In this document: piece by piece, positions 1-32,000 of the stretch | Layout: each line of letters begins with the position of its first letter | How positions within the stretch are numbered: position 1 is the stretch's first letter | NCBI RefSeq assembly: GCF_027923225.1 | Contig: NZ_BSDI01000004.1 | Coordinates: forward strand, 186,348 to 218,347 | DNA length: 32,000 nucleotides | Origin: Phytohabitans aurantiacus | GTDB taxonomy: Bacteria; Actinomycetota; Actinomycetes; Mycobacteriales; Micromonosporaceae | Reading direction: 5' to 3' | Notes under the pieces: generated by a model | What the model saw: only the letters and a program-made list of their open reading frames with translations | The model's database searches: none | What the model was told of the DNA's origin: nothing | Program-made: the position numbers and the translations under genes

Positions 1-458
1 GTGTGCAACCACCGGGCGCCCAGGGTGCCGAAGAGGTGGTCCCAGTCGACGTCGTCGGGGCGCAGCTGGCTGGCAGCGGTGTGGCCACGGTCGGACGTGC
101 CGACGGCGCCGCGTACCCCGAAACCACGCTCGGTGAAGTTGAGCCCGTTCCGCACGGTGCGGCCGATGCCGTCGTACCCGACCCACTTCACGAACGACGT
201 GTCCACGCCGCCCTGCAGGATCAGGTCTTCGAGCAGCCGCCCCACCTCGTTGTCCGCGAACGCGGTCACGACGGCGGTGCGCATGCCGAAGCAGCGTCGC
301 AGCCCGCGAGCCACGTTGTACTCGCCGCCGCCCTCCCAGGCCCGGAAGCTGCGCGCGGTGCGCACGCGCCCCTCGCCCGGGTCGAGCCGGAGCATGACCT
401 CGCCGAGCGACACCAGGTCGTACCGGCACTCGTCGGCCGGACGGATCGCGAGCGTCAT
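1..458 (-). CDS. kdgK: PfkB-family sugar kinase, 2-dehydro-3-deoxygluconokinase-like (5' part only; the gene runs off the left edge)
   Basis: Absent from the ORF track because there is no stop in the window. My translation of the minus strand from the ATG at 458 gives MTLAIRPADECRYDLVSLGEVMLRLDPGEGRVRTARSFRAWEGGGEYNVARGLRRCFGMRTAVVTAFADNEVGRLLEDLILQGGVDTSFVKW... This is the N-terminal pattern of ribokinase/PfkB KDG kinases (GE.MLRL.P, GG.E.NVA). The ATG overlaps the eda stop (ATGA at 455-458). Confidence 0.7.
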   Translation of the reverse strand, partial: MTLAIRPADECRYDLVSLGEVMLRLDPGEGRVRTARSFRAWEGGGEYNVARGLRRCFGMRTAVVTAFADNEVGRLLEDLILQGGVDTSFVKWVGYDGIGRTVRNGLNFTERGFGVRGAVGTSDRGHTAASQLRPDDVDWDHLFGTLGARWLH

Positions 459-1108
459 AGCTCTCCCTTGGTCAGTGCGACAGCCGCGGCCGTCAGGCGG
501 GTGACCTCGTCCCACTTCCCGGCGGCGAGCAGGTCGGGCGCCACCATCCAGGTGCCGCCGACCGCGAAGACCGCGGGCAGCGCGAGATAGTCGGGCAGGT
601 TGGCGGTGTTGACGCCGCCGGTCGGTATGAACCGGACGTTCTTGAACGGTGCCGCCAACGCCTTGATCATCTTGGCGCCACCGACCTGCTCGGCGGGGAA
701 GAACTTGACGATCTCCAGCCCCGCGTCGAGCGCCATCTGGATCTCGGTGGCGGTAGCCGCGCCCGGATAGACCGGTATGCCCAGCTCCTGGCAGTAGTTC
801 ACCACACGCGGGCTGAACCCGGGGCTCACCACGAACTTCGCGCCGGACGCGACAGCCGCGTCGACCTGGGTCGTGGTCAGTACCGTGCCCGCGCCGACGA
901 GCAGGTCCGGGTTTTCCGCCATGATCCGGATGGCCTCGGCGGCGGCGTCGGTCCGGAAAGTCACCTCTACGCTGCGCAGACCGCCGGCGGTCAGGGCGGC
1001 GGCGAGCGGCTCCGCGTCGGCCGCGCTCTGCAGCACCACCACCGGCAGCAGGCGGTTCTGGCCGATTGCCTGTTCAGTATCGTGAACGCTGGTCACGTAC
1101 ATGACCAT
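455..1108 (-). CDS. eda: 2-dehydro-3-deoxyphosphogluconate (KDPG)/KHG aldolase
   Basis: The C-terminal ~215 aa of track ORF 455..1303 read LLPVVVLQSAADAEPLAAALTAGGLRSVEVTFRTDAAAEAIRIMAENPDLLVGAGTVLT...KFVVSPG...GAATATEIQMALDAGLEIVKFFPAE..GG...IKAL.APF..VRFIPTGGV, the classic Eda family. The upstream 65 aa of the ORF are Arg/Ser-rich and overlap the divergent regulator. Candidate starts are ATG 1108, ATG 1102 and GTG 1096. Confidence 0.85.
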   Translation of the reverse strand: MVMYVTSVHDTEQAIGQNRLLPVVVLQSAADAEPLAAALTAGGLRSVEVTFRTDAAAEAIRIMAENPDLLVGAGTVLTTTQVDAAVASGAKFVVSPGFSPRVVNYCQELGIPVYPGAATATEIQMALDAGLEIVKFFPAEQVGGAKMIKALAAPFKNVRFIPTGGVNTANLPDYLALPAVFAVGGTWMVAPDLLAAGKWDEVTRLTAAAVALTKGEL

Positions 1109-1868
1109 AATGGAAGGCATGACCGCCGTCCAACCCCCCGTGAAGTCGGCCGACCGGACCCTGGAAGTGCTCGAAGCCCTCGCGGCGTCGCGCGAGCGCC
1201 GCTCGTTGGTCGAGCTCTCCCGCGCGCTCGACATCCCCAAGAGCAGCCTGCACGGCATCCTGCGCACGATGGCCCGCCGGCACTGGGTCGAGGTCGATCC
1301 CACCGGTACCCGCTTCGGGCTCGGCGTCCGCGCGCTGGAGGTCGGCGCCGCGTACCTCGACGCCGACGACGCGGTCGGCCTGGTGTCCTCCGTACTCGAC
1401 GACCTGTCCCGGCAGTTCGGCGAGGCGGTGCACCTGGGCCGGCTCGACGGTTCGAACGTGGTCTACCTCGCCAAGCGGGAGTCGGCGCACCGGCTGCGGC
1501 TGTACAGCGCGATCGGGCGGCGGCTGCCCGCGCACGCGACCGCGCTGGGCAAGGCACTGCTGGCGCACCAGCCAGGCATTTTGGACGGTCCTCTCCCGCG
1601 CTTGACACCGAACACGATCACCGACCCCGACGCCCTGCTCGTCGAGTTGGAAAAGACGCGGGAGCGCGGCTACGCCGTCGACCGGGAGGAGAACACCGAG
1701 GGCATCGTGTGCTTCGCGATGGCGGTGCCGCTCGCCGACCCGCCCACCGACGCGATCAGCCTGTCCGTGCCGGTGCCCCGCGTGGCGCCGGACAGCGAGG
1801 AACGGATCACCACCGCACTCGGCCGCTCGATGACCCAGATCCGCGCCGCGCGCAGCATGTTTTCATAA
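1101..1868 (+). CDS. IclR-family transcriptional regulator (KdgR-like), divergent from eda-kdgK
   Basis: 255-aa ORF. The N-terminal winged helix SADRTLEVLEALAASRERRSLVELSRALDIPKSSLHGILRTM and the C-terminal effector domain (..HATALGKALLA..LTPNTITD...L...RERGYAVDREE..EGI.C.A.PV) are typical of IclR. The start is uncertain (ATG 1101, 1110 or 1119). Confidence 0.85.
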   Translation: MTIMEGMTAVQPPVKSADRTLEVLEALAASRERRSLVELSRALDIPKSSLHGILRTMARRHWVEVDPTGTRFGLGVRALEVGAAYLDADDAVGLVSSVLDDLSRQFGEAVHLGRLDGSNVVYLAKRESAHRLRLYSAIGRRLPAHATALGKALLAHQPGILDGPLPRLTPNTITDPDALLVELEKTRERGYAVDREENTEGIVCFAMAVPLADPPTDAISLSVPVPRVAPDSEERITTALGRSMTQIRAARSMFS

Positions 1869-1890
1869 GCGTGAATATGTCTTAGCCTCA

Positions 1891-1904
1891 TGGGAGCGCT
1901 CCCG
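1891..1904. promoter_or_regulatory. CelR/CebR-type cellulase operator (near-perfect 14-bp palindrome TGGGAGCGCTCCCG)
   Basis: The sequence tgggagcgctcccg lies 30 bp upstream of the GH12 ATG. It matches 13 of 14 positions of the TGGGAGCGCTCCCA inverted repeat known as the LacI-family CelR/CebR binding site upstream of actinomycete cellulase genes. An AAGGAG RBS sits at 1922-1927. Confidence 0.6.
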
Positions 1905-1933
1905 TCATCCCACCACGTTGCAAGGAGCACCCC

Positions 1934-3067
1934 ATGAGACGCTCGATCCGTGCGATCGCGGCGGCCGGCCTGTTACTCACAGGCACGGTCGCTGTCGTCG
2001 TAGCCGCCGGCCCGGCACAGGCCGACGTGCGCATCTGTGAGCAGTTCGGCTCCACCACGATCCAGGGCCGCTACGTGGTCCAGAACAACCGCTGGGGTTC
2101 CAACGCCGAGCAGTGCATCAACGTCACCAACACCGGCTTCTCGATCGTGAGCCAGCAGGGCAGCGCCGCCACCAACGGCGCGCCGCTGTCGTACCCGTCG
2201 GTCTTCTTCGGCTGCCACTACACCAACTGCTCACCCGGCACCAACCTGCCGCTGCAGGTCAGCCAGATCAGCAGCGCCACCAGCAGCATCAACTACGCGT
2301 ACGCGGGCGGCACCTTCAACGCCTCGTACGACATCTGGCTCGACCCGACGCCCCGGCGTGACGGTGTCAACCAGCAGGAAATCATGATCTGGTTCAACCG
2401 TCAGGGCCCGATCCAGCCCATCGGCTCCGTCGTCGGCAACACCAACATCGGCGGCCGGACATGGGAGGTCTGGCGCGGCAGCAACGGCTCCAACAACGTG
2501 ATCTCCTACGTGGCGCCGTCCGCGATCAGCAGCTGGAGCTTCAGCGTGCTGGACTTCATCAACGACACGCGCAACCGCGGCCTGATCAACAACTCCTGGT
2601 ACCTGACCAGCATCCAGGCCGGCTTCGAACCGTGGAACGGCGGCACCGGACTCGGGGTCAACTCGTTCTCCGCGGCCGTCAACCAGGGCACCCCGCCGAC
2701 CACCCCGGGCACCAGCCCGCCGCCCGCCACGACGCCGCCGCCAAGCGGCTCGGGCGCCTGCCGGGTCGCGTACACCGCGAACTCGTGGAACAACGGCTTT
2801 ACCGGCAACGTCACGGTCACCAACACCGGCTCCGGCACGGTCAATGGCTGGACGCTCGGCTTCACGTTCCCCAGTGGACAGCAGATCACCAACGCGTGGA
2901 ACGCGACAGTATCGCAGAGCGGTTCGTCGGTGACGGCCCGCAACGTGGGTCACAACGGCACGCTCGCGCCCGGCGCCAACACGTCCTTCGGCTTCCAGGG
3001 CACGCACGGCGGCACCAACCAGTCACCCACAGGCTGGACACTGAACGGTTCCGCCTGCACCACCTGA
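1934..3067 (+). CDS. Secreted glycoside hydrolase family 12 endo-beta-1,4-glucanase with C-terminal CBM2 cellulose-binding module
   Basis: Signal peptide MRRSIRAIAAAGLLLTGTVAVVVAAGPAQA. The GH12 core reads YVVQNNRWG...YPSVFFGCHY..C...YDIWLDP......QEIMIWFN..G.IQPIGS...W.VW.G....NVISYV. A Pro/Thr linker (PPTTPGTSPPPATTPPPSGSG) follows, then a CBM2 module (CRVAYTANSWNNGFTGNVTVTNTG...GWTL.F.F..GQ.I...WNA.....G....A.N...N..L..G....FGFQG......P....LNG..C). Confidence 0.9.
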   Translation: MRRSIRAIAAAGLLLTGTVAVVVAAGPAQADVRICEQFGSTTIQGRYVVQNNRWGSNAEQCINVTNTGFSIVSQQGSAATNGAPLSYPSVFFGCHYTNCSPGTNLPLQVSQISSATSSINYAYAGGTFNASYDIWLDPTPRRDGVNQQEIMIWFNRQGPIQPIGSVVGNTNIGGRTWEVWRGSNGSNNVISYVAPSAISSWSFSVLDFINDTRNRGLINNSWYLTSIQAGFEPWNGGTGLGVNSFSAAVNQGTPPTTPGTSPPPATTPPPSGSGACRVAYTANSWNNGFTGNVTVTNTGSGTVNGWTLGFTFPSGQQITNAWNATVSQSGSSVTARNVGHNGTLAPGANTSFGFQGTHGGTNQSPTGWTLNGSACTT

Positions 3068-3073
3068 TTCAAG

Positions 3074-3125
3074 TGATCAGGGCGTCCCTCAAGTCGTTAG
3101 AACAGCTTGAGGGACGCCCTGATCA
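3074..3125 (+). terminator. Perfect 20-bp stem / 12-nt loop hairpin immediately after the GH12 stop (intrinsic-terminator candidate)
   Basis: tgatcagggcgtccctcaag (3074-3093) is the exact reverse complement of cttgagggacgccctgatca (3106-3125). It starts 7 nt after the stop codon. There is no clear U-tract, which is common in actinomycetes. Confidence 0.6.
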
Positions 3126-3161
3126 TGCTGCGGAACGTCGGGGTGTGCGCACAATGGAGTC

Positions 3162-4226
3162 ATGGCCGACCGCCTCGACGAGTACCGGCGCAAGAGAGAC
3201 GCGCGCCGCACCCCGGAGCCGGTGCCGTCGAAGACACCAACGGCCAGCGACGACCGCGTGTTCGTCATCCAGCAGCATCACGCCCGGCGGCTGCACTGGG
3301 ACCTGCGGCTGGAGCGCGATGGCGTATTGGTCTCGTGGGCGGTGCCGCGCGGCATACCGCGCGATCCGGCCCGCAACAACCTCGCCGTGCAGACCGAGGA
3401 CCACCCGATGGAGTACCTCGACTTCCACGGCGAGATCCCGGCTGGCGAGTACGGCGGCGGCCGGATGACCATCTTCGACCGGGGCACCTACGTCACCGAG
3501 AAGTGGCGTGACGGCGAAGTGATCGTCGTGCTCGACGGTGAACGGGTGTCCGGCCGGTACGTCCTCTTCCGCACCGACGGCAAGAACTGGATGATCCACC
3601 GGATGGACCCGCCCGAGCCCGGGTGGAGCCCGATGCCGGACACCGTACGGCCGATGCGGCCGGCGCCCGCCGCGCGGCTGCCCGCCGACGACGAGGCGTG
3701 GGGGTACGAGCTGGAGTGGCCGGGCGTGCGCGCGGTCGGCTACGTCTTGGGCGGCCGGCTGCGGCTGCTGTCCGGCGACGACATCGACATCACCGAGTCG
3801 TACCCGGAACTGCGCGAACTGGCCGAGGCGCTGGCGCCAACGGAGTGCCTCGTCGACGGCATGGTCGTGGCGTTCGACGGCAACGGACGGGTCAGCGCGG
3901 AGGCCCTGCACCCGCGTTCCCGAGTCACCGACGCCAGTGCGGCCCGGCGGCTGGTCGCCCGCACACCGGTGCAGTACCTGCTCTTCGACGTCCTCTGGCT
4001 GGAGGGGCGGTCGACAGTGGACCTGCCGTACGCCGAACGCCGCGAGCTACTGGCGGCCCTGGACCTGGCCGGCCGGTACTGGCAGACGCCGCCCCACTTC
4101 GAGGGAGGCGGCGACGCCGTCCGGCAGGCGAGCCGGGAGCAGGGCCTCGGCGGTGTGGTGGCGAAGCGCCTGGACTCGCCGTACCTGCCGGGCAAGCGAT
4201 CCCGCACCTGGCTCAGGATTCGTTAG
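3162..4226 (+). CDS. LigD-type 3'-phosphoesterase (PE) domain fused to a truncated ATP-dependent DNA-ligase nucleotidyltransferase-like domain with substituted catalytic motifs
   Basis: The N-terminal ~150 aa read FVIQQHHARRLHWDLRLE..GVL.SWAVP.G.P.....N.LAV.TEDHP.EY..F.G.IP.GEYGGG....D.G.Y, the LigD PE signature. The C-terminal half aligns to ligase motifs I, III, IV and V, but motif I reads ELEWPGVR instead of E.K.DG.R and motif III reads DGM instead of DGE. The protein ends right after motif V (SPYLPGKRSRTWLRIR), so there is no OB domain. Confidence 0.8.
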   Translation: MADRLDEYRRKRDARRTPEPVPSKTPTASDDRVFVIQQHHARRLHWDLRLERDGVLVSWAVPRGIPRDPARNNLAVQTEDHPMEYLDFHGEIPAGEYGGGRMTIFDRGTYVTEKWRDGEVIVVLDGERVSGRYVLFRTDGKNWMIHRMDPPEPGWSPMPDTVRPMRPAPAARLPADDEAWGYELEWPGVRAVGYVLGGRLRLLSGDDIDITESYPELRELAEALAPTECLVDGMVVAFDGNGRVSAEALHPRSRVTDASAARRLVARTPVQYLLFDVLWLEGRSTVDLPYAERRELLAALDLAGRYWQTPPHFEGGGDAVRQASREQGLGGVVAKRLDSPYLPGKRSRTWLRIR

Positions 4227-5085
4227 GCACGCCCACTTCCAACCAGTGCGCGATCGCCGCCATGTCACGGGAGCCCATGCCCACGTCGAGCGCGGCCAGC
4301 ACCGCCGCCCGGTTGGCGGCCGCCTGGGGCATCACCGCCCCGACTCGCTCGGCGAGCTGGCCGATCAGGCCGAGGTCCTTTGCCACCAGGTCGAGGCTGA
4401 ACGCGACCGGGGTCTGGTCAGGACGCTCGAAGGCGGCCCGCTTGTACGCCACGAACGGCGAGGCGATCGCGCTGTTGACCAGTACCTCGTAGGTGGTCTC
4501 GCGGGGCACCTCGGCCCGCTCGGCGAGCACCAGCGCCTCGGCGACCGCCTGGTTGATGGCGAGCAGCACCGTGTTGACCGCGAGCTTGACCACCGCGCCG
4601 GAGCCGAGCGGCCCGACGTGGAAGATCTGTGCGGCGAGCGTGTCGAGCACGGGGCGCACCTGGTCGAGCGCGTCTGCCGGACCGCCCACCAGAAACGTCA
4701 GCTTGCCCTGCTCGACCAGCGGCACGCTGCCCGATACCGGCCCGTCGAGCAGCGCGGCGCCGCGCTCGCCAACCAACTCGGCCACCCGGTGCACCGTTTC
4801 CGGGTCGAGCGTGCTGGTCTCCACCACGACGCTGCCGCCGCGGAGCCCCGCGGCGATGCCGTCGGGCCCGCCGTACGCGTGCAGCACCGCCGCGTCGTCG
4901 GCCAGCGACACGAGTATGGTGTCGGCCCACGCGGCCGCCTCGCGGGCGGTCTCAGCGACCGCGGCGCCCACGGCTTCGGCCTTTTCGCGGGTGCGGTTGT
5001 AGACAACCACATCGTTGCCGGCCTGCTGGAGCCGTGCTGCCATCGCGCTGCCCATCCGGCCAGCCCCGACGATCGCCACCTTCAT
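4213..5085 (-). CDS. NAD(P)-dependent oxidoreductase, 3-hydroxyisobutyrate / 6-phosphogluconate dehydrogenase-like (last gene of the operon)
   Basis: MKVAIVGAGRMGSAMAARLQQAGNDVVVYNRT is the Rossmann GxGxxG motif, followed by a HIBADH-type fold (..LVGGP...D.V.PVLD.L...I.H.G..GSG...KL..N). The ATG at 5085 overlaps the upstream SDR stop (ATGA). The alternative ATG at 5097 adds 4 aa. Confidence 0.85.
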   Translation of the reverse strand: MKVAIVGAGRMGSAMAARLQQAGNDVVVYNRTREKAEAVGAAVAETAREAAAWADTILVSLADDAAVLHAYGGPDGIAAGLRGGSVVVETSTLDPETVHRVAELVGERGAALLDGPVSGSVPLVEQGKLTFLVGGPADALDQVRPVLDTLAAQIFHVGPLGSGAVVKLAVNTVLLAINQAVAEALVLAERAEVPRETTYEVLVNSAIASPFVAYKRAAFERPDQTPVAFSLDLVAKDLGLIGQLAERVGAVMPQAAANRAAVLAALDVGMGSRDMAAIAHWLEVGVPNES

Positions 5086-5759
5086 TTCAGCAACCATCCT
5101 CCATCCACGGGCAGGTTGACCCCGTTGACCGACGAGTTGCGCAGCAAAAAGACCACCGCGTCGCGGACGTCGACCATCGTGGGTAGCCGGCCGGTGGGAG
5201 TACGGGACACGACGGCGTCGAGCGGCTTGCCGGTCCAGTACGGGCTGTCGCCGACGATGCCGGGGTGGACGCCGTTCACCCGGATCGGTGCCAGCTCGCA
5301 GGCGAGCGTGTGCACGAGGCCGGTCACGCCACCGTTCACTGTGGACACCGTGGTGGAGCCCGGATAGGGGCGCTGCAGGGCCTGCCCGCCGAACAGCACG
5401 ATCGAGCTGTCGGGGTGCATCTTCGGCAGTAACGCGTGCACCACCTCGGTGTACCCGACGAGCTTGAGCGTCACGAGCCGCACCGCCCGGTCGATCGCGT
5501 AGTCGGCCGCGGTGTTGTGGTCCCGCTCGATCGCCGCGAGCACCAGGTGGTCGACCCGCTCGACGCTCGCGAGCGCGGCGGCGATGCCCTCGGGTTCGGC
5601 CAGCTCAAGGGCGGCGCCACGGGCACCGATCTCCTTGGCTATCCCTTCGGTGCGACCCGCGTCCCGACCGGTCAGCACCACGTCGTCGCCGGCACCGGCG
5701 AAATAGCGCGCCACCTCCAGCCCGATGCCGGAGGTGCCGCCGACAACCACCACACTCAT
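5082..5759 (-). CDS. SDR-family short-chain oxidoreductase
   Basis: MSVVVVGGTSGIGLEVARYFAGAGDDVVLTGRD carries the TGxxxGIG cofactor motif, and the C-terminal ..VNGVHPGIV.. is typical of classical SDRs. The start overlaps the bicupin stop (ATGA at 5756-5759). Confidence 0.85.
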   Translation of the reverse strand: MSVVVVGGTSGIGLEVARYFAGAGDDVVLTGRDAGRTEGIAKEIGARGAALELAEPEGIAAALASVERVDHLVLAAIERDHNTAADYAIDRAVRLVTLKLVGYTEVVHALLPKMHPDSSIVLFGGQALQRPYPGSTTVSTVNGGVTGLVHTLACELAPIRVNGVHPGIVGDSPYWTGKPLDAVVSRTPTGRLPTMVDVRDAVVFLLRNSSVNGVNLPVDGGWLLK

Positions 5760-6643
5760 GGAGCCTCCCGGTCCACAGTCTCCCGCAGGTACGTCCAGTC
5801 GCGGGCGAAACGGTAGGAATGGCGGGACGGTGGCTGCGGTGCCTGAGTCTCCAGCCAGCGCACCGGTCCGTTGCCCGCGTTGGTGAAGGAGTGCACGCAG
5901 CCCACCCCGGCGAACGCCACGTCACCCGGCTCCAGCCGGTACGTGGTGCCGTCGAACGTGGCGTCCGTCGCGCCTTCGAGGATCAGGTACGTCTCCTCGA
6001 ACGGGTGGTCGTGCGGCCCAGCGACGCCGTCCGGCTCGTACTGCACCATGAACATCGTGGACAGTTCGGCGCCGAGGTCGCTGTCGACCATCATCTTCAC
6101 GGTGATGCCGCTGTAGACGAGCAGCGCGGTGCGCATGCTGGCCGATACCGCGAGCAGGTCCTGGCTCTGCTTGCCCGGCTCCATGTGCGCCGGCGAGATG
6201 TGCCCGAAGGAGCGGTTGCGCGGGTCGCGTGGATCGACGGGTCGCACCGGCCCGTGCCGCAGTGGCGGGACGGCGATGGTGTCTCCGTCGAACCGCCCTC
6301 GCGGCTGCGGCGCCTGCATCCGCGCCCACCGGGCAGGCTCCGAGCCGGGGTTGCGCCACCCGTACGGCACACCGGTCGCCACGACGCCGTAGTCGCCCTC
6401 GCCGAGCAGGTACGCGCCGTCCGGGGTGTCGAGCACCGCCGAGCCGGACAGCACGTACACGCTCTCCTCGAACCAGTTGACGTGAGTCGGCACCGAGGCG
6501 CCCGGTGCCAGGGCGCAGATCGCGAACCCGGTGTGCACCGCACCCGGCACCGTCTCGTCCACGATGGACCACCGCGTGTACCCATCGCCCAACCCGACGA
6601 GGGCCTCCTCAGAGGCCCGCCGCACGACGTGCCGAGAACTCAT
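5756..6643 (-). CDS. Bicupin (two cupin barrels) protein, putative dioxygenase / isomerase / hydrolase
   Basis: 295 aa with two cupin-like segments. The first is ..PGASVPTHVNWFEESVYVLSGSAVLDTPDG.YLLGEGDYGVV..GVPYGWRN. The second is ..GVAGPHDHPFEETYLILEGATDATFDGTTYRLEPGDVAFAGVGCVHSFTN. Substrate cannot be inferred. The start overlaps the amidohydrolase stop. Confidence 0.75.
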   Translation of the reverse strand: MSSRHVVRRASEEALVGLGDGYTRWSIVDETVPGAVHTGFAICALAPGASVPTHVNWFEESVYVLSGSAVLDTPDGAYLLGEGDYGVVATGVPYGWRNPGSEPARWARMQAPQPRGRFDGDTIAVPPLRHGPVRPVDPRDPRNRSFGHISPAHMEPGKQSQDLLAVSASMRTALLVYSGITVKMMVDSDLGAELSTMFMVQYEPDGVAGPHDHPFEETYLILEGATDATFDGTTYRLEPGDVAFAGVGCVHSFTNAGNGPVRWLETQAPQPPSRHSYRFARDWTYLRETVDREAP

Positions 6644-7992
6644 GCCGGCTGCTTCCTGGCCGCGACGGCGGCGAGCAGGTGGTCGCGGGAGTTCTCGACG
6701 AGCCCGCGCGCCCGGTCGACATCCGCCAGCAGCTTGCCGTCGCGCTTGCGGAACTGGCCGGCCACGAGCACCGACTCCACGTTGGACACGTCGGCGCAGA
6801 GCGTCACCGCGGTGACCGCGTCGTGCACGGGCGTCACGTTGATGCCGCGGGTGTCGATGAGCACGATGTCGGCCTGCTTGCCCGGTGTCAGCGATCCGAT
6901 CTTGTCTTCGAGCCCGACGACGTGCGCCCCGTTGAGGGTCGCCATCTCCAGCATCCGCTCGGCCGTGAGCAGCCCCTCGGCGGGTTCGTTGCGCTCCCAG
7001 AAGGACGCCAGCGCCCGCACCCGCTCCACGCCGAACGCGCTACGTATCTGGGTGAACATGTCGCCCGGCACGGTGGTCACCACGTCGATCGACAGGCTGG
7101 GGCGCAGGCCGTACTCCATCGACTTGACGATCGGCGGCCAGCCGTGCCCCATCTGGACCTCGACCTGAGGCGCGATGGAGATCGTGCCGCCGGTGTCGGC
7201 GACGAGTTGCCACTCCTCGTCGCTGAAGTAGCAGCAGTGGATGTACGTCGTGTCGGAACCGAGCATGTTCATCGCGTCGAGCATCTTGACCATGCCGAAC
7301 CGGCCGGCCAGCCGTCCCATGCCGACGTGCACGGTGATCGGCAGCCCCAACTCGCGGGCCATCTCCCACTCGGCTTTCACCACGTCGTCGACGCAGAAGC
7401 CGGGACCGCGGGTGGCCACCGCCATCGTGAGCAGGCCGTCCGAGGACGAGAAGTACGTGTCTCGGACCCGCCGCACATCGTCCTTCGGAATCACTATCTT
7501 GCTTTCGAACCAGTAGTCGGCCAGCGCGAGGTTGGCGCTTCCGTAGGCGTACTGCGCCCGGATGCCGGCTTCCTGCAGCCCGCGTACCGCCGCGTCGGGG
7601 TGCTCGGGCGTGTTGTTGATGTGCGACCAGTCGACGAGGGTGGTGATGCCGGCGTTCAGGCATTCGAGAGAGCCGGCCAGGTTGCTCGCGTACACGTCTT
7701 CCGGCCGGTACACCGGAGCGAACGTGTCGAGCACCTCCACGAAGTAGTCGTCGAGGGTGGCGTTCGGCGCGCAGCCGCGGATCGCGGCCTCCCACGTGTG
7801 TCTGTGGGTGTCGACGAAGCCCGGAATCACGATCCGGCCGGACGCGTCGACGACCTCGGCGTCGGCGTCGATGTGCCGGTCGACGGCGACGATCCGCTCG
7901 CCCTCGATGAGGATGTCGCCCTCGGGGATCTCGCCGAGGGTCGGGTCCATGCTGAGTATGTGGCCGCCACGAAGAAGAATTCGGTCAGGCAT
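6640..7992 (-). CDS. Amidohydrolase-superfamily metallohydrolase (cytosine/guanine-deaminase / chlorohydrolase-like)
   Basis: 450 aa. MPDRILLRGGHILSMDP...GDILIEGERIVAV......A.VVDASGRIVIPGFVDTHRHTWE shows the HxH metal motif, with later ..ITVHVG.. and ..DTTYIHC.. motifs and a C-terminal GSL.PGK.ADIVLID. A GGAGG RBS lies 5 nt upstream of the ATG at 7992. Confidence 0.85.
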   Translation of the reverse strand: MPDRILLRGGHILSMDPTLGEIPEGDILIEGERIVAVDRHIDADAEVVDASGRIVIPGFVDTHRHTWEAAIRGCAPNATLDDYFVEVLDTFAPVYRPEDVYASNLAGSLECLNAGITTLVDWSHINNTPEHPDAAVRGLQEAGIRAQYAYGSANLALADYWFESKIVIPKDDVRRVRDTYFSSSDGLLTMAVATRGPGFCVDDVVKAEWEMARELGLPITVHVGMGRLAGRFGMVKMLDAMNMLGSDTTYIHCCYFSDEEWQLVADTGGTISIAPQVEVQMGHGWPPIVKSMEYGLRPSLSIDVVTTVPGDMFTQIRSAFGVERVRALASFWERNEPAEGLLTAERMLEMATLNGAHVVGLEDKIGSLTPGKQADIVLIDTRGINVTPVHDAVTAVTLCADVSNVESVLVAGQFRKRDGKLLADVDRARGLVENSRDHLLAAVAARKQPA

Positions 7993-8004
7993 CGTTGCCT
8001 CCTA

Positions 8005-8985
8005 CTAGTAAGCGGAAAGCCGGCGTACCGCCTCGGTGACCTTGTCGACGGTCGGAATCACCTCGGCCTCGAGCGCGTCGGCGAACGGCAGCGGCACGCA
8101 CGCCCCGGCGACGCGCTTGATCGGGGCGTCCAGCATCTCGAAGCCTTCATCGGCGACGACCGAGACGACGGTGCCGCCCCAGCCGCCCTGATACGGGTTC
8201 TCCTCCACGACCAGGAGGTGCGATGTGCGCTCCACAGAGGACAGCACGGTGCGCATGTCGAGCGGCACCAGGCAGCGCAGGTCGATCACCTCGACCGAGA
8301 TGGCCTCGCCGGCGAGCTGTTCGGCGGCCTTCAGCGCCACCGGTACCGTCGAGGCCAGCCCCACGACCGTGATGTCGGTGCCTTCGCGCGCCACCGTGGC
8401 CTTGCCCAGCTCGACGACGTGGTCGTCCGGCGGGCGCGCGCCGGAGCCGGCGAGCAGCGCCTTGTGCTCGAAGAAGACCACCGGGTCGTCGCTGCGGATG
8501 GCCGACGCCATCAGGCCGATCACGTCAGCGGGCGTCGACGGTGCGGCGATCTTCAGTCCGGGTACCGTCAGCGCCCAGTTCTCCACCGCCTGCGAGTGCT
8601 GCGCGCCGAAGCCCAGCCCGCCGCCGTTGGCCGTACGGATGACGAGTGGCACGGTCACCTGCCCGCCGGTCATGTACCGCGCCTTCGGTATCTCGTTGGC
8701 CAGGTAGTCCCAGCAACAGGCGAGGAAGTCGCTGAACATGATCTCGGCGACCGGTCGCATCCCGGTCATCGCGGCACCCATCGCGGCGCCCACGATGGCC
8801 TGCTCGGAGATCGGGGTGTCCCAGATCCGCTGCGGCCCGAACTCCTTGAACAGCCCCACCGTCGTCTTGAAGACTCCTTCGGCCGCGCCGATGTCCTCGC
8901 CGAGACAGACCACAGTGGAGTCGCGCCGCATCTCCCGCGCGATACCCTCGGCGACGGCCTCGCGATAGCTGATCACGTCCGCCAC
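8005..8985 (-). CDS. Thiamine-diphosphate-dependent 2-oxoacid (pyruvate/acetoin-type) dehydrogenase E1 component, beta subunit
   Basis: From the GTG at 8985: VADVISYREAVAEGIAREMRRDSTVVCLGEDIG..GVFK.T.GL..EFGP.RI.DTPISE.AIVGAAMGAAMTGMRPVAEIMF.DF......D...N...K..YM.GG....P.VIR...G. This is canonical E1-beta. The first 244 aa of track ORF 8005..9717 are an out-of-frame read-through across the alpha-subunit gene. Confidence 0.9.
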   Translation of the reverse strand: MADVISYREAVAEGIAREMRRDSTVVCLGEDIGAAEGVFKTTVGLFKEFGPQRIWDTPISEQAIVGAAMGAAMTGMRPVAEIMFSDFLACCWDYLANEIPKARYMTGGQVTVPLVIRTANGGGLGFGAQHSQAVENWALTVPGLKIAAPSTPADVIGLMASAIRSDDPVVFFEHKALLAGSGARPPDDHVVELGKATVAREGTDITVVGLASTVPVALKAAEQLAGEAISVEVIDLRCLVPLDMRTVLSSVERTSHLLVVEENPYQGGWGGTVVSVVADEGFEMLDAPIKRVAGACVPLPFADALEAEVIPTVDKVTEAVRRLSAY

Positions 8986-9950
8986 GTCGCGCTCCCGTCC
9001 GCCCACACGTCGGTGAACGCCAGCTCCCGGTCGGGCTCCGGCGCGTTCTTCGCGGCGGCAACGGCCGCCTCCACGACCTGTGCCACGCGCCGGTCCCGCT
9101 CCGCGATGGTTTCCGGTGGTACGCCGGCAGCCTCCAGCCGCGCCCTGGCCACGTCGAGCGGGTCGTGCTTGAGCCACCGCTCGACCTCTTCCGCCGGGCG
9201 GTACTTGGCCGGGTCGGACCGGCTGTGTCCAAAGTGGCGGTACGTCTGCGCCTCGATCAGTGTCGGGCCATCCCCTTTGCGGGCCCGCTCGGCCGCGCGC
9301 GCCACCGCTTCGTGCACCACGGTCACGTCGTTGCCGTCGATCACCTCGCCGGGGATGTTGTATCCGCCAGCACGGTCCGCCGCCGGGTTGGGCACCGCGG
9401 TCACGTCGGCGATCGGCGTGTACTCCATGTAGAGGTTGTTTTCGCAGACGAACAGGGCCGGCAGGCGCCACACCGCGGCCAGGTTGAGCGCCTCGTGAAA
9501 CGCGCCGATGTTGGTCGCGCCGTCGCCGAAGAAGGCGACGGCCACCTGGCCGGACCCCCGCAGCTTCGCGGACCACGCCGCGCCGGCCGCCATCGGCAGG
9601 TGCGCGCCGACGATGGCGTACGAGCCGAGCATCCCGGTCGACGCCTTGGTCAGGTGCATCGAGCCACCCTTGGCCTGGCACAGCCCAGTCGCCTTGCTCA
9701 TCAGCTCGGCGAGGCACTCCTCGGGTGTCGCGCCGCGCGCCATCGCGTGGTGGTGCCCGCGGTACGTGGCGAAGACGTAGTCGTCGGGGCGCAGCGCCGC
9801 GCTCGCACCCACCGCCACCGCTTCGTGGCCAGCCGCCAGGTGCGTGGTGCCTTTGACGAAACCCGCCATGAAGAGGTCGTGCGCGGCCTTCTCGGTGCGC
9901 CGGATCAGCGCCATCTCCTCGTAGGCGTCGAGCAGCTCGTCAGGAGTCAT
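8973..9950 (-). CDS. Thiamine-diphosphate-dependent 2-oxoacid dehydrogenase E1 component, alpha subunit
   Basis: From the ATG at 9950: MTPDELLDAYEEMALIRRTEKAAHDLFMAGFVKGTTHLAAGHEAVAVG....YRGH.H..ARG......AEL.....G.C..KGGSMH.. The TPP-binding motif is GDGATNIGAFHEALNLAAVWRLPALFVCENN. The start overlaps the M24 gene stop (ATGA at 9947-9950), and the stop overlaps the beta-subunit start by 13 nt. Confidence 0.9.
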   Translation of the reverse strand: MTPDELLDAYEEMALIRRTEKAAHDLFMAGFVKGTTHLAAGHEAVAVGASAALRPDDYVFATYRGHHHAMARGATPEECLAELMSKATGLCQAKGGSMHLTKASTGMLGSYAIVGAHLPMAAGAAWSAKLRGSGQVAVAFFGDGATNIGAFHEALNLAAVWRLPALFVCENNLYMEYTPIADVTAVPNPAADRAGGYNIPGEVIDGNDVTVVHEAVARAAERARKGDGPTLIEAQTYRHFGHSRSDPAKYRPAEEVERWLKHDPLDVARARLEAAGVPPETIAERDRRVAQVVEAAVAAAKNAPEPDRELAFTDVWADGSATWRT

Positions 9951-11260
9951 TGGGCGGCCCCATTTGATGTGTTCAGGTGTGACTGCGCGTGGCGCACCGT
10001 CTTCAGTGGACCACCAGCGGCGAAGTACCGGCGCCCGGCGATCAGCAGCTCCTCGGCGGGAAACTTCGTGATCAGCTCGCAGCCGTCGGCGGTCACCACG
10101 ACCTCCTCCTCGATGCGCGCCGCGGAGTACCCGTCGCCGGCTGGCCAGTACGTCTCCAGGGCGAAGACCATGCCCTCTTCGAGCACCTCCGGATGGTCCA
10201 GCGACACCAGGCGACTGAACACCGGCTTCTCCCAGATGGAGAGTCCGACGCCGTGGCCGTACTGGAGGGCGAACGCGGCCATCTCGTCGGGGAAGCCGAA
10301 CTCTTCCGCACGAGGCCACACCGACACGATGTCGGCCGTCGTGGCACCCGGTTTCACGAGCGCGATGGCCCGGTCCATGTACTCCCGGCAGCGCACGTAC
10401 GCGTCGCGCATCTGGGGCGAGGCGCTGCCCACCGCGAAGCACCGGTAGTAGCAGGTGCGGTAGCCGAGGTGGCTATGCAGGATGTCGAAGAACGCCGGGT
10501 CGCCAGGGCGCAGCAGGCGATCGCTGTAGACGTGCGGGTGGGGGGCGCAGCGCTCACCGGAGATGGCGTTGACGCCTTCGACGTACTCGCTGCCGAGGTC
10601 GTAGAGCACCTTGCTGACCAACCCGACGCACTCGTTCTCGCGTACTCCCGGGCGGAGGAACTCGTACAGCTCCTCGTAGGCGGCGTCGACCATCGCGCAC
10701 GCCTGCGCGAGCAGGCTGATCTCGTCGCGGGTCTTGATGCGCCGCGCCTCCAGAAACACCTGCTGTCCGTCCACGATGGTCAGACCCTCGGCCTGGAGCG
10801 CCGCGAGGACCGGCATCTCGACGAGGTCGACGCCGACCGGGGCGTCGGCGAGCCCGTGCTCGCGCAGCACGGTAGCGACCTTCGTGGCCACGTCGGCGGC
10901 GATCCCCGCGTCAGGGTGGAAGGCGCCGCGCAGCGTGGAGATGCCGGCGCGGGCGCGCTCGGTGCCGTCGAGCCACGGGTTGTAGAGCTGGTGGTGCCGG
11001 GCAGCCGAGCCGAAGTCCCAGATGACCGGCTCGCCGCCGCGCGGCAGCACCGCGAAGCGGATCAGCTTGTCCATCGCCCACGTGCCGATGTGGGTCGACG
11101 TCATGTACCGGATGTTGGCGAAGTCGAAGGTGAGCAGCGCGCCCAGCTCGGACGCTTCCAGATGGGTCTTCAGGCGGGACAGGCGCTCGGTGCGCAACCG
11201 GTCGAGATCGACGCGCTCTTCCCAGTCGACGGCGTTGGTCCCGAACGTACGAATTGCCAT
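9947..11260 (-). CDS. M24-fold (creatinase / Xaa-Pro peptidase-like) hydrolase, first structural gene of the operon
   Basis: 437 aa. The N-terminal creatinase-type domain (..RL.RL...L....L.ALL.FD..NIRY.T) is followed by a pita-bread domain (IKT.DEI.LL..A.AMVDAAY..L...L.PGV.ENE......K.L...G.E.V...N..SGER..PHPH...DR.LRPGD..F.DI......GYRTCYYR.F.VG......DAY..C.....A.AL.KPG.T..D......A.E.GF.......FA.QYGHG.GL..WE.P.......D....L.EGMVFALE.Y). Peptidase versus non-peptide substrate cannot be decided from sequence. Confidence 0.8.
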   Translation of the reverse strand: MAIRTFGTNAVDWEERVDLDRLRTERLSRLKTHLEASELGALLTFDFANIRYMTSTHIGTWAMDKLIRFAVLPRGGEPVIWDFGSAARHHQLYNPWLDGTERARAGISTLRGAFHPDAGIAADVATKVATVLREHGLADAPVGVDLVEMPVLAALQAEGLTIVDGQQVFLEARRIKTRDEISLLAQACAMVDAAYEELYEFLRPGVRENECVGLVSKVLYDLGSEYVEGVNAISGERCAPHPHVYSDRLLRPGDPAFFDILHSHLGYRTCYYRCFAVGSASPQMRDAYVRCREYMDRAIALVKPGATTADIVSVWPRAEEFGFPDEMAAFALQYGHGVGLSIWEKPVFSRLVSLDHPEVLEEGMVFALETYWPAGDGYSAARIEEEVVVTADGCELITKFPAEELLIAGRRYFAAGGPLKTVRHAQSHLNTSNGAAQ

Positions 11261-11312
11261 CGCGACCTCCTGTGACGGAGGACACCAGTCAACGACATGT
11301 CAAGGACGCGTG

Positions 11313-11972
11313 TCAAGCGTCACTTAACAGTGAATTGTCTTGGACAAACCAGACACCAACGGCGGGCACCACGCCATCGTTGCGGTACCGGTGCGGCGTG
11401 CTCGACGGGAACGACACCGCGTCACCCGGGCCCAGGTGGTGCTCCTCGAAGCCCAGCGTCAGCGTCAACTCGCCCTCGACCAGATACCCGTACTCCACAC
11501 CGGAGTGCCGCATCAGCGCGGTGCCACTCGACGATGTGCCGCCCGGCGCGTAGGTGACGAGCAGGAAGTCGAGGTGCGTGCCCGGCAGGTGGCCGAGCCG
11601 CTCCCACGTCACACCCGAGTCGAGCCGGAGGATCTCGCGCGCCGCCGGCCGCACGATCGGCCCGATCCGATGCAACACGGTCTGGGCGAGCGCGGCCGTC
11701 GTGGACCGCGGCGGTGGCGCCTCGTCGGCCGCGTCGAAAACGTCTTCGACCGAGATGCCGAGCGCCTTGGTGATCGAGTACAGCGTGCTGACCGATGGGC
11801 GGCTCTTGCCGGTCTCGATCTGGGAGATCAGGCTCGCGGAGACACCCACCGCACGGGCCAGCCCGCGCAGGCTCATCCCGCCACGCAGCCGCGCCTCGCG
11901 GATGCGCTCACCGACCGGCGGCAGATCTGACGACACGCCCGCATCGTACAGTGTCGGTGAACAGTGCATCAT
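11313..11972 (-). CDS. XRE-family HTH transcriptional regulator with C-terminal cupin sensor domain
   Basis: The HTH reads GERIREARLRGGMSLRGLARAVGVSASLISQIETGKSRPSVSTLYSITKALGISVEDVF. The cupin part reads ...H.GVEYGYLVEGELTLTLGFEEHHLGPGDAVSFPSSTPHRYRNDG. The gene ends 52 bp upstream of the catabolic operon on the same strand. The start is uncertain (ATG 11972/11969 or GTG 11936). Confidence 0.8.
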   Translation of the reverse strand: MMHCSPTLYDAGVSSDLPPVGERIREARLRGGMSLRGLARAVGVSASLISQIETGKSRPSVSTLYSITKALGISVEDVFDAADEAPPPRSTTAALAQTVLHRIGPIVRPAAREILRLDSGVTWERLGHLPGTHLDFLLVTYAPGGTSSSGTALMRHSGVEYGYLVEGELTLTLGFEEHHLGPGDAVSFPSSTPHRYRNDGVVPAVGVWFVQDNSLLSDA

Positions 11973-11979
11973 ATATGTC

Positions 11980-12624
11980 GTGGCCTATCCTCCACCTTCC
12001 GCTCTTCCCACCCCTCCCAAGAAGAACAACGGTCTTCTCATCGGCTTGCTCGTAGCCGGTGCGGTGGCAGTGGTCATGCTCTCCGCCTGCGGTGTCGGCG
12101 GCTTCCTGATCTACCGCGAGTACAACGACTCCGAGGAGGCCGGCACCGACCTCGGCACCTCCGCGGAGATCGACGGTCTGGTCAACTACCGGACGTCGAA
12201 TCCCGCCGCGCTTTCCCAGAGCCACGTCACCAGCCCGGTGACGTACCCCATGACCCCGCCCGCCGGCGGCCCGCACTTCGGCCAGTGGCAGAACTGCGTC
12301 GGCGACGTCTACAACGCACCCATCGTGGACGGGAACGCCGTACACAGCCTCGAACACGGCGCGGTGTGGATCACGTACCAGCCCAGCCTCGGGTCCTCCG
12401 ATGTGGAGAAGCTCGCCGCCAAGGTGCGCGGGCAGGCATACATGATGATGAGCCCCTATCCCGGCCAGACCTCGCCGATCTCCCTGCAGGCGTGGGGCTA
12501 CCAGGTCACCGTCGATGACGCGGACGACGACCGGATCGACGAGTTCATCCGGCGGTTCCGCCAGACCGCCACCATGGAGCCCGGCGCCACGTGTGCGTCC
12601 GGCATCACGACCACCACCGGATGA
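11980..12624 (+). CDS. DUF3105-family membrane-anchored protein
   Basis: In the frame of track ORF 11554..12624 only the last ~214 aa look real. A Pro-rich N-terminus is followed by KKNNGLLIGLLVAGAVAVVMLSAC (a TM helix), then the DUF3105-like core ...Y...PP.GGPHF..W.......Y...I.D.NAVHSLEHGAVWITY.P.L....V.KLA.......Y.MMSPYPGQ..PISLQAWG. The first usable start upstream of the TM helix is the GTG at 11980. The upstream part of the track ORF is antisense to the XRE gene. Confidence 0.7.
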   Translation: MAYPPPSALPTPPKKNNGLLIGLLVAGAVAVVMLSACGVGGFLIYREYNDSEEAGTDLGTSAEIDGLVNYRTSNPAALSQSHVTSPVTYPMTPPAGGPHFGQWQNCVGDVYNAPIVDGNAVHSLEHGAVWITYQPSLGSSDVEKLAAKVRGQAYMMMSPYPGQTSPISLQAWGYQVTVDDADDDRIDEFIRRFRQTATMEPGATCASGITTTTG

Positions 12625-12828
12625 AACCTAGCCGCTAACTGATCACTAAAGAGATCACAGTCATTACAAGTGGCACAATGATTGTCTTCTCGAAGTCTTT
12701 CATGGCCGACACCTCACCCTATACTCCCTTTAAGCGTCTCGCTGACGGAGCGCTTCGCCGGCGCGGTTCGTGATCATAGCCGCCTACGCGACGGCAGATG
12801 CGAATCCGCGTCCTGGGTCGGAGGTGCG

Positions 12829-14043
12829 GTGTTCTACTTCTTTGTCAGTTATGCGCGGGGAAACGAAGACGACCTTGTTCGTAAGTTCTGCGCCGACCTG
12901 AGTATCGAGGTGCGCGTTCTCGCCGGCCTCCCTCGCGACGCCGAGGTCGGGTTCATCGACGCCGAGATGAGCCCCGGCACACGGTGGTCACGGCGGCTGG
13001 TCGACGCTCTCTCGACGTGCCGATCCTTCATCGCCCTGATGTCACCCCGCTACTTCTTGAGCCAGCACTGCGGCCAGGAATGGCAGATCTTCGCCGAACG
13101 ATCGTTGCGGTACGAGCAAGCAACGGGAACTGATCCCTCGTTGCTGAAGCCGCTCTTCTGGGTGCCGGTTCCGCGCGGCAAGATGCACCCAGCGGCGCTT
13201 CGCATACAGTTCGCCGATCAAGAGGACGACACCTGCCTGCGGCAGATGATGCGGCTAAAACGCCACGAAGACGCGTACAAGGAATTTCTCTTCAATCTGG
13301 CGAGCCAGATCGTCAACGCAGCCGATCAACATGACATTCCCAACGGCGTCACCTATTCCGATCTCGAGTCCGTGCCGAGCGTCTTCCACCATACGCAGGC
13401 GGTCATCAACGGGGTCCCCGCCAACGAACTGATCGACGCGACGACCGTCCACTTCGTCGTGGCGGCCCCTACACGCAACGAGGCCATGGCGATTCGCGCG
13501 GAATCCACCACCTACGGCGACCGGCGGCGCGACTGGGCGCCCTACCACCCTTCGTGGCCCGATCCACTGAGCGACTACGCGATCAGCATCGCCGCGAGCC
13601 GGAACTTCCTCACGCGCGTGGCGGACCTGGAGGAACTGGGCGAGCGCGCGGCGATCGCCAGTCAGCAGAACCACATCGTCGTGCTACTGGTCGACGCGTG
13701 GATCACCCGCCTGCTCGGCCCACTTGGTCTGCTCACTGCGTACGGGGGCCGTCCCGGAGCACCACGGAACCCCACGACGGTGGTGCTGGGGCCTGCCTCG
13801 GACGGTGACGAGGAGACCCGCGACCAGTGGCCAGCGCTGTCAGAGACCTGGACGGCGACCGCCGGCGGTCTGGCACCGGCCAACGACCTGTCCCGCTGGG
13901 GGATCTCCACGTACCACGACTTCGCCCGCGACCTACCGGCGGCGCTCGAAGTAGCCATGAACCGGGTCTTCGCTAGCGGCAACGTCCGCCGTCAGCCCCT
14001 GAACACCTTCCACATCGAGCGGCCCACGCTCGACCCACCTTGA
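12829..14043 (+). CDS. fxsC: TIR-like protein FxsC (N-terminal TIR-like domain + FxsC C-terminal domain) of the FxSxx-COOH system
   Basis: From the GTG at 12829 (GGAGG RBS 4 nt upstream): VFYFFVSYARGNEDDLVRKFCADLSIEVRVLAG...FIDAEMSPGTRWSRRLVDALSTCRSFIALMSPRYFLSQHCGQEWQIF. This shows the TIR hallmarks FFxSYA and SxxYxxSxxCxxE. The remaining ~270 aa (..HFVVAAPTR.E.......YG....DW.PY......PL.DYA..IA......T.V..L.......A...N.IVVLLVD.W) match what I recall of the FxsC C-terminal family. The track ORF start (TTG 12682) adds 49 unlikely residues. Confidence 0.8.
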   Translation: MFYFFVSYARGNEDDLVRKFCADLSIEVRVLAGLPRDAEVGFIDAEMSPGTRWSRRLVDALSTCRSFIALMSPRYFLSQHCGQEWQIFAERSLRYEQATGTDPSLLKPLFWVPVPRGKMHPAALRIQFADQEDDTCLRQMMRLKRHEDAYKEFLFNLASQIVNAADQHDIPNGVTYSDLESVPSVFHHTQAVINGVPANELIDATTVHFVVAAPTRNEAMAIRAESTTYGDRRRDWAPYHPSWPDPLSDYAISIAASRNFLTRVADLEELGERAAIASQQNHIVVLLVDAWITRLLGPLGLLTAYGGRPGAPRNPTTVVLGPASDGDEETRDQWPALSETWTATAGGLAPANDLSRWGISTYHDFARDLPAALEVAMNRVFASGNVRRQPLNTFHIERPTLDPP

Positions 14044-14081
14044 TCGAGATCGCGAGGTCCACCACCTGAGGAGGCCCGGCC

Positions 14082-17000
14082 GTGACCGCACGCGCAACCG
14101 CCTCGCCAGCCGACTCCGCACCGGCCGGCGGCACCATCATCACCTTTTACTCGTACAAGGGTGGCACCGGGCGCACCATGGCCATGGCCAACGTCGCGTG
14201 GATTCTCGCCAGCAACGGCCTGCGCGTGCTCATTGTCGACTGGGACCTGGAGTCGCCTGGCCTTCACAAGTACTTCCACCCCTTCCTCACTGACAAAGAC
14301 CTGCGCGCCTCCGCCGGTGTCATCGACATGATCCGCGGTCACGCGGAGGCGATGATGCGGCCGATACACGACACCGAGACCACGCAGTGGTTGGAGACCC
14401 ACGCCGACGTGCTGTCCTACGTCCTCCCCGTGGAATGGTCCTTCCGGGACAAGGGATTCATCGAGCTGCTGCCGGCCGGCCAACAGGACAGTTCCTATAC
14501 CGAGACGGTGCGGACGTTCGACTGGACGGCCTTCTATGAACGCCTGGCCGGAAACGCCTTTCTGGAGGCTTTGGCCCGCAACATGCGCGCCAACTACGAC
14601 TACATCCTCATCGACAGCCGCACCGGAGTGAGCGACGCCGCGGGCATCTGCACCGTCCTACTTCCGGACTCTGTCGTGGATTGCTTCACCATGAACGCGC
14701 AGAGCATCGACGGCGCGGTCGCTATCGCTCACTCCATCGTCCGTCAGCGGGTCGAGCGACCGGTGCGGATACTGCCGGTGCCCATGCGCGTCGAGGATGC
14801 CGAACAGGTCAAGTTGGACGCCGGTCGCGATCACGCTCGGCAGAACTTCGCGCCCTTCCTGGGACGCGACCCGGAGGAGGTCAACCGGTACTGGGGTGAC
14901 ATCGAGATCCCCTACAAGTCCTTCTATGCCTACGAGGAGATACTCGCTCCGTTCGGCGACCGGTCACACCAGGAAGGATCGCTCCTTGCCGCGTACGAAC
15001 GGCTGACCCGGATCATCACCAGGAGCCAGGTGCAGCAGGTCGACGCGATCGAAGAGCGGGTACGCCGCCGGTGGCTGGCTGCGTTCGAACGCCGCCGCAC
15101 CGCCGGCGCGCTGGACATCTTCATCAGTTACGCGGCCGTCGACCGAATGTGGGCGGAATGGATCGCCGGGGAGGCGAACGACGCCGGCCTCCGAGCGAGT
15201 ATGCGGGAGATCGACTCCCAGCCGTTCCCCGAGCCGGGCAACGATCCGCCGAGCTTCCTGAGCAACACCAGCCGCGCGATCGTGCTGCTCAGCGAGGATT
15301 ACATCGCGTCGGTGAAGTCGGCCACGACGTGGAAGACCCTCGCGGCTCGCGAGCCCGTGGGCGGTCGCCCGTTCATCGTTCCGCTCCGTCTGGACAACGT
15401 GCGCCTGGAGGCGCCGTTCGACGAGCACATACCCATCGACCTCAGCGGACTGCACGAGCAGCGAGCCATCGACGTCGTACGCGAGGCGCTCCAGCAGCCC
15501 GTATACCCGCGATCCGCGACGCCGACCGAACCAGACGCACCGCGACGCCGCTTCCCTGCGACAGAGCCCCCACTGTGGAGCGTTCCCCAGCGCAACGGCA
15601 CGTTCACGGGCCGGCGACGTGCGTTGGAGGCGCTGCGCAACCGGATGGCTGCGTCTGGCTCGATGGCGAATCCTCAGGCGCTCCACGGCCTTGGCGGCGT
15701 CGGAAAGACCCAGATCGCCCTCGAATACGCGCACCGCTTCAAGGCGGACTACGACATCGTCTGGTGGGTCTCGGCTCAGCAGACGAGCCTCGTGCGCGCC
15801 TCGCTGTCGAACCTCGCGGATGCGCTCGGTCGACGCGCGGGCGAGAGCGTGACGGAACGGATCCGGTCCGCGCTAGAGGCGCTCCGGCAAGGTGTCCCGT
15901 ATCGACGCTGGCTGATCATCTTCGACAACGCGGACGATCCCGACGAGCTTCGCGAGTACGTGCCTCAGGGGCATGGCCACGTCCTGGTCACCACCCGGGA
16001 CAACGCCTGGTCACGCGTGGCGCAGATGGTGGACATCGGCGTGTTCGGACGCGAGGAGAGCGTGGCTCTCCTCCAGCGCCGGATTCCCAATCTTCCCACC
16101 GCCGACGCGGAGACGGTCGCGGAGCGGCTGGGCGACCTGCCACTCGCCATCGAGCAGGCTGGTGCCTGGCTTGCAGCGACAGCGATGCCGGTGTCCCACT
16201 ACCTCGAACTGCTCGAAACGCAACCCCTCCGGATGTTGGAGGAGGACCTACCGTCCGACTACCAGCAGAGCGCGGCCCAGCCATGGCTCGTCTCGCTCGA
16301 CAGCCTGCGCCAGCGCAGTCCCGCCGCCGCCAAGTTGCTGGAGGTGTGCGCGTTCTTCGCTTCCGAACCAATCCCAATCTCACTGCTCTACAGTGACCGC
16401 TTCATCAGCATGCTTCTCCCGTTCGACCCCTCGTTACGCGAGCGAATGCTGATGGCCAAGGCGATCAGAGAGATCAGCCGGTACGCGCTCGCACGCGTCG
16501 ACACGGGTAGACCAGCTGTTGGATCACAGCGCCGGGCGAGCGACCGGAGTGACGAGGGTGGGCAGAGTATCCAACTGCACCGTCTCATGCAGGCCGTCAT
16601 CCGCGCGCGACTCAGTCCCGACGAGCGTGACGAGAACCGCAAGCACGTCCATGAGATCCTGGCAGCCGCCAATCCGGACGGCCCCGACGAGCCTGAGAAC
16701 TGGCCAACCTACGCCGAGCTGTGGCCACACCTGCTGCCGTCCAAGACGCTCGACTCGGACCTGCCGGACGTCCGGCAACTCGTCTACGACATGTGTCGCT
16801 ACATGTGGAAGAGCTACGACTACCCGACCAGCCAATTCCTTGCCGAGCAGGCCGTCGAGAAGTGGGAGGAGGCATTCGGCGCCGATGACCCGCTCACCCT
16901 CATGATGCGCTTCAACCTGGCCACCGCCCTTCGCCTCCAGGCCAACTACACGCCTGCCTACGAGATCGACCGGGACATCTATGCCCGGCTCGGTCGTGTC

Positions 17001-18089
17001 GTCGGCGAGGACCATCCATACACGCTGATGGCGGGCGGCAACCTTGCCGCCGACCTACGCGCCCGCGGTGAGTTGCACGAGGCGCACAGGCTCGATGAGG
17101 CGATCGAGGCGCGGTGGCGGGAGACCTTCGGCGACGACTATCCACGCACCCTGATCGCGGGACACAACCTCGCGGTCTCACTCCGCCTCATCGGCAACCT
17201 GCAGGACGCGCTGCGGCTTCAGGAACGGATCCTGCGACTCCGCCGCGCGGTGCACGGCGATCAGCATCCGTACACGCTGTACTCGTCCAGCAACTACGGA
17301 CGGGATCTGCGCGACACGGGCGATCTGCGGGAGTCGCACCGCGTACTTGAGACTGCGTTGGAACGGCACCGGCGTGTGCTCGGCGAGGATCATCCGGAGA
17401 CCCTCCGGACGGCGAAGAACCTCGCGGTGACGCTACGCAAGCTGGGCGAGTTCGAGCGGGCGCACGCACTGAGCGCCGAAACCCTGGAAGGGTCGCAAAG
17501 GCTGTTCGGTCCTCACCACCCCGACACCCTGGCGTGCGGCATGAACCTCGCCTGCGACGAAGCGGCTCTCGGCCACGACCGGAACGCACGACGACGCGCC
17601 ACACCCATCGTCGACCTCTCCCGCCAGACCGGCGGCGAAAACCACTTTGCCACCTTGGCCTACGCCAACAACCTGGCGATCTTCATGCGTAAGACCGGTG
17701 ACGCCGCCGGCGCACACAGCATCACGACCGATGTGATCAACCGTTTTATGGCGACGGTCGGCCACGAACATCCCTACACACTCGCTGCCCTGCTCAACAA
17801 CGGCAACGACGACTACGACCTGGGCAACTATGCCGAGGCCCGGTCGTCCGACGAACGCGCCTACGCGGAGTTCACGCGGGTCCTGGGGCCCGAGCATCCG
17901 GACACGCTGGCGGCCGCCAGCAATCTCGTGGCCAGCCGCAGGGCCGATGGCGATCCGGGCGCGGCACGCGAACTGTTGGCCGGGATACTGAACACCTACG
18001 ATCGCGTGCTAGGTGCGCACCACCCCAATACCATCGCCGCGCGGGAAGGTCGCCGGCTCAGCTGCGATCTGGAACCACCACCTACCTGA
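14082..18089 (+). CDS. fxsD: FxsD-type multidomain STAND protein: variant ParA/MinD-like ATPase (KGGTGRT) + TIR-like domain + NB-ARC NTPase + C-terminal TPR array
   Basis: 1335 aa. Residues 17-330 read IITFYSYKGGTGRTMAMANVAWILASNGLRVLIVDWDLESPGL...ILIDSRTG.SD, a ParA/MinD fold with Arg in place of the P-loop Lys. Residues 344-460 read LDIFISYAAVDRMWAEWIAGE...AIVLLSEDYIAS (TIR-like). Residues 505-700 read FTGRR..L..L......GLGGVGKTQIALEYAHR...YDIVWWV......LIIFDNADD....VLVTTRD......GDLPLAIEQAGAWL (NB-ARC Walker A/B, RNBS, GLPL). Residues ~900-1320 hold about ten TPR_10/12-type repeats (..GEDHPYTL....NLA..LR..G....A..L). Confidence 0.85.
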   Translation: MTARATASPADSAPAGGTIITFYSYKGGTGRTMAMANVAWILASNGLRVLIVDWDLESPGLHKYFHPFLTDKDLRASAGVIDMIRGHAEAMMRPIHDTETTQWLETHADVLSYVLPVEWSFRDKGFIELLPAGQQDSSYTETVRTFDWTAFYERLAGNAFLEALARNMRANYDYILIDSRTGVSDAAGICTVLLPDSVVDCFTMNAQSIDGAVAIAHSIVRQRVERPVRILPVPMRVEDAEQVKLDAGRDHARQNFAPFLGRDPEEVNRYWGDIEIPYKSFYAYEEILAPFGDRSHQEGSLLAAYERLTRIITRSQVQQVDAIEERVRRRWLAAFERRRTAGALDIFISYAAVDRMWAEWIAGEANDAGLRASMREIDSQPFPEPGNDPPSFLSNTSRAIVLLSEDYIASVKSATTWKTLAAREPVGGRPFIVPLRLDNVRLEAPFDEHIPIDLSGLHEQRAIDVVREALQQPVYPRSATPTEPDAPRRRFPATEPPLWSVPQRNGTFTGRRRALEALRNRMAASGSMANPQALHGLGGVGKTQIALEYAHRFKADYDIVWWVSAQQTSLVRASLSNLADALGRRAGESVTERIRSALEALRQGVPYRRWLIIFDNADDPDELREYVPQGHGHVLVTTRDNAWSRVAQMVDIGVFGREESVALLQRRIPNLPTADAETVAERLGDLPLAIEQAGAWLAATAMPVSHYLELLETQPLRMLEEDLPSDYQQSAAQPWLVSLDSLRQRSPAAAKLLEVCAFFASEPIPISLLYSDRFISMLLPFDPSLRERMLMAKAIREISRYALARVDTGRPAVGSQRRASDRSDEGGQSIQLHRLMQAVIRARLSPDERDENRKHVHEILAAANPDGPDEPENWPTYAELWPHLLPSKTLDSDLPDVRQLVYDMCRYMWKSYDYPTSQFLAEQAVEKWEEAFGADDPLTLMMRFNLATALRLQANYTPAYEIDRDIYARLGRVVGEDHPYTLMAGGNLAADLRARGELHEAHRLDEAIEARWRETFGDDYPRTLIAGHNLAVSLRLIGNLQDALRLQERILRLRRAVHGDQHPYTLYSSSNYGRDLRDTGDLRESHRVLETALERHRRVLGEDHPETLRTAKNLAVTLRKLGEFERAHALSAETLEGSQRLFGPHHPDTLACGMNLACDEAALGHDRNARRRATPIVDLSRQTGGENHFATLAYANNLAIFMRKTGDAAGAHSITTDVINRFMATVGHEHPYTLAALLNNGNDDYDLGNYAEARSSDERAYAEFTRVLGPEHPDTLAAASNLVASRRADGDPGAARELLAGILNTYDRVLGAHHPNTIAAREGRRLSCDLEPPPT

Positions 18090-18093
18090 CCCG

Positions 18094-19848
18094 TCAAACC
18101 GCCAGACACTCCACTGGCTCCAGCCAGGTCGCAAGCTCCAAAGGGTCGACCGTCCCGTCGCCCGTGCCGCTGAGTTCGCGATGGACCGCCATGCAGAGCT
18201 CCGGAAAGCGCAGTCGGGGGGCGTCGGGATCGCGTTGGCAGGCGAGAGCCAGCCCGATCCACGCGTCCACGCGATCGGTCGCCACGATCTCGGCCGCGTA
18301 CGCCCGACGCGCCGCGGGCAGATCACCCGCCGCCAACGCAATGTCGCCAACCGTCGCGTTCTCCCCCGCGGACAGCGCGGCGAACCGCGCGGGCTCGACG
18401 ATCCGCAACCGAGCCAGATCCAGGCGGGCGCTGCGCGTCAGCATCCGCCCGGCGCGCACCGTTTCCGTCGGCACCGGATCGCGAGGGCAGGGCATGCTCG
18501 CCTGCCAGGCAGACGCCAACCGCCGCACGGCGGCCGTCTCCGGCAGCCGGTTCCGTAGCTGCCAACCCACCCTGTGGTCGTCGGCGGCCTCCGCCGCCAT
18601 CGCCACAGTCACGGCATCGGCTGCCTCCTGCTGCCACGGCGATTGCGCGGCCCGCATCCCAGCAAGGAATTCCAGACCCAAGGACGTGAAGCGCCCCGAC
18701 GCTTCGAGGATGTCGAGCGTCCGCCACACGCGATCCCGCCAGCGTACGAACTCGACCTGGGCGAGCTGGCCGGGCCCTTCGGTCAGCAACCGCCGCTGCA
18801 CCCGCCAGAAATCCACGACACCGTGGAAGGCATACGCGCCTTGCAACAAAGCGCCGAGCGGACGGGGATCGTCGCGCCAGGGCGCATAGTGCCGTGGCCG
18901 GTCGTCCCTCTCGTACAGCGGCTGTATGTCGAGCAGCCCGCCGAGCTTCGCGTGCTGGAACTCGTGCAACAAGCCCAAGGCGAGCGCACGGCCGTTGACG
19001 GGCGGCGTCAGCGACACCGCCCCGAACGCCTCCATGCTCGTGACGTTCATGCCGTGATCGGGCCGCTCGCTGTGCAGCGGGACGATCGTCGTCAGGCCCG
19101 CGGCGATCGCCTCGGCGTACGAGCGGTGGTGCTCCACCAGAATGGGCCACGCGTCGTCCAAGAGCCGCTGCCAATGGCGGATGTCATCGTCGCTCAGCCG
19201 TCCCTCGGCGCCTAGTTGGTGGCAGTCGCGAAACGGATCGACATCGTCCACGGACAGCTCGATGCGCAGATCGGTGGCGGCACAGCGCAGGCGACGGACT
19301 GCCTGCCAGCCGCCCGCACTGTGCTCGATATGTTCCGGTACGACCACGGTCCCCAGCTGAGTGCGCCCGCCGATGTGCTCCAGACTGGCGGTGTGCGCAT
19401 CACCCAGGATCGCACGCCCGAGCCCCGGCAGGGTGACGCTGCCGCCGTACACCTTGACCTCGAACTTCGCGTCGACACCCGCCGTCATGGCGGCCACGAG
19501 CGCGACGCCGGCCATGTATTCGAGGCGTGCTTCCAGGCCGCCTTGGGCCTCGGATCCACCGCGGACCGCGCGCAGTGTGGCCGTCAACCACGCGCCAACA
19601 TGCGGCTGGAGCAGCAGTAGGCGTACGGCGGCCGGGGACCGGCGCTCGGCCGCCACCAGCACGTCGAAGTACTCGGCGATTCTGGCCGACCGCGCAGCGG
19701 CCACCAGCTGGCCGAGCATCAGTTGTCGCCTGCTCACCTGCGCGGCGCGGAGTCTGCCCACGATCCGGCCATCGCCGAGGCCGCTGGCAAGGGCCGCGAA
19801 GTCGGCGCTATCGAGGCGATGCGTCGTTTCCGGCGTCAGGAGTTCCAT
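18094..19848 (-). CDS. HExxH-motif protein of the Fxs system (putative peptide-modifying metalloenzyme; this family has been assigned as 2-oxoglutarate-dependent peptide beta-hydroxylases)
   Basis: The motif LGLLHEFQHAKLGGLLD has its HEFQH codons at 18952-18966. The N-terminus MELLTPETTHRLDSADFAALASGLGDGRIVGRLRAAQVSRRQLML looks like the conserved start of HEXXH-domain partners of FxsB. I chose the ATG at 19848. The track start at 19998 would overlap fxsB by 190 nt and adds a low-complexity, non-homologous stretch. Confidence 0.8.
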   Translation of the reverse strand: MELLTPETTHRLDSADFAALASGLGDGRIVGRLRAAQVSRRQLMLGQLVAAARSARIAEYFDVLVAAERRSPAAVRLLLLQPHVGAWLTATLRAVRGGSEAQGGLEARLEYMAGVALVAAMTAGVDAKFEVKVYGGSVTLPGLGRAILGDAHTASLEHIGGRTQLGTVVVPEHIEHSAGGWQAVRRLRCAATDLRIELSVDDVDPFRDCHQLGAEGRLSDDDIRHWQRLLDDAWPILVEHHRSYAEAIAAGLTTIVPLHSERPDHGMNVTSMEAFGAVSLTPPVNGRALALGLLHEFQHAKLGGLLDIQPLYERDDRPRHYAPWRDDPRPLGALLQGAYAFHGVVDFWRVQRRLLTEGPGQLAQVEFVRWRDRVWRTLDILEASGRFTSLGLEFLAGMRAAQSPWQQEAADAVTVAMAAEAADDHRVGWQLRNRLPETAAVRRLASAWQASMPCPRDPVPTETVRAGRMLTRSARLDLARLRIVEPARFAALSAGENATVGDIALAAGDLPAARRAYAAEIVATDRVDAWIGLALACQRDPDAPRLRFPELCMAVHRELSGTGDGTVDPLELATWLEPVECLAV

Positions 19849-21031
19849 CTTGGAGTCGTCCTTTGAGTACAGCGGCAAGATCGGCGTGAACGCGAGGAAG
19901 CACGTGACGAATGAGGCGACCAAGGTCAGCGCAGTAGACCGATGGATTACGGAAGCCCGTCTCCGCACGGTACCGGTGCGGATAGTAGCCGCCACCACAT
20001 ATCCGATGCAGCGGACAGGCCAGACAATCGTCGGAAAGTGCGTCTAGGCCGATCTGCCGGTCTTGGATCTCGGGGTGCTCCAGCACCTCGTCAAGGCTGT
20101 GGTCGAAGACGTTCATGCCGGTGTCGACAGCGCCTGGATACGTGGACCGCAGGGTGTCGATCTGCTCGTACGCGCCGTCGACGTCCACGACGACGGTCGC
20201 CACGGGGCTGAGGCCGATCGTCTCGATGCGGCTTGTGCCGCCCAGCGCTAGGCTGATTACTTCTTCGAAGAATCGAACGCGCGTTTCCCGAACTGGCGCG
20301 TCGTACCAACGATCGAAGGCGGCCACCAGCCAGTCGCCGTAGAGCGTGTCCCCCGCCGACCATCGCGGCGGAGGACTCGTCCAGTTCCCGTGCGGCAGCA
20401 GAAAGTCGATGGCGGGCGGATCATACTGGAGCAGACTGTCGAATGTAGATACCGGGTCGTTGTCCAGGTCGATGACGCTGAGGATGCCAGCGAAGTGTTC
20501 CGGACGAAGGCGCAACGAGCGCAGTGCCCGGTCCACCGCATCGAAGGAACTGCGACCGTTGGCGTACCGCCGATGCCGGTCGTTCGCCCGGCGGTCTCCG
20601 TCCAGGCTTACGCCGATGCGGATGCCTGCCTGGCACAAGCGATCGATCACGCGGTCGTCGAGCAGGACGCCGTTGGTCTGGACTGTGATGTCCACAATGG
20701 CCTGTGGTGCGACGGCGGCACGCACCCGGTCGGAAGCGCGCACAAGAGCGTCCACACCGACCATCATGGGCTCACCGCCGTGCAGCACGACCCGAAGCGG
20801 TCGCCCCGTATCGCCGACATGGTCGGCAATCCGTTCGCATACCCGATCTAGCACGCGGTCCGACATGGCCGAATTGACCTGTCGCCAAGCCGTGTCGGCC
20901 AGTTCGTACATGTAGCAGTAGTCGCAAGCCAGGTTGCACCGGGTGTGGAGCTTGAGCACGAACTCACGGAACGGCGTCCGCCGACGGTCGTGGGCTCGGA
21001 CCAGTGGCACAGCTACATGGCCGAGTTCCAA
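19808..21031 (-). CDS. fxsB: FxsB-family radical SAM / SPASM peptide maturase (cyclophane-forming)
   Basis: PFREFVLKLHTRCNLACDYCYMYE carries the CxxxCxxC radical-SAM cluster (codons at 20915-20938), and VVLHGGEPMM follows. The C-terminal SPASM-like Cys cluster reads DDCLACPLHRICGGGYYPHRY....G..NPSVYC. The start is either the TTG at 21031 (19-nt overlap with fxsA) or the GTG at 21010 (2 nt after the fxsA stop). Confidence 0.85.
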   Translation of the reverse strand: MELGHVAVPLVRAHDRRRTPFREFVLKLHTRCNLACDYCYMYELADTAWRQVNSAMSDRVLDRVCERIADHVGDTGRPLRVVLHGGEPMMVGVDALVRASDRVRAAVAPQAIVDITVQTNGVLLDDRVIDRLCQAGIRIGVSLDGDRRANDRHRRYANGRSSFDAVDRALRSLRLRPEHFAGILSVIDLDNDPVSTFDSLLQYDPPAIDFLLPHGNWTSPPPRWSAGDTLYGDWLVAAFDRWYDAPVRETRVRFFEEVISLALGGTSRIETIGLSPVATVVVDVDGAYEQIDTLRSTYPGAVDTGMNVFDHSLDEVLEHPEIQDRQIGLDALSDDCLACPLHRICGGGYYPHRYRAETGFRNPSVYCADLGRLIRHVLPRVHADLAAVLKGRLQDGTPDAGNDASPR

Positions 21032-21183
21032 CCAGCGACCGCGTCCTGCGGCCGGTCAATATCTTCTAGGATCCGGCGCAGGGAATGAGCGACGACTGAA
21101 CCGCCCAGCCTGGATAAGTCAGACAGACTGAGACCACTCAGATCAACCAGCTCAGGCTGGTTGTCATCAACCGTTGCATCCAC
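21013..21183 (-). CDS. fxsA: FxSxx-COOH-family RiPP precursor peptide (56 aa, C-terminus WNSAM), not in the supplied ORF track
   Basis: My translation of the minus strand from the GTG at 21183 gives MDATVDDNQPELVDLSGLSLSDLSRLGGSVVAHSLRRILEDIDRPQDAVAGWNSAM* with a TAG stop at 21015-21013. An in-frame TAA lies 4 codons upstream, so this GTG is the first possible start. An AAGGG RBS lies 6 nt upstream. The ORF sits immediately 5' of fxsB, and the last five residues fit aromatic-x-S-x-x-COOH. Confidence 0.75.
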   Translation of the reverse strand: MDATVDDNQPELVDLSGLSLSDLSRLGGSVVAHSLRRILEDIDRPQDAVAGWNSAM

Positions 21184-21454
21184 CCGGGGCCCTTACTAGT
21201 CGCAAACATTAAATAGTTGTTCGCGCCGGGGCCCGCAGAGGGCCTGCGGTGGCGCCGCTTGACATTAGCACTTCAAGCCGTCGCGCGCGCCATTTTAGCA
21301 CCCGATCGATGACCGCGCCACTGGGCCATTTGCACCAATGCACCCAATCGGCCGCCGAACGGGGAATAGCAGACAGGCGCCATTACAGATCACGGTCGTT
21401 CCGTTGCATACTGCTATCATCACGCCCGCATCGGATGCGACCCGGAGCGTTGCC

Positions 21455-23185
21455 GTGGCCCAGCCGAACGACCCGACCCAGCATCGTCCCGCCATCAACG
21501 CGCTCAGGCTCGGAATCACCGTGACGGCAGTCGTGTCCCTCCTGCTCGGCTATCTGGGACTGGACGCGTTCCTCAGCGGCTCTGATCAATACGGAAATAG
21601 GCCGATCGACCTCCTGTACTACGACGTCCAACTCTTCGTCCTGGGTGCCGACCCGCTCCAGCAACCCGGTCCCTACCCCTTGCTCCTTGAGATAGCTCGC
21701 CTGACAGCACCGCTGGCGACCATCACCGCTCTCGTGGAGGCGGCGCGGCTGCTCTTCGCCACCGAACTGCGAAGACTCCGCGCCCGGCGTGCTCGCGGTC
21801 ACGTCATCGTGTGCGGCGACACCTCGCTGGCCGGAATCCTCTCCCGCCGTCTCCATGCCGCTGGCCGGCGAGTCGTTCACGTACGAGCACAAGCCGAAGC
21901 CGTCCCGCCGAGTCCGTCGTATCCATTGATCGTGGTTGGCGACGCCCGGGACGCGGGCACCCTGACCGCCGCGGGGCTGAGCCGCGCCACCGCCCTGTAC
22001 GCCTGCGCGCACGAAAGCGCGACCAACATCGCCATCGGCCTGGCTGCTGGCCGTGAACGCCGCCTCCAGGGGCCGTCGCTGCCGATCTATACGCATGTGC
22101 CAGACCCGGACCTGTGCCTTACCCTGCAGGCCAGGTATCTCGGACTGCCGAATCCGCCCGGGGCTCGGCTCGACTTTTTCAACGTCGACGATCTGGCGGC
22201 CCGCAAGGTATTTCTGGAAGATCCGCTCGAGCCGGAGGTCAGGCCCCGGCAGTACATCCTGGTGGCTGGAACGACGCCGTTCGGACAAGCGCTCGCTGTG
22301 GAGGCTGCCCGCCATTGGCGACGAAGGCTCGCTCCGGATCCGAGTACCCGCCTCCGCATCGCGATCGTGGCCAGGAACGCCACCGAGACGCTCGCCAATC
22401 TCGCCCACCGCTATCCGTTTCTTCGACTCTCCTGTCGTCTCGACGCATACGACGCCGACCTCGTGGACATCCTGGCCACCGAGCTGGATGAGGCGCCCGA
22501 CCGCGCCTACATCTGTTACGCCAACGAAGAACGCGCCCTGAAAGCGGCACTTACCGCAGACCGGTACTGGCGAGGACGGAAGAACTGTGTCGTAGTGCGA
22601 CTGGACCAGCTCGCGGATTTCTCCGACGACGGTGGACTCGCCAGCCAGCTGCTCGACGACGGCCCTGCGCGGCTGCGGGTGTACGGCGTTCTGCGCGCCG
22701 CCTGCGATCCCGGGATGATCGCCGAAGATCTCGTGGAGCGCTTGGCTCGCGTCATCCACGACCGCTACCTGGTCGCGCGTCGCTCGCACGGCCAAGCCGA
22801 CAACTCCAGCCCGTCGATCGTTTCGTGGGAACGGTTGCCGCCGGAGCTGCGGCAGACCAACCGGGCACAGGCGGAGGACATCGGGCGGAAGTTGAGGGCC
22901 ATCGGTTATGTGCTCGTGCCACGGATGCGTGAGTCAGCAGATGAGGAAAGCATGAACGAGAACGAGATCGAACGGCTGGCGATGATGGAGCACGAACGGT
23001 GGTGCCTCGACCGCTTGGCGGCGGGTTGGCGCTACGGCGAGCGCCGTGATGACATCCGCAAGCTGCATCCGGCGCTTTGCGATTGGAGCAATCTCCCGCC
23101 GGACATCCGGGAGCGCAACCACGACGCCGTGCGAGAGGTACCTCTGATCCTCTCGGACGCCGGCTTCCAGCTGGTTCGGATCTGA
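21455..23185 (+). CDS. Membrane-associated protein with two Rossmann (TrkA-N-like NAD-binding) domains and two C-terminal RyR (ryanodine-receptor-type) domains
   Basis: The hydrophobic N-terminus reads LRLGITVTAVVSLLLGYLGLDAFL. Rossmann beta1-loop motifs are GHVIVCGDTSLAGILSRRLHAAGRRVVHV and QYILVAGTTPFGQALAVEAA. Two RyR repeats occupy ~22724-23182: ERLARVIHDRYLVARR......SIVSWERLPPELRQTNRAQAEDIGRKLRAIGYVL and ERLAMMEHERWCLDRLAAGWRYGERRDDIRKLHPALCDWSNLPPDIRERNHDAVREVPLILSDAGFQL. I prefer the GTG at 21455 (GGAG RBS 7 nt upstream) over the track ATG at 21338. Confidence 0.75.
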   Translation: MAQPNDPTQHRPAINALRLGITVTAVVSLLLGYLGLDAFLSGSDQYGNRPIDLLYYDVQLFVLGADPLQQPGPYPLLLEIARLTAPLATITALVEAARLLFATELRRLRARRARGHVIVCGDTSLAGILSRRLHAAGRRVVHVRAQAEAVPPSPSYPLIVVGDARDAGTLTAAGLSRATALYACAHESATNIAIGLAAGRERRLQGPSLPIYTHVPDPDLCLTLQARYLGLPNPPGARLDFFNVDDLAARKVFLEDPLEPEVRPRQYILVAGTTPFGQALAVEAARHWRRRLAPDPSTRLRIAIVARNATETLANLAHRYPFLRLSCRLDAYDADLVDILATELDEAPDRAYICYANEERALKAALTADRYWRGRKNCVVVRLDQLADFSDDGGLASQLLDDGPARLRVYGVLRAACDPGMIAEDLVERLARVIHDRYLVARRSHGQADNSSPSIVSWERLPPELRQTNRAQAEDIGRKLRAIGYVLVPRMRESADEESMNENEIERLAMMEHERWCLDRLAAGWRYGERRDDIRKLHPALCDWSNLPPDIRERNHDAVREVPLILSDAGFQLVRI

Positions 23186-23194
23186 GGAAAACCC

Positions 23195-23677
23195 ATGGTC
23201 ACGATCGGCGTCACAGGGCACGTCCATCTGAGCGAAGCCTCGGAGCAATTGATCTTCGATGCGGTGCTGGAAGCCACACGTTACTTCGCCTCCGAGAGGC
23301 CACACGGCATCACCTGCCTCGCGCGCGGCGCCGATCAAATCTTCGCCCGCGCAATGGTGGCTCTAGGCGGCACGTTCGAGGTGGTGCTGCCGGCACGCGA
23401 CTATCGCCGGCGCATTATCACGGCCGAGGAACGCCAGAACTTCGATCTGTTGATGGAGCAAGCCAGCAGGGTACGCGTTATGCACGCCCGGCGGTCGGGG
23501 CGGCCCGCGTACGTCGCGGCGAGCAGGTACATGTTGAACCGATCGACAGTGCTGTTCGCCGTCTGGGATGGGCAACCGACCAAAGGCCCGGGAGACACCG
23601 CTCACGTCGTATCGCTGGCGGAGGAGCGCGGCCTGCCGGTGAAGGTGTTGTGGCCGGCTGGGGCCGGCCGCCGGTAA
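23195..23677 (+). CDS. Small SLOG-superfamily (DprA / LOG / YpsA / DUF2493-like Rossmannoid) protein
   Basis: 160 aa: MVTIGVTGHVHLSE...ITCLARGADQIFARAMVALGGTFEVVLPA......SRYMLNRSTVLFAVWDGQPTKGPGDTAHVVSLAEERGLPVKVLWP. It has the SLOG hallmarks: a Gly-rich loop after beta1, GxARGxD, and a late WDG....G.T..V..A...G.PV motif. It starts 9 nt after the RyR gene stop, with a GAGGA RBS 6 nt upstream. Confidence 0.65.
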   Translation: MVTIGVTGHVHLSEASEQLIFDAVLEATRYFASERPHGITCLARGADQIFARAMVALGGTFEVVLPARDYRRRIITAEERQNFDLLMEQASRVRVMHARRSGRPAYVAASRYMLNRSTVLFAVWDGQPTKGPGDTAHVVSLAEERGLPVKVLWPAGAGRR

Positions 23678-23715
23678 ACGGTGAATCGCAGCTGGGTCGG
23701 GATAGCGTTGAGCCC

Positions 23716-24495
23716 ATGGCTTTGATCCTGATCACGGGGGCTTCGGATGGATTGGGGCGCGCGCTCGCCGTAGCGCTCGCCGAGCAGGGCCACCATCTCC
23801 TCCTCCACGGACGAAACGCGGCGCGCCTGTCTGAGGTCGCCGCGCAGACCGGCGCCACGCCCATCCGGGCCGACCTGTCGTCGCTGGCAGAGGTACGGCG
23901 GCTGGCCGATGCCGTGCCGGAGGGGCTCGACGTACTCGTCAACAACGCGGGCGTCGGCTTCGGCGCGCCCGGTGCCGGCCGCGAACTCTCCGCGGACGGG
24001 TACGAGCTGCGCCTCGCCGTCAACTACCTGGCTCCGTACCTGCTGACCAAGCTGCTGCTGCCTCGCATGGCGCGCGAGACGCCGGCCCGGATCGTCAACG
24101 TGGCGTCCGTTGGCCAGCGCCCGTTCGACCTGGCCGACCCGATGCTGGAACGCGGCTACGACGGTGTCGAGGCGTACCGCCGGTCGAAGCTGGCGCTGAT
24201 CGCACACACCTTCGACCTGGCCGAGGAGCTGGCGGGCACCCTGATCACGGCGAACTGCCTGCATCCCGCCTCGCTGATGCCGACGACGATGGTGCGCCAG
24301 GCCGGCTGGGGCGAGATCGACACGCTGGAGAAGGGGCTGCGGGCCACCCTCCGGCTGGTCGTAGACCGGGACCTGACCGAGGTCACCGGCCGGTACTTCG
24401 ACGGCGAGCGGGAGGCACGGGCGCTCGACCAGGCGTACGACCCGGAGTTCCGCAAGCAACTGCGCGAACTCACCGAATCTCTGATAGGCAGATAG
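23716..24495 (+). CDS. SDR-family oxidoreductase
   Basis: From the ATG at 23716: MALILITGASDGLGRALAVALAEQGHHLLLHGRN...LDVLVNNAGV...NVASVG.....YRRSK.AL. This contains TGxxxGxG, NNAG and YxxxK. The upstream part of track ORF 23077..24495 is an artefactual extension across the SLOG gene. Confidence 0.85.
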   Translation: MALILITGASDGLGRALAVALAEQGHHLLLHGRNAARLSEVAAQTGATPIRADLSSLAEVRRLADAVPEGLDVLVNNAGVGFGAPGAGRELSADGYELRLAVNYLAPYLLTKLLLPRMARETPARIVNVASVGQRPFDLADPMLERGYDGVEAYRRSKLALIAHTFDLAEELAGTLITANCLHPASLMPTTMVRQAGWGEIDTLEKGLRATLRLVVDRDLTEVTGRYFDGEREARALDQAYDPEFRKQLRELTESLIGR

Positions 24496-24497
24496 CT

Positions 24498-24872
24498 ATG
24501 CCTAGCTTCACGCTGTCCGGTGTCGTGCTCGGCGCGCCGAAGGCCCGCGACCTCGCCGACTTCTACCACCGGCTGCTCGGCTGGCCGTTCGGCGACGACG
24601 ATGACGACTGGTCGACGCTGATCCCGCCCGACGGCGGGACGAAGCTGTCGTTCCAGACCGAGGTCGGCCACGTGCCTCCGGTGTGGCCGGCCGGCCCCGA
24701 CGACCAGCAGATGATGCTGCACCTCGACATCCGGGTCGACGACCTGGAGACGGCGGGCGCGCACGCGGTGTCCTGCGGTGCGGTACTGGCGCAGTTCCAG
24801 CCGCAGAAGGACGTGCGGGTGTATCTCGACCCGGCCGGCCACCCGTTCTGCCTGTTCCTCCCGGGCGCCTAG
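24498..24872 (+). CDS. VOC (glyoxalase/bleomycin-resistance/dioxygenase) family protein
   Basis: 124 aa: MPSFTLSGVVLGAPKARDLADFYHRLLGWPF......HLDIRVDDLE.A.A.....GA........VRVYLDPAGHPFCLF. This is a typical single VOC module. It starts 2 nt after the SDR stop. Confidence 0.8.
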   Translation: MPSFTLSGVVLGAPKARDLADFYHRLLGWPFGDDDDDWSTLIPPDGGTKLSFQTEVGHVPPVWPAGPDDQQMMLHLDIRVDDLETAGAHAVSCGAVLAQFQPQKDVRVYLDPAGHPFCLFLPGA

Positions 24873-25265
24873 CTAGCTGGACGGCGGCTCGTCCTTGCCG
24901 GCTTCCTCCAGCTCGTCGGCTTCCTCCTTGGTGCGGTGCACCGCGTCGGTGGCGTGCTCGGGAGGTCCGTAGACGGTGTAGAGGACCAGCGGATTCGGCC
25001 CGGTGTTGACGAAGTTGTGCTTGGTGCCGGCGGGGACGGCCACCAGGTCGCCCTGCGCCACCTTCCTCGTCCTACCGCCCACACGCGCCTCTCCGACCCC
25101 ACTGACGAACGTCAGGATCTGGTCGACGTCGTCGTGGACCTCCTCGCCGATCTCGCCGCCGGCCGGGATTGTCATGATCACGAGCTGGGAATGCTTGCCG
25201 GTCCACAGCACGCGGCGGAAGTCCGGGTTCTGCTCGGCGACGGTCGCGATCGTGAAGTGCTCCAT
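24873..25265 (-). CDS. Cupin-domain protein (small monocupin)
   Basis: MEHFTIATVAEQNPDFRRVLWTGKHSQLVIMTIPAGGEIGEEVHDDVDQILTFVSGVGEARVGG....V..GDLVAVPAGTKHNFVNTG is the cupin_2 pattern. The alternative GTG start at 25289 adds 8 aa. It converges on the VOC gene with zero spacing. Confidence 0.75.
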   Translation of the reverse strand: MEHFTIATVAEQNPDFRRVLWTGKHSQLVIMTIPAGGEIGEEVHDDVDQILTFVSGVGEARVGGRTRKVAQGDLVAVPAGTKHNFVNTGPNPLVLYTVYGPPEHATDAVHRTKEEADELEEAGKDEPPSS

Positions 25266-25342
25266 GAGCCCGGTGTTACCCAGCTCCACCGCTGCTCATG
25301 CCTCGCCCACTATGGTGTAGGCGTGCCAGCACGAGGACCGCT

Positions 25343-26362
25343 GTGATTCACCTACCCACCGCAGCACGGGGACCACTCCGGGCACTCGCGCTGCGCCTGG
25401 TCGCCGCCATCGGACTGGTCCTCTTCATCGTCTTCGTGGTCTATCTCGACCGAGACGGATATCGTGACGGCGACGACACGAGCGGTTTGACCCTGCTCGA
25501 CTGCTTCTACTACACGGTGGTGTCGCTGTCGACCACCGGTTACGGCGACATCACGCCAATCACGCCCCAGGCCCGGCTGGTAAACGTCCTCGTGGTCACG
25601 CCGGCACGAGTACTGTTTCTGATCATCCTGGTCGGCACCACACTCGAGGTGCTGACCGAGCAGTACCGGACCAACGCACGCCTCGCGCGGTGGAGAAGGC
25701 ATTTGAAGGACCACGTCATCGTCTGCGGGTACGGGACGAAAGGGCGCAGCGCCGTGGGCGCACTGCGCGAGAGCGGCTTCGACGTCAAGCGCATCGTCGT
25801 GGTCGAGTCGGACCGCCCGTCGGTGCGGCGAGCCGCCGCCGACGGCCTGGTCGCCATCGAGGGATCGGCAACCCAGTCGACCGTGCTGACGGACGCGCAC
25901 ATCAAGGACGCCAAGGCGGTCATTGTCGCGACCGACACCGACGAGGCTTCGGTACTGGTCACCCTGACCGCGCGGCAGCTCACGGCCGGCAAGGTGCGCA
26001 TCATCGCGGCGGCTCGGGAGGCGGAGAACGCACCGCTGCTCAAGCAGAGCGGCGCTCACCAGGTGATCGTCTCGTCGGCGACGGCCGGGCGCCTGCTGGG
26101 CCTCTCGACGTCGGCGCCGCCGCTCATCGACGTCGTCGAAGACCTGCTGACCCCGGGCGCGGGCATGGCGCTCGCGCTGCGCTCGGCGGCCCGCGACGAG
26201 GTGGGGCGCTCGCCGCGCGAGGTGACCGAGCCGGTCATCGCGCTGGTGCGGCTGGGCCGGATCATCTCGCTGGCCATGCCCGAAAGCGCCAAGATCGAGA
26301 CTGGTGACCTGCTGGTCTACATCCGCGACGACCGCCCGAGCCCGGTGACCGCCTCAGCCTGA
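25343..26362 (+). CDS. Two-TM K+ channel with cytoplasmic TrkA-N/TrkA-C (RCK) gating domains
   Basis: The pore and selectivity filter read DCFYYTVVSLSTTGYGDITP, flanked by TM helices LRLVAAIGLVLFIVFVVYL and VLVVTPARVLFLIILVGTTL. RCK-N is HVIVCGYGTKGRSAVGALRESGFDVKRIVVVE, and an RCK-C-like tail follows. I prefer the GTG at 25343 (GAGGA RBS 5 nt upstream). The track ATG at 25298 is the alternative. Confidence 0.8.
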   Translation: MIHLPTAARGPLRALALRLVAAIGLVLFIVFVVYLDRDGYRDGDDTSGLTLLDCFYYTVVSLSTTGYGDITPITPQARLVNVLVVTPARVLFLIILVGTTLEVLTEQYRTNARLARWRRHLKDHVIVCGYGTKGRSAVGALRESGFDVKRIVVVESDRPSVRRAAADGLVAIEGSATQSTVLTDAHIKDAKAVIVATDTDEASVLVTLTARQLTAGKVRIIAAAREAENAPLLKQSGAHQVIVSSATAGRLLGLSTSAPPLIDVVEDLLTPGAGMALALRSAARDEVGRSPREVTEPVIALVRLGRIISLAMPESAKIETGDLLVYIRDDRPSPVTASA

Positions 26363-28300
26363 CCCTCGGCGGCCTCGCCGGGCGCGGATGTAGTCGGCCA
26401 CGACGTATCGGCTGAGGTCTTCCGCGTCGGGGGTGAAGACCCGGCCGCCTGAGCGCTTCGCCACCGCGTCGACGAACCGGCGCAGCGCCTCGTCTTCGCC
26501 GAGCATGAAGAGGTTGAGCGTGGCGCCGTACCGCGTCAGGTGGTCGACCTCCGTGATCGTCGCCTCGACCGTCTCGCGCAGGGGCGGCCAGAAGAAGACC
26601 GCCTCGCCGTCGGCTTCGAGGTGGGCGGTCGGCTCGCCGTCGGTCACCACCAGCACGACCGGCTCGGAGCCGGAGTGCTTGCGCAGGTGCCGGCCGGCCA
26701 GCTTGAGCGCGTGGTGCAGGTTGGTGCCCTGCACGTAGTCGGGCTCGACGGCGGCCAGCTCGGTCGGAGACAGCGGCATCGCGTACCGGCCAAAGCCGAT
26801 GATCTGCAGCGCGTCCTGCGGAAACTTCGTGGCGACCAGATGCGACAGCGCGAGCGCGGTCTGCTTCATGGGCCCCCAGCGGCCATCGGCGGCCATCGAG
26901 AACGACAGGTCGACGCAGAGCGCCACCGCGGCTGACGCCCGACGCTCGGTCTCGACCACCTCGAAGTCGTCGACGGTCAGCTCGACCGGCACCATCTCAC
27001 CGCGACGGCGTACCGCGTTGCCGACCGTTCGCACCACGTCGATCGGCTGCTCGTCGCCGTACGCCCACGCCCGCGACGCGCCGGTGATCTCGCCAGCCGC
27101 CCCCGCGTCGCGCAGGTCGTGCTCGCCGCGCCGCCGGCCGGACAGGTCGGCGAACACGGTACGCAGAGCCGTGGCACCGAGCCGGCGTAGCGCCTTGGGG
27201 CTCAGCGTCAGCCCATCGGCGCCCCGAGTCACCCAGCCCTGCCGGCGCAGCTCCCGCTCCAGCTCCTGGAGCCGGCGCACGTCGGCCGCCGCGTCACGCC
27301 CCAGGACGCGCTCGACCGACTCCACGTCGACGTCGTCGAGGGTGGCGCCCGGATGCTCCTGGCCCAGCTGGTCGAGCAGGTCGTCGAGGTCACCGATCTC
27401 CGCCAGGGCGCCCGCCGCCTCGCCGTACCCGAGCCCCTCCCGGCCGCGGACCTGAGCCCGCCGATCCCATGCCAGGTCGGGCCGGAGCGTCCGGAGGTTC
27501 GCCGTCAGGCGCGCCATCTCTCCGGCGAGGCCGGCGTTGCCGAGCGCCTGCGCCATGAGCCGCGACAGTTCCTCCTGCTGCTGCGGCGACAGGGAACGCA
27601 TCAGGCGCTCGGCGGCAGCCGCCCGGCGGGCGAGCGCGTCGATCAGCTCGTCGACCGTGGCCGGTTTCTCGGGGAAGAAGTCGCCGTGCCGCCGCATGAA
27701 CTCGGCGAACGTGTCGGTGGTGTCCTCGCCCCGGGCGTGCCGGTCGAGCAGGTCGTTGAGGTCGCGGAGCATCTCGGCCATCCGCTGCTGCGCGGCCGGG
27801 TCGCTGAGCCCTTCGCGGAGGCCGGCGAACCGCTGCTCCAGTACCTCGTCGCGGAGCCCGTCGAGGATCTGCTGGTACAGGGCGCGGGCCTCGTCGCTGG
27901 CCCACTCGTAGTCGGACAGCTCCTCGACGGCTCGCGCGGTAGACCGGGGCAGGTTGTCGAGGCGTGCCTCGGCGAACCGCGCGTCGTCGCCCGGGCGGCC
28001 GGACAGCTCGTCGCGCTCGGCGGCGAGCGCCTGGTCGAGCAGCGCCTGGGATCGGGTGACCGCGCCGTCGAGGTTGCCCCGGCGCATCGCCTCTCGCCGC
28101 AGCCGCCGGGCGCGGGCGGCCAGCTCGTCGAGGCCGCGACCGCCGTCGGGGCCGCGCCGGAGCAGGTTGCGCAGCGCGTCGCGCAGGCTGCCGCCGCCGA
28201 GCACCTCGGAGCCGACCCGGTCGACCGCGGCGCGCACGTCGTACGGCGGCGCGAGCGGGTCGGGCCCACCACGCCACGCGCCGTACCGGTACCGGTTCAT
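26354..28300 (-). CDS. von Willebrand factor A (VWA) domain protein, partner of the upstream AAA+ ATPase
   Basis: From the ATG at 28300: MNRYRYGAWRGGPDPLAPPYDVRAAVDRVGSEVL... A long helical Arg/Glu/Leu-rich middle region follows. The C-terminal VWA domain has a MIDAS motif (ALCVDLSFSM...TNLHHAL......VVLVVTDGEPTAH). The ATG overlaps the ATPase stop (ATGA at 28297-28300). The first 377 aa of track ORF 26354..29431 are an out-of-frame artefact. Confidence 0.8.
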   Translation of the reverse strand: MNRYRYGAWRGGPDPLAPPYDVRAAVDRVGSEVLGGGSLRDALRNLLRRGPDGGRGLDELAARARRLRREAMRRGNLDGAVTRSQALLDQALAAERDELSGRPGDDARFAEARLDNLPRSTARAVEELSDYEWASDEARALYQQILDGLRDEVLEQRFAGLREGLSDPAAQQRMAEMLRDLNDLLDRHARGEDTTDTFAEFMRRHGDFFPEKPATVDELIDALARRAAAAERLMRSLSPQQQEELSRLMAQALGNAGLAGEMARLTANLRTLRPDLAWDRRAQVRGREGLGYGEAAGALAEIGDLDDLLDQLGQEHPGATLDDVDVESVERVLGRDAAADVRRLQELERELRRQGWVTRGADGLTLSPKALRRLGATALRTVFADLSGRRRGEHDLRDAGAAGEITGASRAWAYGDEQPIDVVRTVGNAVRRRGEMVPVELTVDDFEVVETERRASAAVALCVDLSFSMAADGRWGPMKQTALALSHLVATKFPQDALQIIGFGRYAMPLSPTELAAVEPDYVQGTNLHHALKLAGRHLRKHSGSEPVVLVVTDGEPTAHLEADGEAVFFWPPLRETVEATITEVDHLTRYGATLNLFMLGEDEALRRFVDAVAKRSGGRVFTPDAEDLSRYVVADYIRARRGRRGSG

Positions 28301-29700
28301 TCCCGACTGCCGTAGAGGGTGCGGCCCTCGTCGGTCATCGCCTTGGAGAGCCGGCGGGTCAGGTGCAGGCCCTCCAGCACGAACTCGATCCCGGCCGCGG
28401 CCTGCCCGGCGTTGGGCGCGTCGTCGAAGCCCAGCCGCTCCAGCACCTTGGCCAGGCCGGGCACGGTGCCCACCTGGCGCAGCAGGTCGGCCGCACCCAC
28501 CAGATCGCCGGTCTCGACGATCGCGCCGTCGGCGACCAGATCGGTGAAGCCCGACAGGTCGAGCCCGCCGAGCCTGGCCCGGAACGTCTCGGCGCTGGCC
28601 GTGCGCAGCAGGTGCGCCAGTACCTCGATCTCGCGGCCCTCTTCGCCGCTCTCGAACTCGACCTTGCCGCGCAGCGTGCTCACCACGGACGAGGTGTCGC
28701 CCACGCGCGCCACCGCCTCGCGCTCGCCGAGCAGGCCCGCGCGGCGCAGCGCGGAGGCGGCCACGGTCTCGGCGCCGGCGATCGCGAACCGTGCCGACAC
28801 CCCGGAGCGGGCGTCGACCGAGGGCGAGTCGCGAACCGCGCGGGCGAACCGCGCCACCACCTCCAGGACGTGCTCGGGCACCTCGGCGACGAGCTGCGCC
28901 TCCTGGCGTACCAGAGCCAGCTCCAGATCGAGTTCGAGCGGGTAGTGAGTGCGGACCTCGGCACCGAACCGGTCCTTCAACGGCGTGATGATCCGGCCGC
29001 GGTTGGTGTAGTCCTCGGGGTTGGCGCTCGCGACGAGCAACAGGTCGAGCGGCAGCCGGAGCTGGTACCCGCGCACCTGGATGTCGCGCTCCTCCAGCAC
29101 GTTGAGCAGCGACACCTGGATGCGCTCGGCGAGGTCGGGCAGCTCGTTGACGGCGAAGATGCCGCGGTTGGTGCGGGGTACGAGTCCGAAGTGGATGGTC
29201 TCCGGGTCGCCGAGGGTGCGGCCCTGTGCCACCCGGATCGGGTCGACGTCGCCGATCAGGTCGCCCACGCTGGTGTCGGGCGTGGCCAGCTTCTCGCCGT
29301 ATCGCATCGAGCGGTGCAGCCAGCTCACCGGCAGCTCGTCGCCTAGCTCCTCGACCAGCCGCCGGGACGCCGGGGTGAGCGGGTGGTACGGGTGCTCGTT
29401 GAGCTCGGAGCCGGCGATCACCGGCGTCCACTCGTCCAGCAGCTCGACCAGTGAGCGGATGACCCGGGTCTTGCCCTGACCGCGCTCGCCGAGCAGGACC
29501 AGGTCGTGGCCGGCGAGCAGGGCCCGCTCGACCTCGGGCAGCACGGTGCCGTCGTATCCGACGATGCCCGGGAACCGGGGCGTGCCGTCGCGCATCCGGG
29601 CCAGCAGGTTTTCGCGCAGCTCCTGCTTGACCGTGCGGTGCTCGTGGCCGCTCGCGCGCAGCTCACCCAGGGTGCGGACCGTGTTTGGCAATGAGGTCAC
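28297..29700 (-). CDS. AAA+ ATPase of the Mg-chelatase ChlI / MoxR-like clade
   Basis: 467 aa with a GTG start at 29700. Walker A is HDLVLLGERGQGKTRVIRSL and Walker B / sensor is RGIFAVNELPDL.ERIQVSLLNVLEERDIQVRGY.LRLPLD.LLVASANPEDYTNRGRIITPLKDRF. This family is commonly annotated as magnesium chelatase-like ATPase and is paired with a VWA protein. Confidence 0.85.
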   Translation of the reverse strand: MTSLPNTVRTLGELRASGHEHRTVKQELRENLLARMRDGTPRFPGIVGYDGTVLPEVERALLAGHDLVLLGERGQGKTRVIRSLVELLDEWTPVIAGSELNEHPYHPLTPASRRLVEELGDELPVSWLHRSMRYGEKLATPDTSVGDLIGDVDPIRVAQGRTLGDPETIHFGLVPRTNRGIFAVNELPDLAERIQVSLLNVLEERDIQVRGYQLRLPLDLLLVASANPEDYTNRGRIITPLKDRFGAEVRTHYPLELDLELALVRQEAQLVAEVPEHVLEVVARFARAVRDSPSVDARSGVSARFAIAGAETVAASALRRAGLLGEREAVARVGDTSSVVSTLRGKVEFESGEEGREIEVLAHLLRTASAETFRARLGGLDLSGFTDLVADGAIVETGDLVGAADLLRQVGTVPGLAKVLERLGFDDAPNAGQAAAGIEFVLEGLHLTRRLSKAMTDEGRTLYGSRE

Positions 29701-29731
29701 CGGCCAACGCTAGCTCGCTGGTGTTACGAGG

Positions 29732-29763
29732 CTGGTGGGCCCGCGGAAAAGCGGACCCACCAG
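29732..29763 (-). terminator. 13-bp stem hairpin 6 nt downstream of the S8 protease stop (terminator candidate)
   Basis: ctggtgggcccgc (29732-29744) pairs with gcggacccaccag (29751-29763) across a 6-nt loop. There is one mismatched position (C opposite A on the plus strand, G opposite U in the minus-strand transcript). It lies between the S8 gene end and the AAA+ gene start. Confidence 0.5.
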
Positions 29764-29769
29764 CGGCTC

Positions 29770-31701
29770 TCAGACTGCCGGGATGTCGCCGGGCAGGCCC
29801 CACTGCACGTTGAACAGAGTCCGGACATACCAGACACCGTCGGACGGACGCCACACCGCGACGTCGGCCACGCCGTCTCCGTTGTAGTCACCCGGCACCG
29901 GCACGTCGCCGTTCAGCCCCCACTGCACATTCCAGAAGCCCCGGACGAACCAGGTCCCGTTCGACGGTCGCCACACGGCCACCTCAGTGAAACCGTCGCC
30001 GTTGAAGTCAGCGGGCACCGGCACGTCACCGTTCAAACCCCACTGCACATTCCACAGTCCACGGACATACCAGACACCATCCGACGGGCGCCACACCGCG
30101 ACATCCGTGTACCCGTCAGCGTTGTAGTCACCCGGCACGGGCACGTCACCACTCAGACCCCATTGGACATTCCACAGTCCACGGACGTACCAGACACCGT
30201 CCGAGGGCCGCCAGACGGCGATGTCGGTGATACCGTCCCGGTTGTAGTCGCCAGGCACCGGAATGTCACCACTGAGTCCCCATTGGACGTTGAACTGGCC
30301 GCGCACGTACCAGACACCATCCGACGGACGCCACACCGCGACGTCGGTGATCCCGTCGCCGTTGTAGTCACCGGGCACCGGCACGTCGCCGTTGAGGCCC
30401 CACTGCACCGTAAACAGGTTCCGGGCGAACCACGTCCCGTTCGACGGGCGCCACACCGTCGTGTCGGTGGCACCGTCTCCGTTGAAATCACCATTGGCGT
30501 CGAGTGTCGAGTTCAGCAGCAGGTTCGGCGACCCTTGCACGTCCGTGATCAAGCCCGGAGTGGCGTTGCGCACGATCGCGTCCCGGACCTGCTGGGGGCT
30601 GGCCGTGGAGTGGCGGGTCAGGTAGAGCGCCGCGACGCCGGCCACGTGTGGAGACGCCATCGAGGTACCGCGCAGCGACCGCGTGCCGGTGTCGTTGGTG
30701 TTGATCGCGGAGATGATGTCGGTACCCGGCGCGAAGAGGTCCACGCAGGCGCCGAAGTTCGACGGGACGTCCGCGCCGCTGTACCGCGCGTCGTTGATCG
30801 TCGAGTTGGCCACCGTGATGGCCCGGGGCACCCGCGCCGGCGAGACGTTGCAGGCGTTCTGGCCCTCGTTGCCGGCCGCGACCACGACCGTGATGCCGTT
30901 GTTGATGGCCGCGTTCACCGCGTCGTCCATCGCGGTCGACGCCGGGCCACCGAGGCTCATGTTGACCACCGCGGGGCGCTGGGCGTTGGCGTTCACCCAG
31001 TTGACCGCGGCGATCACGGTGGCCGTTGGCGTCCCACCGGCACACGGGAACACCCGTACCCCGTGGATGCGGGTGTTGCGGGCGACGCCGAAGGTGGCAC
31101 CGCCGACCGTGCCCGAGACGTGCGTGCCGTGGCCGATCGAGTTGCAGTCGTCGCTGCGCCCGTCGCCGACGAAGTTGGCGTCGAGGGTCGCCCGCCCGCC
31201 GAAGTCGGTGTGCGTCGTGCGCACGCCCGAGTCGATGACGTACACGCGGACGCCGGTGCCGTTCTGGTTGGCACCGTAGACGCCGTCGAGCGGCCGGTTG
31301 CGTTGGTTGATCCGGTCGACGCCCCAACTCGCGGTGGCGTCGGGATACACCATCGAGTCGGTTTCGACGTAGGCGATGGTCGAGTCACGGCGCACCTCGT
31401 CGAGCGCCGTGGCGGTGAGCTTTGCCGAGAATCCCTGCAACGCCGAGCCGTACCGGTGACCGATCTGACCACCCCGGGATCGCGCCCGCGCCTCCACGCG
31501 GCTCTTCGCCGCAGACGCCGTGCCCTGCTTGTAGACGACGATGTAGCTGCCTTCGATCACGTCCGCCGAAGCGGTCCGCAACGGTGCGCTCGGCTCGGCG
31601 GGAGCCCCGTGCGCGCCCGCTGGCAGCGCGGTCGCGGCCGCCACCATGGCGATCGCTCCGGCGGCCAAACGCCACGACAGGACTCTTCGGGTGACCGGCA
31701 T
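29770..31701 (-). CDS. Secreted S8 (subtilisin/proteinase K-like) serine protease with I9 propeptide and a C-terminal six-repeat FG-GAP-like domain
   Basis: Signal peptide MPVTRRVLSWRLAAGAIAMVAAATALPAGAHG. The I9-like prodomain reads IEGSYIVVYK......GFSA.L...AL..VR.D..IAYVE.D. The catalytic triad contexts are VYVIDSGV (Asp), HGTHVSGT (His) and GTSMASPHVAG (Ser). Six 40-aa repeats of the form GDYNGDG.TD.AVWRPSDGVWYVRG..NVQWGL.GD.PVP follow. A GGAGG RBS precedes the ATG at 31701. Confidence 0.9.
   Translation of the reverse strand: MPVTRRVLSWRLAAGAIAMVAAATALPAGAHGAPAEPSAPLRTASADVIEGSYIVVYKQGTASAAKSRVEARARSRGGQIGHRYGSALQGFSAKLTATALDEVRRDSTIAYVETDSMVYPDATASWGVDRINQRNRPLDGVYGANQNGTGVRVYVIDSGVRTTHTDFGGRATLDANFVGDGRSDDCNSIGHGTHVSGTVGGATFGVARNTRIHGVRVFPCAGGTPTATVIAAVNWVNANAQRPAVVNMSLGGPASTAMDDAVNAAINNGITVVVAAGNEGQNACNVSPARVPRAITVANSTINDARYSGADVPSNFGACVDLFAPGTDIISAINTNDTGTRSLRGTSMASPHVAGVAALYLTRHSTASPQQVRDAIVRNATPGLITDVQGSPNLLLNSTLDANGDFNGDGATDTTVWRPSNGTWFARNLFTVQWGLNGDVPVPGDYNGDGITDVAVWRPSDGVWYVRGQFNVQWGLSGDIPVPGDYNRDGITDIAVWRPSDGVWYVRGLWNVQWGLSGDVPVPGDYNADGYTDVAVWRPSDGVWYVRGLWNVQWGLNGDVPVPADFNGDGFTEVAVWRPSNGTWFVRGFWNVQWGLNGDVPVPGDYNGDGVADVAVWRPSDGVWYVRTLFNVQWGLPGDIPAV
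29773..30492 (-). repeat. Six tandem in-frame 120-bp repeats (coding for 40-aa FG-GAP/Ca-binding-like modules) inside the S8 protease gene
   Basis: All six protein-level repeats are exactly 40 aa, starting GDFNGDGATDTT.. and ending ..GLPGDIPAV. At the DNA level, strings such as ccccactgcacattcca / ccccattggacattcca and gccacaccgcgac recur every 120 bp. Confidence 0.85.
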
Positions 31702-31868
31702 TTTGCCTCCTCGTACTCGATAAGGTGCATCGAGTTACGCGAATTTTTCGCCGGAGTGCCCGCGAAAATGGACACTACTGAACACGGTCGGACAAGACTT
31801 TGTCGGCCATACGATGCTTCAAGCGAAACTCCATCAACGCGTCTCTATCCTTTTGCAGGGGCCGGGCG

Positions 31869-32000
31869 ATGGGTGGGGCGTTGACCGAGATCGAGACACG
31901 CGATGACCTGGCGCGAGCGCTGCGGCATCTGCGCCGCCGTGAGGCGCACGAGCGGTGCCTTCCAGAGCTGACCTATCGGGAGCTTGCGACCAAGACCGGC
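31869..32000 (+). CDS. Start of an HTH-type (XRE-like) regulatory or STAND-type protein; the gene runs off the right edge
   Basis: My translation from the ATG at 31869 gives MGGALTEIETRDDLARALRHLRRREAHERCLPELTYRELATKTG. The ..LTYRELA.KTG.. segment resembles the first helix-turn of XRE-type HTH N-termini common in actinomycete multidomain regulators. Only 44 codons are visible, and a TTG at 31881 is an alternative start. Confidence 0.35.
   Translation, partial: MGGALTEIETRDDLARALRHLRRREAHERCLPELTYRELATKTG

Follow-up and report, generated by a model that had tools for sequence, protein, structure and literature searches.

A complete FxSxx-COOH locus of Phytohabitans aurantiacus and the possible coupling of its self-made peptide to an NLR-like TIR switch

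The region 12829-21183 of the 32,000-nucleotide stretch of Phytohabitans aurantiacus DNA that we analysed (the window) is a complete, intact copy of an already catalogued actinobacterial "FxSxx-COOH" system. It holds five uninterrupted open reading frames, checked at their coordinates, in two convergent arms. All five products (FxsA, FxsB, an aKG-HExxH hydroxylase, FxsC and FxsD) exceed the curated NCBIfam cut-offs of the fxs system, and the match is therefore far beyond chance. Tentatively, and as something close to an even call, we read the locus as a 'standalone' FxSxx-COOH system in which a self-made peptide would be coupled to an NLR-like TIR switch.

RiPP clusters are almost always viewed as factories of exported natural products, and STAND and TIR proteins as detectors of foreign molecules. 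In the fxs system, RiPP making and STAND/TIR sensing come together. If the modified peptide is indeed the ligand of the sensor, it would be the first RiPP that signals internally to an NLR-like switch, and a bacterial TIR pathway would have an agonist or antagonist that is chemically defined and encoded by the host itself. Cells would in that case produce their own 'key', of unusual chemistry, to a TIR-driven switch for death or arrest, and a RiPP would work as an intracellular second messenger or guard signal, for which we know of no experimentally established precedent. The modular pattern described below, with the peptide arm going with the TPR module, FxsC with the ParA-like and TIR head, and the catalytic Glu only in FxsC, opens specific and cheap experiments.

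This value is tempered by what is already on record. The initial annotation had called the system-level function of the coupling to TIR and STAND proteins undescribed. The physical coupling and its conflict-system reading, however, are described: NCBIfam names all five proteins as one system, and the section on FxSxx systems of Kaur, Burroughs, Iyer and Aravind 2020 (eLife, PMC7159879) describes FxSxx peptide-processing genes coupled to TIR/AP-ATPase/TPR proteins and reads them as a conflict system. The statement of the initial annotation that no role is established for FxsC and FxsD agrees with the literature searched, in which we found neither an experimental role of either protein nor a test of the TIR/STAND link.

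Gene content and surroundings of the locus

Both the convergent five-gene layout and the domain vocabulary of the initial annotation (TIR, NB-ARC/STAND, TPR, ParA-like) are confirmed by the reading frames and by NCBIfam and Pfam (Table 1). The stop codons of the two arms are only 4 bp apart, and the start of fxsB overlaps fxsA by 19 nt. Micromonospora sp. CPCC 206061 (locus L001), with about 88.6% nucleotide identity, shares the five-gene layout, as does M. taraxaci (L064).

Table 1 Genes, domains and motifs of the fxs locus, in positions of the window
Feature	Position	Strand	Size, residues or motif	Evidence
fxsC	12829-14043	+	404 aa	NCBIfam FxsC_Nterm (NF040588), 135.9 bits (cut-off 130), and FxsC_Cterm (TIGR04276), 106.5 bits (cut-off 55); Pfam TIR_2
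FxsC TIR domain		+	aa 1-170	
FxsC-specific C-terminal alpha/beta domain		+	aa 203-385	
FxsC predicted catalytic Glu84	13078-13080	+	CGQEW	
fxsD	14082-18089	+	1335 aa	NCBIfam FxSxx_TPR (NF040586), 1012.7 bits (cut-off 300), over aa 501-1335; AAA_KGGVGR, 144.9 bits (cut-off 90)
FxsD ParA/MinD-like N-terminal domain	14133..14735	+		NCBIfam AAA_KGGVGR
FxsD ParA-like Walker A, P-loop Lys replaced by Arg	14157-14177	+	KGGTGRT	
FxsD TIR-like domain	15117..15452	+		Pfam TIR_2 1e-15
FxsD Thr at catalytic-Glu position	15318-15332	+	SATTW	
FxsD NB-ARC (STAND) NTPase and DUF7779	15624..16625	+		Pfam 7.9e-11 and 2.1e-5
FxsD NB-ARC Walker A	15693-15710	+	GGVGKT, aa 538	
FxsD NB-ARC Walker B	15915-15938	+	IIFDNADD, aa 612	
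FxsD C-terminal TPR_10/TPR_12 array	16659..18089	+	8 stretches	Pfam TPR_12 5.7e-51
aKG-HExxH peptide hydroxylase	ORF 18094-19998, likely 18094..19848	-		NCBIfam mod_HExxH (TIGR04267), 160.7 bits (cut-off 40)
HEFQH metal-binding motif	18952-18966	-	residues 345-349 of the long ORF	
fxsB, radical SAM/SPASM cyclophane-forming maturase	19808-21031	-		NCBIfam FxsB family (TIGR04269), 450.3 bits (cut-off 370)
FxsB CX3CX2C	20915-20938	-	residues 32-39	
fxsA, precursor peptide	21013-21183	-	56 aa	NCBIfam FxSxx-COOH (TIGR04268), 35.3 bits (cut-off 28)
FxsA core	21016-21030	-	W-N-S-A-M-COOH	

FxsA ends in GWNSAM and its leader carries a conserved L..RR(I/V) motif; FxsA-like reading frames with a [FW]x[SN]xx ending occur in more than 40 related loci, and some homologues carry residues beyond the FxSxx motif. 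FxsB, whose family is close to YhhB and XyeB in NCBIfam, is among the enzymes reported as cyclophane-forming (PMC10114670), and its SPASM cysteines are residues 336, 339, 345 and 367. We reject the start at ATG 20911 given by the database gene call and place the start of fxsB upstream, because the later start would remove the Fe-S motif. For the aKG-HExxH protein the real start is most likely ATG 19848 (584 aa), in agreement with an independent 584-aa gene call on an identical contig (L072). NCBIfam now classes this family as aKG-dependent hydroxylases; its chemistry is that of Morishita 2024, as cited in PMC12912966 and PMC12636437. Relatives can also cleave backbones.

On the other arm, FxsC carries the conserved Glu in a (W/x)C(L/x)xE(L/W) helix by which NADase TIR domains are recognised, and NADase activity is predicted. 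The CGxEW motif, including Glu84, is invariant in an alignment of 22 FxsC homologues; the assignment rests on this alignment and on a match by eye to the plant TIR motif, to which we take CGQEW to correspond, rather than on residue-level superposition. In the AF2 model (pLDDT 79) the N-terminal domain matches the plant TIRs RUN1, RPP1 and L6 by Foldseek, and the C-terminal domain modelled alone (pLDDT 86.7) gives only weak TIR/flavodoxin-like matches.

FxsD begins with a domain whose KGG[TSAV]GR[TS] motif is invariant in 62 FxsD-like proteins. By its motifs this is a ParA-like fold and not a ParA, since the P-loop Lys of the deviant Walker A of ParA/MinD ATPases, KGGxxK[ST], is replaced by Arg and the ParA, MinD and similar equivalog models all score far below their cut-offs; membership among the ParA/MinD ATPases is thus rejected. 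The TIR-like domain that follows was likewise rejected as a catalytic (NADase) TIR, with Thr in place of Glu in the window. Across the 62 FxsD-like proteins the aligned column reads L19, V19, F9, T5, W4, E4 and A2, so that 58 lack the Glu. Three of the four exceptions (L038, L041, L061) have a correctly placed Glu before the conserved Trp and all three are without the radical SAM arm; the fourth (L037) is a poorly aligned, degenerate TIR. In every locus with the radical SAM arm the equivalent residue of FxsD is hydrophobic or Thr. The alignments thus point to a catalytic asymmetry, with the Glu retained in FxsC but lost from the FxsD TIR in all loci that have the peptide arm. The remainder of FxsD has the makeup of a STAND NTPase (NB-ARC/AP-ATPase), with Walker A and Walker B motifs kept across homologues and then DUF7779 and the TPR array, which we propose as a candidate peptide-reading sensor.

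Neither a transporter nor a classical leader protease is encoded by the five genes, as the initial annotation had stated, and NCBIfam, Pfam and the neighbourhood reveal neither an exporter nor a signal peptide among them. The nearest peptidases, M24 at 9947-11260 and S8 at 29770-31701, are part of the conserved chromosomal synteny and do not travel with the fxs system. The locus lies among metabolic genes of conserved synteny, with no recognisable defence island. Its G+C content is 0.663, against 0.694 and 0.693 in the flanks. The block looks inserted, since the genes on its two sides are neighbours, or nearly so, in relatives without it. At a distance of 5-8 kb from the fxs locus are a MoxR-like gene (28297-29700) and a vWA gene (26354-28303). 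We considered them as part of a vWA-MoxR-VMAP ternary system and rejected this: they are a syntenic Rv0958/Rv0959-like pair without a VMAP partner, and no VMAP-domain gene was detected in the window.

Co-occurrence of the two arms and exchange of modules

We compared 72 loci; counts for FxsC refer to the 62 loci in genome representatives, and neighbours were taken within 10 kb. A KGGxGR ParA-like FxsD adjoins FxsC in 61 of these 62 loci, and the NB-ARC-DUF7779-TPR part is present in 57. FxsB is found near FxsC in 50 loci and the HExxH gene in 47. This linkage is kept in two gene orders (24 co-directional, 23 convergent) and spans two actinobacterial families, the Streptomycetaceae and Micromonosporaceae. 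The coupling of the arms is beyond chance.

The co-occurrence of fxsA/B with fxsC/D, which the initial annotation had singled out as a check, is borne out in this respect, but each pair also occurs alone. FxsC and FxsD stand without A/B in, for example, L003, L020, L038, L041 and L043; L003, L038 and L041 have full FxsC and FxsD with TPRs and no radical SAM arm within 10 kb. Conversely, A/B lack C/D in L063 and L065-L067, and in Phytohabitans kaempferiae C/D (L020) and A/B/HExxH (L063) are on different contigs. Since the pairs are separable in these genomes, their pairing in cis is not obligatory.

What accompanies each arm when the other is missing points to a more specific pattern. Among five sampled FxsB loci outside the FxsC set, four (L064-L067) hold a homologue of the NB-ARC-DUF7779-TPR part of FxsD, with identities to the window protein of 43-56% (NB-ARC), 29-57% (DUF7779) and 33-56% (TPR); three of the four FxsB loci that lack FxsC altogether adjoin such a protein. 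Its N-terminal part varies: ParA plus TIR in L064, a large TPR protein with neighbouring MoxR and VMAP genes in L065, nothing extra in L066 (864 aa) and TIR alone in L067, the fxs arms of L065 and L067 being VMAP-linked. FxsC, in turn, occurs with the ParA+TIR head on a NACHT sensor with a hydrophobic tail in L037 and on an nSTAND1+WD40 sensor in L043 (Planctomycetales), both without peptide genes. The comparison thus separates two couplings: the peptide arm follows the NB-ARC-DUF7779-TPR module irrespective of its N-terminal fusion, and FxsC follows the ParA-like+TIR head of FxsD irrespective of the sensor. FxsC also acts like an effector that can be moved between systems. A Trypco1-VMAP-MoxR ternary system without fxsA/B has the entire FxsC module fused to its SAV_2336-type (vWA) component, and a 1566-aa version lies behind an AAA ATPase on a Streptomyces plasmid, with an integrase and a Tn3 transposase adjoining.

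A possible intracellular ligand and other explanations

Based on this pattern, we suggest, with somewhat more doubt than conviction, that the modified tail of FxsA is read by the TPR array of FxsD and gates a STAND switch that recruits FxsC as an NADase. FxsA would be translated as a 56-aa precursor, on whose C-terminal W-N-S FxsB (radical SAM/SPASM) would form a three-residue cyclophane, and the aKG-HExxH enzyme would hydroxylate and possibly trim the tail; these three steps are known from the enzyme families. The modified peptide would stay inside the cell, where the DUF7779-TPR array would bind its C-terminal tail. Occupancy of the array could then govern which nucleotide state the NB-ARC domain adopts and whether it oligomerises. 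In the oligomer, the ParA-like head and the catalytically dead TIR of FxsD may serve as a docking platform on which FxsC, which has kept its Glu, is recruited and activated, leading to NAD+ cleavage or an NAD-derived signal. The outcome may be growth arrest or death of the compartment, upon infection or a developmental or stress cue. The peptide could be either an activator or a restraint of the switch; in the latter case, a failing supply of peptide would trigger the switch. The FxsA homologues with residues past the FxSxx motif speak against a model in which a free C-terminus is all that is recognised, unless trimming removes the extra residues. The separability of the arms, the metabolic neighbourhood of the locus and the PADLOC results given below also count against the switch model. 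The claim that a cross-linked RiPP is the dedicated intracellular ligand of an NLR-like TPR sensor, or that it even accepts ADP-ribose from the TIR partner of that sensor, we regard as doubtful.

Of the three hypotheses of the initial annotation, a peptide read by the TPR array and switching a TIR effector fits the co-occurrence pattern best. An exported signal lacks export genes. This also bears on the proposal, made in the FxSxx section of Kaur et al. 2020 (PMC7159879), that the processed peptide serves as a toxin or as a signal that amplifies the response, with the STAND and TIR proteins sensing an invader or stress and modified FxsA being released to neighbouring hyphae. The hosts are filamentous, multicellular actinomycetes, and the peptide arms found on VMAP ternary systems with protease rather than TIR effectors (L065, L067) imply that the peptide could be a shared accessory output. 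We nevertheless consider release of the peptide unlikely: neither the five genes nor their conserved neighbours include an exporter, a signal peptide or a lysis gene, and the arm tracks the TPR sensor module and no particular effector, which is more natural for a ligand-receptor pair. The HExxH protein, taken in that section as the releasing peptidase, now belongs to the hydroxylases, even if its relatives can cleave backbones.

Less probable still is that FxsC and FxsD are a tailoring enzyme and its scaffold, with the TPR array holding the cyclophane peptide while the TIR of FxsC adds ADP-ribose from NAD+ to give an ADP-ribosylated triceptide. TIR domains are able to transfer ADPR to acceptors other than water, and FxsC keeps the catalytic Glu. 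There is also a precedent in minviopeptin, where the ADP-ribosyltransferase MicD acts only after cyclophane formation (PMC12912966), but MicD is an ART rather than a TIR, and the mic cluster is of a different kind from fxs. A maturation scaffold, the third hypothesis, is disfavoured because the FxsC module works in systems without peptide genes: it is found in VMAP systems and alongside sensors of the WD40 or NACHT type, with no precursor or radical SAM gene there. In addition, known tailoring enzymes feature neither a STAND NTPase switch nor a ParA-like domain, and A/B/HExxH occur without FxsC.

It is very improbable that the two arms are unrelated in function, with an ordinary RiPP cluster and a STAND/TIR conflict module of the usual kind sharing a variable chromosomal spot, as the inserted look of the block, the unlinked arms of P. 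kaempferiae and the genomes with one arm alone might suggest, given the linkage of FxsB and FxsC across gene orders and families, the TPR homologue beside three of four FxsB loci without FxsC, and the tight packing indicated by the 4-bp gap and overlapping starts.

Comparison with known systems

In gene content the locus equals the Streptomyces and Micromonosporaceae loci of the fxs system of NCBIfam/TIGRFAMs. It differs from them in its convergent order, as opposed to the co-directional fxsA-B-HExxH-C-D of 24 of 50 loci, including all those of Streptomyces, and in a core that uses Trp (GWNSAM) instead of Phe. With the FxSxx-type systems in the section of PMC7159879 devoted to them it shares the FxSxx peptide, the HExxH protein, the rSAM-SPASM enzyme, a TIR + AP-ATPase (NB-ARC) + TPR protein and a ParA-like domain with a replaced P-loop Lys; that section includes a "standalone" actinobacterial form with an extra MinD/ParA-like domain, called inactive. 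There the HExxH protein is treated as a zincin peptidase, in contrast to its present class, and a separate FxsC protein goes unmentioned.

FxsB is a member of the family that makes triceptides, or three-residue cyclophane RiPPs (XyeB, GrrM, FxsB, ChlB and fused rSAM-aKG-HExxH proteins), and the precursor shares their aromatic-X-X motif as W-N-S; the C-C cross-link, which in triceptides joins the aromatic ring of the first residue to the beta-carbon of the third, is predicted here. So far, characterised triceptide clusters have been regarded as natural-product pathways, and STAND or TIR partners are not discussed in the triceptide papers accessible to us. The minviopeptin (mic) cluster (PMC12912966) is likewise a cyclophane RiPP pathway linked to an NAD+-consuming enzyme acting after cyclophane formation. 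It differs in that MicD has an ART fold, MicC is a different aKG enzyme, MicB (radical SAM) was mined with the daropeptide synthetase PasB as query, and there is no STAND, TPR or ParA-like protein.

Searches of PADLOC-DB v2 gave no match to a validated anti-phage family, and FxsC and the HExxH protein had no hit at all. FxsD matched the untested candidate PDC-M28B (5e-23) through its ParA-like domain only, and FxsB matched viperin models with a distant, generic radical-SAM resemblance only. In architecture, the fxs proteins resemble STAND/NLR-like sensors (Avs/AVAST, bNACHT, TIR-STAND) and plant TNL proteins, with the same order of effector head, STAND NTPase and repeat sensor, a TIR with a catalytic Glu, and a sensor that is swappable in fxs relatives (TPR, WD40, NACHT-type). 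On the other hand, the predicted catalytic TIR of the fxs system is on a separate protein while the STAND-fused TIR lacks the Glu, a ParA-like domain is added, and the candidate ligand is host-encoded and modified by adjacent genes instead of phage-derived.

The fxs locus and its chromosomal setting

Five unbroken reading frames occupy 12829-21183 in two convergent arms, and all five products pass the curated NCBIfam thresholds of the FxSxx-COOH ("fxs") system, confirming the five-gene, two-armed locus of the initial annotation. The locus is a textbook-complete member of this system. Pfam matches TIR_2 in FxsC, and in FxsD a ParA-like domain, TIR_2, NB-ARC, DUF7779 and a TPR_10/12 array in eight stretches. 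FxsB carries CX3CX2C at residues 32-39 and SPASM-type cysteines close to its C-terminus, the HExxH protein contains the motif HEFQH, and FxsA ends in GWNSAM.

Features of the fxs locus and of its right flank, with NCBIfam scores and cut-offs in bits
Feature	Position	Strand	Product	NCBIfam model: score (cut-off)
fxsC	12829-14043	+	404 aa	FxsC_Nterm: 135.9 (130); FxsC_Cterm: 106.5 (55)
fxsD	14082-18089	+	1335 aa	FxSxx_TPR: 1012.7 (300); AAA_KGGVGR: 144.9 (90)
HExxH gene	18094-19848	-	584 aa (most likely start)	mod_HExxH: 160.7 (40)
fxsB	19808-21031	-		FxsB family: 450.3 (370)
fxsA	21013-21183	-		FxSxx-COOH: 35.3 (28)
RyR/TrkA_N gene	21455-23185	+	two N-terminal hydrophobic helices, TrkA_N/RCK NAD-binding domain, C-terminal RyR domain	
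vWA gene	26354-28303	-	Rv0959-type vWA	
MoxR-like gene	28297-29700	-	MoxR-like AAA+	
S8 subtilase gene	29770-31701	-	S8 subtilase with FG-GAP repeats	
NB-ARC/TPR gene	~31869-32000	+	start only, running off the end	

fxsD and the HExxH gene end on opposite strands with their stop codons 4 bp apart (18089-18094), and a scan of low power in high-GC DNA found no terminator-like hairpin there, so the convergent transcripts should overlap unless they end inside the opposite gene. For the HExxH gene, ATG 19848 is the most likely start, in agreement with the independent gene call on a contig assembled from run DRR350998, to which window positions 11455-32000 are 100% identical. The same public annotation leaves fxsA uncalled and has fxsB begin at ATG 20911, past the CX3CX2C motif (20915-20938). 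Since that start would strip the radical SAM Fe-S cluster ligands, the call is probably mis-annotated and the true start lies upstream (compare 21031).

Ordinary chromosomal genes flank the locus: an M24 peptidase, an XRE-cupin regulator and a DUF3105 protein on the left, and on the right the RyR/TrkA_N protein, an SDR, a cupin, a K+ channel, the vWA and MoxR-like genes and the S8 subtilase. Between the RyR gene and an adjacent or nearby M24 peptidase, M. polyrhachis and M. pisi have no fxs genes, and the G+C content of the block is 0.663 against 0.694 and 0.693 in its flanks. On these grounds the block appears to have been inserted into a conserved neighbourhood rather than to belong to a classical defence island. 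Third-position GC is 0.73 in fxsB and 0.61 in fxsA against 0.85-0.92 in their neighbours, consistent with acquisition by insertion. The only PADLOC matches are one of the ParA-like domain of FxsD to the candidate PDC-M28B and a remote rSAM resemblance to viperins.

The RyR/TrkA_N gene, divergent from fxsA, was considered as a sixth component. Its product is identical to a protein that NCBI places in Phytohabitans aurantiacus. It adjoins fxs genes in seven loci and lies inside the fxsB-fxsC gap in three distant comparison loci (L007, L016 and L018); besides the window, it occurs in L003, L007, L016, L018, L020, L070 and L071. In view of the same gene near M24 without fxs genes in M. polyrhachis and M. 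pisi, we do not count it as an established partner, and the adjacency is probably synteny around an insertion site; a functional tie to a TIR product is less probable. The M24 peptidase and the S8 subtilase were dropped as the missing leader peptidase, as their presence tracks chromosomal synteny alone (4 and 2 of 67 loci). The subtilase, MoxR-like and vWA genes form an apparent operon (26354-31701), and the same MoxR-like/vWA pair adjoins fxs genes in P. kaempferiae (L063) and is the immediate neighbour of fxsC in M. taraxaci (L064). We rejected the window's pair as a VMAP ternary partner: it is Rv0958/Rv0959-like, and no VMAP gene was found in the window. The NB-ARC/TPR gene at the right end, which exceeds 777 aa on the identical contig, encodes another protein of STAND type, ~10 kb away from the fxs locus.

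Pairing of the arms across genomes

A pattern-plus-tblastn scan with one genome per species gave 62 FxsC loci, mostly from Micromonosporaceae and Streptomyces, with one Planctomycetales MAG. A KGGxGR ParA-like FxsD lies directly downstream of fxsC in 61/62. Within the 10-kb flanks of these pattern-matched loci, the NB-ARC-DUF7779-TPR part was present in 57, FxsB in 50 and HExxH in 47, and most FxsB-positive loci yielded FxsA-like ORFs with a [FW]x[SN]xx end. FxsB linkage in 50 of 62 is far above chance, as a genome of 8-10 Mb holds only a few FxsB genes. The gene order is co-directional (fxsA-B-HExxH-C-D) in 24 loci, which include all those of Streptomyces, and convergent as in the window in 23; the locus of Micromonospora sp. 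CPCC 206061 is collinear with the window's at ~88.6% nucleotide identity. The co-occurrence of fxsC/fxsD with fxsA/fxsB, which the initial annotation proposed to survey, holds for most loci (FxsB in 50/62); strict pairing does not, each arm also being found alone.

FxsC/FxsD without a peptide arm occur in two Phytohabitans loci syntenic with the window's left flank (L003, L020) and as divergent pairs in two Micromonospora genomes and one Micromonosporaceae MAG (L038, L041, L061). In two Streptomyces loci lacking the peptide arm (L037, L040) the FxsD sensor is replaced by NACHT plus a hydrophobic tail, and in the Planctomycetales locus (L043), again without the arm, the sensor is nSTAND1+WD40. 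Conversely, Phytohabitans kaempferiae holds fxsA-B-HExxH alone at a site syntenic with the window's right flank (L063), on a different contig from its FxsC/D (L020). In Nonomuraea, Nocardiopsis and Gandjariella a peptide arm without FxsC/D adjoins an FxsD-type NB-ARC-DUF7779-TPR relative, with identities to the window's FxsD of 43-50% in NB-ARC, 29-40% in DUF7779 and 33-39% in TPR. Outside this region the relatives differ each time: the one in Nonomuraea is a TPR protein of 1406 aa with MoxR and VMAP genes behind it, the one in Nocardiopsis (864 aa) has no extra head, and the one in Gandjariella has a TIR head. Together with the one-armed loci, this indicates two separable couplings, one of the peptide arm with the NB-ARC-DUF7779-TPR module and the other of FxsC with the ParA-like and TIR head of FxsD.

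Variant arrangements were also seen. On the Phytohabitans suffuscus chromosome (~5.67-5.69 Mb; L033/L035) a single fxsA-fxsB pair stands between two complete FxsC-FxsD pairs that face each other, with no HExxH gene detected, so that two sensor/effector pairs seem to share one peptide arm. Directly after the P. kaempferiae FxsD stands an extra 788-aa TIR-NB-ARC-TPR protein (15321-17687 of L020, plus strand), which also passes the FxSxx_TPR model (581.7 bits); the genome's peptide arm is on another contig. FxsA homologues in L016, L018, L032, L036, L046, L048-L051, L054 and L055 carry extra residues past the FxSxx motif, from 1-2 up to ~30 (for example ...SSFDSALPPDTASRP... in several Streptomyces), indicating that the motif is not always a free C-terminus. 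It is conceivable that the HExxH enzyme trims these tails.

Residues, fold and spread of FxsC and FxsD

The motif CGxEW of FxsC, with Glu84, is invariant in 22 homologues; by eye, we take it to correspond to the WCLxEL catalytic-Glu helix of plant TIRs. The aligned position in the FxsD TIR is Thr in the window and Leu, Val, Phe, Thr, Trp or Ala in 58/62 homologues; a correctly placed Glu is kept only in L038, L041 and L061, all without a peptide arm. The ParA-like Walker A of FxsD reads KGG[TSAV]GR[TS] in 62/62, with the P-loop Lys replaced by Arg, and the NB-ARC domain has intact Walker A and Walker B motifs.

The N-terminal domain of FxsC is modelled as a TIR and matches the RUN1, RPP1 and L6 TIRs in Foldseek with probability ~1. 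For the C-terminal domain the model predicts with confidence a five-stranded alpha/beta fold (pLDDT 86.7, pTM 0.83). In Foldseek it resembles TIR, flavodoxin and dehydroquinase-like folds only weakly (best E = 1.2e-2), and a PDB profile search found nothing relevant, so assignment to a known family was dropped; we describe it as no more than a flavodoxin/TIR-like fold.

This C-terminal domain is rare: at E <= 1e-3, a set of 1.84 billion proteins yielded 243 cluster representatives. It stands nearly always right behind a TIR in a protein of ~400 aa. The longer exceptions are complete FxsC modules fused to a SAV_2336-type N-terminal domain; proteins of 850-976 aa considered as HExxH-FxsC fusions showed no BLASTP similarity and belong to this type. 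One of these fusions forms the final gene of a Trypco1-VMAP-MoxR ternary system that lacks fxsA/B in its vicinity. On a mobilisable Streptomyces sp. NBC_01460 plasmid (NZ_CP109474, 31122-35822; L069), a 1566-aa protein annotated as 'TIR-like protein FxsC' lies behind an AAA ATPase and beside an integrase and a Tn3 transposase, without fxsA/B, indicating that the module is mobile in its own right. With these fusions, the peptide-free VMAP system and the plasmid version, FxsC has the behaviour of a portable conflict-system effector rather than of a RiPP tailoring enzyme. A phage origin was set aside, no FxsC relative being found in IMG/VR.

Proposed mechanism and published systems

Family-level chemistry, established outside this locus, supplies the first steps. 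FxsB is named among rSAM-SPASM enzymes reported as cyclophane-forming (PMC10114670). The HExxH family now counts as aKG-dependent peptide beta-hydroxylases, on the strength of its NCBIfam name and of Morishita et al. 2024 (cited in PMC12912966 and PMC12636437). Relatives of the enzyme are also able to cut the peptide backbone, by oxidation or by hydrolysis. By analogy, FxsB would cross-link the W-N-S motif of FxsA, and the HExxH enzyme would hydroxylate, and possibly trim, its tail.

The initial annotation had suggested that the modified peptide is an intracellular ligand read by the TPR array of FxsD, switching a TIR effector. This is the best supported reading and directly testable, on the modular pairing, the Glu confined to FxsC, the peptide-free VMAP use and the unlinking of the arms; we give it somewhat less than an even chance. 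The modified tail would remain in the cell, its reading by the TPR array would set the NB-ARC switch, and the FxsD oligomer would recruit and activate FxsC through its non-catalytic TIR and ParA-like head, whereupon FxsC would consume NAD+ or make a NAD-derived signal. These steps are suggested by the modular pattern, by the absence of export functions and by the asymmetry of the residues. The peptide might either switch the system on or hold it off, loss of its supply then firing it.

An exported toxin or signal, in line with the proposal of Kaur et al., is unlikely, export functions being missing. Less likely still is that FxsC is an ADP-ribosylating tailoring enzyme of the peptide; the analogy with MicD and minviopeptin (PMC12912966) speaks for it, and the portable use of the module in conflict systems without fxsA/B against it. 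That the two arms are independent neighbours, each being found alone elsewhere, is very improbable with linkage so far above chance.

Kaur, Burroughs, Iyer and Aravind (eLife 2020, PMC7159879) report "peptide-processing systems" made up of an FxSxx peptide, an HExxH protein interpreted as a zincin peptidase and an rSAM-SPASM enzyme. In their account these are linked to vWA-MoxR-VMAP ternary systems, along with a TIR-AP-ATPase-TPR protein, and the processed peptide is proposed to be a toxin or an amplifying signal. The claim that the coupling was undescribed at the system level was therefore overstated, both it and the conflict-system reading having been published in 2020. The question of function is real, and our literature search found no experimental or functional study of FxsC, FxsD, KGGVGR or PDC-M28. 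The window's locus has the same architecture as one described there, and what is new here is that the modules pair in two ways, that the catalytic Glu is confined to FxsC, that VMAP systems without the peptide also use the FxsC module, and that the two arms are naturally unlinked in P. kaempferiae.

Follow-up and report, generated by a model that had tools for sequence, protein, structure and literature searches.

The closest described relative of the locus reported here is the FxSxx-COOH (Fxs) system, which is defined by the NCBIfam/TIGRFAMs models TIGR04268, TIGR04269, NF040588 + TIGR04276 and NF040586, and which is widespread in filamentous actinomycetes, where its peptide chemistry (cyclophane formation and beta-hydroxylation) is under study. 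Kaur, Burroughs, Iyer and Aravind (2020; PMC7159879) describe a standalone peptide-processing system with an AP-ATPase, a TIR domain and an inactive MinD/ParA domain. This is the architecture found here, and the Fxs locus architecture is in this sense already described. Neither the TIR passages of that paper nor the family names distinguish the two TIR domains of the system or comment on their catalytic residues.

We analysed a 32,000-nucleotide stretch of DNA from Phytohabitans aurantiacus (the window). An Fxs locus is complete within it, comprising FxsA, FxsB, a HExxH hydroxylase, FxsC and a ParA-like/TIR/STAND/TPR protein that we call FxsD, and all components exceed the curated cut-offs. 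The RiPP module (FxsA, FxsB and the aKG-HExxH hydroxylase) lies tail-to-tail with the FxsC-FxsD gene pair. The features are as follows.

12829..14043, + strand: FxsC gene, 404 aa, with an N-terminal TIR domain and a C-terminal FxsC-specific domain (NF040588, TIGR04276, Pfam TIR_2)
12829..13329, + strand: FxsC TIR domain, about aa 1-167 (AF2 secondary structure, Foldseek)
13042..13083, + strand: FxsC alpha-C motif SPRYFLSQHCGQEW, S72-W85 (translation, family conservation)
13078..13080, + strand: GAA codon of FxsC E84, candidate catalytic glutamate (translation, alignment to BtpA/Cat1)
13435..13977, + strand: FxsC C-terminal domain, aa 203-383, flavodoxin-like alpha/beta fold (AF2 model, Foldseek)
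14082..18089, + strand: FxsD gene, 1335 aa, with ParA-like ATPase, TIR, STAND NTPase and TPR repeats (NF047398, NF040586, Pfam)
14133..15086, + strand: FxsD ParA/MinD-like domain, variant Walker A KGGTGRT at aa 26-32 (profile match, motif)
15117..15452, + strand: FxsD TIR domain, aa 346-457 (Pfam TIR_2, 58.8 bits)
15291..15332, + strand: FxsD alpha-C stretch SEDYIASVKSATTW, S404-W417 (translation, hhalign to FxsC motif)
15327..15329, + strand: ACG codon of FxsD T416, at the catalytic-Glu position (translation, family column)
15582..18086, + strand: FxsD STAND (NB-ARC) NTPase with intact P-loop GLGGVGKT, and TPR repeats (profile matches, motif)
18094..19848, - strand: aKG-HExxH-type peptide beta-hydroxylase, HEFQH retained (TIGR04267, 160.7 bits)
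19808..21031, - strand: FxsB cyclophane-forming radical SAM/SPASM maturase, CNLACDYC (TIGR04269, 450.3 bits, cutoff 370)
21013..21183, - strand: FxsA precursor peptide, 56 aa, C-terminus WNSAM (TIGR04268 FxSxx-COOH, 35.3 bits, cutoff 28)

The locus departs from the defined Fxs system in two respects: its FxsA terminates in WNSAM and not in FxSxx, and the hydroxylase has a gene of its own, with HExxH retained (HEFQH at residue 295, numbering from the ATG at 19848). The FxsB Cys motif CNLACDYC was verified in the sequence.

The FxsC and FxsD proteins and their TIR domains

Translation of 12829-14043 (+) gives FxsC, containing ...FIALMSPRYFLSQHCGQEWQIF..., in which the motif SPRYFLSQHCGQEW occupies residues 72-85 and E84 is encoded by GAA at 13078-13080. 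The glutamate had been numbered from a GTG at 12829, and this start fits, being consistent with the N-termini of homologues (MLYFFLSYARG...) and preceded by GGAGG at 12820-12824. Both equivalog-domain models are exceeded, NF040588 FxsC_Nterm with 135.9 bits (cutoff 130) and TIGR04276 FxsC_Cterm with 106.5 bits (cutoff 55), thus making the protein a member of the FxsC family, and residues 4-90 match Pfam TIR_2 (PF13676) with 43.3 bits (gathering score 28). The AF2 model of the TIR domain has strands at 4-7, 41-43, 66-71 and 106-110 and helices at 14-32, 55-63, 79-99 and 144-167, the secondary structure expected of the TIR flavodoxin-like fold. E84 lies within the predicted helix 79-99 (alpha-C), which comes directly behind strand C, and 12 residues past S72 at the end of that strand. 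The top Foldseek matches in the PDB are the TIR domains of the plant proteins RUN1, RPP1 and L6 and of MAL and MyD88; their probabilities are 0.96-1.0, but the E-values are weak (5e-3 to 8e-2). When the FxsC TIR was run as a single sequence against the PDB with phmmer, the matches were marginal only (E of at least 0.4).

The C-terminal domain of FxsC is modelled by AF2 with five strands (pLDDT 84, pTM 0.81). Foldseek finds for it a weak likeness only to TIR domains and flavodoxins (TM 0.38-0.44), and a profile search of PDB chains returned noise. We considered that it might be a second TIR domain and rejected this, the hhalign comparison with the TIR profile being negative (probability 0.6%). 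FxsC also occurs fused behind a SAV_2336 N-terminal domain, probably a VMAP-type conflict-system architecture; Kaur et al. (2020; PMC7159879) predict that TIR domains in such systems generate nucleotide signals.

FxsD, translated from 14082-18089 (+), contains ...LLSEDYIASVKSATTWKTL..., with the stretch of interest at residues 404-417 and T416 encoded by ACG at 15327-15329. Both codons named in the sequence-only reading, gaa for the glutamate of FxsC and acg for the threonine of FxsD, are borne out by translation. Residues 18-218 match NF047398 (KGGVGR-variant ATPase) and residues 501-1335 match NF040586 (FxSxx_TPR) with 1012.7 bits (cutoff 300), which, together with adjacency to FxsC and to FxsA/FxsB, identifies the protein as the Fxs-system TPR protein. 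Its Pfam matches are TIR_2, NB-ARC, TPR_10 and TPR_12, the first covering residues 346-457 with 58.8 bits (gathering score 28). Only the ParA-like part of FxsD matches a PADLOC model, the candidate-system model PDC-M28B (5e-23), and Kaur et al. (2020; PMC7159879) predict the MinD/ParA-like domain to be inactive. The family profile of the FxsD TIR matches the structures of the AbTIR, PdTIR and MyD88 TIR domains at E = 1e-6 to 4e-3.

The stretches around E84 and T416 are not chance motifs, since each falls within a Pfam TIR_2 match that exceeds the 28-bit gathering score. When the FxsC-TIR profile (57 sequences) was aligned with the FxsD-TIR profile (50 sequences) by hhalign, the probability was 90.5% and HCGQEWQIF was paired with KSATTWKTL, hence placing E84 opposite T416. 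The two stretches are equivalent, as had been read from the letters, with Thr at the Glu position of FxsD, and the register is anchored in both families by the Trp just after the catalytic position.

Retention and loss of the alpha-C glutamate

The sequence-only reading had asked whether Glu retention in FxsC and its loss in FxsD would prove systematic among orthologues. They do: Glu occupies the E84 position in 170/181 diverse FxsC family representatives and the corresponding position in only 3/67 distinct FxsD TIRs. The FxsD column reads L 25, V 18, F 10, T 5, gap 4, E 3, A 1, W 1, with Leu, Val and Phe making up 79%. In the profile alignment the T416 column falls on AbTir E208, a residue essential for activity; since this Glu is lost, the FxsD TIR is very probably non-catalytic, in agreement with the earlier prediction. 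The division of labour is not universal, as the three FxsD TIRs with a retained Glu show.

It might be argued that the loss is only apparent and that the FxsD TIR is catalytic by means of a shifted or alternative acid, either a Glu at position -1 or the Glu of WAEW in helix A. A Glu does stand one residue before the canonical position, out of register, in 27/67 FxsD TIRs, and the helix A motif D-R-x-W-A-E-W is nearly invariant. We regard this as very improbable, considering that the window FxsD has Thr-Thr at -1 and 0, that the Trp fixes the register in both families, that the column itself is largely hydrophobic, and that the residues opposite the BB loop vary, some of them being deleted in the Streptomyces clade. 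In addition, AbTir E208D, with an acid at the correct position, is already reduced in activity, and an out-of-register Glu is unlikely to serve.

In FxsC, E84 coincides in the profile alignment with the WxxxE-helix Glu of BtpA (...PAREL) and Cat1 (...WDEL), and the helix positions that flank it are free to vary (top residue 20-48%, n=181). A Glu at this alpha-C position, that of AbTir E208, ThsB E85 and SARM1 E642, is what the field takes to mark a TIR as putatively catalytic. It predicted activity even for TLR4, whose TIR is reported in a 2026 preprint to produce cADPR; an argument that TLRs retain the Glu yet are inactive was dropped on account of that report. The BB loop is also intact. Its Gly (G50, 166/181) aligns with the BB-loop Gly of BtpA and is equivalent to the position at which AbTir G174A is inactive, its Asp (D44) is conserved in 156/181, and the near-invariant W53 (174/181) stands opposite L177 of AbTir, a residue in contact with the nicotinamide mimic.

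The aromatic Trp-type position is the exception. The motif of FxsC had been superimposed on SxxYxxSxWCxxEL of NAD+-cleaving TIRs, and five of the seven fixed positions hold (S, Y, S, C and E); the Trp is replaced by His and the Leu by Trp. Position 80, four before the Glu, where the window has His against the usual Trp of WxxxE, is the most variable of the alpha-C helix (Y 37, P 28, A 23, F 20, N 11, S 9, H 9, others; n=181), and no Trp occurs there in any of the 77 locus TIRs. In characterised TIRs this Trp stacks on the nicotinamide mimic and is required for cyclisation; NADase activity is lost in L6 W131A and ROQ1 W82A and lowered in AbTir W204A. Its absence argues against cADPR-type cyclase chemistry in FxsC and leaves catalysis unproven. 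With the Glu and the BB-loop Gly and Asp kept, the FxsC TIR is a candidate catalytic domain, a designation that the sequences support in part; the Glu is necessary for activity and is no proof of it.

The missing Trp also bears on a different explanation, in which both TIRs are non-enzymatic scaffolds, the Glu and the C-G-x-E-W block of FxsC are kept for folding or as an interface, and the output lies elsewhere, for example in the FxsC C-terminal domain or the peptide. Position 80 is unconstrained, and loss of the Trp abolishes activity in L6 and ROQ1. The conservation of the alpha-C motif (S72 165, P73 163, Y75 164, C81 178, G82 176, E84 170 and W85 160 of 181) takes in the entire CGxEW block, as an interface or packing role would have it. 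Gln, His, Val, Ala or Asp is tolerated at the E84 position in some FxsC copies, and FxsC matched no defence-system protein model in PADLOC-DB v2 (Thoeris and others).

The distribution of the replacements speaks against scaffolding as the sole function. Among the FxsC-type TIRs of 62 related genome loci and the window, 67/77 carry the Glu, and it is kept in all 52 loci that have a single system. The ten Glu-less copies are confined to arrays where a further FxsC-type TIR or a second FxsC/FxsD system is present, and for at least eight of them a Glu-bearing paralogue is present within the same array; in three loci the gene right after a Gln-bearing FxsC encodes a short paralogue that consists of a TIR only and has the Glu. 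The few systems without Glu in both FxsC and FxsD each adjoin a second system. This is the pattern expected if each array needs one copy that provides the function of the residue. Conservation extends to the Gly and Asp of the BB loop, which activity requires, and the alpha-C Glu was predictive even in presumed pure-scaffold TIRs such as TLR4. Weighing these points, we consider a purely structural role for both TIRs rather unlikely.

A proposed route from peptide to NAD+

FxsC-like proteins are numerous (about 1,400 cluster representatives at E <= 1e-30), and their pairing with FxsD is conserved. A gene with the FxsD ParA-like domain directly follows FxsC in 61/62 related loci, and this gene also bears the STAND/TPR module in 58/62; these loci come from Micromonosporaceae, Streptomyces and a Planctomycetales MAG, among others. 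The two genes are thus linked in the manner of a sensor/executor pair, with a Glu-less TIR in the putative sensor and the Glu in its partner.

We propose the following. FxsD would act as sensor and switch through its TPR repeats, STAND NTPase with intact P-loop, degenerate ParA-like domain and Glu-less TIR. A ligand, which may be the matured FxsA C-terminal peptide, would be bound by the TPR array, causing the STAND module to oligomerise and to cluster the dead FxsD TIR domains. These may then serve as a non-catalytic partner or template that recruits the Glu-bearing FxsC TIRs, and a composite active site built on FxsC E84 would consume NAD+. It is from the conserved gene order that we infer the nucleation of FxsC by the FxsD TIR. 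The expected product would be ADP-ribose or an ADP-ribose conjugate rather than 2'cADPR or 3'cADPR, because FxsC is without the alpha-C tryptophan required by cyclising TIRs. To this reading, in which a STAND sensor with a dead scaffold TIR recruits or templates a live FxsC TIR that consumes NAD+, we give a tentative probability of roughly 0.45; the absent Trp, the lack of a PADLOC match, the weak Foldseek E-values, the systems without Glu in both proteins, the three FxsD TIRs with Glu and the out-of-register Glu of 27/67 FxsD TIRs count against it.

An ADP-ribose product could also be part of the peptide chemistry itself. FxsC might be a RiPP tailoring or conjugating enzyme, whose TIR transfers ADP-ribose from NAD+ to the cyclophane FxsA or to a small acceptor, with FxsD as regulator or scaffold. 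In 51/63 loci the distance between FxsB and FxsC is below 10 kb, and a transferase or hydrolase outcome fits a TIR without the cyclisation Trp better than a cyclase does. Some Thoeris TIRs produce a histidine-ADPR conjugate. Minviopeptin is a documented case of a triceptide that is ADP-ribosylated once its cyclophane has formed, although the enzyme responsible, MicD, has an ART fold and not a TIR fold; as it also belongs to a different cluster, we rejected the minviopeptin pathway as an explanation of FxsC. In 12/63 loci, moreover, the FxsC/FxsD pair has no FxsB nearby, the VMAP-like SAV_2336-FxsC fusion points to signalling over biosynthesis, and the combination of STAND and TPR modules is a sensor architecture. 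A tailoring role for FxsC therefore seems to us distinctly improbable.

The sensor/executor reading can be carried further. Fxs might be a self-contained peptide-to-TIR pathway, in which the TPR array reads the fixed C-terminus of cyclophane FxsA, the dead TIR of oligomerised FxsD is the adaptor that switches on FxsC, and the product is non-cyclic and NAD+-derived, or else the peptide is ADP-ribosylated. We think this full scheme improbable. If true, it would be a RiPP-triggered prokaryotic counterpart both to the sensor/executor TIR pairs of plants and to the TIR adaptor cascades of animals.

Our literature search found no earlier mention of a live/dead TIR split in Fxs, the names FxsC, FxsD and FxsB mostly giving Fragile-X papers, and no work joining triceptides with TIR domains. 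The Glu split indicates which Fxs protein to assay for NAD+ activity, and the missing WxxxE tryptophan, which predicts an unusual product, may be useful for mapping TIR sequence to product. If the proposed pathway is confirmed, it would link a RiPP to NAD+-based signalling.

Comparison with bacterial, animal and plant TIR systems

Bacterial NAD+-cleaving TIRs (AbTir, BtpA/TcpB, TcpC, ThsB and Cat1) share with FxsC the TIR_2 family, the Glu at the WxxxE position and the BB-loop Gly. FxsC differs from them in having no WxxxE Trp, in its own C-G-x-E-W block and near-invariant BB-loop W53, and in matching no PADLOC model. Animal TIR adaptor cascades (TLR to MAL to MyD88) have in common with the proposed model that one TIR nucleates the assembly of another, and a resemblance to the assemblies of MAL and MyD88 is reported for the active AbTir filament. 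In the animal cascades, however, kinases are recruited through death domains, and Fxs has no such output domain.

The sequence-only reading had likened the two proteins to eukaryotic TIR adaptor/effector pairs, and a close precedent does exist in the paired sensor and executor TIR-NLRs of plants: there the TIR of the sensor, though devoid of both Glu and BB loop, supplies the partner interface. Like the RRS1 sensor and RPS4 executor, FxsD and FxsC are encoded by linked genes, the sensor TIR has no Glu and, in FxsD, a variable region opposite the BB loop, and the partner TIR has the Glu together with the Asp and Gly of its BB loop. Unlike its plant counterpart, the Fxs executor is not an NLR but a TIR with a flavodoxin-like domain, and the sensor carries a degenerate ParA-like domain, has TPR rather than LRRs and is linked to a RiPP; on the Fxs side the likeness is one of sequences. 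If confirmed, it would mean that the pairing of a dead sensor TIR with a live executor TIR is an old and recurrent design, not a plant invention.

The E84/T416 pair and its Fxs locus

The candidate catalytic glutamate of FxsC, E84 (GAA, 13078-13080), and the FxsD residue at the same position, T416 (ACG, 15327-15329), sit in a complete Fxs locus. The G+C content of the window is 68%; its nearest relative, with 90% identity in the FxsC match, is a scaffold of a Micromonospora sp. The locus contains the following genes:

12829-14043 (+), FxsC: NF040588 FxsC_Nterm 135.9 bits, TIGR04276 FxsC_Cterm 106.5 bits, Pfam TIR_2 43.3 bits
14082-18089 (+), FxsD, 1335 aa, beginning 38 nt after FxsC: KGGVGR-variant ParA-like ATPase (NF047398), then TIR_2 domain (residues 346-457, 58.8 bits), NB-ARC/STAND NTPase and TPR repeats (NF040586 FxSxx_TPR, 1012.7 bits)
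18094-19848 (-), aKG-HExxH peptide beta-hydroxylase
19808-21031 (-), FxsB radical SAM/SPASM cyclophane maturase
21013-21183 (-), FxsA precursor, 56 aa (TIGR04268, 35.3 bits)

The three minus-strand genes lie tail-to-tail with FxsD. The STAND P-loop of FxsD (GLGGVGKT) is intact; in its ParA-like part, which the PADLOC candidate defence model PDC-M28B matches at 5e-23, the deviant Walker A KGGxGK[ST] is replaced by the variant KGGTGRT (residues 26-32, 14157-14177, +). FxsA ends in W-N-S-A-M instead of F-x-S-x-x, thus the aromatic residue of the cyclophane would be Trp. The FxsA stop lies 16-18 nt inside the longest FxsB ORF, and the real FxsB start is probably further downstream, because the family model match starts at residue 21. 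An in-frame ATG at 19848 gives the hydroxylase ORF a 41-nt overlap with the FxsB end (19808-19848, -), which suggests translational coupling. The hydroxylase keeps its HEFQH motif, whereas in NCBIfam "FxsBH" of other genomes FxsB is fused to an inactivated hydroxylase.

Two TrkA-N domain proteins (21338-23185 and 25298-26362, both +) flank the locus, of which one has a RyR domain at its C-terminus and the other an ion-channel domain; further out, the minus strand encodes a vWA-domain protein (26354-29431) and an FG-GAP-repeat S8 subtilase (29770-31701). On the 5' side of FxsC, the long ORFs of a DUF3105 protein (11554-12624, +) and an XRE/cupin-type regulator (11313-11972, -) overlap on opposite strands, and it is likely that only one of them is real where they overlap.

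Glutamate retention and loss in the two TIR domains

The peptides and codons named for FxsC and FxsD in the sequence-only reading match the sequence exactly, and the motifs are no chance matches, since both fall within TIR_2 domain hits above the Pfam threshold. When 57 FxsC TIRs were aligned with 50 FxsD TIRs (hhalign, probability 90.5%), HCGQEWQIF paired with KSATTWKTL, thus placing E84 opposite T416. In profile comparison with solved structures, the FxsC C-G-x-E-W block falls on ...QWPAREL of BtpA/TcpB and ...DWCWDEL of Cat1, Glu on Glu, with position 80 opposite the WxxxE Trp. For FxsD, the profile aligns to ...KKDWTNYELDG of AbTIR, with the T416 column on E208, which is essential by experiment in AbTir, and the following conserved Trp on Leu. 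The AF2 model of FxsC (mean pLDDT 78.5) puts E84 into helix 79-99 right behind strand 66-71, the alpha-C position expected for a TIR catalytic Glu; Foldseek places plant TIR domains best, with high probability and weak E-values. Of the SxxYxxSxWCxxEL helix on which FxsC had been superimposed, FxsC has the Glu; the WxxxE Trp is His80 in the window.

A scan with one genome per species gave 62 related loci (L-handles). A gene with the FxsD ParA-like domain lies directly 3' of FxsC in 61/62 (exception L002), and also carries the STAND/TPR module in 58 of them. Among the FxsC-type TIRs of these loci and the window, 67/77 have Glu in the column. Retention and loss are systematic: Glu stands in 170 of 181 FxsC-family proteins (Gln in 8/181), a set drawn mostly from the about 1,400 representatives of 50%-identity clusters with E <= 1e-30, versus 3 of 67 distinct FxsD TIRs, which have L 25, V 18, F 10, T 5, gap 4, E 3, A 1 and W 1. 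In conservation, E84 is on a par with the fold-defining residues, and adjacent helix positions vary freely.

The exceptions are informative. FxsC keeps Glu in 52/52 single-system loci, and all 10 Glu-less copies stand in arrays with another FxsC-type TIR or another system. Between FxsC and FxsD, some Plantactinospora/Micromonosporaceae loci have an additional short TIR-only FxsC paralogue; in L013, L014 and L029, a full-length FxsC with Gln is directly followed by this paralogue with Glu. In one FxsC subclade (L007, L016, L018, L035, L036, L039), the motif reads G-R-H-W-W, or has V, A or D for Glu, and the paired FxsD TIR is also Glu-less, which leaves those systems themselves without a Glu-bearing TIR. 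Each adjoins a second FxsC/FxsD system; in L007, L016 and L018 the Glu-less one is the second system, on the minus strand. The FxsC of the system next to L035, and that next to L039, lie outside the stretch retrieved; locus L033, which overlaps L035, shows the former, and it has Glu.

Short TIR-only FxsC paralogues (all +):
L013, L014, 10926-12240
L029, 11204-12031
L009, L011, about 10425-12236

FxsD TIRs with Glu kept (E-W pair):
L038, 2968-3510
L041, 12202-12735
L062, 9981-10472

The latter three belong to divergent FxsC/FxsD pairs with no FxsB within 10 kb and no hydroxylase in the retrieved flanks, contig ends cutting L038 and L062; because the Glu-keeping FxsD TIRs belong to such FxsB-less pairs, Glu loss in FxsD seems to be a derived state. 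In L022 (Phytohabitans kaempferiae), an extra TIR-STAND gene without a ParA-like domain lies directly 3' of FxsD (15306-17684, +), its TIR reading ...FTGDEW..., with Glu immediately before the anchor Trp.

Predicted activity of FxsC and FxsD

In the field, a putatively catalytic TIR is recognised in practice by Glu at the E84-type position, and a recent preprint, which predicts catalysis if a Glu C-alpha lies within 3 Å of ThsB E85, reports cADPR production even by the TLR4 TIR. The FxsC family also keeps the BB-loop Gly G50 (166/181), whose AbTir equivalent gives the inactive mutant G174A, the BB-loop Asp D44 (156/181), and a near-invariant W53 (174/181) where AbTir has L177, a residue in contact with the nicotinamide mimic. 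Bacterial TIRs need the WxxxE Trp, which stacks on the substrate, for cyclisation; loss of this Trp abolished the activity of L6 and ROQ1 and reduced that of AbTir. In FxsC, this column is the most variable of the helix. Considering that the Glu, the BB-loop Gly/Asp and W53 are kept but the Trp is absent, FxsC is plausibly an NAD+-consuming enzyme with an atypical active-site helix, and no typical cyclase; any reaction that it catalyses would more likely be a transfer or give a non-cyclic product. A rival reading is a purely scaffolding role of both TIRs.

The FxsD TIR is very probably non-catalytic, as proposed: at the sequence level it lacks Glu, its column is mostly hydrophobic, and the BB-loop-aligned region is variable, being shortened in the Streptomyces clade. 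The rival here is cryptic catalysis in FxsD.

The C-terminal domain of FxsC (residues 203-383, 13435-13977, +) has a five-stranded flavodoxin-like model (pLDDT 84, pTM 0.81) with the invariant motifs VHFVVAAP, YG..DWAPY.P, VVLLVDAW and D.ET. In the PDB it matches TIR domains and flavodoxins best, all weakly, and sequence-profile comparison gave no link to TIR.

Proposed mechanism and comparison with known systems

We favour a model in which FxsD would be the sensor and switch with a dead TIR, and FxsC the executor, given that the arrangement matches plant paired TIR-NLRs. In these plant pairs, the sensor TIR lost its Glu and BB loop, and the sensor still provides a partner surface for the executor's active site. 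STAND oligomerisation would cluster the dead FxsD TIRs and template FxsC TIR assembly, in which E84 would act on NAD+. A candidate trigger is the matured FxsA peptide, which the TPR array would read, because the FxSxx motif lies at a fixed distance from the C-terminus and the genes are linked; FxsB is within 10 kb of FxsC in 51/63 loci. The proposed nucleation of FxsC by the FxsD TIR has a good precedent, and the enzyme-adaptor interpretation as a whole is partly supported. Alternatively, FxsC may tailor the RiPP by ADP-ribosyl transfer: minviopeptin is a reported ADP-ribosylated triceptide, but its transferase has an ART fold rather than a TIR fold, and its cluster differs from Fxs.

FxsC (both domains) also occurs as the C-terminal part of fusions with a ~450-aa SAV_2336 N-terminal domain protein (NF041121) in the proteins P0037, P0058, P0068, P0083, P0084, P0100, P0141 and P0180, with a STAND-like stretch between the two in P0141. 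The SAV_2336 part probably corresponds to the VMAP component in the MoxR-vWA ternary conflict systems that Kaur et al. describe, and the fusion probably to their VMAP-type architecture.

NCBIfam names FxsC a "TIR-like protein". Kaur et al. 2020 (PMC7159879) couple FxSxx peptide-processing systems to an AP-ATPase with TPRs, TIR and an inactive MinD/ParA-like domain, and predict nucleotide-signal generation by conflict-system TIRs in general; in the literature searched, we found no text separating the two Fxs TIRs or noting a live/dead split. Fxs would be a TIR-STAND system in which the sensor carries a dead TIR and the Glu-bearing TIR stands in a separate protein, the whole being tied to a RiPP.

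Follow-up and report, generated by a model that had tools for sequence, protein, structure and literature searches.

An arginine-variant ParA/MinD-like domain at the N-terminus of an FxSxx-COOH system STAND protein is a candidate nucleotide-binding switch partnered with FxsC

The protein encoded at 14082..18089 (+) of the window, i.e., the whole 32,000-nucleotide stretch of DNA analysed here, is FxsT, the STAND-type (NB-ARC and TPR) protein of the FxSxx-COOH system, whose N-terminal 338 residues belong to the curated 'KGGVGR-motif variant AAA ATPase' family, which has the ParA/MinD fold. The explanation that best covers the whole, and which we consider probable on balance, is that this N-terminal domain would bind nucleotide and form a sandwich dimer with slow or no hydrolysis, serving as a switch partnered with FxsC. 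The predicted nucleotide binding, dimerisation and interaction with FxsC are based on conservation, synteny and gene fusions. That an Arg-for-Lys ParA-like domain is fused to TIR, NB-ARC and TPR modules in FxSxx loci is correct and already known: Kaur et al. 2020 described the same architecture, predicted the domain to be inactive and placed it in a 'cell-division-related effector' category (section 17 of PMC7159879), and NCBIfam already holds curated models of the domain (NF047398, 'KGGVGR-motif variant AAA ATPase') and of FxsT (NF040586). New here are the top rank in conservation of the ParA-like module among the parts of the protein, the contrast in TIR glutamates between FxsT and FxsC, and the adjacency of FxsC to the KGGVGR domain across chassis. 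A literature search for KGGVGR and FxSxx-COOH returned no relevant paper besides Kaur et al. 2020 and no biochemistry of the family.

The open reading frame starts with GTG, is preceded at 7 nt by a GAGGAGG ribosome-binding site, and encodes 1335 residues that match a protein called in a JGI metagenome (P0121) with 100% identity, the same gene having been called on the JGI contig. The order of modules proposed in the initial annotation, i.e., ParA-like, TIR, NB-ARC and TPR, was correct, as were its motif coordinates, according to Pfam, NCBIfam and motif positions. The ParA/MinD-fold domain (aa 17-338, 14130..15095, +) was delimited by NF047398, an AlphaFold2 (AF2) model and Foldseek; Pfam detected AAA_31/CbiA/ParA on aa 18-65(-101), and the AAA_KGGVGR model NF047398 matched aa 18-218 over positions 3-188 of its 190 (144.9 bits, cut-off 90). 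It is followed on the same strand by the TIR domain (aa 344-460, 15111..15461), which matched TIR_2 (PF13676) over aa 346-457 (E 1e-15, 58.8 bits, cut-off 28), and by the NB-ARC core (aa 508-720, 15603..16241), which matched PF00931 over aa 515-717 (E 8e-11, 42.1 bits, cut-off 23.5). This core has the features of a STAND NTPase: next to the above-cut-off Pfam score, it presents a GxxxxGK[ST] Walker A (GLGGVGKT, aa 536-543, 15687-15710), an hhhhDD Walker B (LIIFDNADD, 15912-15938) and a GLPLA-like GxP motif (GDLPLAIEQ, 16131-16157), and the GK[TS] of its P-loop is kept in 113 of 120 FxsT orthologues. Downstream within the STAND module lies a DUF7779 region (aa 742-848, 16305..16625, +; PF25000, 25.1 bits, just under the 27-bit cut-off) that includes LHRLMQ at 16575-16592, and the protein ends in a TPR array (16719..18086, +; TPR_12 and TPR_10, E ~1e-51), where a [DEH][HDY]PxT motif that returns every 42 aa between aa 935 and 1313 marks about 10 repeats. 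The name 'FxsD' given to the gene initially was not confirmed: the NCBIfam model FxSxx_TPR (NF040586), which covered aa 501-1335 (1012.7 bits, cut-off 300), carries the curated name 'FxSxx-COOH system tetratricopeptide repeat protein'.

Both claims made for the N-terminal ~330 residues, that they are ParA/MinD-like and that the canonical GK[ST] lysine is replaced by arginine, held when profile (NF047398), AF2 fold and Foldseek were compared, and neither the structures nor the profiles placed the region outside the ParA/MinD group. The AF2 model was confident (pLDDT 90.2, pTM 0.91), and its best Foldseek matches were Soj, MinD, FlhG and ParA, all four at a Foldseek probability of 1.00, and also BcsQ (6yay_B); the target-normalised TM-score reached 0.76 with Helicobacter pylori Soj, at 13-19% identity to solved MinD, Soj and ParA structures. 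When aligned with archaeal MinD (1g3q; P-loop KGGTGKT), the deviant Walker A KGGTGRT (aa 26-32, 14157..14177, +), which sits in the longer string YSYKGGTGRT beginning at 14148, kept the signature lysine K26 and placed R31 on the GK[ST] lysine; VDWDLE (14235..14252, +) fell on the Walker A' DxD, or switch I, and ILIDSRTG (aa 175-182, 14604..14627, +) on the Walker B LIDCPAG. In common with MinD, Soj and ParA, the domain has the fold, the DxD of Walker A', the aspartate of Walker B and the signature lysine; it differs from them in the arginine, in ~80 extra residues with helical insertions and in its N-terminal place within a multidomain protein. It also stayed far below the curated equivalog thresholds for MinD (26.0 bits vs 212.9) and for the ParA partition proteins (30.3 bits vs 180), and it matched the PADLOC candidate defence model PDC-M28B.

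A strain-specific origin of the arginine was considered in the initial annotation. Instead, the residue proved family-wide, occupying the P-loop lysine position in 117 of 117 full-length orthologues and in 117 of 117 other family members; the signature lysine was likewise kept in 115 of the 117 orthologues. In an alignment of 42 diverse members, K26, G27, G28, G30, R31, D53, W54, D55, D178 and G182 were invariant, and the family-specific motif DWDLE[AS]PGLH.YF.PF was invariant as well. Across 118 orthologues, mean column conservation was 0.747 for the ParA-like module, the highest of the five modules, compared with 0.714 for NB-ARC and 0.586 for TIR, the lowest. Because this module is the best conserved and its other catalytic positions are invariant, a nucleotide-binding switch would fit better than a decayed relic, and the conservation pattern speaks against the label of an inactive relic.

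The same invariance of K26, D53/D55 and D178, and the top rank of the module in conservation, could also suit a fully active ATPase, in which the arginine stands in for the lysine, perhaps with help from FxsC, and ParA/MinD-like cycling gives timed, reversible assembly of the STAND complex or its positioning on the nucleoid or membrane. Typically, ParA/MinD ATPases have a conserved partner gene beside them, which here would be fxsC, as with ParB, MinE and BcsR. We nevertheless regard this as unlikely: a Lys-to-Arg change at the P-loop position usually abolishes or strongly lowers hydrolysis in P-loop NTPases, and the C-terminus of the domain is not free, because the TIR domain directly follows. 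The mutants ParA(P1) K122Q and ParA(F) K120Q are ATPase-defective (PMC9178275), and Kaur et al. predict an inactive domain (PMC7159879).

The second contrast within the locus concerns the TIR domains. Canonically, the catalytic TIR glutamate lies four residues past a conserved tryptophan (WxxxE), as in SARM1 and plant TIRs. At that position in the FxsT TIR domain (421, i.e., W417+4), the 118 orthologues presented A, T, V, S, I or D and no Glu, and this TIR is probably non-catalytic, although catalytic incompetence is not proven, because 87 of the 118 carry an acidic residue (D/E) at W+7. A search of the PDB with the FxsT TIR sequence returned no match. FxsC (12829..14043, +), a JGI-called gene whose product combines a TIR-like N-domain with FxsC_Cterm (NF040588, 135.6 bits; TIGR04276, 106.1 bits), adopts the TIR fold in its N-half, while its C-half gave no confident structural match. 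The glutamate in its S-P-x-Y-F-x-S-x-x-C-G-x-E-W motif was present in 70 of 76 orthologues. Judged by sequence, the TIR-like domain of FxsC retains the catalytic glutamate, whereas the FxsT TIR domain appears to be without the canonical one.

The fxsC stop codon lies 38 nt ahead of the fxsT start (the open frame of fxsC reaches upstream to 12682), and this arrangement recurs widely. A FxsC-like ORF, either full or with one domain detected, stood immediately upstream on the same strand of 83 of 87 KGGVGR ORFs, or 83 of 85 testable cases, since two of the four exceptions lie at locus edges, and these cases take in other STAND types, loci that do not have the peptide genes and two fusions; the 80 loci surveyed rank highest in similarity to the query among at least 592, and more distant members may show a weaker linkage. 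Upstream of a KGGVGR-TIR gene of Streptomyces anandii (L084), the same strand carried no FxsC-like gene. The FxsC-KGGVGR pair was also found with NACHT and nSTAND1-TPR partners (L042-L044), with a TIR-only partner (L083) and on a Rhizobium plasmid; the two are fused in L045 and L056, and the KGGVGR domain is further joined to cNMP-binding and SLATT modules. From this synteny and these fusions we infer that FxsC is the partner of the KGGVGR domain. The architecture had been called unusual, a description that did not survive the survey: the full FxsT layout is found in no fewer than 120 protein clusters, which align at 48-70% identity along ~99% of the length, and in 72 of the 80 best loci of species-representative genomes, and the ParA-like domain is carried by NACHT and nSTAND1 proteins as well. 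The KGGVGR family as a whole numbers about 3000-3100 clusters at 50% identity.

Beyond fxsT, three further genes converge on it from the other strand. The first encodes an aKG-HExxH-type peptide beta-hydroxylase homologue (18094..19848, -; TIGR04267.2, 160.7 bits; JGI gene call), the second the cyclophane-forming radical SAM/SPASM maturase FxsB (19808..20959, -; TIGR04269, 450.3 bits, cut-off 370; JGI gene call) and the last the precursor peptide FxsA (21013..21192, -; TIGR04268, 35.2 bits, cut-off 28; C-terminal motif scan), which ends in ...AGWNSAM. Thus fxsC-fxsT occupy one strand and fxsA-fxsB-HExxH the other; TIGR04268, TIGR04269, TIGR04267, NF040588 and TIGR04276 all scored above cut-off within 3.2 kb of the fxsT ORF, and the locus is a stand-alone FxSxx-COOH peptide locus. 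The remaining genes of the window are mostly metabolic, with no obvious defence island among them.

This setting invites the reading that FxsT is an accessory of RiPP biosynthesis, a scaffold or regulator of FxsA cyclophane maturation, export or sensing, and no immunity or cell-death switch. FxsA, FxsB and HExxH are co-located here, about 58 of the 72 loci of the same architecture have FxsB and HExxH no farther than 10 kb away, NCBIfam names FxsT as an FxSxx-COOH system component, and the window has no obvious defence island. Still, we hold this reading, too, to be unlikely: the FxsC-KGGVGR pair also occurs on other STAND chassis, with neither FxsB nor HExxH found in the searched flanks of the NACHT, nSTAND1-TPR (L042-L044) and TIR-only (L083) loci, the combination of TIR, STAND and TPR is a hallmark of NLR-like sensors, and the N-domain matches a candidate defence model.

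In the switch that we favour, the ParA-like domain, occupying the output-domain place of STAND proteins, would serve as an adaptor or switch that dimerises and not as a motor: its arginine pocket would still bind nucleotide and form a ParA-type sandwich dimer, with hydrolysis slow or absent. A stepwise course can be proposed for it. The TPR array would respond to a cue, which may be the modified FxsA peptide; NB-ARC would then oligomerise, whereupon the ParA-like domains would come together, as would the TIR domains, which are probably non-catalytic; and FxsC, with the catalytic glutamate in its TIR-like domain, would be either recruited or set free to provide the enzymatic output. The KGGVGR domain belongs to a large, strongly conserved family, is nearly always beside FxsC and occupies the output end in NLR-like proteins of several types from filamentous bacteria, and the N-domain and FxsC form a testable pair. 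If the pairing is true, it would account for signalling by an entire class of STAND proteins in bacteria and for the tie between them and a cyclophane peptide pathway.

A bolder variant, which we judge quite unlikely, is that FxsC and the KGGVGR domain form a portable two-part signalling module on several unrelated chassis (NB-ARC, NACHT, nSTAND1, TIR-only, cNMP-binding and SLATT), in which the arginine pocket would bind not ATP but another nucleotide, e.g., an ADP-ribose-derived product of a catalytically competent FxsC TIR-like domain, driving sandwich dimerisation; were it true, signals made by TIR domains would have a new type of sensor, and the ParA fold a new use. Very unlikely is that the N-domain is an inactive decoy effector that, once activated, disturbs the ParA/MinD-type division or segregation machinery of the host itself, as classed by Kaur et al. 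(section 17 of PMC7159879) and as its N-terminal effector position and missing catalytic lysine could suggest: heterodimers with housekeeping ParA/MinD proteins seem unlikely because it is only 13-19% identical to the MinD, Soj and ParA structures, its family-specific invariant motifs and near-constant FxsC neighbour (83/87) point to a dedicated partner of its own, and the KGGVGR domain is also fused to non-toxic modules, e.g., cNMP-binding domains.

Compared with known systems, the FxsT N-domain is an ordinary member of the NF047398 family with no distinguishing difference: it carries the KGGxGR[ST] motif, stands at the N-terminus and is fused to a TIR domain, as members frequently are; the Thr at the variable motif position occurs in about half of its relatives. 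TIR-NLR and Avs-type STAND sensors share with FxsT the N-terminal output domain or domains (TIR among them), the central STAND NTPase and the C-terminal repeat sensor, but FxsT adds the ParA-like domain ahead of the TIR, and its TIR is without the canonical catalytic glutamate. A dedicated small partner gene, bcsR, adjoins the gene of BcsQ, a cellulose secretion protein. ParA/MinD members that naturally miss one of the two lysines include BcsQ (RGGVGTT) and McdA (SGGQGKT) (Table 1, PMC9178275), and BcsQ resembles the FxsT domain in having the ParA/MinD fold naturally without the catalytic lysine (PMC9178275); it differs in that its signature lysine is missing as well and in being a stand-alone protein of a secretion machine, and the FxsT N-domain matched it only weakly (25.8 bits vs a cut-off of 157.85), with no specific sequence kinship. 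The FxsT of Kaur et al. (PMC7159879) shares the four modules, the FxSxx peptide, radical SAM/SPASM and HExxH neighbours and an actinobacterial host; the HExxH protein is a peptidase in that study and an aKG-dependent beta-hydroxylase in present NCBIfam, and FxsA of the window ends in WNSAM, in place of the FxSxx of the described system. The closest named FxsT orthologue, from Phytohabitans kaempferiae, is 70% identical.

The ORF at 14082-18089(+) encodes FxsT in 1335 uninterrupted codons, with a third-position GC of 0.82 in a window of generally high GC (about 0.64-0.75). It opens with a GTG codon preceded by a ribosome-binding site (GAGGAGG, 7 nt upstream), and its product is identical to P0121, a protein annotated on a 71-kb metagenome contig from JGI. 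Re-checked against this ORF, the motif coordinates of the initial annotation were all correct: KGGTGRT at nt 14157-14177(+) (aa 26-32), ILIDSRTG at nt 14604-14627(+) and GLGGVGKT at nt 15687-15710(+). Pfam places a TIR match at aa 346-457, and a 42-aa periodic motif spanning aa 935-1313 corresponds to about ten TPR units.

The same annotation had read the N-terminal region as ParA/MinD-like, and both profile and structure comparisons bear this out. The Pfam families AAA_31, CbiA, ParA, MipZ and VirC1 give matches confined to the first ~45-85 residues; NF047398 ('KGGVGR-motif variant AAA ATPase') matches end to end over aa 18-218, scoring 144.9 bits where the cut-off is 90. When a profile built from 42 relatives was searched against PDB sequences, MinD, ParA and Soj were found, and the alignment placed KGGtGRt on KGGTGKT, vvDWDle on AVDGDL and YDYvLiDsrtGl on FDFILIDCPAGL. 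Since KGGtGRt aligns to KGGTGKT, R31 falls exactly on the catalytic P-loop lysine. Using an AlphaFold2 model of aa 1-340 (pLDDT 90.2, pTM 0.91) as a Foldseek query against the PDB, we obtained best matches that were all of MinD, Soj, FlhG, ParA, BcsQ or NifH type, each at a probability of 1.00, with a target-normalised TM-score of up to 0.76 (H. pylori Soj). The structural reading of FxsT was right, and the N-terminal observation is correct beyond chance.

Nor is the Arg a strain-specific substitution. Among the best 120 relatives of the N-domain, all 117 sequences with an intact N-terminus carry KGG[TAVS]GR[TS]; the Arg is likewise present in 117/117 intact sequences among the best 120 full-length relatives, and 113 of these 120 keep the GK[TS] of the NB-ARC P-loop. 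An alignment of 42 diverse members showed K26, G27, G28, G30, R31, D53, W54, D55, D178 and G182 to be invariant; the motif DWDLE[AS]PGLH.YF.PF is likewise invariant. Across 118 full-length orthologues, mean column conservation within FxsT is highest in the ParA-like module (0.747), followed by the NB-ARC (0.714), the winged-helix region (0.712), the TPR array (0.611) and the TIR domain (0.586). Such conservation, combined with an invariant signature lysine and both acidic motifs, is not what a decaying pseudo-enzyme would show; judged by sequence, it fits a nucleotide-binding pocket and a dimer interface that would still be in use. By analogy with P-loop proteins in general, the Arg would be expected to slow or abolish hydrolysis. 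A review of ParA proteins describes K-to-Q mutants as ATPase-defective, and BcsQ (RGGVGTT) and McdA (SGGQGKT) as natural variants, each without one of the two lysines (PMC9178275). That the domain is a genuinely cycling ATPase we consider improbable.

The architecture, which the initial annotation had called unusual, proved to be widespread. It is covered by curated NCBIfam models, of which NF040586 ('FxSxx-COOH system tetratricopeptide repeat protein') matches the C-terminal 835 residues at 1012.7 bits, and it is common in its entirety to the best 120 protein clusters (48-70% identity, ~99% coverage), drawn from Micromonospora, Actinoplanes, Dactylosporangium, Phytohabitans, Plantactinospora and other genera. 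Scanning 1.84 billion representatives exhaustively with HMMER returned 3113 KGGVGR clusters (50% identity; E<=1e-30), and in these proteins, 270-1975 residues long, the domain is nearly always N-terminal. When each species is represented by a single genome, the domain is encoded at no fewer than 592 loci; among the best 80 of these, 72 show the arrangement ParA-like, (TIR), NB-ARC, TPR, and about 58 of the 72 have FxsB and the HExxH protein within 10 kb. The KGGVGR feature had been recognised and curated before, and FxsT is here an ordinary member. Our literature searches on KGGVGR, FxsB/FxsC, FxSxx-COOH and PDC-M28 returned no relevant paper besides Kaur et al. 2020 (PMC7159879), and a 2026 survey of STAND proteins (PMC13581612) does not mention ParA-like N-domains. 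The PADLOC candidate defence model PDC-M28B matches the N-domain at the protein level (window 14082-15101, 84 bits); no mention of the PDC-M28 candidate system was found in the literature searched.

Around FxsT, the window holds a complete Fxs set. FxsC (12829-14043(+); NF040588, TIGR04276) lies immediately upstream on the same strand, while FxsA, FxsB and a homologue of the aKG-HExxH hydroxylase lie on the opposite strand, convergent with FxsT. FxsB is a radical SAM/SPASM cyclophane synthase, and the HExxH protein (18094-19998(-)) matches TIGR04267.2 at 160.7 bits, with zero matches in Pfam; in the JGI calls its open frame overlaps the fxsB 3' end (19808-19848). The FxsA precursor (21013-21192(-); TIGR04268, 35.2 against a cut-off of 28) ends in AGWNSAM, with Trp instead of Phe in the name-giving FxSxx-COOH motif. 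A VMAP-ternary-associated form was rejected, the VMAP/MoxR/vWA triad not being seen next to the locus, and because of this absence we treated the locus as a stand-alone type. A vWA protein with Rv0959/Mb0984-type domains adjoins an AAA_5/Mg-chelatase-like ATPase at 26354-29700(-); the pair is ~8 kb from the Fxs genes, with unrelated genes between.

One point that our analysis adds to existing knowledge is the linkage of the KGGVGR domain to FxsC, a protein that Kaur et al. do not mention (PMC7159879). We screened the closest relatives of the query (the best 80 of at least 592 loci, holding 87 KGGVGR ORFs) with local profile HMMs, and also ran a single-sequence version. A full FxsC-like ORF was found immediately upstream, on the same strand, of 74 of the 87 KGGVGR ORFs. 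Only the TIR-like half was detected upstream in 8/87 and only the C-half in 1/87; the remaining 4/87 had no upstream FxsC-like ORF, two of them at locus edges. The pair is kept in loci whose KGGVGR domain carries a NACHT fusion (L044, L037) or a fusion to nSTAND1-TPR (L042, Acidobacteria, by Pfam scan; presumably also L047, identical in length and layout), and in one with TIR as the only fusion partner (L083, Frankia), where the two genes overlap by 4 nt. In Blastocatellia (L045) and Thermoanaerobaculia (L056), FxsC and the KGGVGR domain are even fused in a single ORF; one KGGVGR-TIR gene (L084) is without an upstream FxsC partner. FxsC is a regular companion of the KGGVGR domain. We rejected the FxsC C-terminal domain alone as the constant partner, as remnants of the TIR-like N-domain lie upstream in two further loci (L085, L086). 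Neither FxsB nor the HExxH protein was seen in the searched flanks of the NACHT, nSTAND1-TPR and TIR-only pair loci. A purely biosynthetic accessory role for FxsT would agree with its proximity to FxsB and the HExxH protein in loci of its own architecture; set beside these other pair loci, it seems unlikely to us.

The two TIR domains of the pair differ. In the FxsT TIR of 118 orthologues, the canonical Glu position, four residues beyond the invariant Trp, is occupied by A, T, V, S, I or D and never by Glu; an acidic residue stands at W+7 in 87 of them. A single-sequence search of this domain against PDB sequences gave zero matches. In contrast, the FxsC TIR-like domain keeps S-P-x-Y-F-x-S-x-x-C-G-x-E-W, with the Glu, residue 84 in the 404-aa numbering, in 70/76 orthologues, and the N-half of FxsC is predicted to fold as a TIR, its best matches being SPARTA TIR-APAZ, RUN1 and TRAM. 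Foldseek was confident for this half only, the Rossmann-like alpha/beta C-half of the model giving no confident match. With the Glu and TIR fold kept in FxsC and the Glu absent from the canonical position in FxsT, FxsC is therefore the likelier seat of enzymatic TIR activity, should the system have any, and the two domains may form a catalytic/non-catalytic pair. The ADP-ribosylated triceptide cluster (PMC12912966) was considered as a parallel and set aside as a loose analogy, because it has an ART enzyme and no TIR or FxsT-like protein.

Alongside the architecture, fold, conservation pattern and gene linkage established here, we infer that FxsT most likely acts as an NLR-like switch. Its TPR array would sense a cue, for which the linked, modified FxsA peptide, already suggested by Kaur et al. 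(PMC7159879), is the obvious candidate. NB-ARC oligomerisation would gather the ParA-like and TIR domains of the N-terminus; fixed by its Arg in a nucleotide-bound state with slow or no hydrolysis, the ParA-like domain could then form sandwich dimers serving as a docking or adaptor surface for FxsC, whose TIR-like domain would provide the catalytic output. That the ParA-like domain, in view of its steady pairing with FxsC, is a decoy poisoning host ParA/MinD strikes us as very unlikely.

Relatives occur in only 10 plasmid records, and there were none in the phage collection searched. An FxsC-like and KGGVGR pair is encoded on Rhizobium beringeri plasmid pRlX4 (L088, 2691-6253) and another on a Sinorhizobium plasmid (L087), both large alphaproteobacterial plasmids, outside Actinomycetota. 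The window also encodes an RyR-domain (PF02026) protein fused to TrkA_N at 21338-23185(+); the JGI calls for this gene and the ~160-aa gene after it are about 21456-23186 and 23196-23678. RyR-domain proteins also lie beside Fxs/KGGVGR loci of unrelated genomes (L002, 10895-11633; L086, 7541-7831), with further matches in L003, L004, L007, L009 and L016, and may be the product of an additional accessory gene in these systems.

Other arrangements were observed as well. A 1978-aa stop-to-stop ORF of Micromonospora sp. NPDC005710 (L029, 7439-13372) combines NACHT, an internal KGGVGR ParA-like domain, TIR, an NB-ARC-like STAND core and TPR, and hence three NTPase-fold modules in one polypeptide; judged by domain position, a 1975-aa relative (P0255) with its KGGVGR domain at residues 851-1182 may resemble it. 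In Microbispora sp. CA-102843 (L002, 4811-9005), what looks like a split or decayed locus consists of an NB-ARC/TPR protein lacking the N-terminal domains and a radical SAM fragment of 131 aa, followed by a KGGVGR protein of 334 aa that stands alone. Finally, three Actinoplanes loci (L009, L011, L014) carry two complete FxsC-FxsT pairs less than 20 kb apart, some with one shared FxsB; in them the sensor pair has been duplicated locally.

Follow-up and report, generated by a model that had tools for sequence, protein, structure and literature searches.

A probable Trp-type FxSxx-COOH triceptide precursor gene heading a complete fxs locus in Phytohabitans aurantiacus

MscB, a maturase of the FxsB family, is a Micromonospora enzyme. 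It joins Phe-C4 to Ser-Cβ (PMC11002830). XncB and OscB link Trp-C6 or Trp-C7 to a Cβ atom, and HaaB links His-C2 to Ala-Cβ (PMC11002830). Triceptides are defined by an ω1-X2-X3 motif, in which any aromatic residue may occupy ω1 (PMC11499958). A standalone actinobacterial gene set has been described that consists of an FxSxx peptide, an rSAM-SPASM protein, an HExxH protein and an AP-ATPase (NB-ARC) carrying TIR, TPR and an extra MinD/ParA-like domain (PMC7159879). Enzymes of the αKG-HExxH type hydroxylate Asp or His on a pre-installed cyclophane, and also Gln or Asn (PMC12636437).

Analysis of a 32,000-nt stretch of DNA from Phytohabitans aurantiacus (Micromonosporaceae), referred to below as the window, revealed a complete fxs locus headed by fxsA, which is followed by fxsB, an αKG-HExxH hydroxylase gene, the convergent gene fxsT, and fxsC. 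All five genes score above the cut-offs of curated family models. We consider fxsA, with a probability of roughly 0.85, to be the precursor gene of a canonical, complete FxSxx-COOH (“Fxs”) triceptide system of a Trp-type subclade, operating by the mechanism proposed below. The identified features are as follows.

12682..14043, plus strand: fxsC, TIR-like protein (NF040588, TIGR04276; Pfam TIR_2)
14082..18089, plus strand: fxsT, convergent with the hydroxylase gene; KGGVGR/ParA-like AAA, TIR, NB-ARC (STAND) and TPR
18094..19848, minus strand: αKG-HExxH-type peptide β-hydroxylase, 584 aa from the ATG at 19848 (TIGR04267; HEFQH intact)
19808..21010, minus strand: fxsB, rSAM/SPASM three-residue cyclophane-forming maturase, 400 aa, start at GTG 21010 (TIGR04269)
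21013..21183, minus strand: fxsA, 56-aa precursor peptide, GTG start, TAG stop included (TIGR04268 and RefSeq identity)
21015-21013, minus strand: TAG stop of fxsA (direct reading)
21016..21030, minus strand: core pentapeptide W52-N53-S54-A55-M56 (TGG AAC TCG GCC ATG), ω1-X2-X3 plus two residues before the free carboxylate
21183-21181, minus strand: GTG start of fxsA (direct reading)
21190..21194, minus strand: AAGGG ribosome-binding-like motif, 6 nt (ccccgg) before the fxsA GTG, overlapping the bounding TAA
21195-21193, minus strand: in-frame TAA bounding fxsA upstream (direct reading)

The preliminary description had placed a minus-strand ORF at 21013-21183, directly 5′ of the radical SAM gene, and this placement is exact: direct reading of that strand gives V(M)DATVDDNQPELVDLSGLSLSDLSRLGGSVVAHSLRRILEDIDRPQDAVAGWNSAM, i.e. 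56 codons followed by TAG. The upstream in-frame TAA and the AAGGG motif 6 nt before the GTG were likewise read as claimed (at 21195-21193 and 21194-21190, respectively), and the TAA rules out a longer N-terminus. The TAG, said to lie within or next to the fxsB start region, ends two nt 5′ of the fxsB GTG at 21010; the two genes appear to be translationally coupled. The ORF had also been called hidden and missing from the ORF track. It is indeed unlisted, but this is not a biological property, as the frame shows once the length threshold is lowered; its “hidden” status probably reflects such a threshold, since 56 aa is shorter than common cut-offs (e.g. 60 aa).

Spurious ORFs abound in high-GC actinobacterial DNA (here, a 13-kb span is overlapped by 114 ORFs of 40 aa or more), and no sigma-70-like promoter was found upstream of fxsA, by a scan that does not cover actinobacterial promoter types. 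Both observations would fit a chance, unexpressed open frame. However, when a family HMM constructed from 50%-identity representatives was searched against every ORF piece from the six-frame translation of the window, the 21013..21183 ORF was the sole match (E 2.9e-27; runner-up E 0.31), with no second precursor copy. The peptide also exceeds the curated HMM cut-off, its synteny is kept across genera and a RefSeq annotation exists (see below). Moreover, codon comparison across nine homologous loci gave pN/pS values of 0.24-0.46, with 60-78% of synonymous sites changed. fxsA is under purifying selection and is a real conserved coding gene; a chance frame is scarcely credible and has effectively been refuted already. 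In the 154 bp upstream of fxsA, searches for promoters, terminators and repeats returned nothing above shuffled expectation, and alignment of the upstream regions of six Trp-type loci gave no motif in common with the window.

Membership of the FxSxx-COOH precursor family, claimed in the preliminary description together with a proposal to search the family HMM, was borne out by this search: the fxsA peptide scored 35.3 bits with TIGR04268 (cut-off 28, E 9.5e-9), residues 13-55 aligning with positions 1-43 of the 44 in the profile. The same model matched all 10 aligned sequences (the window and nine Trp-type relatives). A protein identical to the fxsA product, RefSeq WP_407676748.1, is named FxSxx-COOH cyclophane-containing RiPP peptide, and a PF27839 match is precomputed for it. 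A Pfam-A scan of the peptide gave no match, which is no evidence against membership because the Pfam-A copy used appears older than PF27839. With regard to size and context, fxsA is 56 aa long, inside the range of about 50-70 aa expected of such precursors, co-oriented with fxsB and immediately upstream of it. A literal Phe-x-Ser-x-x-COOH terminus is absent, as Trp replaces Phe, while the peptide keeps the five-residue register with Ser at −3. The assignment to the family is thus based on the curated model together with the genomic setting, and NCBI's own equivalog names the identical W-type protein. A small residue stands before the aromatic position −5 (...A-V-A-G-W52), and this A-G-ω1 arrangement recurs throughout the family representatives listed. 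W52-N53-S54 constitutes a triceptide ω1-X2-X3 motif, and the adjacent fxsB provides an rSAM/SPASM 3-CyFE maturase. The functional reading of fxsA in the preliminary description therefore stands, but its novelty was overstated, as the identical RefSeq protein already carries the family name. Indeed, the gene, the family and the partners are all named in RefSeq, and the find is correct but ordinary.

Two segments of fxsA are conserved: the leader (LVDLSG.SL.DL ... SLRRILE.IDRPQDAVAG) and the last five residues, W-N-S-A-M, which contain Trp in place of Phe and Ser at −3, as had been proposed. In each of the 10 nearest homologues, which are 55-96% identical, the sequence ends in ...QDAVAGWNSA[M/V/L] or WNSAIG, and the W, N, S and A of the core are invariant in 10 aligned Trp-type sequences. 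Sister loci L001, L002 and L081-L083 carry WNAAIG, with Ala at X3. Synteny of fxsA, fxsB and the HExxH gene is kept in L001-L003 and L081-L083, so that the conserved ORF whose absence would have spoken against the preliminary description is present in orthologous loci. A metagenome scan with the peptide alignment found only 5 loci.

The comparison of F and W at −5 proposed earlier was made with the best 150 family representatives, 144 of which could be classified. An aromatic residue (F/W/Y/H) occurs at −5 in 144/150 and is essentially invariant across the FxSxx-COOH family; at ω1, the 144 classified sequences have F (105), W (27), Y (9) or H (3). The W-type motifs among the best 150 representatives are WQS, WNS, WNA and WSS. 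Exactly five residues run from ω1 to the end in 105/144, X2 is Asn or Gln in about 100/144, and the residue after X3 is commonly Ala or Ser. The description of Phe as family-defining does not hold, given the 27 sequences with W. Judged from these counts, Trp at ω1 is a recurrent natural subtype, and Phe a majority-rule label rather than a family requirement. No description of a Trp-type Fxs substrate was found in the literature searched, the scope of which excluded the Nguyen 2020 and Sugiyama 2022 surveys.

The maturase FxsB scored 450.3 bits with TIGR04269 (cut-off 370) and 60.9 bits with Pfam Radical_SAM. Two alternative starts were considered, GTG 21010 and TTG 21031, the latter overlapping the fxsA Trp codon; GTG 21010 is favoured because homologues are 398-402 aa long. 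The CX3CX2C codons are located at 20915-20938, and in a 15-sequence alignment C25, C29 and C32, as well as the C-terminal C329, C332, C338 and C360, are invariant. The closest solved structure is the rSAM domain of ChlB (PDB 9gm3, E 2.4e-74). In a tree of 83 FxsB proteins, the 14 with W precursors as partners group into a single clade with zero non-W members, which shares no more than about 56% identity with F-type enzymes. Residues specific to this clade are M34, L37, A128 (His in F-type enzymes), D160, Y196, Y281 and V295; they are inseparable from shared ancestry and are no proof of an adapted pocket.

By homology with characterised enzymes, FxsB would cleave SAM reductively, and the 5′-deoxyadenosyl radical would take a hydrogen from the Cβ of Ser54 (X3). 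The carbon radical on Ser54 would then add to the indole of Trp52 (ω1), giving a three-residue cyclophane (−2 Da). Subsequently, the αKG/Fe(II) HExxH enzyme would β-hydroxylate the ring residue Asn53 (X2; +16 Da), and a protease may release the C-terminal peptide. Coupling at Cβ is supported by the sister W-N-A loci, because C-C coupling at this atom is the only reaction that Ser and Ala have in common.

FxsB might instead form no crosslink and, like its anSME relatives, oxidise Ser54 to formylglycine or aminomalonate, with Trp serving in recognition only. The protein is homologous to the anaerobic sulfatase-maturating enzyme (TIGR03942, E 1e-39; PDB 4k36, E 1.2e-17), and the FxsB-type enzyme studied by Ma and co-workers reportedly gave mainly formylglycine in vitro and a cyclophane in vivo. 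Such an enzyme is called promiscuous in the title of Ma et al. 2021 (as cited in PMC10288494), so Ser oxidation could occur as a side or alternative reaction. However, the closest sister loci have Ala at X3, from which formylglycine cannot form, position −5 is aromatic almost without exception, and the characterised family member MscB couples Phe-C4 to Ser-Cβ (PMC11002830). Ser oxidation in place of crosslinking is thus very improbable, and we favour cyclophane formation.

The HExxH gene overlaps the 3′ end of fxsB by 41 nt. Its product scored 160.7 bits with TIGR04267 (cut-off 40) and did not reach the cut-off of the model for the “inactivated” FxsBH form (124.6 versus 225 bits). It matched PDB 22nu with E 5.4e-52 (HEFQH conserved) and ChlH (8s5f) with E 5.2e-6. 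Family statistics and analogy make Asn53 (X2) a plausible β-hydroxylase target. Alternatively, the protein may act as a leader peptidase, or trim the C-terminus oxidatively at Ala55 and leave an amide. For Kaur et al., the HExxH protein is a zincin-like metallopeptidase releasing the C-terminal peptide (PMC7159879), the αKG-HExxH enzyme PflC has hydrolytic peptidase activity, and both PflC and PosC cleave oxidatively before Ala to give a C-terminal amide (PMC12636437); the frequent Ala or Ser after X3 would suit such cleavage. On the other hand, the curated TIGR04267 model, well exceeded here, now names the domain a β-hydroxylase, ChlH hydroxylates residues within a pre-installed cyclophane (PMC12636437), and the family name and the five-residue register (105/144) argue that the last two residues stay. 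We consider cleavage instead of Asn53 hydroxylation unlikely, and retain β-hydroxylation as the preferred activity; the two are not mutually exclusive.

FxsT scored 1012.7 bits with NF040586 (cut-off 300) and 144.9 bits with NF047398 (cut-off 90), and contains the Pfam domains TIR_2, NB-ARC, TPR_12 and TPR_10, an architecture described for standalone FxSxx systems (PMC7159879). FxsC scored 135.6 bits with NF040588 (cut-off 130) and 106.1 bits with TIGR04276 (cut-off 55); its actual start is uncertain, since the model aligns from residue 52 onwards. In 65 of 80 related loci, fxsT and fxsB are no more than 6 kb apart. No protease or exporter gene is evident adjoining the operon. PADLOC returned generic matches only (the FxsT N-terminal AAA to PDC-M28B, the rSAM protein to pVip), and the locus is not among the catalogued defence systems. 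A divergent gene for a TrkA-N and RyR-domain protein (21338..23185) was rejected as a member of the system, as no homologue occurs less than 6 kb from fxsB in the 80 related loci.

The product is possibly a metabolite that the cell secretes, or else it may be coupled, as a signal or toxin, to FxsT and FxsC, the TIR-STAND proteins. More speculatively, and in our view with rather low likelihood, the Trp-type clade could make an indole-to-Cβ(Ser/Ala) cyclophane with a ring topology unlike that of every characterised triceptide, the modified pentapeptide being not a secreted antibiotic but acting inside the cell as a ligand or trigger of the co-encoded TIR-STAND-TPR protein FxsT and of the TIR-like FxsC. 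If this were true, a bacterial conflict or immunity module would be using a RiPP as its signal. As a discovery, the locus carries little weight, since its genes are named in RefSeq and aromatic variation at ω1 is an accepted property of triceptides. The pairing of Trp precursors with one exclusive FxsB clade nevertheless amounts to a naturally occurring switch of specificity from F to W inside a single enzyme family, and the clade-specific residues provide a short mutation list useful for engineering cyclophane synthases. Given the tie of Fxs systems to TIR/NB-ARC/TPR proteins, this compact and complete locus is a reasonable test case for their biological role.

Among described systems, the standalone actinobacterial “peptide-processing system” of Kaur, Burroughs, Iyer and Aravind 2020 (PMC7159879) matches the gene set exactly; their paper takes the HExxH protein for a peptidase and does not deal with Trp-type peptides. 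ChlB/ChlH (Morishita et al. 2024; 9gm3, 8s5f) resemble the present pair in that a cyclophane synthase is followed by an αKG-HExxH β-hydroxylase acting on the cyclised motif. However, ChlB/ChlH is a fused rSAM and αKG-HExxH system, whereas two separate genes are present here; the hydroxylase is much closer to 22nu than to ChlH; and ChlA, unlike fxsA, has multiple Y/H motifs.

The His-Ala-Ala triceptide synthases HaaB/ScaB act on another aromatic residue and belong to another enzyme family, but show that X3 can be Ala (His-C2 to Ala-Cβ), which makes the sister W-N-A precursors chemically credible. XncB (Trp-C6) and OscB (Trp-C7), both rSAM/SPASM 3-CyFEs, form three-residue Trp-to-Cβ cyclophanes on W-x-x, like the product predicted here, and also accept Asn-containing motifs. 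They represent other maturase families, as the P. aurantiacus enzyme scores far below the cut-offs of XyeB TIGR04496 (129 bits) and GrrM/OscB TIGR04261 (99 bits). Their precursors contain repeated motifs and come from proteobacteria or cyanobacteria, in contrast to the single C-terminal motif of this actinobacterial, TIR/STAND-linked locus.

In MscA/MscB, the characterised representatives of the FxsB family (IPR026335/TIGR04269; Nguyen et al. 2020, as summarised in PMC11002830), the maturase and TIGR04268 precursor families are the same as here, as are the single C-terminal ω1-X2-Ser-x-x-COOH motif and the expected coupling of an aromatic carbon to Ser-Cβ. The two systems differ in that the P. 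aurantiacus maturase falls into a separate, exclusively W-paired FxsB clade, and that Trp at ω1 predicts an indole-bridged ring instead of the Phe-C4 paracyclophane.

Read directly on the minus strand, positions 21013..21183 translate to V(M)DATVDDNQPELVDLSGLSLSDLSRLGGSVVAHSLRRILEDIDRPQDAVAGWNSAM followed by a stop codon, and the sequence and signals of this 56-aa precursor ORF (fxsA) match those given in the preliminary description:

21195-21193 (-), in-frame TAA bounding fxsA on its 5′ side
21194-21190 (-), AAGGG, 6 nt ahead of the fxsA GTG
21183-21181 (-), GTG start codon of fxsA
21015-21013 (-), TAG stop codon of fxsA

The in-frame TAA excludes an N-terminus longer than that starting at GTG 21183. 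The radical SAM ORF has an in-frame GTG at 21010, two nucleotides past the fxsA TAG, and an alternative TTG at 21031, which was chosen in the mechanical ORF list and overlaps the fxsA Trp codon. GTG 21010 was taken as the fxsB start, since it fits the length of close homologues (398-402 aa). The gene order suggests translational coupling of fxsA and fxsB. The absence of fxsA from the ORF track would be most simply explained by a length cut-off: the default threshold of the ORF lister is 60 aa, and fxsA appears once this is set below 56 aa.

The genes surrounding fxsA make up a complete fxs system:

19808..21010 (-), fxsB (TIGR04269, 450 bits; cut-off 370)
18094..19848 (-), aKG-HExxH beta-hydroxylase gene (TIGR04267, 160.7 bits; cut-off 40), HEFQH intact
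14082..18089 (+), convergent, fxsT (NF040586, 1012.7 bits; cut-off 300)
12682..14043 (+), fxsC (NF040588, 135.6 bits, cut-off 130; TIGR04276, 106.1 bits, cut-off 55)

A family HMM, made from 50%-identity representatives and run on all six-frame stop-to-stop pieces of the window, matched only the fxsA ORF (E 2.9e-27; runner-up E 0.31), and no second precursor copy was found among these pieces. Codon-wise comparison with nine homologous loci gave pN/pS values of 0.24-0.46, with 60-78% of synonymous sites different; purifying selection acts on the peptide. Its ten nearest database relatives (55-96% identity) all retain the leader blocks and an end of the form RPQDAVAGWNSA plus M, V or L, or WNSAIG. 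The sole HMM match, the selection values and the conserved leader and C-terminus thus place fxsA beyond a chance ORF. Its conservation in orthologous loci was borne out, as the order fxsA-fxsB-HExxH gene is kept in the closest ones (L001-L003 and L081-L083). A search upstream of fxsA for a promoter, terminator or conserved motif found none. The 90%-identity cluster of the peptide (P0001) includes a 496-aa Punica granatum glycosyltransferase, which looks like a database clustering artefact rather than biology.

The proposed membership of the FxSxx-COOH precursor family was confirmed with the NCBI curated equivalog TIGR04268 (35.3 bits, cut-off 28; peptide residues 13-55 covering positions 1-43 of the 44-position profile), which matched all 10 sequences aligned, namely that of the window peptide plus nine relatives of the Trp type (Trp at the first, omega1, position of the omega1-X2-X3 motif). 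The gene had been called hidden; this does not hold for the public record, since an identical 56-aa protein is annotated as [quoted passage not shown] (WP_407676748.1), and PF27839 (Pfam) is precomputed for this protein. FxsA was correctly identified; its family is known, and the protein itself already carries an annotation.

When 1.84 billion cluster representatives were searched with a profile, 318 relatives were recovered at E <= 1e-3. Among the best 150 of these, the omega1 residue was F in 105, W in 27, Y in 9 (some Y being pattern-match artefacts) and H in 3, with recurrent motifs WQS (10), WNS (7), WNA (6) and a WSS group. Since the query profile is Trp-biased (W in 18/49 of the top third vs 3/46 of the last third), W probably accounts for nearer 10% of the family as a whole. 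Upstream of 80 genomic fxsB homologues, the same range of aromatic residues was seen in small ORFs (GFQSSI, GFNSSI, FSSSI, GHESSI, GYGSAF, GWNSAM, GWNAAIG and others). Given this variation at omega1 and X3, Phe stands for the majority of the family, and X3 is not always Ser; the reported Trp is real, but Phe does not define the family. Trp at omega1 is the only distinctive trait of fxsA, is common to dozens of sequence clusters and falls inside the accepted triceptide definition. No characterised Trp-type Fxs substrate was found in the literature searched, the main surveys lying beyond that search.

Endings of the W-N-A-A-I/V-G type, with Ala replacing Ser at X3 and a C-terminus longer by one residue, occur in L001 (5805-5972), L002 (5826-5993), L081/L082 (6001-6168) and L083 (3130-3288); these W-N-A loci (Phytohabitans sp. 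LJ34, P. kaempferiae, metagenomes) are the closest sisters. On the JGI contig carrying P0195, a different Trp-type precursor (…AGWSSYV) adjoins an rSAM gene, with genes for two Crp-type cNMP-binding regulators and for proteins with an EAD2 and a PycTM domain, respectively, directly upstream. This neighbourhood fits the link to conflict systems based on cyclic nucleotides that Kaur et al. put forward. Locus L087 encodes a family member (1522-1746, …SGWSSYVD) with no radical SAM gene nearby on its 2.7-kb contig; some FxSxx-like peptides may occur without FxsB, or this contig may simply be too short.

A neighbour-joining tree built from 83 FxsB proteins places the 14 that could be paired with Trp-type precursors (window, P0012, P0033, P0040, P0042, P0065, P0081, L001-L003, L081-L083, L086) in one clade without a non-W member, and only these exceed about 55.5% identity to the window FxsB. 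Trp-type Fxs is a coherent subfamily. Clade-fixed positions that differ in F-type enzymes are M34 and L37 (directly after the CX3CX2C motif), A128 (mostly His in F-type), D160, Y196, Y281 and V295; as a single clade cannot part adaptation from ancestry, these are candidates for mutagenesis only. The cluster-binding Cys residues (C25, C29, C32; C329, C332, C338, C360) are conserved, and the closest solved structures are the cyclophane synthase ChlB (9gm3, E 2.4e-74) and anSME (4k36, E 1.2e-17). Beyond CX3CX2C, the last four are the only invariant Cys in 15 FxsB sequences. Two SPASM auxiliary clusters are expected to need seven or eight, so FxsB may carry a single one.

In triceptides, an aromatic residue is bonded to a Cbeta within an omega1-X2-X3 motif (PMC11499958); the corresponding motif of FxsA is Trp52-Asn53-Ser54. 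The FxsB-family enzyme MscB joins Phe-C4 to Ser-Cbeta, XncB and OscB join Trp-C6 or Trp-C7 to Cbeta, and HaaB joins His-C2 to Ala-Cbeta (PMC11002830). By analogy, FxsB would take a hydrogen from Ser54-Cbeta and couple this carbon to the Trp52 indole (-2 Da). Oxidation of the Ser by FxsB is an unlikely alternative, since formylglycine cannot arise from Ala and the sister W-N-A precursors hence favour C-C coupling.

The hydroxylase matched PDB 22nu (E 5.4e-52) and ChlH (8s5f, E 5.2e-6). The solved 440-aa chain of 22nu/22ob bears the deposition title "Radical SAM core domain-containing protein"; its alignment with the standalone HExxH hydroxylase spans ~400 residues and involves no radical SAM domain. 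This chain probably represents the hydroxylase portion of a fused FxsBH-type protein and offers the best template for the enzyme. PMC12636437 describes ChlH as hydroxylating Asp and His once the cyclophane is in place, and PflC and PosC as beta-hydroxylating Gln or, in a variant, Asn. These precedents, together with Asn or Gln at X2 in ~100/144 representatives (those classified among the best 150 of 318), make Asn53 the best candidate hydroxylation site. PflC and PosC are also capable of oxidative cleavage ahead of an Ala, and PflC of hydrolysis (PMC12636437), which lends some weight to the minority reading of a trimming or peptidase role for the HExxH protein.

Within 6 kb of fxsB, fxsT was present in 65/80 and the HExxH gene in 55/80 related loci; unlike the window and L003, L001, L002 and L081 showed no fxsT within the fetched flanks. 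Over most of the fxs locus with its neighbouring genes (window 12001..23000), the G+C content is 0.64-0.68 (0.70 at 18-19 kb), compared with about 0.67-0.75, for the most part 0.69-0.75, on either side; from the lower G+C, the region may be a horizontally acquired island. Divergent from fxsA lies a gene for a TrkA-N plus RyR-domain protein (21338..23185, +), and 2 kb beyond it one for a K+-channel-like protein (Ion_trans_2 plus TrkA_N; 25298..26362, +). Homologues of these two genes were absent from the vicinity of fxsB in the 80 related loci, and the TrkA-N/RyR neighbour was rejected as part of the system on this ground. Further on are genes for a 1025-aa protein whose sole recognisable domain is a C-terminal vWA (26354..29431, -) and, adjoining it, a subtilase (S8) with FG-GAP repeats (29770..31701, -); Kaur et al. 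tie VMAP ternary systems, with vWA proteins as components, to FxSxx peptides.

FxsT comprises KGGVGR/ParA-like AAA, TIR, NB-ARC (STAND) and TPR-repeat domains, and together with the TIR-like FxsC it gives the RiPP operon an effector/sensor architecture resembling that of immunity systems. PADLOC did not catalogue the locus and recognised within FxsT only the N-terminal AAA domain (PDC-M28B). That the TIR-STAND module responds to the cyclophane peptide as a signal inside the cell is a speculative and rather unlikely proposal, which bears on the whole Fxs family rather than on fxsA in particular. In actinobacteria, Kaur et al. (PMC7159879) describe a standalone system that processes FxSxx peptides and is coupled to a TIR-AP-ATPase-TPR protein carrying an additional MinD/ParA-like domain; the fxs gene set of the window is the same as that of this system.

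Follow-up and report, generated by a model that had tools for sequence, protein, structure and literature searches.

A conserved actinomycete gene pair, encoding a channel-like membrane protein and a predicted SLOG-fold protein, recurs beside Fxs clusters

The window analysed here, a 32,000-nucleotide stretch of a Phytohabitans aurantiacus contig (NZ_BSDI01000004.1), contains two adjacent genes, A and B, which are conserved as neighbours in other actinomycetes, occur as natural fusions and are repeatedly linked to Fxs genes in varied arrangements. In the reading that we prefer, and to which we would give an even chance of being right, A and B form one functional unit, namely a SLOG-controlled, channel-like output module acting as an accessory effector arm of Fxs TIR/STAND systems in many actinomycetes. 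Fxs-type systems are taken here to comprise a cyclophane peptide, the TIR-like FxsC and the TIR-STAND protein FxsT. Protein B, a YpsA-like SLOG protein, would bind a small nucleotide, which the TIR domains of FxsC/FxsT would most likely make from NAD, and would dock on A or regulate it. Protein A would be a 2TM pore of K+-channel origin in which TxGYG has been lost; a tandem-RCK ring would gate it, and its RyR Repeat12-like domain would bind adenine nucleotides. Once open, A would let ions pass non-selectively or depolarise the membrane, and the cell or hyphal compartment would stop growing or die.

The gene pair and its surroundings in the window

Both genes are real and co-oriented, and the description of two plus-strand genes with a 9-nt gap in an earlier note on this DNA was correct (Table 1). 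The ORF limits of A are 21338/21455..23185; the start used is the GTG at 21455, which is preceded by GGAG and yields a product with 100% identity to the NCBI entry 'RyR domain-containing protein [Phytohabitans aurantiacus]'. Direct reading of the junction (tGAGGAAaacccATG) shows that the Shine–Dalgarno sequence of B overlaps the stop codon of A, and no terminator-like site was found between the two genes. The GC contents at codon positions 1, 2 and 3 are of the coding type in both A (0.73/0.48/0.77) and B (0.67/0.50/0.80), and the 50 synonymous and 19 non-synonymous codons among 161 that distinguish B from its Micromonospora ortholog indicate purifying selection.

Table 1. Features of the gene pair and the neighbouring Fxs cluster in the window (aa, residues of protein A)
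Feature	Coordinates	Strand	Description and basis
fxsC	12682..14043	+	TIR-like; NCBIfam FxsC_Nterm and FxsC_Cterm, both above cutoff
fxsT	14082..18089	+	KGGVGR-AAA + TIR + NB-ARC + TPR STAND; NCBIfam NF040586, 1012 bits; Pfam TIR_2, NB-ARC, TPR
aKG-HExxH peptide beta-hydroxylase	18094..19998	-	NCBIfam TIGR04267, 160.7 bits; ORF upper limit
fxsB	19808..21031	-	Cyclophane-forming radical SAM/SPASM maturase; NCBIfam TIGR04269, 450 bits (cutoff 370)
fxsA	21013..21183	-	ORF; 56-aa precursor peptide ending in AGWNSAM
Divergent intergenic region fxsA/A	21184..21454	.	271 bp; sequence
Gene A	21455..23185	+	ORF; 576 aa; membrane protein with 2TM pore-like module, tandem RCK/Rossmann and RyR repeat pair
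A, aa 12-112	21488..21790	+	TM1, short pore-helix-like helix, loop, TM2
A, pore-helix-like helix, aa 50-63	21602..21643	+	DLLYYDVQLFVLG
A, aa 116-255	21800..22219	+	RCK1 (TrkA_N) Rossmann domain; Pfam TrkA_N, alignment
A, aa 267-410	22253..22684	+	Second Rossmann-like (RCK2-like) domain; strand/helix pattern and Foldseek
A, aa 426-575	22730..23179	+	RyR repeat pair, RyR Repeat12-like domain; Pfam and Foldseek
A-B junction	23183..23197	+	A stop TGA overlapping GAGGAA (B Shine–Dalgarno), then B ATG; 9-nt gap
Gene B	23195..23677	+	ORF; 160 aa; predicted cytosolic SLOG-fold protein, YpsA-like clade

All four components defined by NCBIfam for the Fxs system (FxsA, FxsB/FxsBH, FxsC and FxsT) adjoin the pair. 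The divergent orientation of fxsA and A and the presence of two TIR proteins within 10 kb, both pointed out earlier, were confirmed, with FxsC and FxsT lying 3.4–9 kb upstream. FxsC retains the S..S..C..E catalytic-Glu motif (C79 and E82 are invariant in the alignment), in favour of the preferred reading, and the N-terminal AAA domain of FxsT matches PADLOC PDC-M28B. Alignments of homologues by tblastn begin near residue 56–62 of the HExxH ORF, so that its true start is probably at ~19820. FxsA ends in W-x-S-x-x-COOH, a variant of FxSxx-COOH, and is 59% identical to the peptide of another locus (L086) that carries PF27839 FxSxx-COOH. The 271-bp region between fxsA and A contains weak repeats only, and a search for a sigma-70 consensus in it gave no match. 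The GC content of the segment comprising the Fxs genes, A and B (0.64–0.67) is below that of the flanks, which also favours the preferred reading; the lack of PADLOC models for A, B and FxsC speaks against it. Neither A nor B matches any Fxs-specific NCBIfam model.

Domain architecture of the two proteins

The AF2 model of protein A (pLDDT 84.5, pTM 0.80) matched TrkA, GsuK, MthK and RyR Repeat12 in Foldseek. Its N-terminus, previously noticed only as hydrophobic, forms two long helices with a short one between them in the model and constitutes a pore-like module that derives from a K+ channel but has no selectivity filter, a feature that the earlier note had overlooked. In hhalign, A was aligned with the canonical K+ channel encoded in the window itself from the pore helix through TM2 to RCK1 (94% probability). 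Pore-helix residues D52, Y55, Q59, L60 and F61 are invariant among 38 homologues. The loop ADPLQQPGPYP stands where the TxGYG filter would be, and this filter is missing both in A, as aligned with the K+ channel, and in all 38 homologues. Two points weigh against the preferred reading: A matched no recognised pore family (Ion_trans_2 was hit by none of the 38 family members), and the filterless loop may conduct no ions at all.

Two TrkA-N-like, NAD(H)-binding Rossmann domains had been proposed to follow. The first is detected by Pfam as TrkA_N (E 1e-6, 29.3 bits; cutoff 23.8) and is present in 38/38 homologues; the second escapes Pfam and is supported by structure, ~390 columns of A being aligned by Foldseek to the tandem-RCK proteins TrkA (4j9u/4j9v) and GsuK (4gx0/4gx1). 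The NAD(H)-binding label is not backed by the motifs, since the Gly loop of RCK1 is degenerate (CGDTSLAG), a point against the preferred reading as well, and beta2 is followed by Arg instead of Asp. The two RyR domains proposed for the C-terminus were recovered by Pfam in two stretches (E 5e-16), and this region matched Bt-hRyR (6uhi) and human RyR3 Repeat12 in complex with ATP (6uhb/6uhh) or ADP (9l9b) in Foldseek.

As modelled, A thus resembles a gated channel, in line with the preferred reading. The order 2TM, pore helix, TM2 and tandem RCK is that of RCK-gated channels and transporters (GsuK, TrkA/TrkH, MthK and CASTOR/DMI1), from which A differs by the absence of TxGYG and of an Ion_trans_2 match, by its degenerate RCK1 Gly loop, by the additional pair of RyR repeats at its C-terminus and by its obligatory partnership with a SLOG protein. 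GsuK, a dual-RCK channel whose RCK domains bind nucleotides, is activated by ADP and NAD+ (PMC3510474). CASTOR/DMI1, a Ca2+ channel that is gated by RCK domains and has a filter not of the K+ type, shows that cations other than K+ can pass through RCK-gated pores when the filter is altered (PMC6697748).

Protein B lies outside the profile libraries: it matched nothing in Pfam, NCBIfam or PADLOC, no Pfam domain was detected among more than 120 homologues, and, of 34 family members, just 3 were scored by the Pfam YpsA model at all, each below threshold. Clusters matching B numbered 8944 at E<=1e-3 and 237 at E<=1e-30. The AF2 model of B (pLDDT 93.7) was most similar to YpsA of Bacillus subtilis (2nx2; E 8e-9, TMq 0.81), the founder of the YpsA clade; DprA, ShosA, MoCo carrier protein, LOG and ThsA-SLOG were the further top PDB matches, and viral SLOG proteins were matched as well. 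The proposed SLOG hallmarks held in the alignment, in which T7-G8-H9, G45-x-D47 (nt 23327–23335) and W124-D-G126...T135 are invariant across 34 homologues. The model of B accordingly places it in the SLOG fold and in the YpsA-like clade, which favours the preferred reading. The GxD motif marks the predicted ligand site of this clade (PMC6459960), and the clade is said to contain cADPR sensors (PMC9503650). B and YpsA share a GxD/E motif and a similar size but only 14% sequence identity, and YpsA occurs with gpsB in a cell division context in Firmicutes, whereas B occurs with A, NsdA, SLATT and Fxs.

With the same architecture, the roles could be reversed. B would then be an enzyme of the LOG/YpsA type, either a nucleotide N-glycosidase or a processing enzyme, that makes, trims or destroys a signal, e.g. 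by degrading the TIR product as a reset, and the RCK and RyR domains of A would be the ligand sensors. SLOG clades do include true enzymes, as the LOG structures among the matches of B illustrate, viral YpsA-like SLOGs have been proposed to degrade cADPR-type signals (PMC9503650), A itself has up to three potential nucleotide-binding modules, and invariant polar residues (H9, D47, D69, Y70, Y106 and D125) surround the predicted pocket of B. The catalytic PGGxGTxxE of LOG, however, is not conserved in B, which has G-D/G-T-A-x-V-V and no Glu, and the nearest structural relatives (YpsA, DprA and ThsA-SLOG) are binders rather than known enzymes. In addition, B fused to the C-terminus of A, and the B-like domains found at the C-terminus of an AAA/STAND protein, resemble sensor or adaptor domains. 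We regard an enzymatic B as unlikely; B as the sensor remains the preferred reading.

Conservation of the pair and linkage to Fxs loci

The earlier interpretation was supported: of the two computational outcomes that would have spoken against it, a small protein outside the SLOG fold and a pair not conserved as neighbours, neither was obtained. Among 80 genomic loci centred on B, 48 have A directly upstream (median gap ~42 nt). The surveyed loci are phylogenetically clustered, so that raw counts such as this exceed the number of independent events, a point against the preferred reading. Natural A-linker-B fusions were found in two different sequences, P0257 (on a 513-kb MAG contig) and P0258. 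In a distant analogue, a single nucleotide separates the gene for a 263-aa filterless 2TM-RCK protein from the downstream gene for an AAA + 2xSLOG protein.

Enrichment of the pair next to Fxs and TIR loci, which the earlier note had asked about, is strong, and A-B is joined to Fxs genes (fxsA/B, HExxH, FxsC and FxsT) in at least 10 distinct arrangements. fxsB was present in 12 of the 80 B-centred loci and an FxsT-like gene in 6 more. A-centred look-up revealed the order A> B> <fxsT <fxsC in one locus (L085) and B> fxsA> fxsB> HExxH> A> fxsC> fxsT> in L086, where B and A are interleaved in a co-directional operon; in Rhizocola (L025), the Fxs cluster lies between A and B, which flank it. Conversely, 13 of 35 FxsC-centred metagenome loci of at least 12 kb contain A and/or B, i.e. 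one or both genes are represented in only about one-third of the long Fxs loci sampled. One sequence (P0245), which favours the preferred reading, is an apparent B-FxsC fusion with both FxsC models above cutoff; against this, it is seen on a single 9-kb metagenomic contig and could be a read-through or gene-calling artefact. In Streptomyces-type Fxs loci, a B-like SLOG gene stands beside a gene for a DUF4231/SLATT 2TM protein in place of A. That the pair travels, interleaves and fuses with Fxs genes suggests that it is the unrecognised membrane output of the Fxs cluster.

Other contexts are less favourable to this reading. For about 60% of A-B pairs, the 10 kb around them contain neither an Fxs nor a TIR gene, and B is located directly downstream of NsdA-family HTH-TPR regulators (NF053720, 213 bits; cutoff 75) in 17 loci with neither A nor Fxs nearby, so that the ligand of B need not be a TIR product. 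In Streptomyces, NsdA is known to repress differentiation and the production of antibiotics. B could be a general nucleotide-sensing adaptor in actinomycete development, wired to a membrane (A) or transcriptional (NsdA-family) output, its Fxs link reflecting developmental control rather than conflict or immunity. All hosts in the survey are filamentous, multicellular actinomycetes, and YpsA itself affects cell division (PMC6459960). Against this stand the TIR, STAND and SLATT partners, which are hallmarks of conflict systems (PMC7159879), the patchy distribution and the atypical GC content. We consider this account quite unlikely as a separate explanation, and it overlaps with the preferred one because programmed compartment death can be development and defence alike.

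It is very unlikely, in our view, that A-B is an ordinary device for ion homeostasis or osmoregulation, in which an RCK-regulated transporter subunit and a small accessory protein adjoin Fxs genes only through shared variable, horizontally exchanged regions. K+ transport is the usual target of RCK/TrkA_N regulation, many A homologues are named 'Kch' by JGI, and the canonical K+ channel gene of the window lies 1.6 kb downstream. Moreover, Phytohabitans suffuscus carries A-B at the same chromosomal site with the Fxs cluster absent, and in 16 loci the surrounding aminopeptidase-P / asparagine-synthase gene order is conserved and looks like a housekeeping context; both observations also count against the preferred reading. 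Yet the filter is absent in all 38 homologues of A while the pore helix is invariant, the Fxs arrangements include interleaving within one operon and flanking positions, and a random 20-kb window would meet an Fxs locus, by rough estimate, less than ~2% of the time. SLATT takes the place of A in other Fxs loci, and STAND NTPases are also found among the neighbours, with DUF4062-NACHT-HEAT in 8 loci and a NACHT-like ATPase in 6.

Highly improbable is a role on the RiPP side of Fxs, with A providing export of or self-immunity to modified FxsA and B a tailoring enzyme that, e.g., attaches an ADP-ribosyl or nucleotidyl group to the peptide or removes it: no peptide exporter is known that has a channel-like 2TM fold and an RCK ring in the cytosol, Pfam gave no ABC/MFS or peptidase features, B accompanies A, SLATT or NsdA regulators in loci without a precursor peptide, and we know of no precedent for a SLOG fold as a peptide-modifying enzyme. 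Its supporting points are the position of A, divergent from fxsA in the window and between HExxH and fxsC in L086, the TPR + ADP-ribosylglycohydrolase protein adjoining the L086 cluster, and the ADP-ribosylation of a triceptide RiPP during biosynthesis (PMC12912966).

Relationship to known nucleotide-signalling systems

The searchable literature agrees with the earlier statement that no system of this composition has been characterised. The nearest precedents are combinations of TIR with SLOG, with SLATT (cADPR signal) and with ion-channel effectors (bioRxiv 10.64898/2025.12.03.692087), represented in Thoeris by type I (TIR ThsB + SLOG-SIR2 ThsA), type VII (TIR + SLATT, cADPR signal) and type X (TIR + ion-channel effector ThsK). 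As in Thoeris, TIR proteins are linked here to a SLOG sensor candidate and a membrane, possibly ion-channel, effector; FxsC keeps the TIR catalytic Glu, and B matches ThsA-SLOG bound to 3'cADPR weakly (7uxs, Foldseek E 4e-3). A-B might act as a receiver of a TIR product or as its degrader, as envisaged earlier. In contrast to Thoeris, A-B usually keeps sensor and effector on separate proteins, a filterless Kch-like pore bearing RCK and RyR domains stands in place of SIR2 or SLATT as the effector, and the TIRs reside in FxsC and a STAND-TPR protein within a radical-SAM peptide cluster, not in a two-gene operon. A-B has no PADLOC match; TrkA, RyR and radical SAM are not mentioned in the Thoeris preprint (bioRxiv 10.64898/2025.12.03.692087).

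The same pairing of a small SLOG protein with a 2TM membrane effector, found directly in the Streptomyces-type Fxs loci, defines the SLOG-SLATT modules; the membrane partner in the window differs in being a pore of K+-channel origin that carries RyR repeats and a tandem-RCK ring. Such SLOG-SLATT modules were reportedly described by Burroughs et al. in 2015 (cited in PMC6459960) as belonging to 'nucleotide-centric conflict systems'.

TRPM2 and ryanodine receptors likewise combine a cation-channel-type protein with a SLOG module and RyR repeats, respectively, although the analogy is one of domain combination only, the pore of A being of the Kch type and not of the TRP or RyR type. The N-terminal SLOG/MHR1-2 region of TRPM2 binds ADPR, and Repeat12 of ryanodine receptors, which are cADPR-responsive, binds adenine nucleotides, in keeping with the nucleotide-bound RyR3 structures matched by the C-terminus of A. 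By this parallel, a link of A-B to NAD-derived signals is plausible.

The gene pair and the fold of protein B

The two linked plus-strand genes reported in the earlier note, namely gene A (encoding a 576-aa RyR/TrkA_N membrane protein) and gene B (encoding a 160-aa SLOG-fold protein), are present as described, and their coordinates are listed in the table. The product of A is 100% identical to the NCBI 'RyR domain-containing protein' of Phytohabitans aurantiacus. Both genes show coding-type GC1/2/3 profiles, the GC content of the window DNA being 0.64-0.75. According to the junction sequence, tGAGGAAaacccATG, the ribosome-binding site of B overlaps the stop codon of A, and no terminator-like site is present between the two genes. 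In the intergenic region between fxsA and A and around the pair, no sigma-70 match was found, terminator-like sites were no commoner than in shuffled sequences, and an operator search identified weak repeats only. Between B and its Micromonospora ortholog (88% identical), 50 codon differences are synonymous and 19 are non-synonymous, indicating purifying selection.

A short-chain dehydrogenase (SDR) gene (23716-24495, plus strand) begins 38 nt past the B stop codon. An SDR gene also follows B in three other loci (L001, L039, and L047, the last of which lacks A), which may well be coincidence; as the recurrence is limited to these three loci, the gene was rejected as a part of the module. Further downstream, the minus strand encodes a 1,025-aa protein with a C-terminal VWA domain (26354-29431; syntenic in L001; no PADLOC match) and a 643-aa subtilase with FG-GAP repeats (29770-31701).

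Searches of B against Pfam, NCBIfam, and PADLOC gave no match, and a profile search of PDB sequences yielded only chance matches (E > 1), so that B could be classified by fold comparison only. In Actinomycetota, B has over 120 close homologues (155-190 aa), and an exhaustive profile search retrieved 237, 4,246, and 8,944 clusters at E-values of up to 1e-30, 1e-10, and 1e-3, respectively. SLOG proteins such as Smf/DprA, LOG, and YpsA have in common a Rossmannoid fold with three alpha/beta layers. The top PDB matches obtained by Foldseek with an AlphaFold2 (AF2) model built from the homologue alignment (pLDDT 93.7, pTM 0.89) were all SLOG proteins, with YpsA (2nx2) aligned at an E-value of 8e-9 and a TM score of 0.81. 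Other matches include DprA (several entries), ShosA of the Shosta defence system, TM1055, a MoCo carrier protein, and LOG; viral SLOG proteins are matched just as well, and the SLOG domain of ThsA with bound 3'cADPR is a weaker match. The assignment of the small protein to SLOG was therefore correct, being supported by the model, by these matches, and by conserved loops.

In an alignment of 34 homologues, T7-G8-H9 (the SLOG-type Gly loop after beta1), G38, C41-L-A43, and G45-x-D47 are invariant, as are P66, D69-Y70, Y106, A122, W124, G126, and W153-P154, and at least 90% of the sequences have D125. A second G-rich/Thr loop, W124-D-G126 ... G133-x-T135, lies near the C-terminus. The GxD/E signature marks the predicted ligand site of the YpsA clade (G53/E55 in Bacillus subtilis YpsA; PMC6459960), and it is represented in B by the invariant G45-A-D47. 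Pfam YpsA (PF06908) does not match the window B at the gathering score and was detected in three of the 34 homologues below threshold (best E-value, 0.0014), which argues for a separate family. By its predicted fold, B is thus a member of a YpsA-like SLOG family not covered by any profile model.

Architecture of protein A

Pfam identified TrkA_N (29.3 bits; cutoff, 23.8) and two stretches of RyR (59 bits; cutoff, 27.4) in A, and both families were detected in all 38 homologues, with a best E-value of 3e-18 for TrkA_N. In the AF2 model (pLDDT 84.5, pTM 0.80), three N-terminal helices precede two Rossmann domains and a helical RyR pair. Foldseek aligned approximately 390 columns of A to the tandem-RCK structures of TrkA (4j9u, 4j9v, and 4g65) and GsuK (4gx0 and 4gx1) at E-values of about 1e-7, and the matches include the dual-RCK channel GsuK, also as full-length chains, and MthK. 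Repeat12 of the ryanodine receptor was matched as well (6uhi, 6uhb, 6uhh, and 9l9b; TMt 0.5-0.64), in structures solved with ATP, ADP, or dantrolene. The presence of two RyR domains is thus borne out. Two Rossmann domains, previously described as NAD(H)-binding, are likewise supported, the first by Pfam and both by AF2 and Foldseek, but their ligand is not secured: the RCK1 Gly loop, CGDTSLAG (consensus CGDGxVA), is degenerate with respect to the canonical GxGxxG, and beta2 ends in V-R-A/S, with Arg in place of the usual acidic residue and no Asp/Glu. NAD(H) binding by A is therefore unproven.

A canonical K+ channel gene, syntenic in Micromonospora sp. CPCC 206061 (L001), is located 1.6 kb downstream of B. 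Using hhalign, A was aligned with this channel at 94% probability in an unbroken stretch from the pore helix through TM2 to RCK1, much of the score being derived from the RCK part. It was this comparison that exposed the missing filter of A: 'DLLYYDLQLFVLGxxPLxxGGPxP' of A stands opposite 'LDCFYYTVVSLSTTGYGDITP' of the channel, and the segment of A at the filter position is VLGADPLQQPGPYP (consensus VLGxxPLxxGGPxP). The pore-helix residues D52, Y55, Q59, L60, and F61 are invariant among the 38 homologues. The TxGYG filter is absent from every one of them, and A is therefore not to be filed as a K+ channel; neither Ion_trans_2 nor any other pore family was detected in these homologues (0/38). 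Judged by its model and alignments, A starts with a putative 2TM module derived from a K+ channel but lacking the K+ filter, continues with a tandem-RCK unit, and ends in a RyR Repeat12-like domain.

Conservation of the pair and linkage to Fxs

A scan of one genome per species yielded at least 568 relatives of B, the best 80 loci of which were examined. In 48 of these 80 loci, A lies directly upstream of B on the same strand (median gap, approximately 42 nt; range, 9-161 nt), and natural A-linker-B fusions were found in two different sequences, i.e. P0257 (759 aa, on a 513-kb MAG contig and also in a Logan assembly) and P0258 (a partial JGI sequence). A and B are thus conserved neighbours in other genomes. 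In 17 of the other loci, an NsdA-family HTH + TPR protein (approximately 490 aa; NF053720, 213 bits) is encoded directly upstream of B in place of A, in Nocardiopsis, Amycolatopsis, Gandjariella, and other hosts. B is therefore the portable core, with an exchangeable partner, and it need not bind a product of TIR enzymes. A distant analogue, L082 (9208-13564, plus strand), encodes a 263-aa filterless 2TM + TrkA_N protein 1 nt upstream of an AAA protein with two B-like SLOG domains. The 1,187-aa partner consists of an N-domain of no known type, an AAA/nSTAND5-like ATPase, and the two SLOG domains in tandem; the contig is metagenomic, with a GC content of 65% and neighbours that look non-actinobacterial.

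The window contains a complete FxSxx-COOH (Fxs) gene set, comprising fxsC (TIR-like), fxsT, an aKG-HExxH hydroxylase gene, fxsB, and fxsA. FxsB, FxsC (N-terminal and C-terminal models), and FxsT score above the NCBIfam cutoffs, whereas A and B have no Fxs-specific NCBIfam match. FxsT contains KGGVGR-AAA, TIR, NB-ARC, and TPR domains, and FxsC keeps the TIR catalytic C..E motif (Glu). In the Fxs locus, PADLOC identified only the candidate defence protein PDC-M28B in FxsT, plus a generic radical-SAM/viperin match for FxsB; it contains no models of A, B, or FxsC. The PDC-M28B match covers the KGGVGR-type AAA region (FxsT residues 17-206; 14082-14700, plus strand; E-value, 5e-23). The C-terminus of the fxsA candidate represents a W-x-S-x-x-COOH variant of the FxSxx-COOH motif, and at its stop-proximal end the gene shares 19 nt with the upstream extension of the fxsB ORF. 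The HExxH (18094-19998) and FxsB (19808-21031) ORFs also overlap, but a frameshifted FxsBH fusion was rejected; since the alignments of HExxH homologues start at ORF residues 56-62, the two are adjacent genes.

The arrangement of A and B relative to Fxs genes is highly variable (see the table). fxsC directly adjoins A or B in L088, L089, L094-96, L110, L128, and L131 but is 7.4 kb away in the window, and many A-B pairs have no nearby TIR gene. On one 9-kb contig, A precedes what looks like a fusion of B with FxsC, for which both FxsC models score above cutoff; this single case could be a read-through artefact. In an FxsC-centred metagenome scan, A was found in 11 and B or a B-like gene in 14 of 80 loci, and 13 of the 35 loci of at least 12 kb contained A and/or B. 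The chance of a random 20-kb stretch overlapping an Fxs locus is roughly estimated at less than about 2%, given a handful of Fxs loci per 8-10-Mb genome. The pair is enriched beside fxs/TIR loci. Because related genomes inflate the counts, the case for the linkage rests on the number of different arrangements and not on raw counts. The segment carrying Fxs, A, and B (approximately 12000-24500) has a GC content of 0.64-0.67 and a GC3 of 0.76-0.83, compared with 0.69-0.75 and approximately 0.9, respectively, in the flanking metabolic genes. Comparative genomics places A and B as an optional accessory module of Fxs.

Features of the gene pair in the window, segments of protein A in the AF2 model, and arrangements in the surveyed homologous loci (L numbers; > and <, gene direction)
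Feature	Position or loci	Strand	Remarks
A	ORF 21338/21455-23185	+	GTG start at 21455, GGAG before start; agrees with public annotation
B	23195-23677	+	9 nt from A
fxsA candidate	21013-21183	-	56 aa, end ...AGWNSAM; divergent from A
Canonical K+ channel	25298-26362	+	Ion_trans_2 + TrkA_N, TTGYGD filter
A, long helix	aa 12-42
A, short helix	aa 50-63
A, very long helix	aa 76-112		continues into first Rossmann domain
A, Rossmann domain 1 (RCK1)	aa 116-255
A, Rossmann-like domain 2	aa 267-410
A, helical RyR pair	aa 426-575
fxsB or fxsT divergent from A	window, L001, L029, Dactylosporangium loci
A> B> fxsC> fxsT>	L008, L088, L089, L110, L128, L131
<B <A, fxsC>	L094-96
A> B> <fxsT <fxsC	L085
Fxs clusters on both sides of A-B	L020, L029
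A-B fusion, then HExxH> <fxsT <fxsC	L081
fxsT> then A>	L162
A and B apart, one on each side of Fxs cluster	L025
B> fxsA> fxsB> HExxH> A> fxsC> fxsT>	L086/L087		all co-directional
B-like SLOG convergent with DUF4231/SLATT 2TM gene	L124, L127, L129, L151, L154, L163		just upstream of fxsB; e.g. L129 5641-7053
DUF4062-NACHT-HEAT near A-B	L039, L045, L053, L054, L058, L061, L063, L065		8 Micromonospora loci
NACHT/BrxD-like ATPase + FxsT-like gene near A-B	6 loci
SARP-NB-ARC-TPR near A-B	3 loci
NsdA-family gene ending just before B	L028, L037, L038, L043, L050, L056, L057, L067, L069, L073, L074, L076, L079

A proposed nucleotide-controlled membrane effector and alternative readings

In Streptomyces-type Fxs loci, a SLOG protein sharing 32-37% identity with B is encoded beside a convergent gene for a 309-aa 2TM protein. 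The 320 homologues of this 2TM protein, named DUF4231 by NCBI, match PF18181, PF18184, and PF14015, which we take to be SLATT families, and those with a named source organism are from Streptomyces and Kitasatospora. SLATT proteins are membrane effectors that accompany SLOG and SMODS in predicted nucleotide-centred conflict systems. As a SLATT effector pairs with a B-like SLOG in other Fxs loci, A appears to take the membrane-effector position; Pfam detected no SLATT domain in A or its 38 homologues, so A is regarded as an analogue of SLATT and not as a member. SLATT is the verified effector of type VII Thoeris, the signal being canonical cADPR, and the effector of type X Thoeris is an ion channel (bioRxiv 10.64898/2025.12.03.692087); whereas type VII uses SLATT, the effector candidate of the window, A, lacks this domain.

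The earlier interpretation of A and B as a candidate nucleotide-sensing module is a hypothesis that gene neighbourhoods and fusions now support; such a module may receive or degrade a TIR product. The reading that we favour, to which we give an even chance, is that B senses a nucleotide and controls the pore-like A. B would bind a small nucleotide and then act on A, a filterless, RCK-gated pore-like protein with an extra RyR-type adenine-nucleotide module; in Fxs-linked loci the signal would most likely be made from NAD+ by the TIR domains of FxsC/FxsT, and A would respond with ion flux or depolarisation. Among SLOG clades, it is the YpsA-like one to which cADPR sensing has been attributed (PMC9503650). 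Precedents that support this reading are the dual-RCK channel GsuK, which ADP and NAD+ activate (PMC3510474), and the RCK-gated channel CASTOR, whose filter is of a non-K+ type (PMC6697748). A broader proposal, that Fxs is a complete signalling pathway and not merely a RiPP cluster, with the cyclophane peptide and a STAND-TPR sensor controlling TIR enzymes, whose NAD-derived product would act through B to open A as a filterless cation channel, is at present unlikely.

The logic of a TIR-linked SLOG sensor with a membrane effector is already known. New here are the B family, the type of effector, and the view of A-B (or SLOG-SLATT) as an accessory arm of Fxs. Literature searches combining SLOG with RyR domain, RyR domain with TrkA, and SLOG with TrkA/RCK returned no relevant paper, although the founding survey (Burroughs et al. 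2015) may already mention the architecture; those under the names FxsA/FxsB returned mostly unrelated work (fragile X, Escherichia coli fxsA), and no family model for A or B was found. Two families, a YpsA-like SLOG (B) and a filterless Kch-RCK-RyR membrane protein (A), are thus added to those outside current profile libraries and defence catalogues. The pair provides a concrete, testable candidate output for Fxs, a gene set widespread in actinomycetes and so far of interest mainly for its radical-SAM peptide chemistry. Multicellular actinomycetes, and a further type of effector, would thereby join the 'TIR signal -> SLOG sensor -> membrane effector' scheme of Thoeris-like systems. TRPM2 is gated by ADPR, and ryanodine receptors by cADPR and adenine nucleotides. 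If the broader proposal is true, A-B would be a bacterial channel joining the SLOG module of TRPM2, here the separate protein B, with the nucleotide-binding repeat of ryanodine receptors, here the Repeat12-like domain of A, and hence a prokaryotic counterpart, or even the evolutionary source, of ADPR/cADPR-gated cation channels. With SLOG, RCK, and RyR modules around one putative pore, the origin of nucleotide gating in eukaryotic cation channels would become experimentally tractable.

Alternatively, B could be an enzyme that makes or removes the signal, a reading we consider unlikely. LOG is among the folds matched by B, and the catalytic motif of the LOG family is PGGxGTxxE; this motif is not conserved in B, which has G-P-G-D-T-A-H-V-V (family consensus GDTADVV) with no conserved Glu after the Thr.

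Rather less credible is a role of B as a developmental nucleotide adaptor, for which its pairing with NsdA-family regulators in the 17 loci speaks. In the Nocardiopsis and Nonomuraea (L074) loci, a PCMT-like methyltransferase gene (approximately 385-570 aa) is divergent from the regulator gene.

A housekeeping ion-homeostasis device seems improbable in view of the many Fxs-linked layouts, although approximately 60% of A-B pairs lack a TIR or Fxs gene within 10 kb and 16 loci share a stable aminopeptidase-P/asparagine-synthase synteny around the pair. Phytohabitans suffuscus (L083/L084) has a left flank in synteny with that of the window (M24 peptidase and HTH-cupin 92 and 76% identical, respectively) and a different right flank; there, A and B (51 and 48% identical, respectively) directly follow the HTH-cupin gene with no Fxs cluster. 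These observations also count against the favoured reading, as do the NsdA partnership of B and the absence of PADLOC models for A, B, and FxsC. Pairs that lack Fxs often adjoin other STAND NTPases. The DUF4062-NACHT-HEAT-repeat STAND protein (1,420 aa; approximately 3846-8114 in L061) is encoded upstream of A-B on the same strand, with a shorter opposite-strand ORF between them in five of the eight Micromonospora genomes, and resembles the antiphage NACHT protein EruA weakly, at a score below threshold.

Least probable of all, and far behind the nucleotide-controlled effector, is a function of A-B in RiPP tailoring, export, or immunity, for which an ADP-ribosylated triceptide from a different cluster (PMC12912966) and a TPR + ADP-ribosylglycohydrolase neighbour in L086 can be cited. 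The mic triceptide/ADP-ribosylation cluster of that study was rejected as Fxs and serves as a chemical precedent only. The L086 neighbour, a 1,213-aa protein (1-3193, minus strand), adjoins the interleaved Fxs/A/B operon on the opposite strand and hints at ADP-ribose chemistry around Fxs; an unannotated 246-aa gene (3337-4077, plus strand) is also present near this operon.
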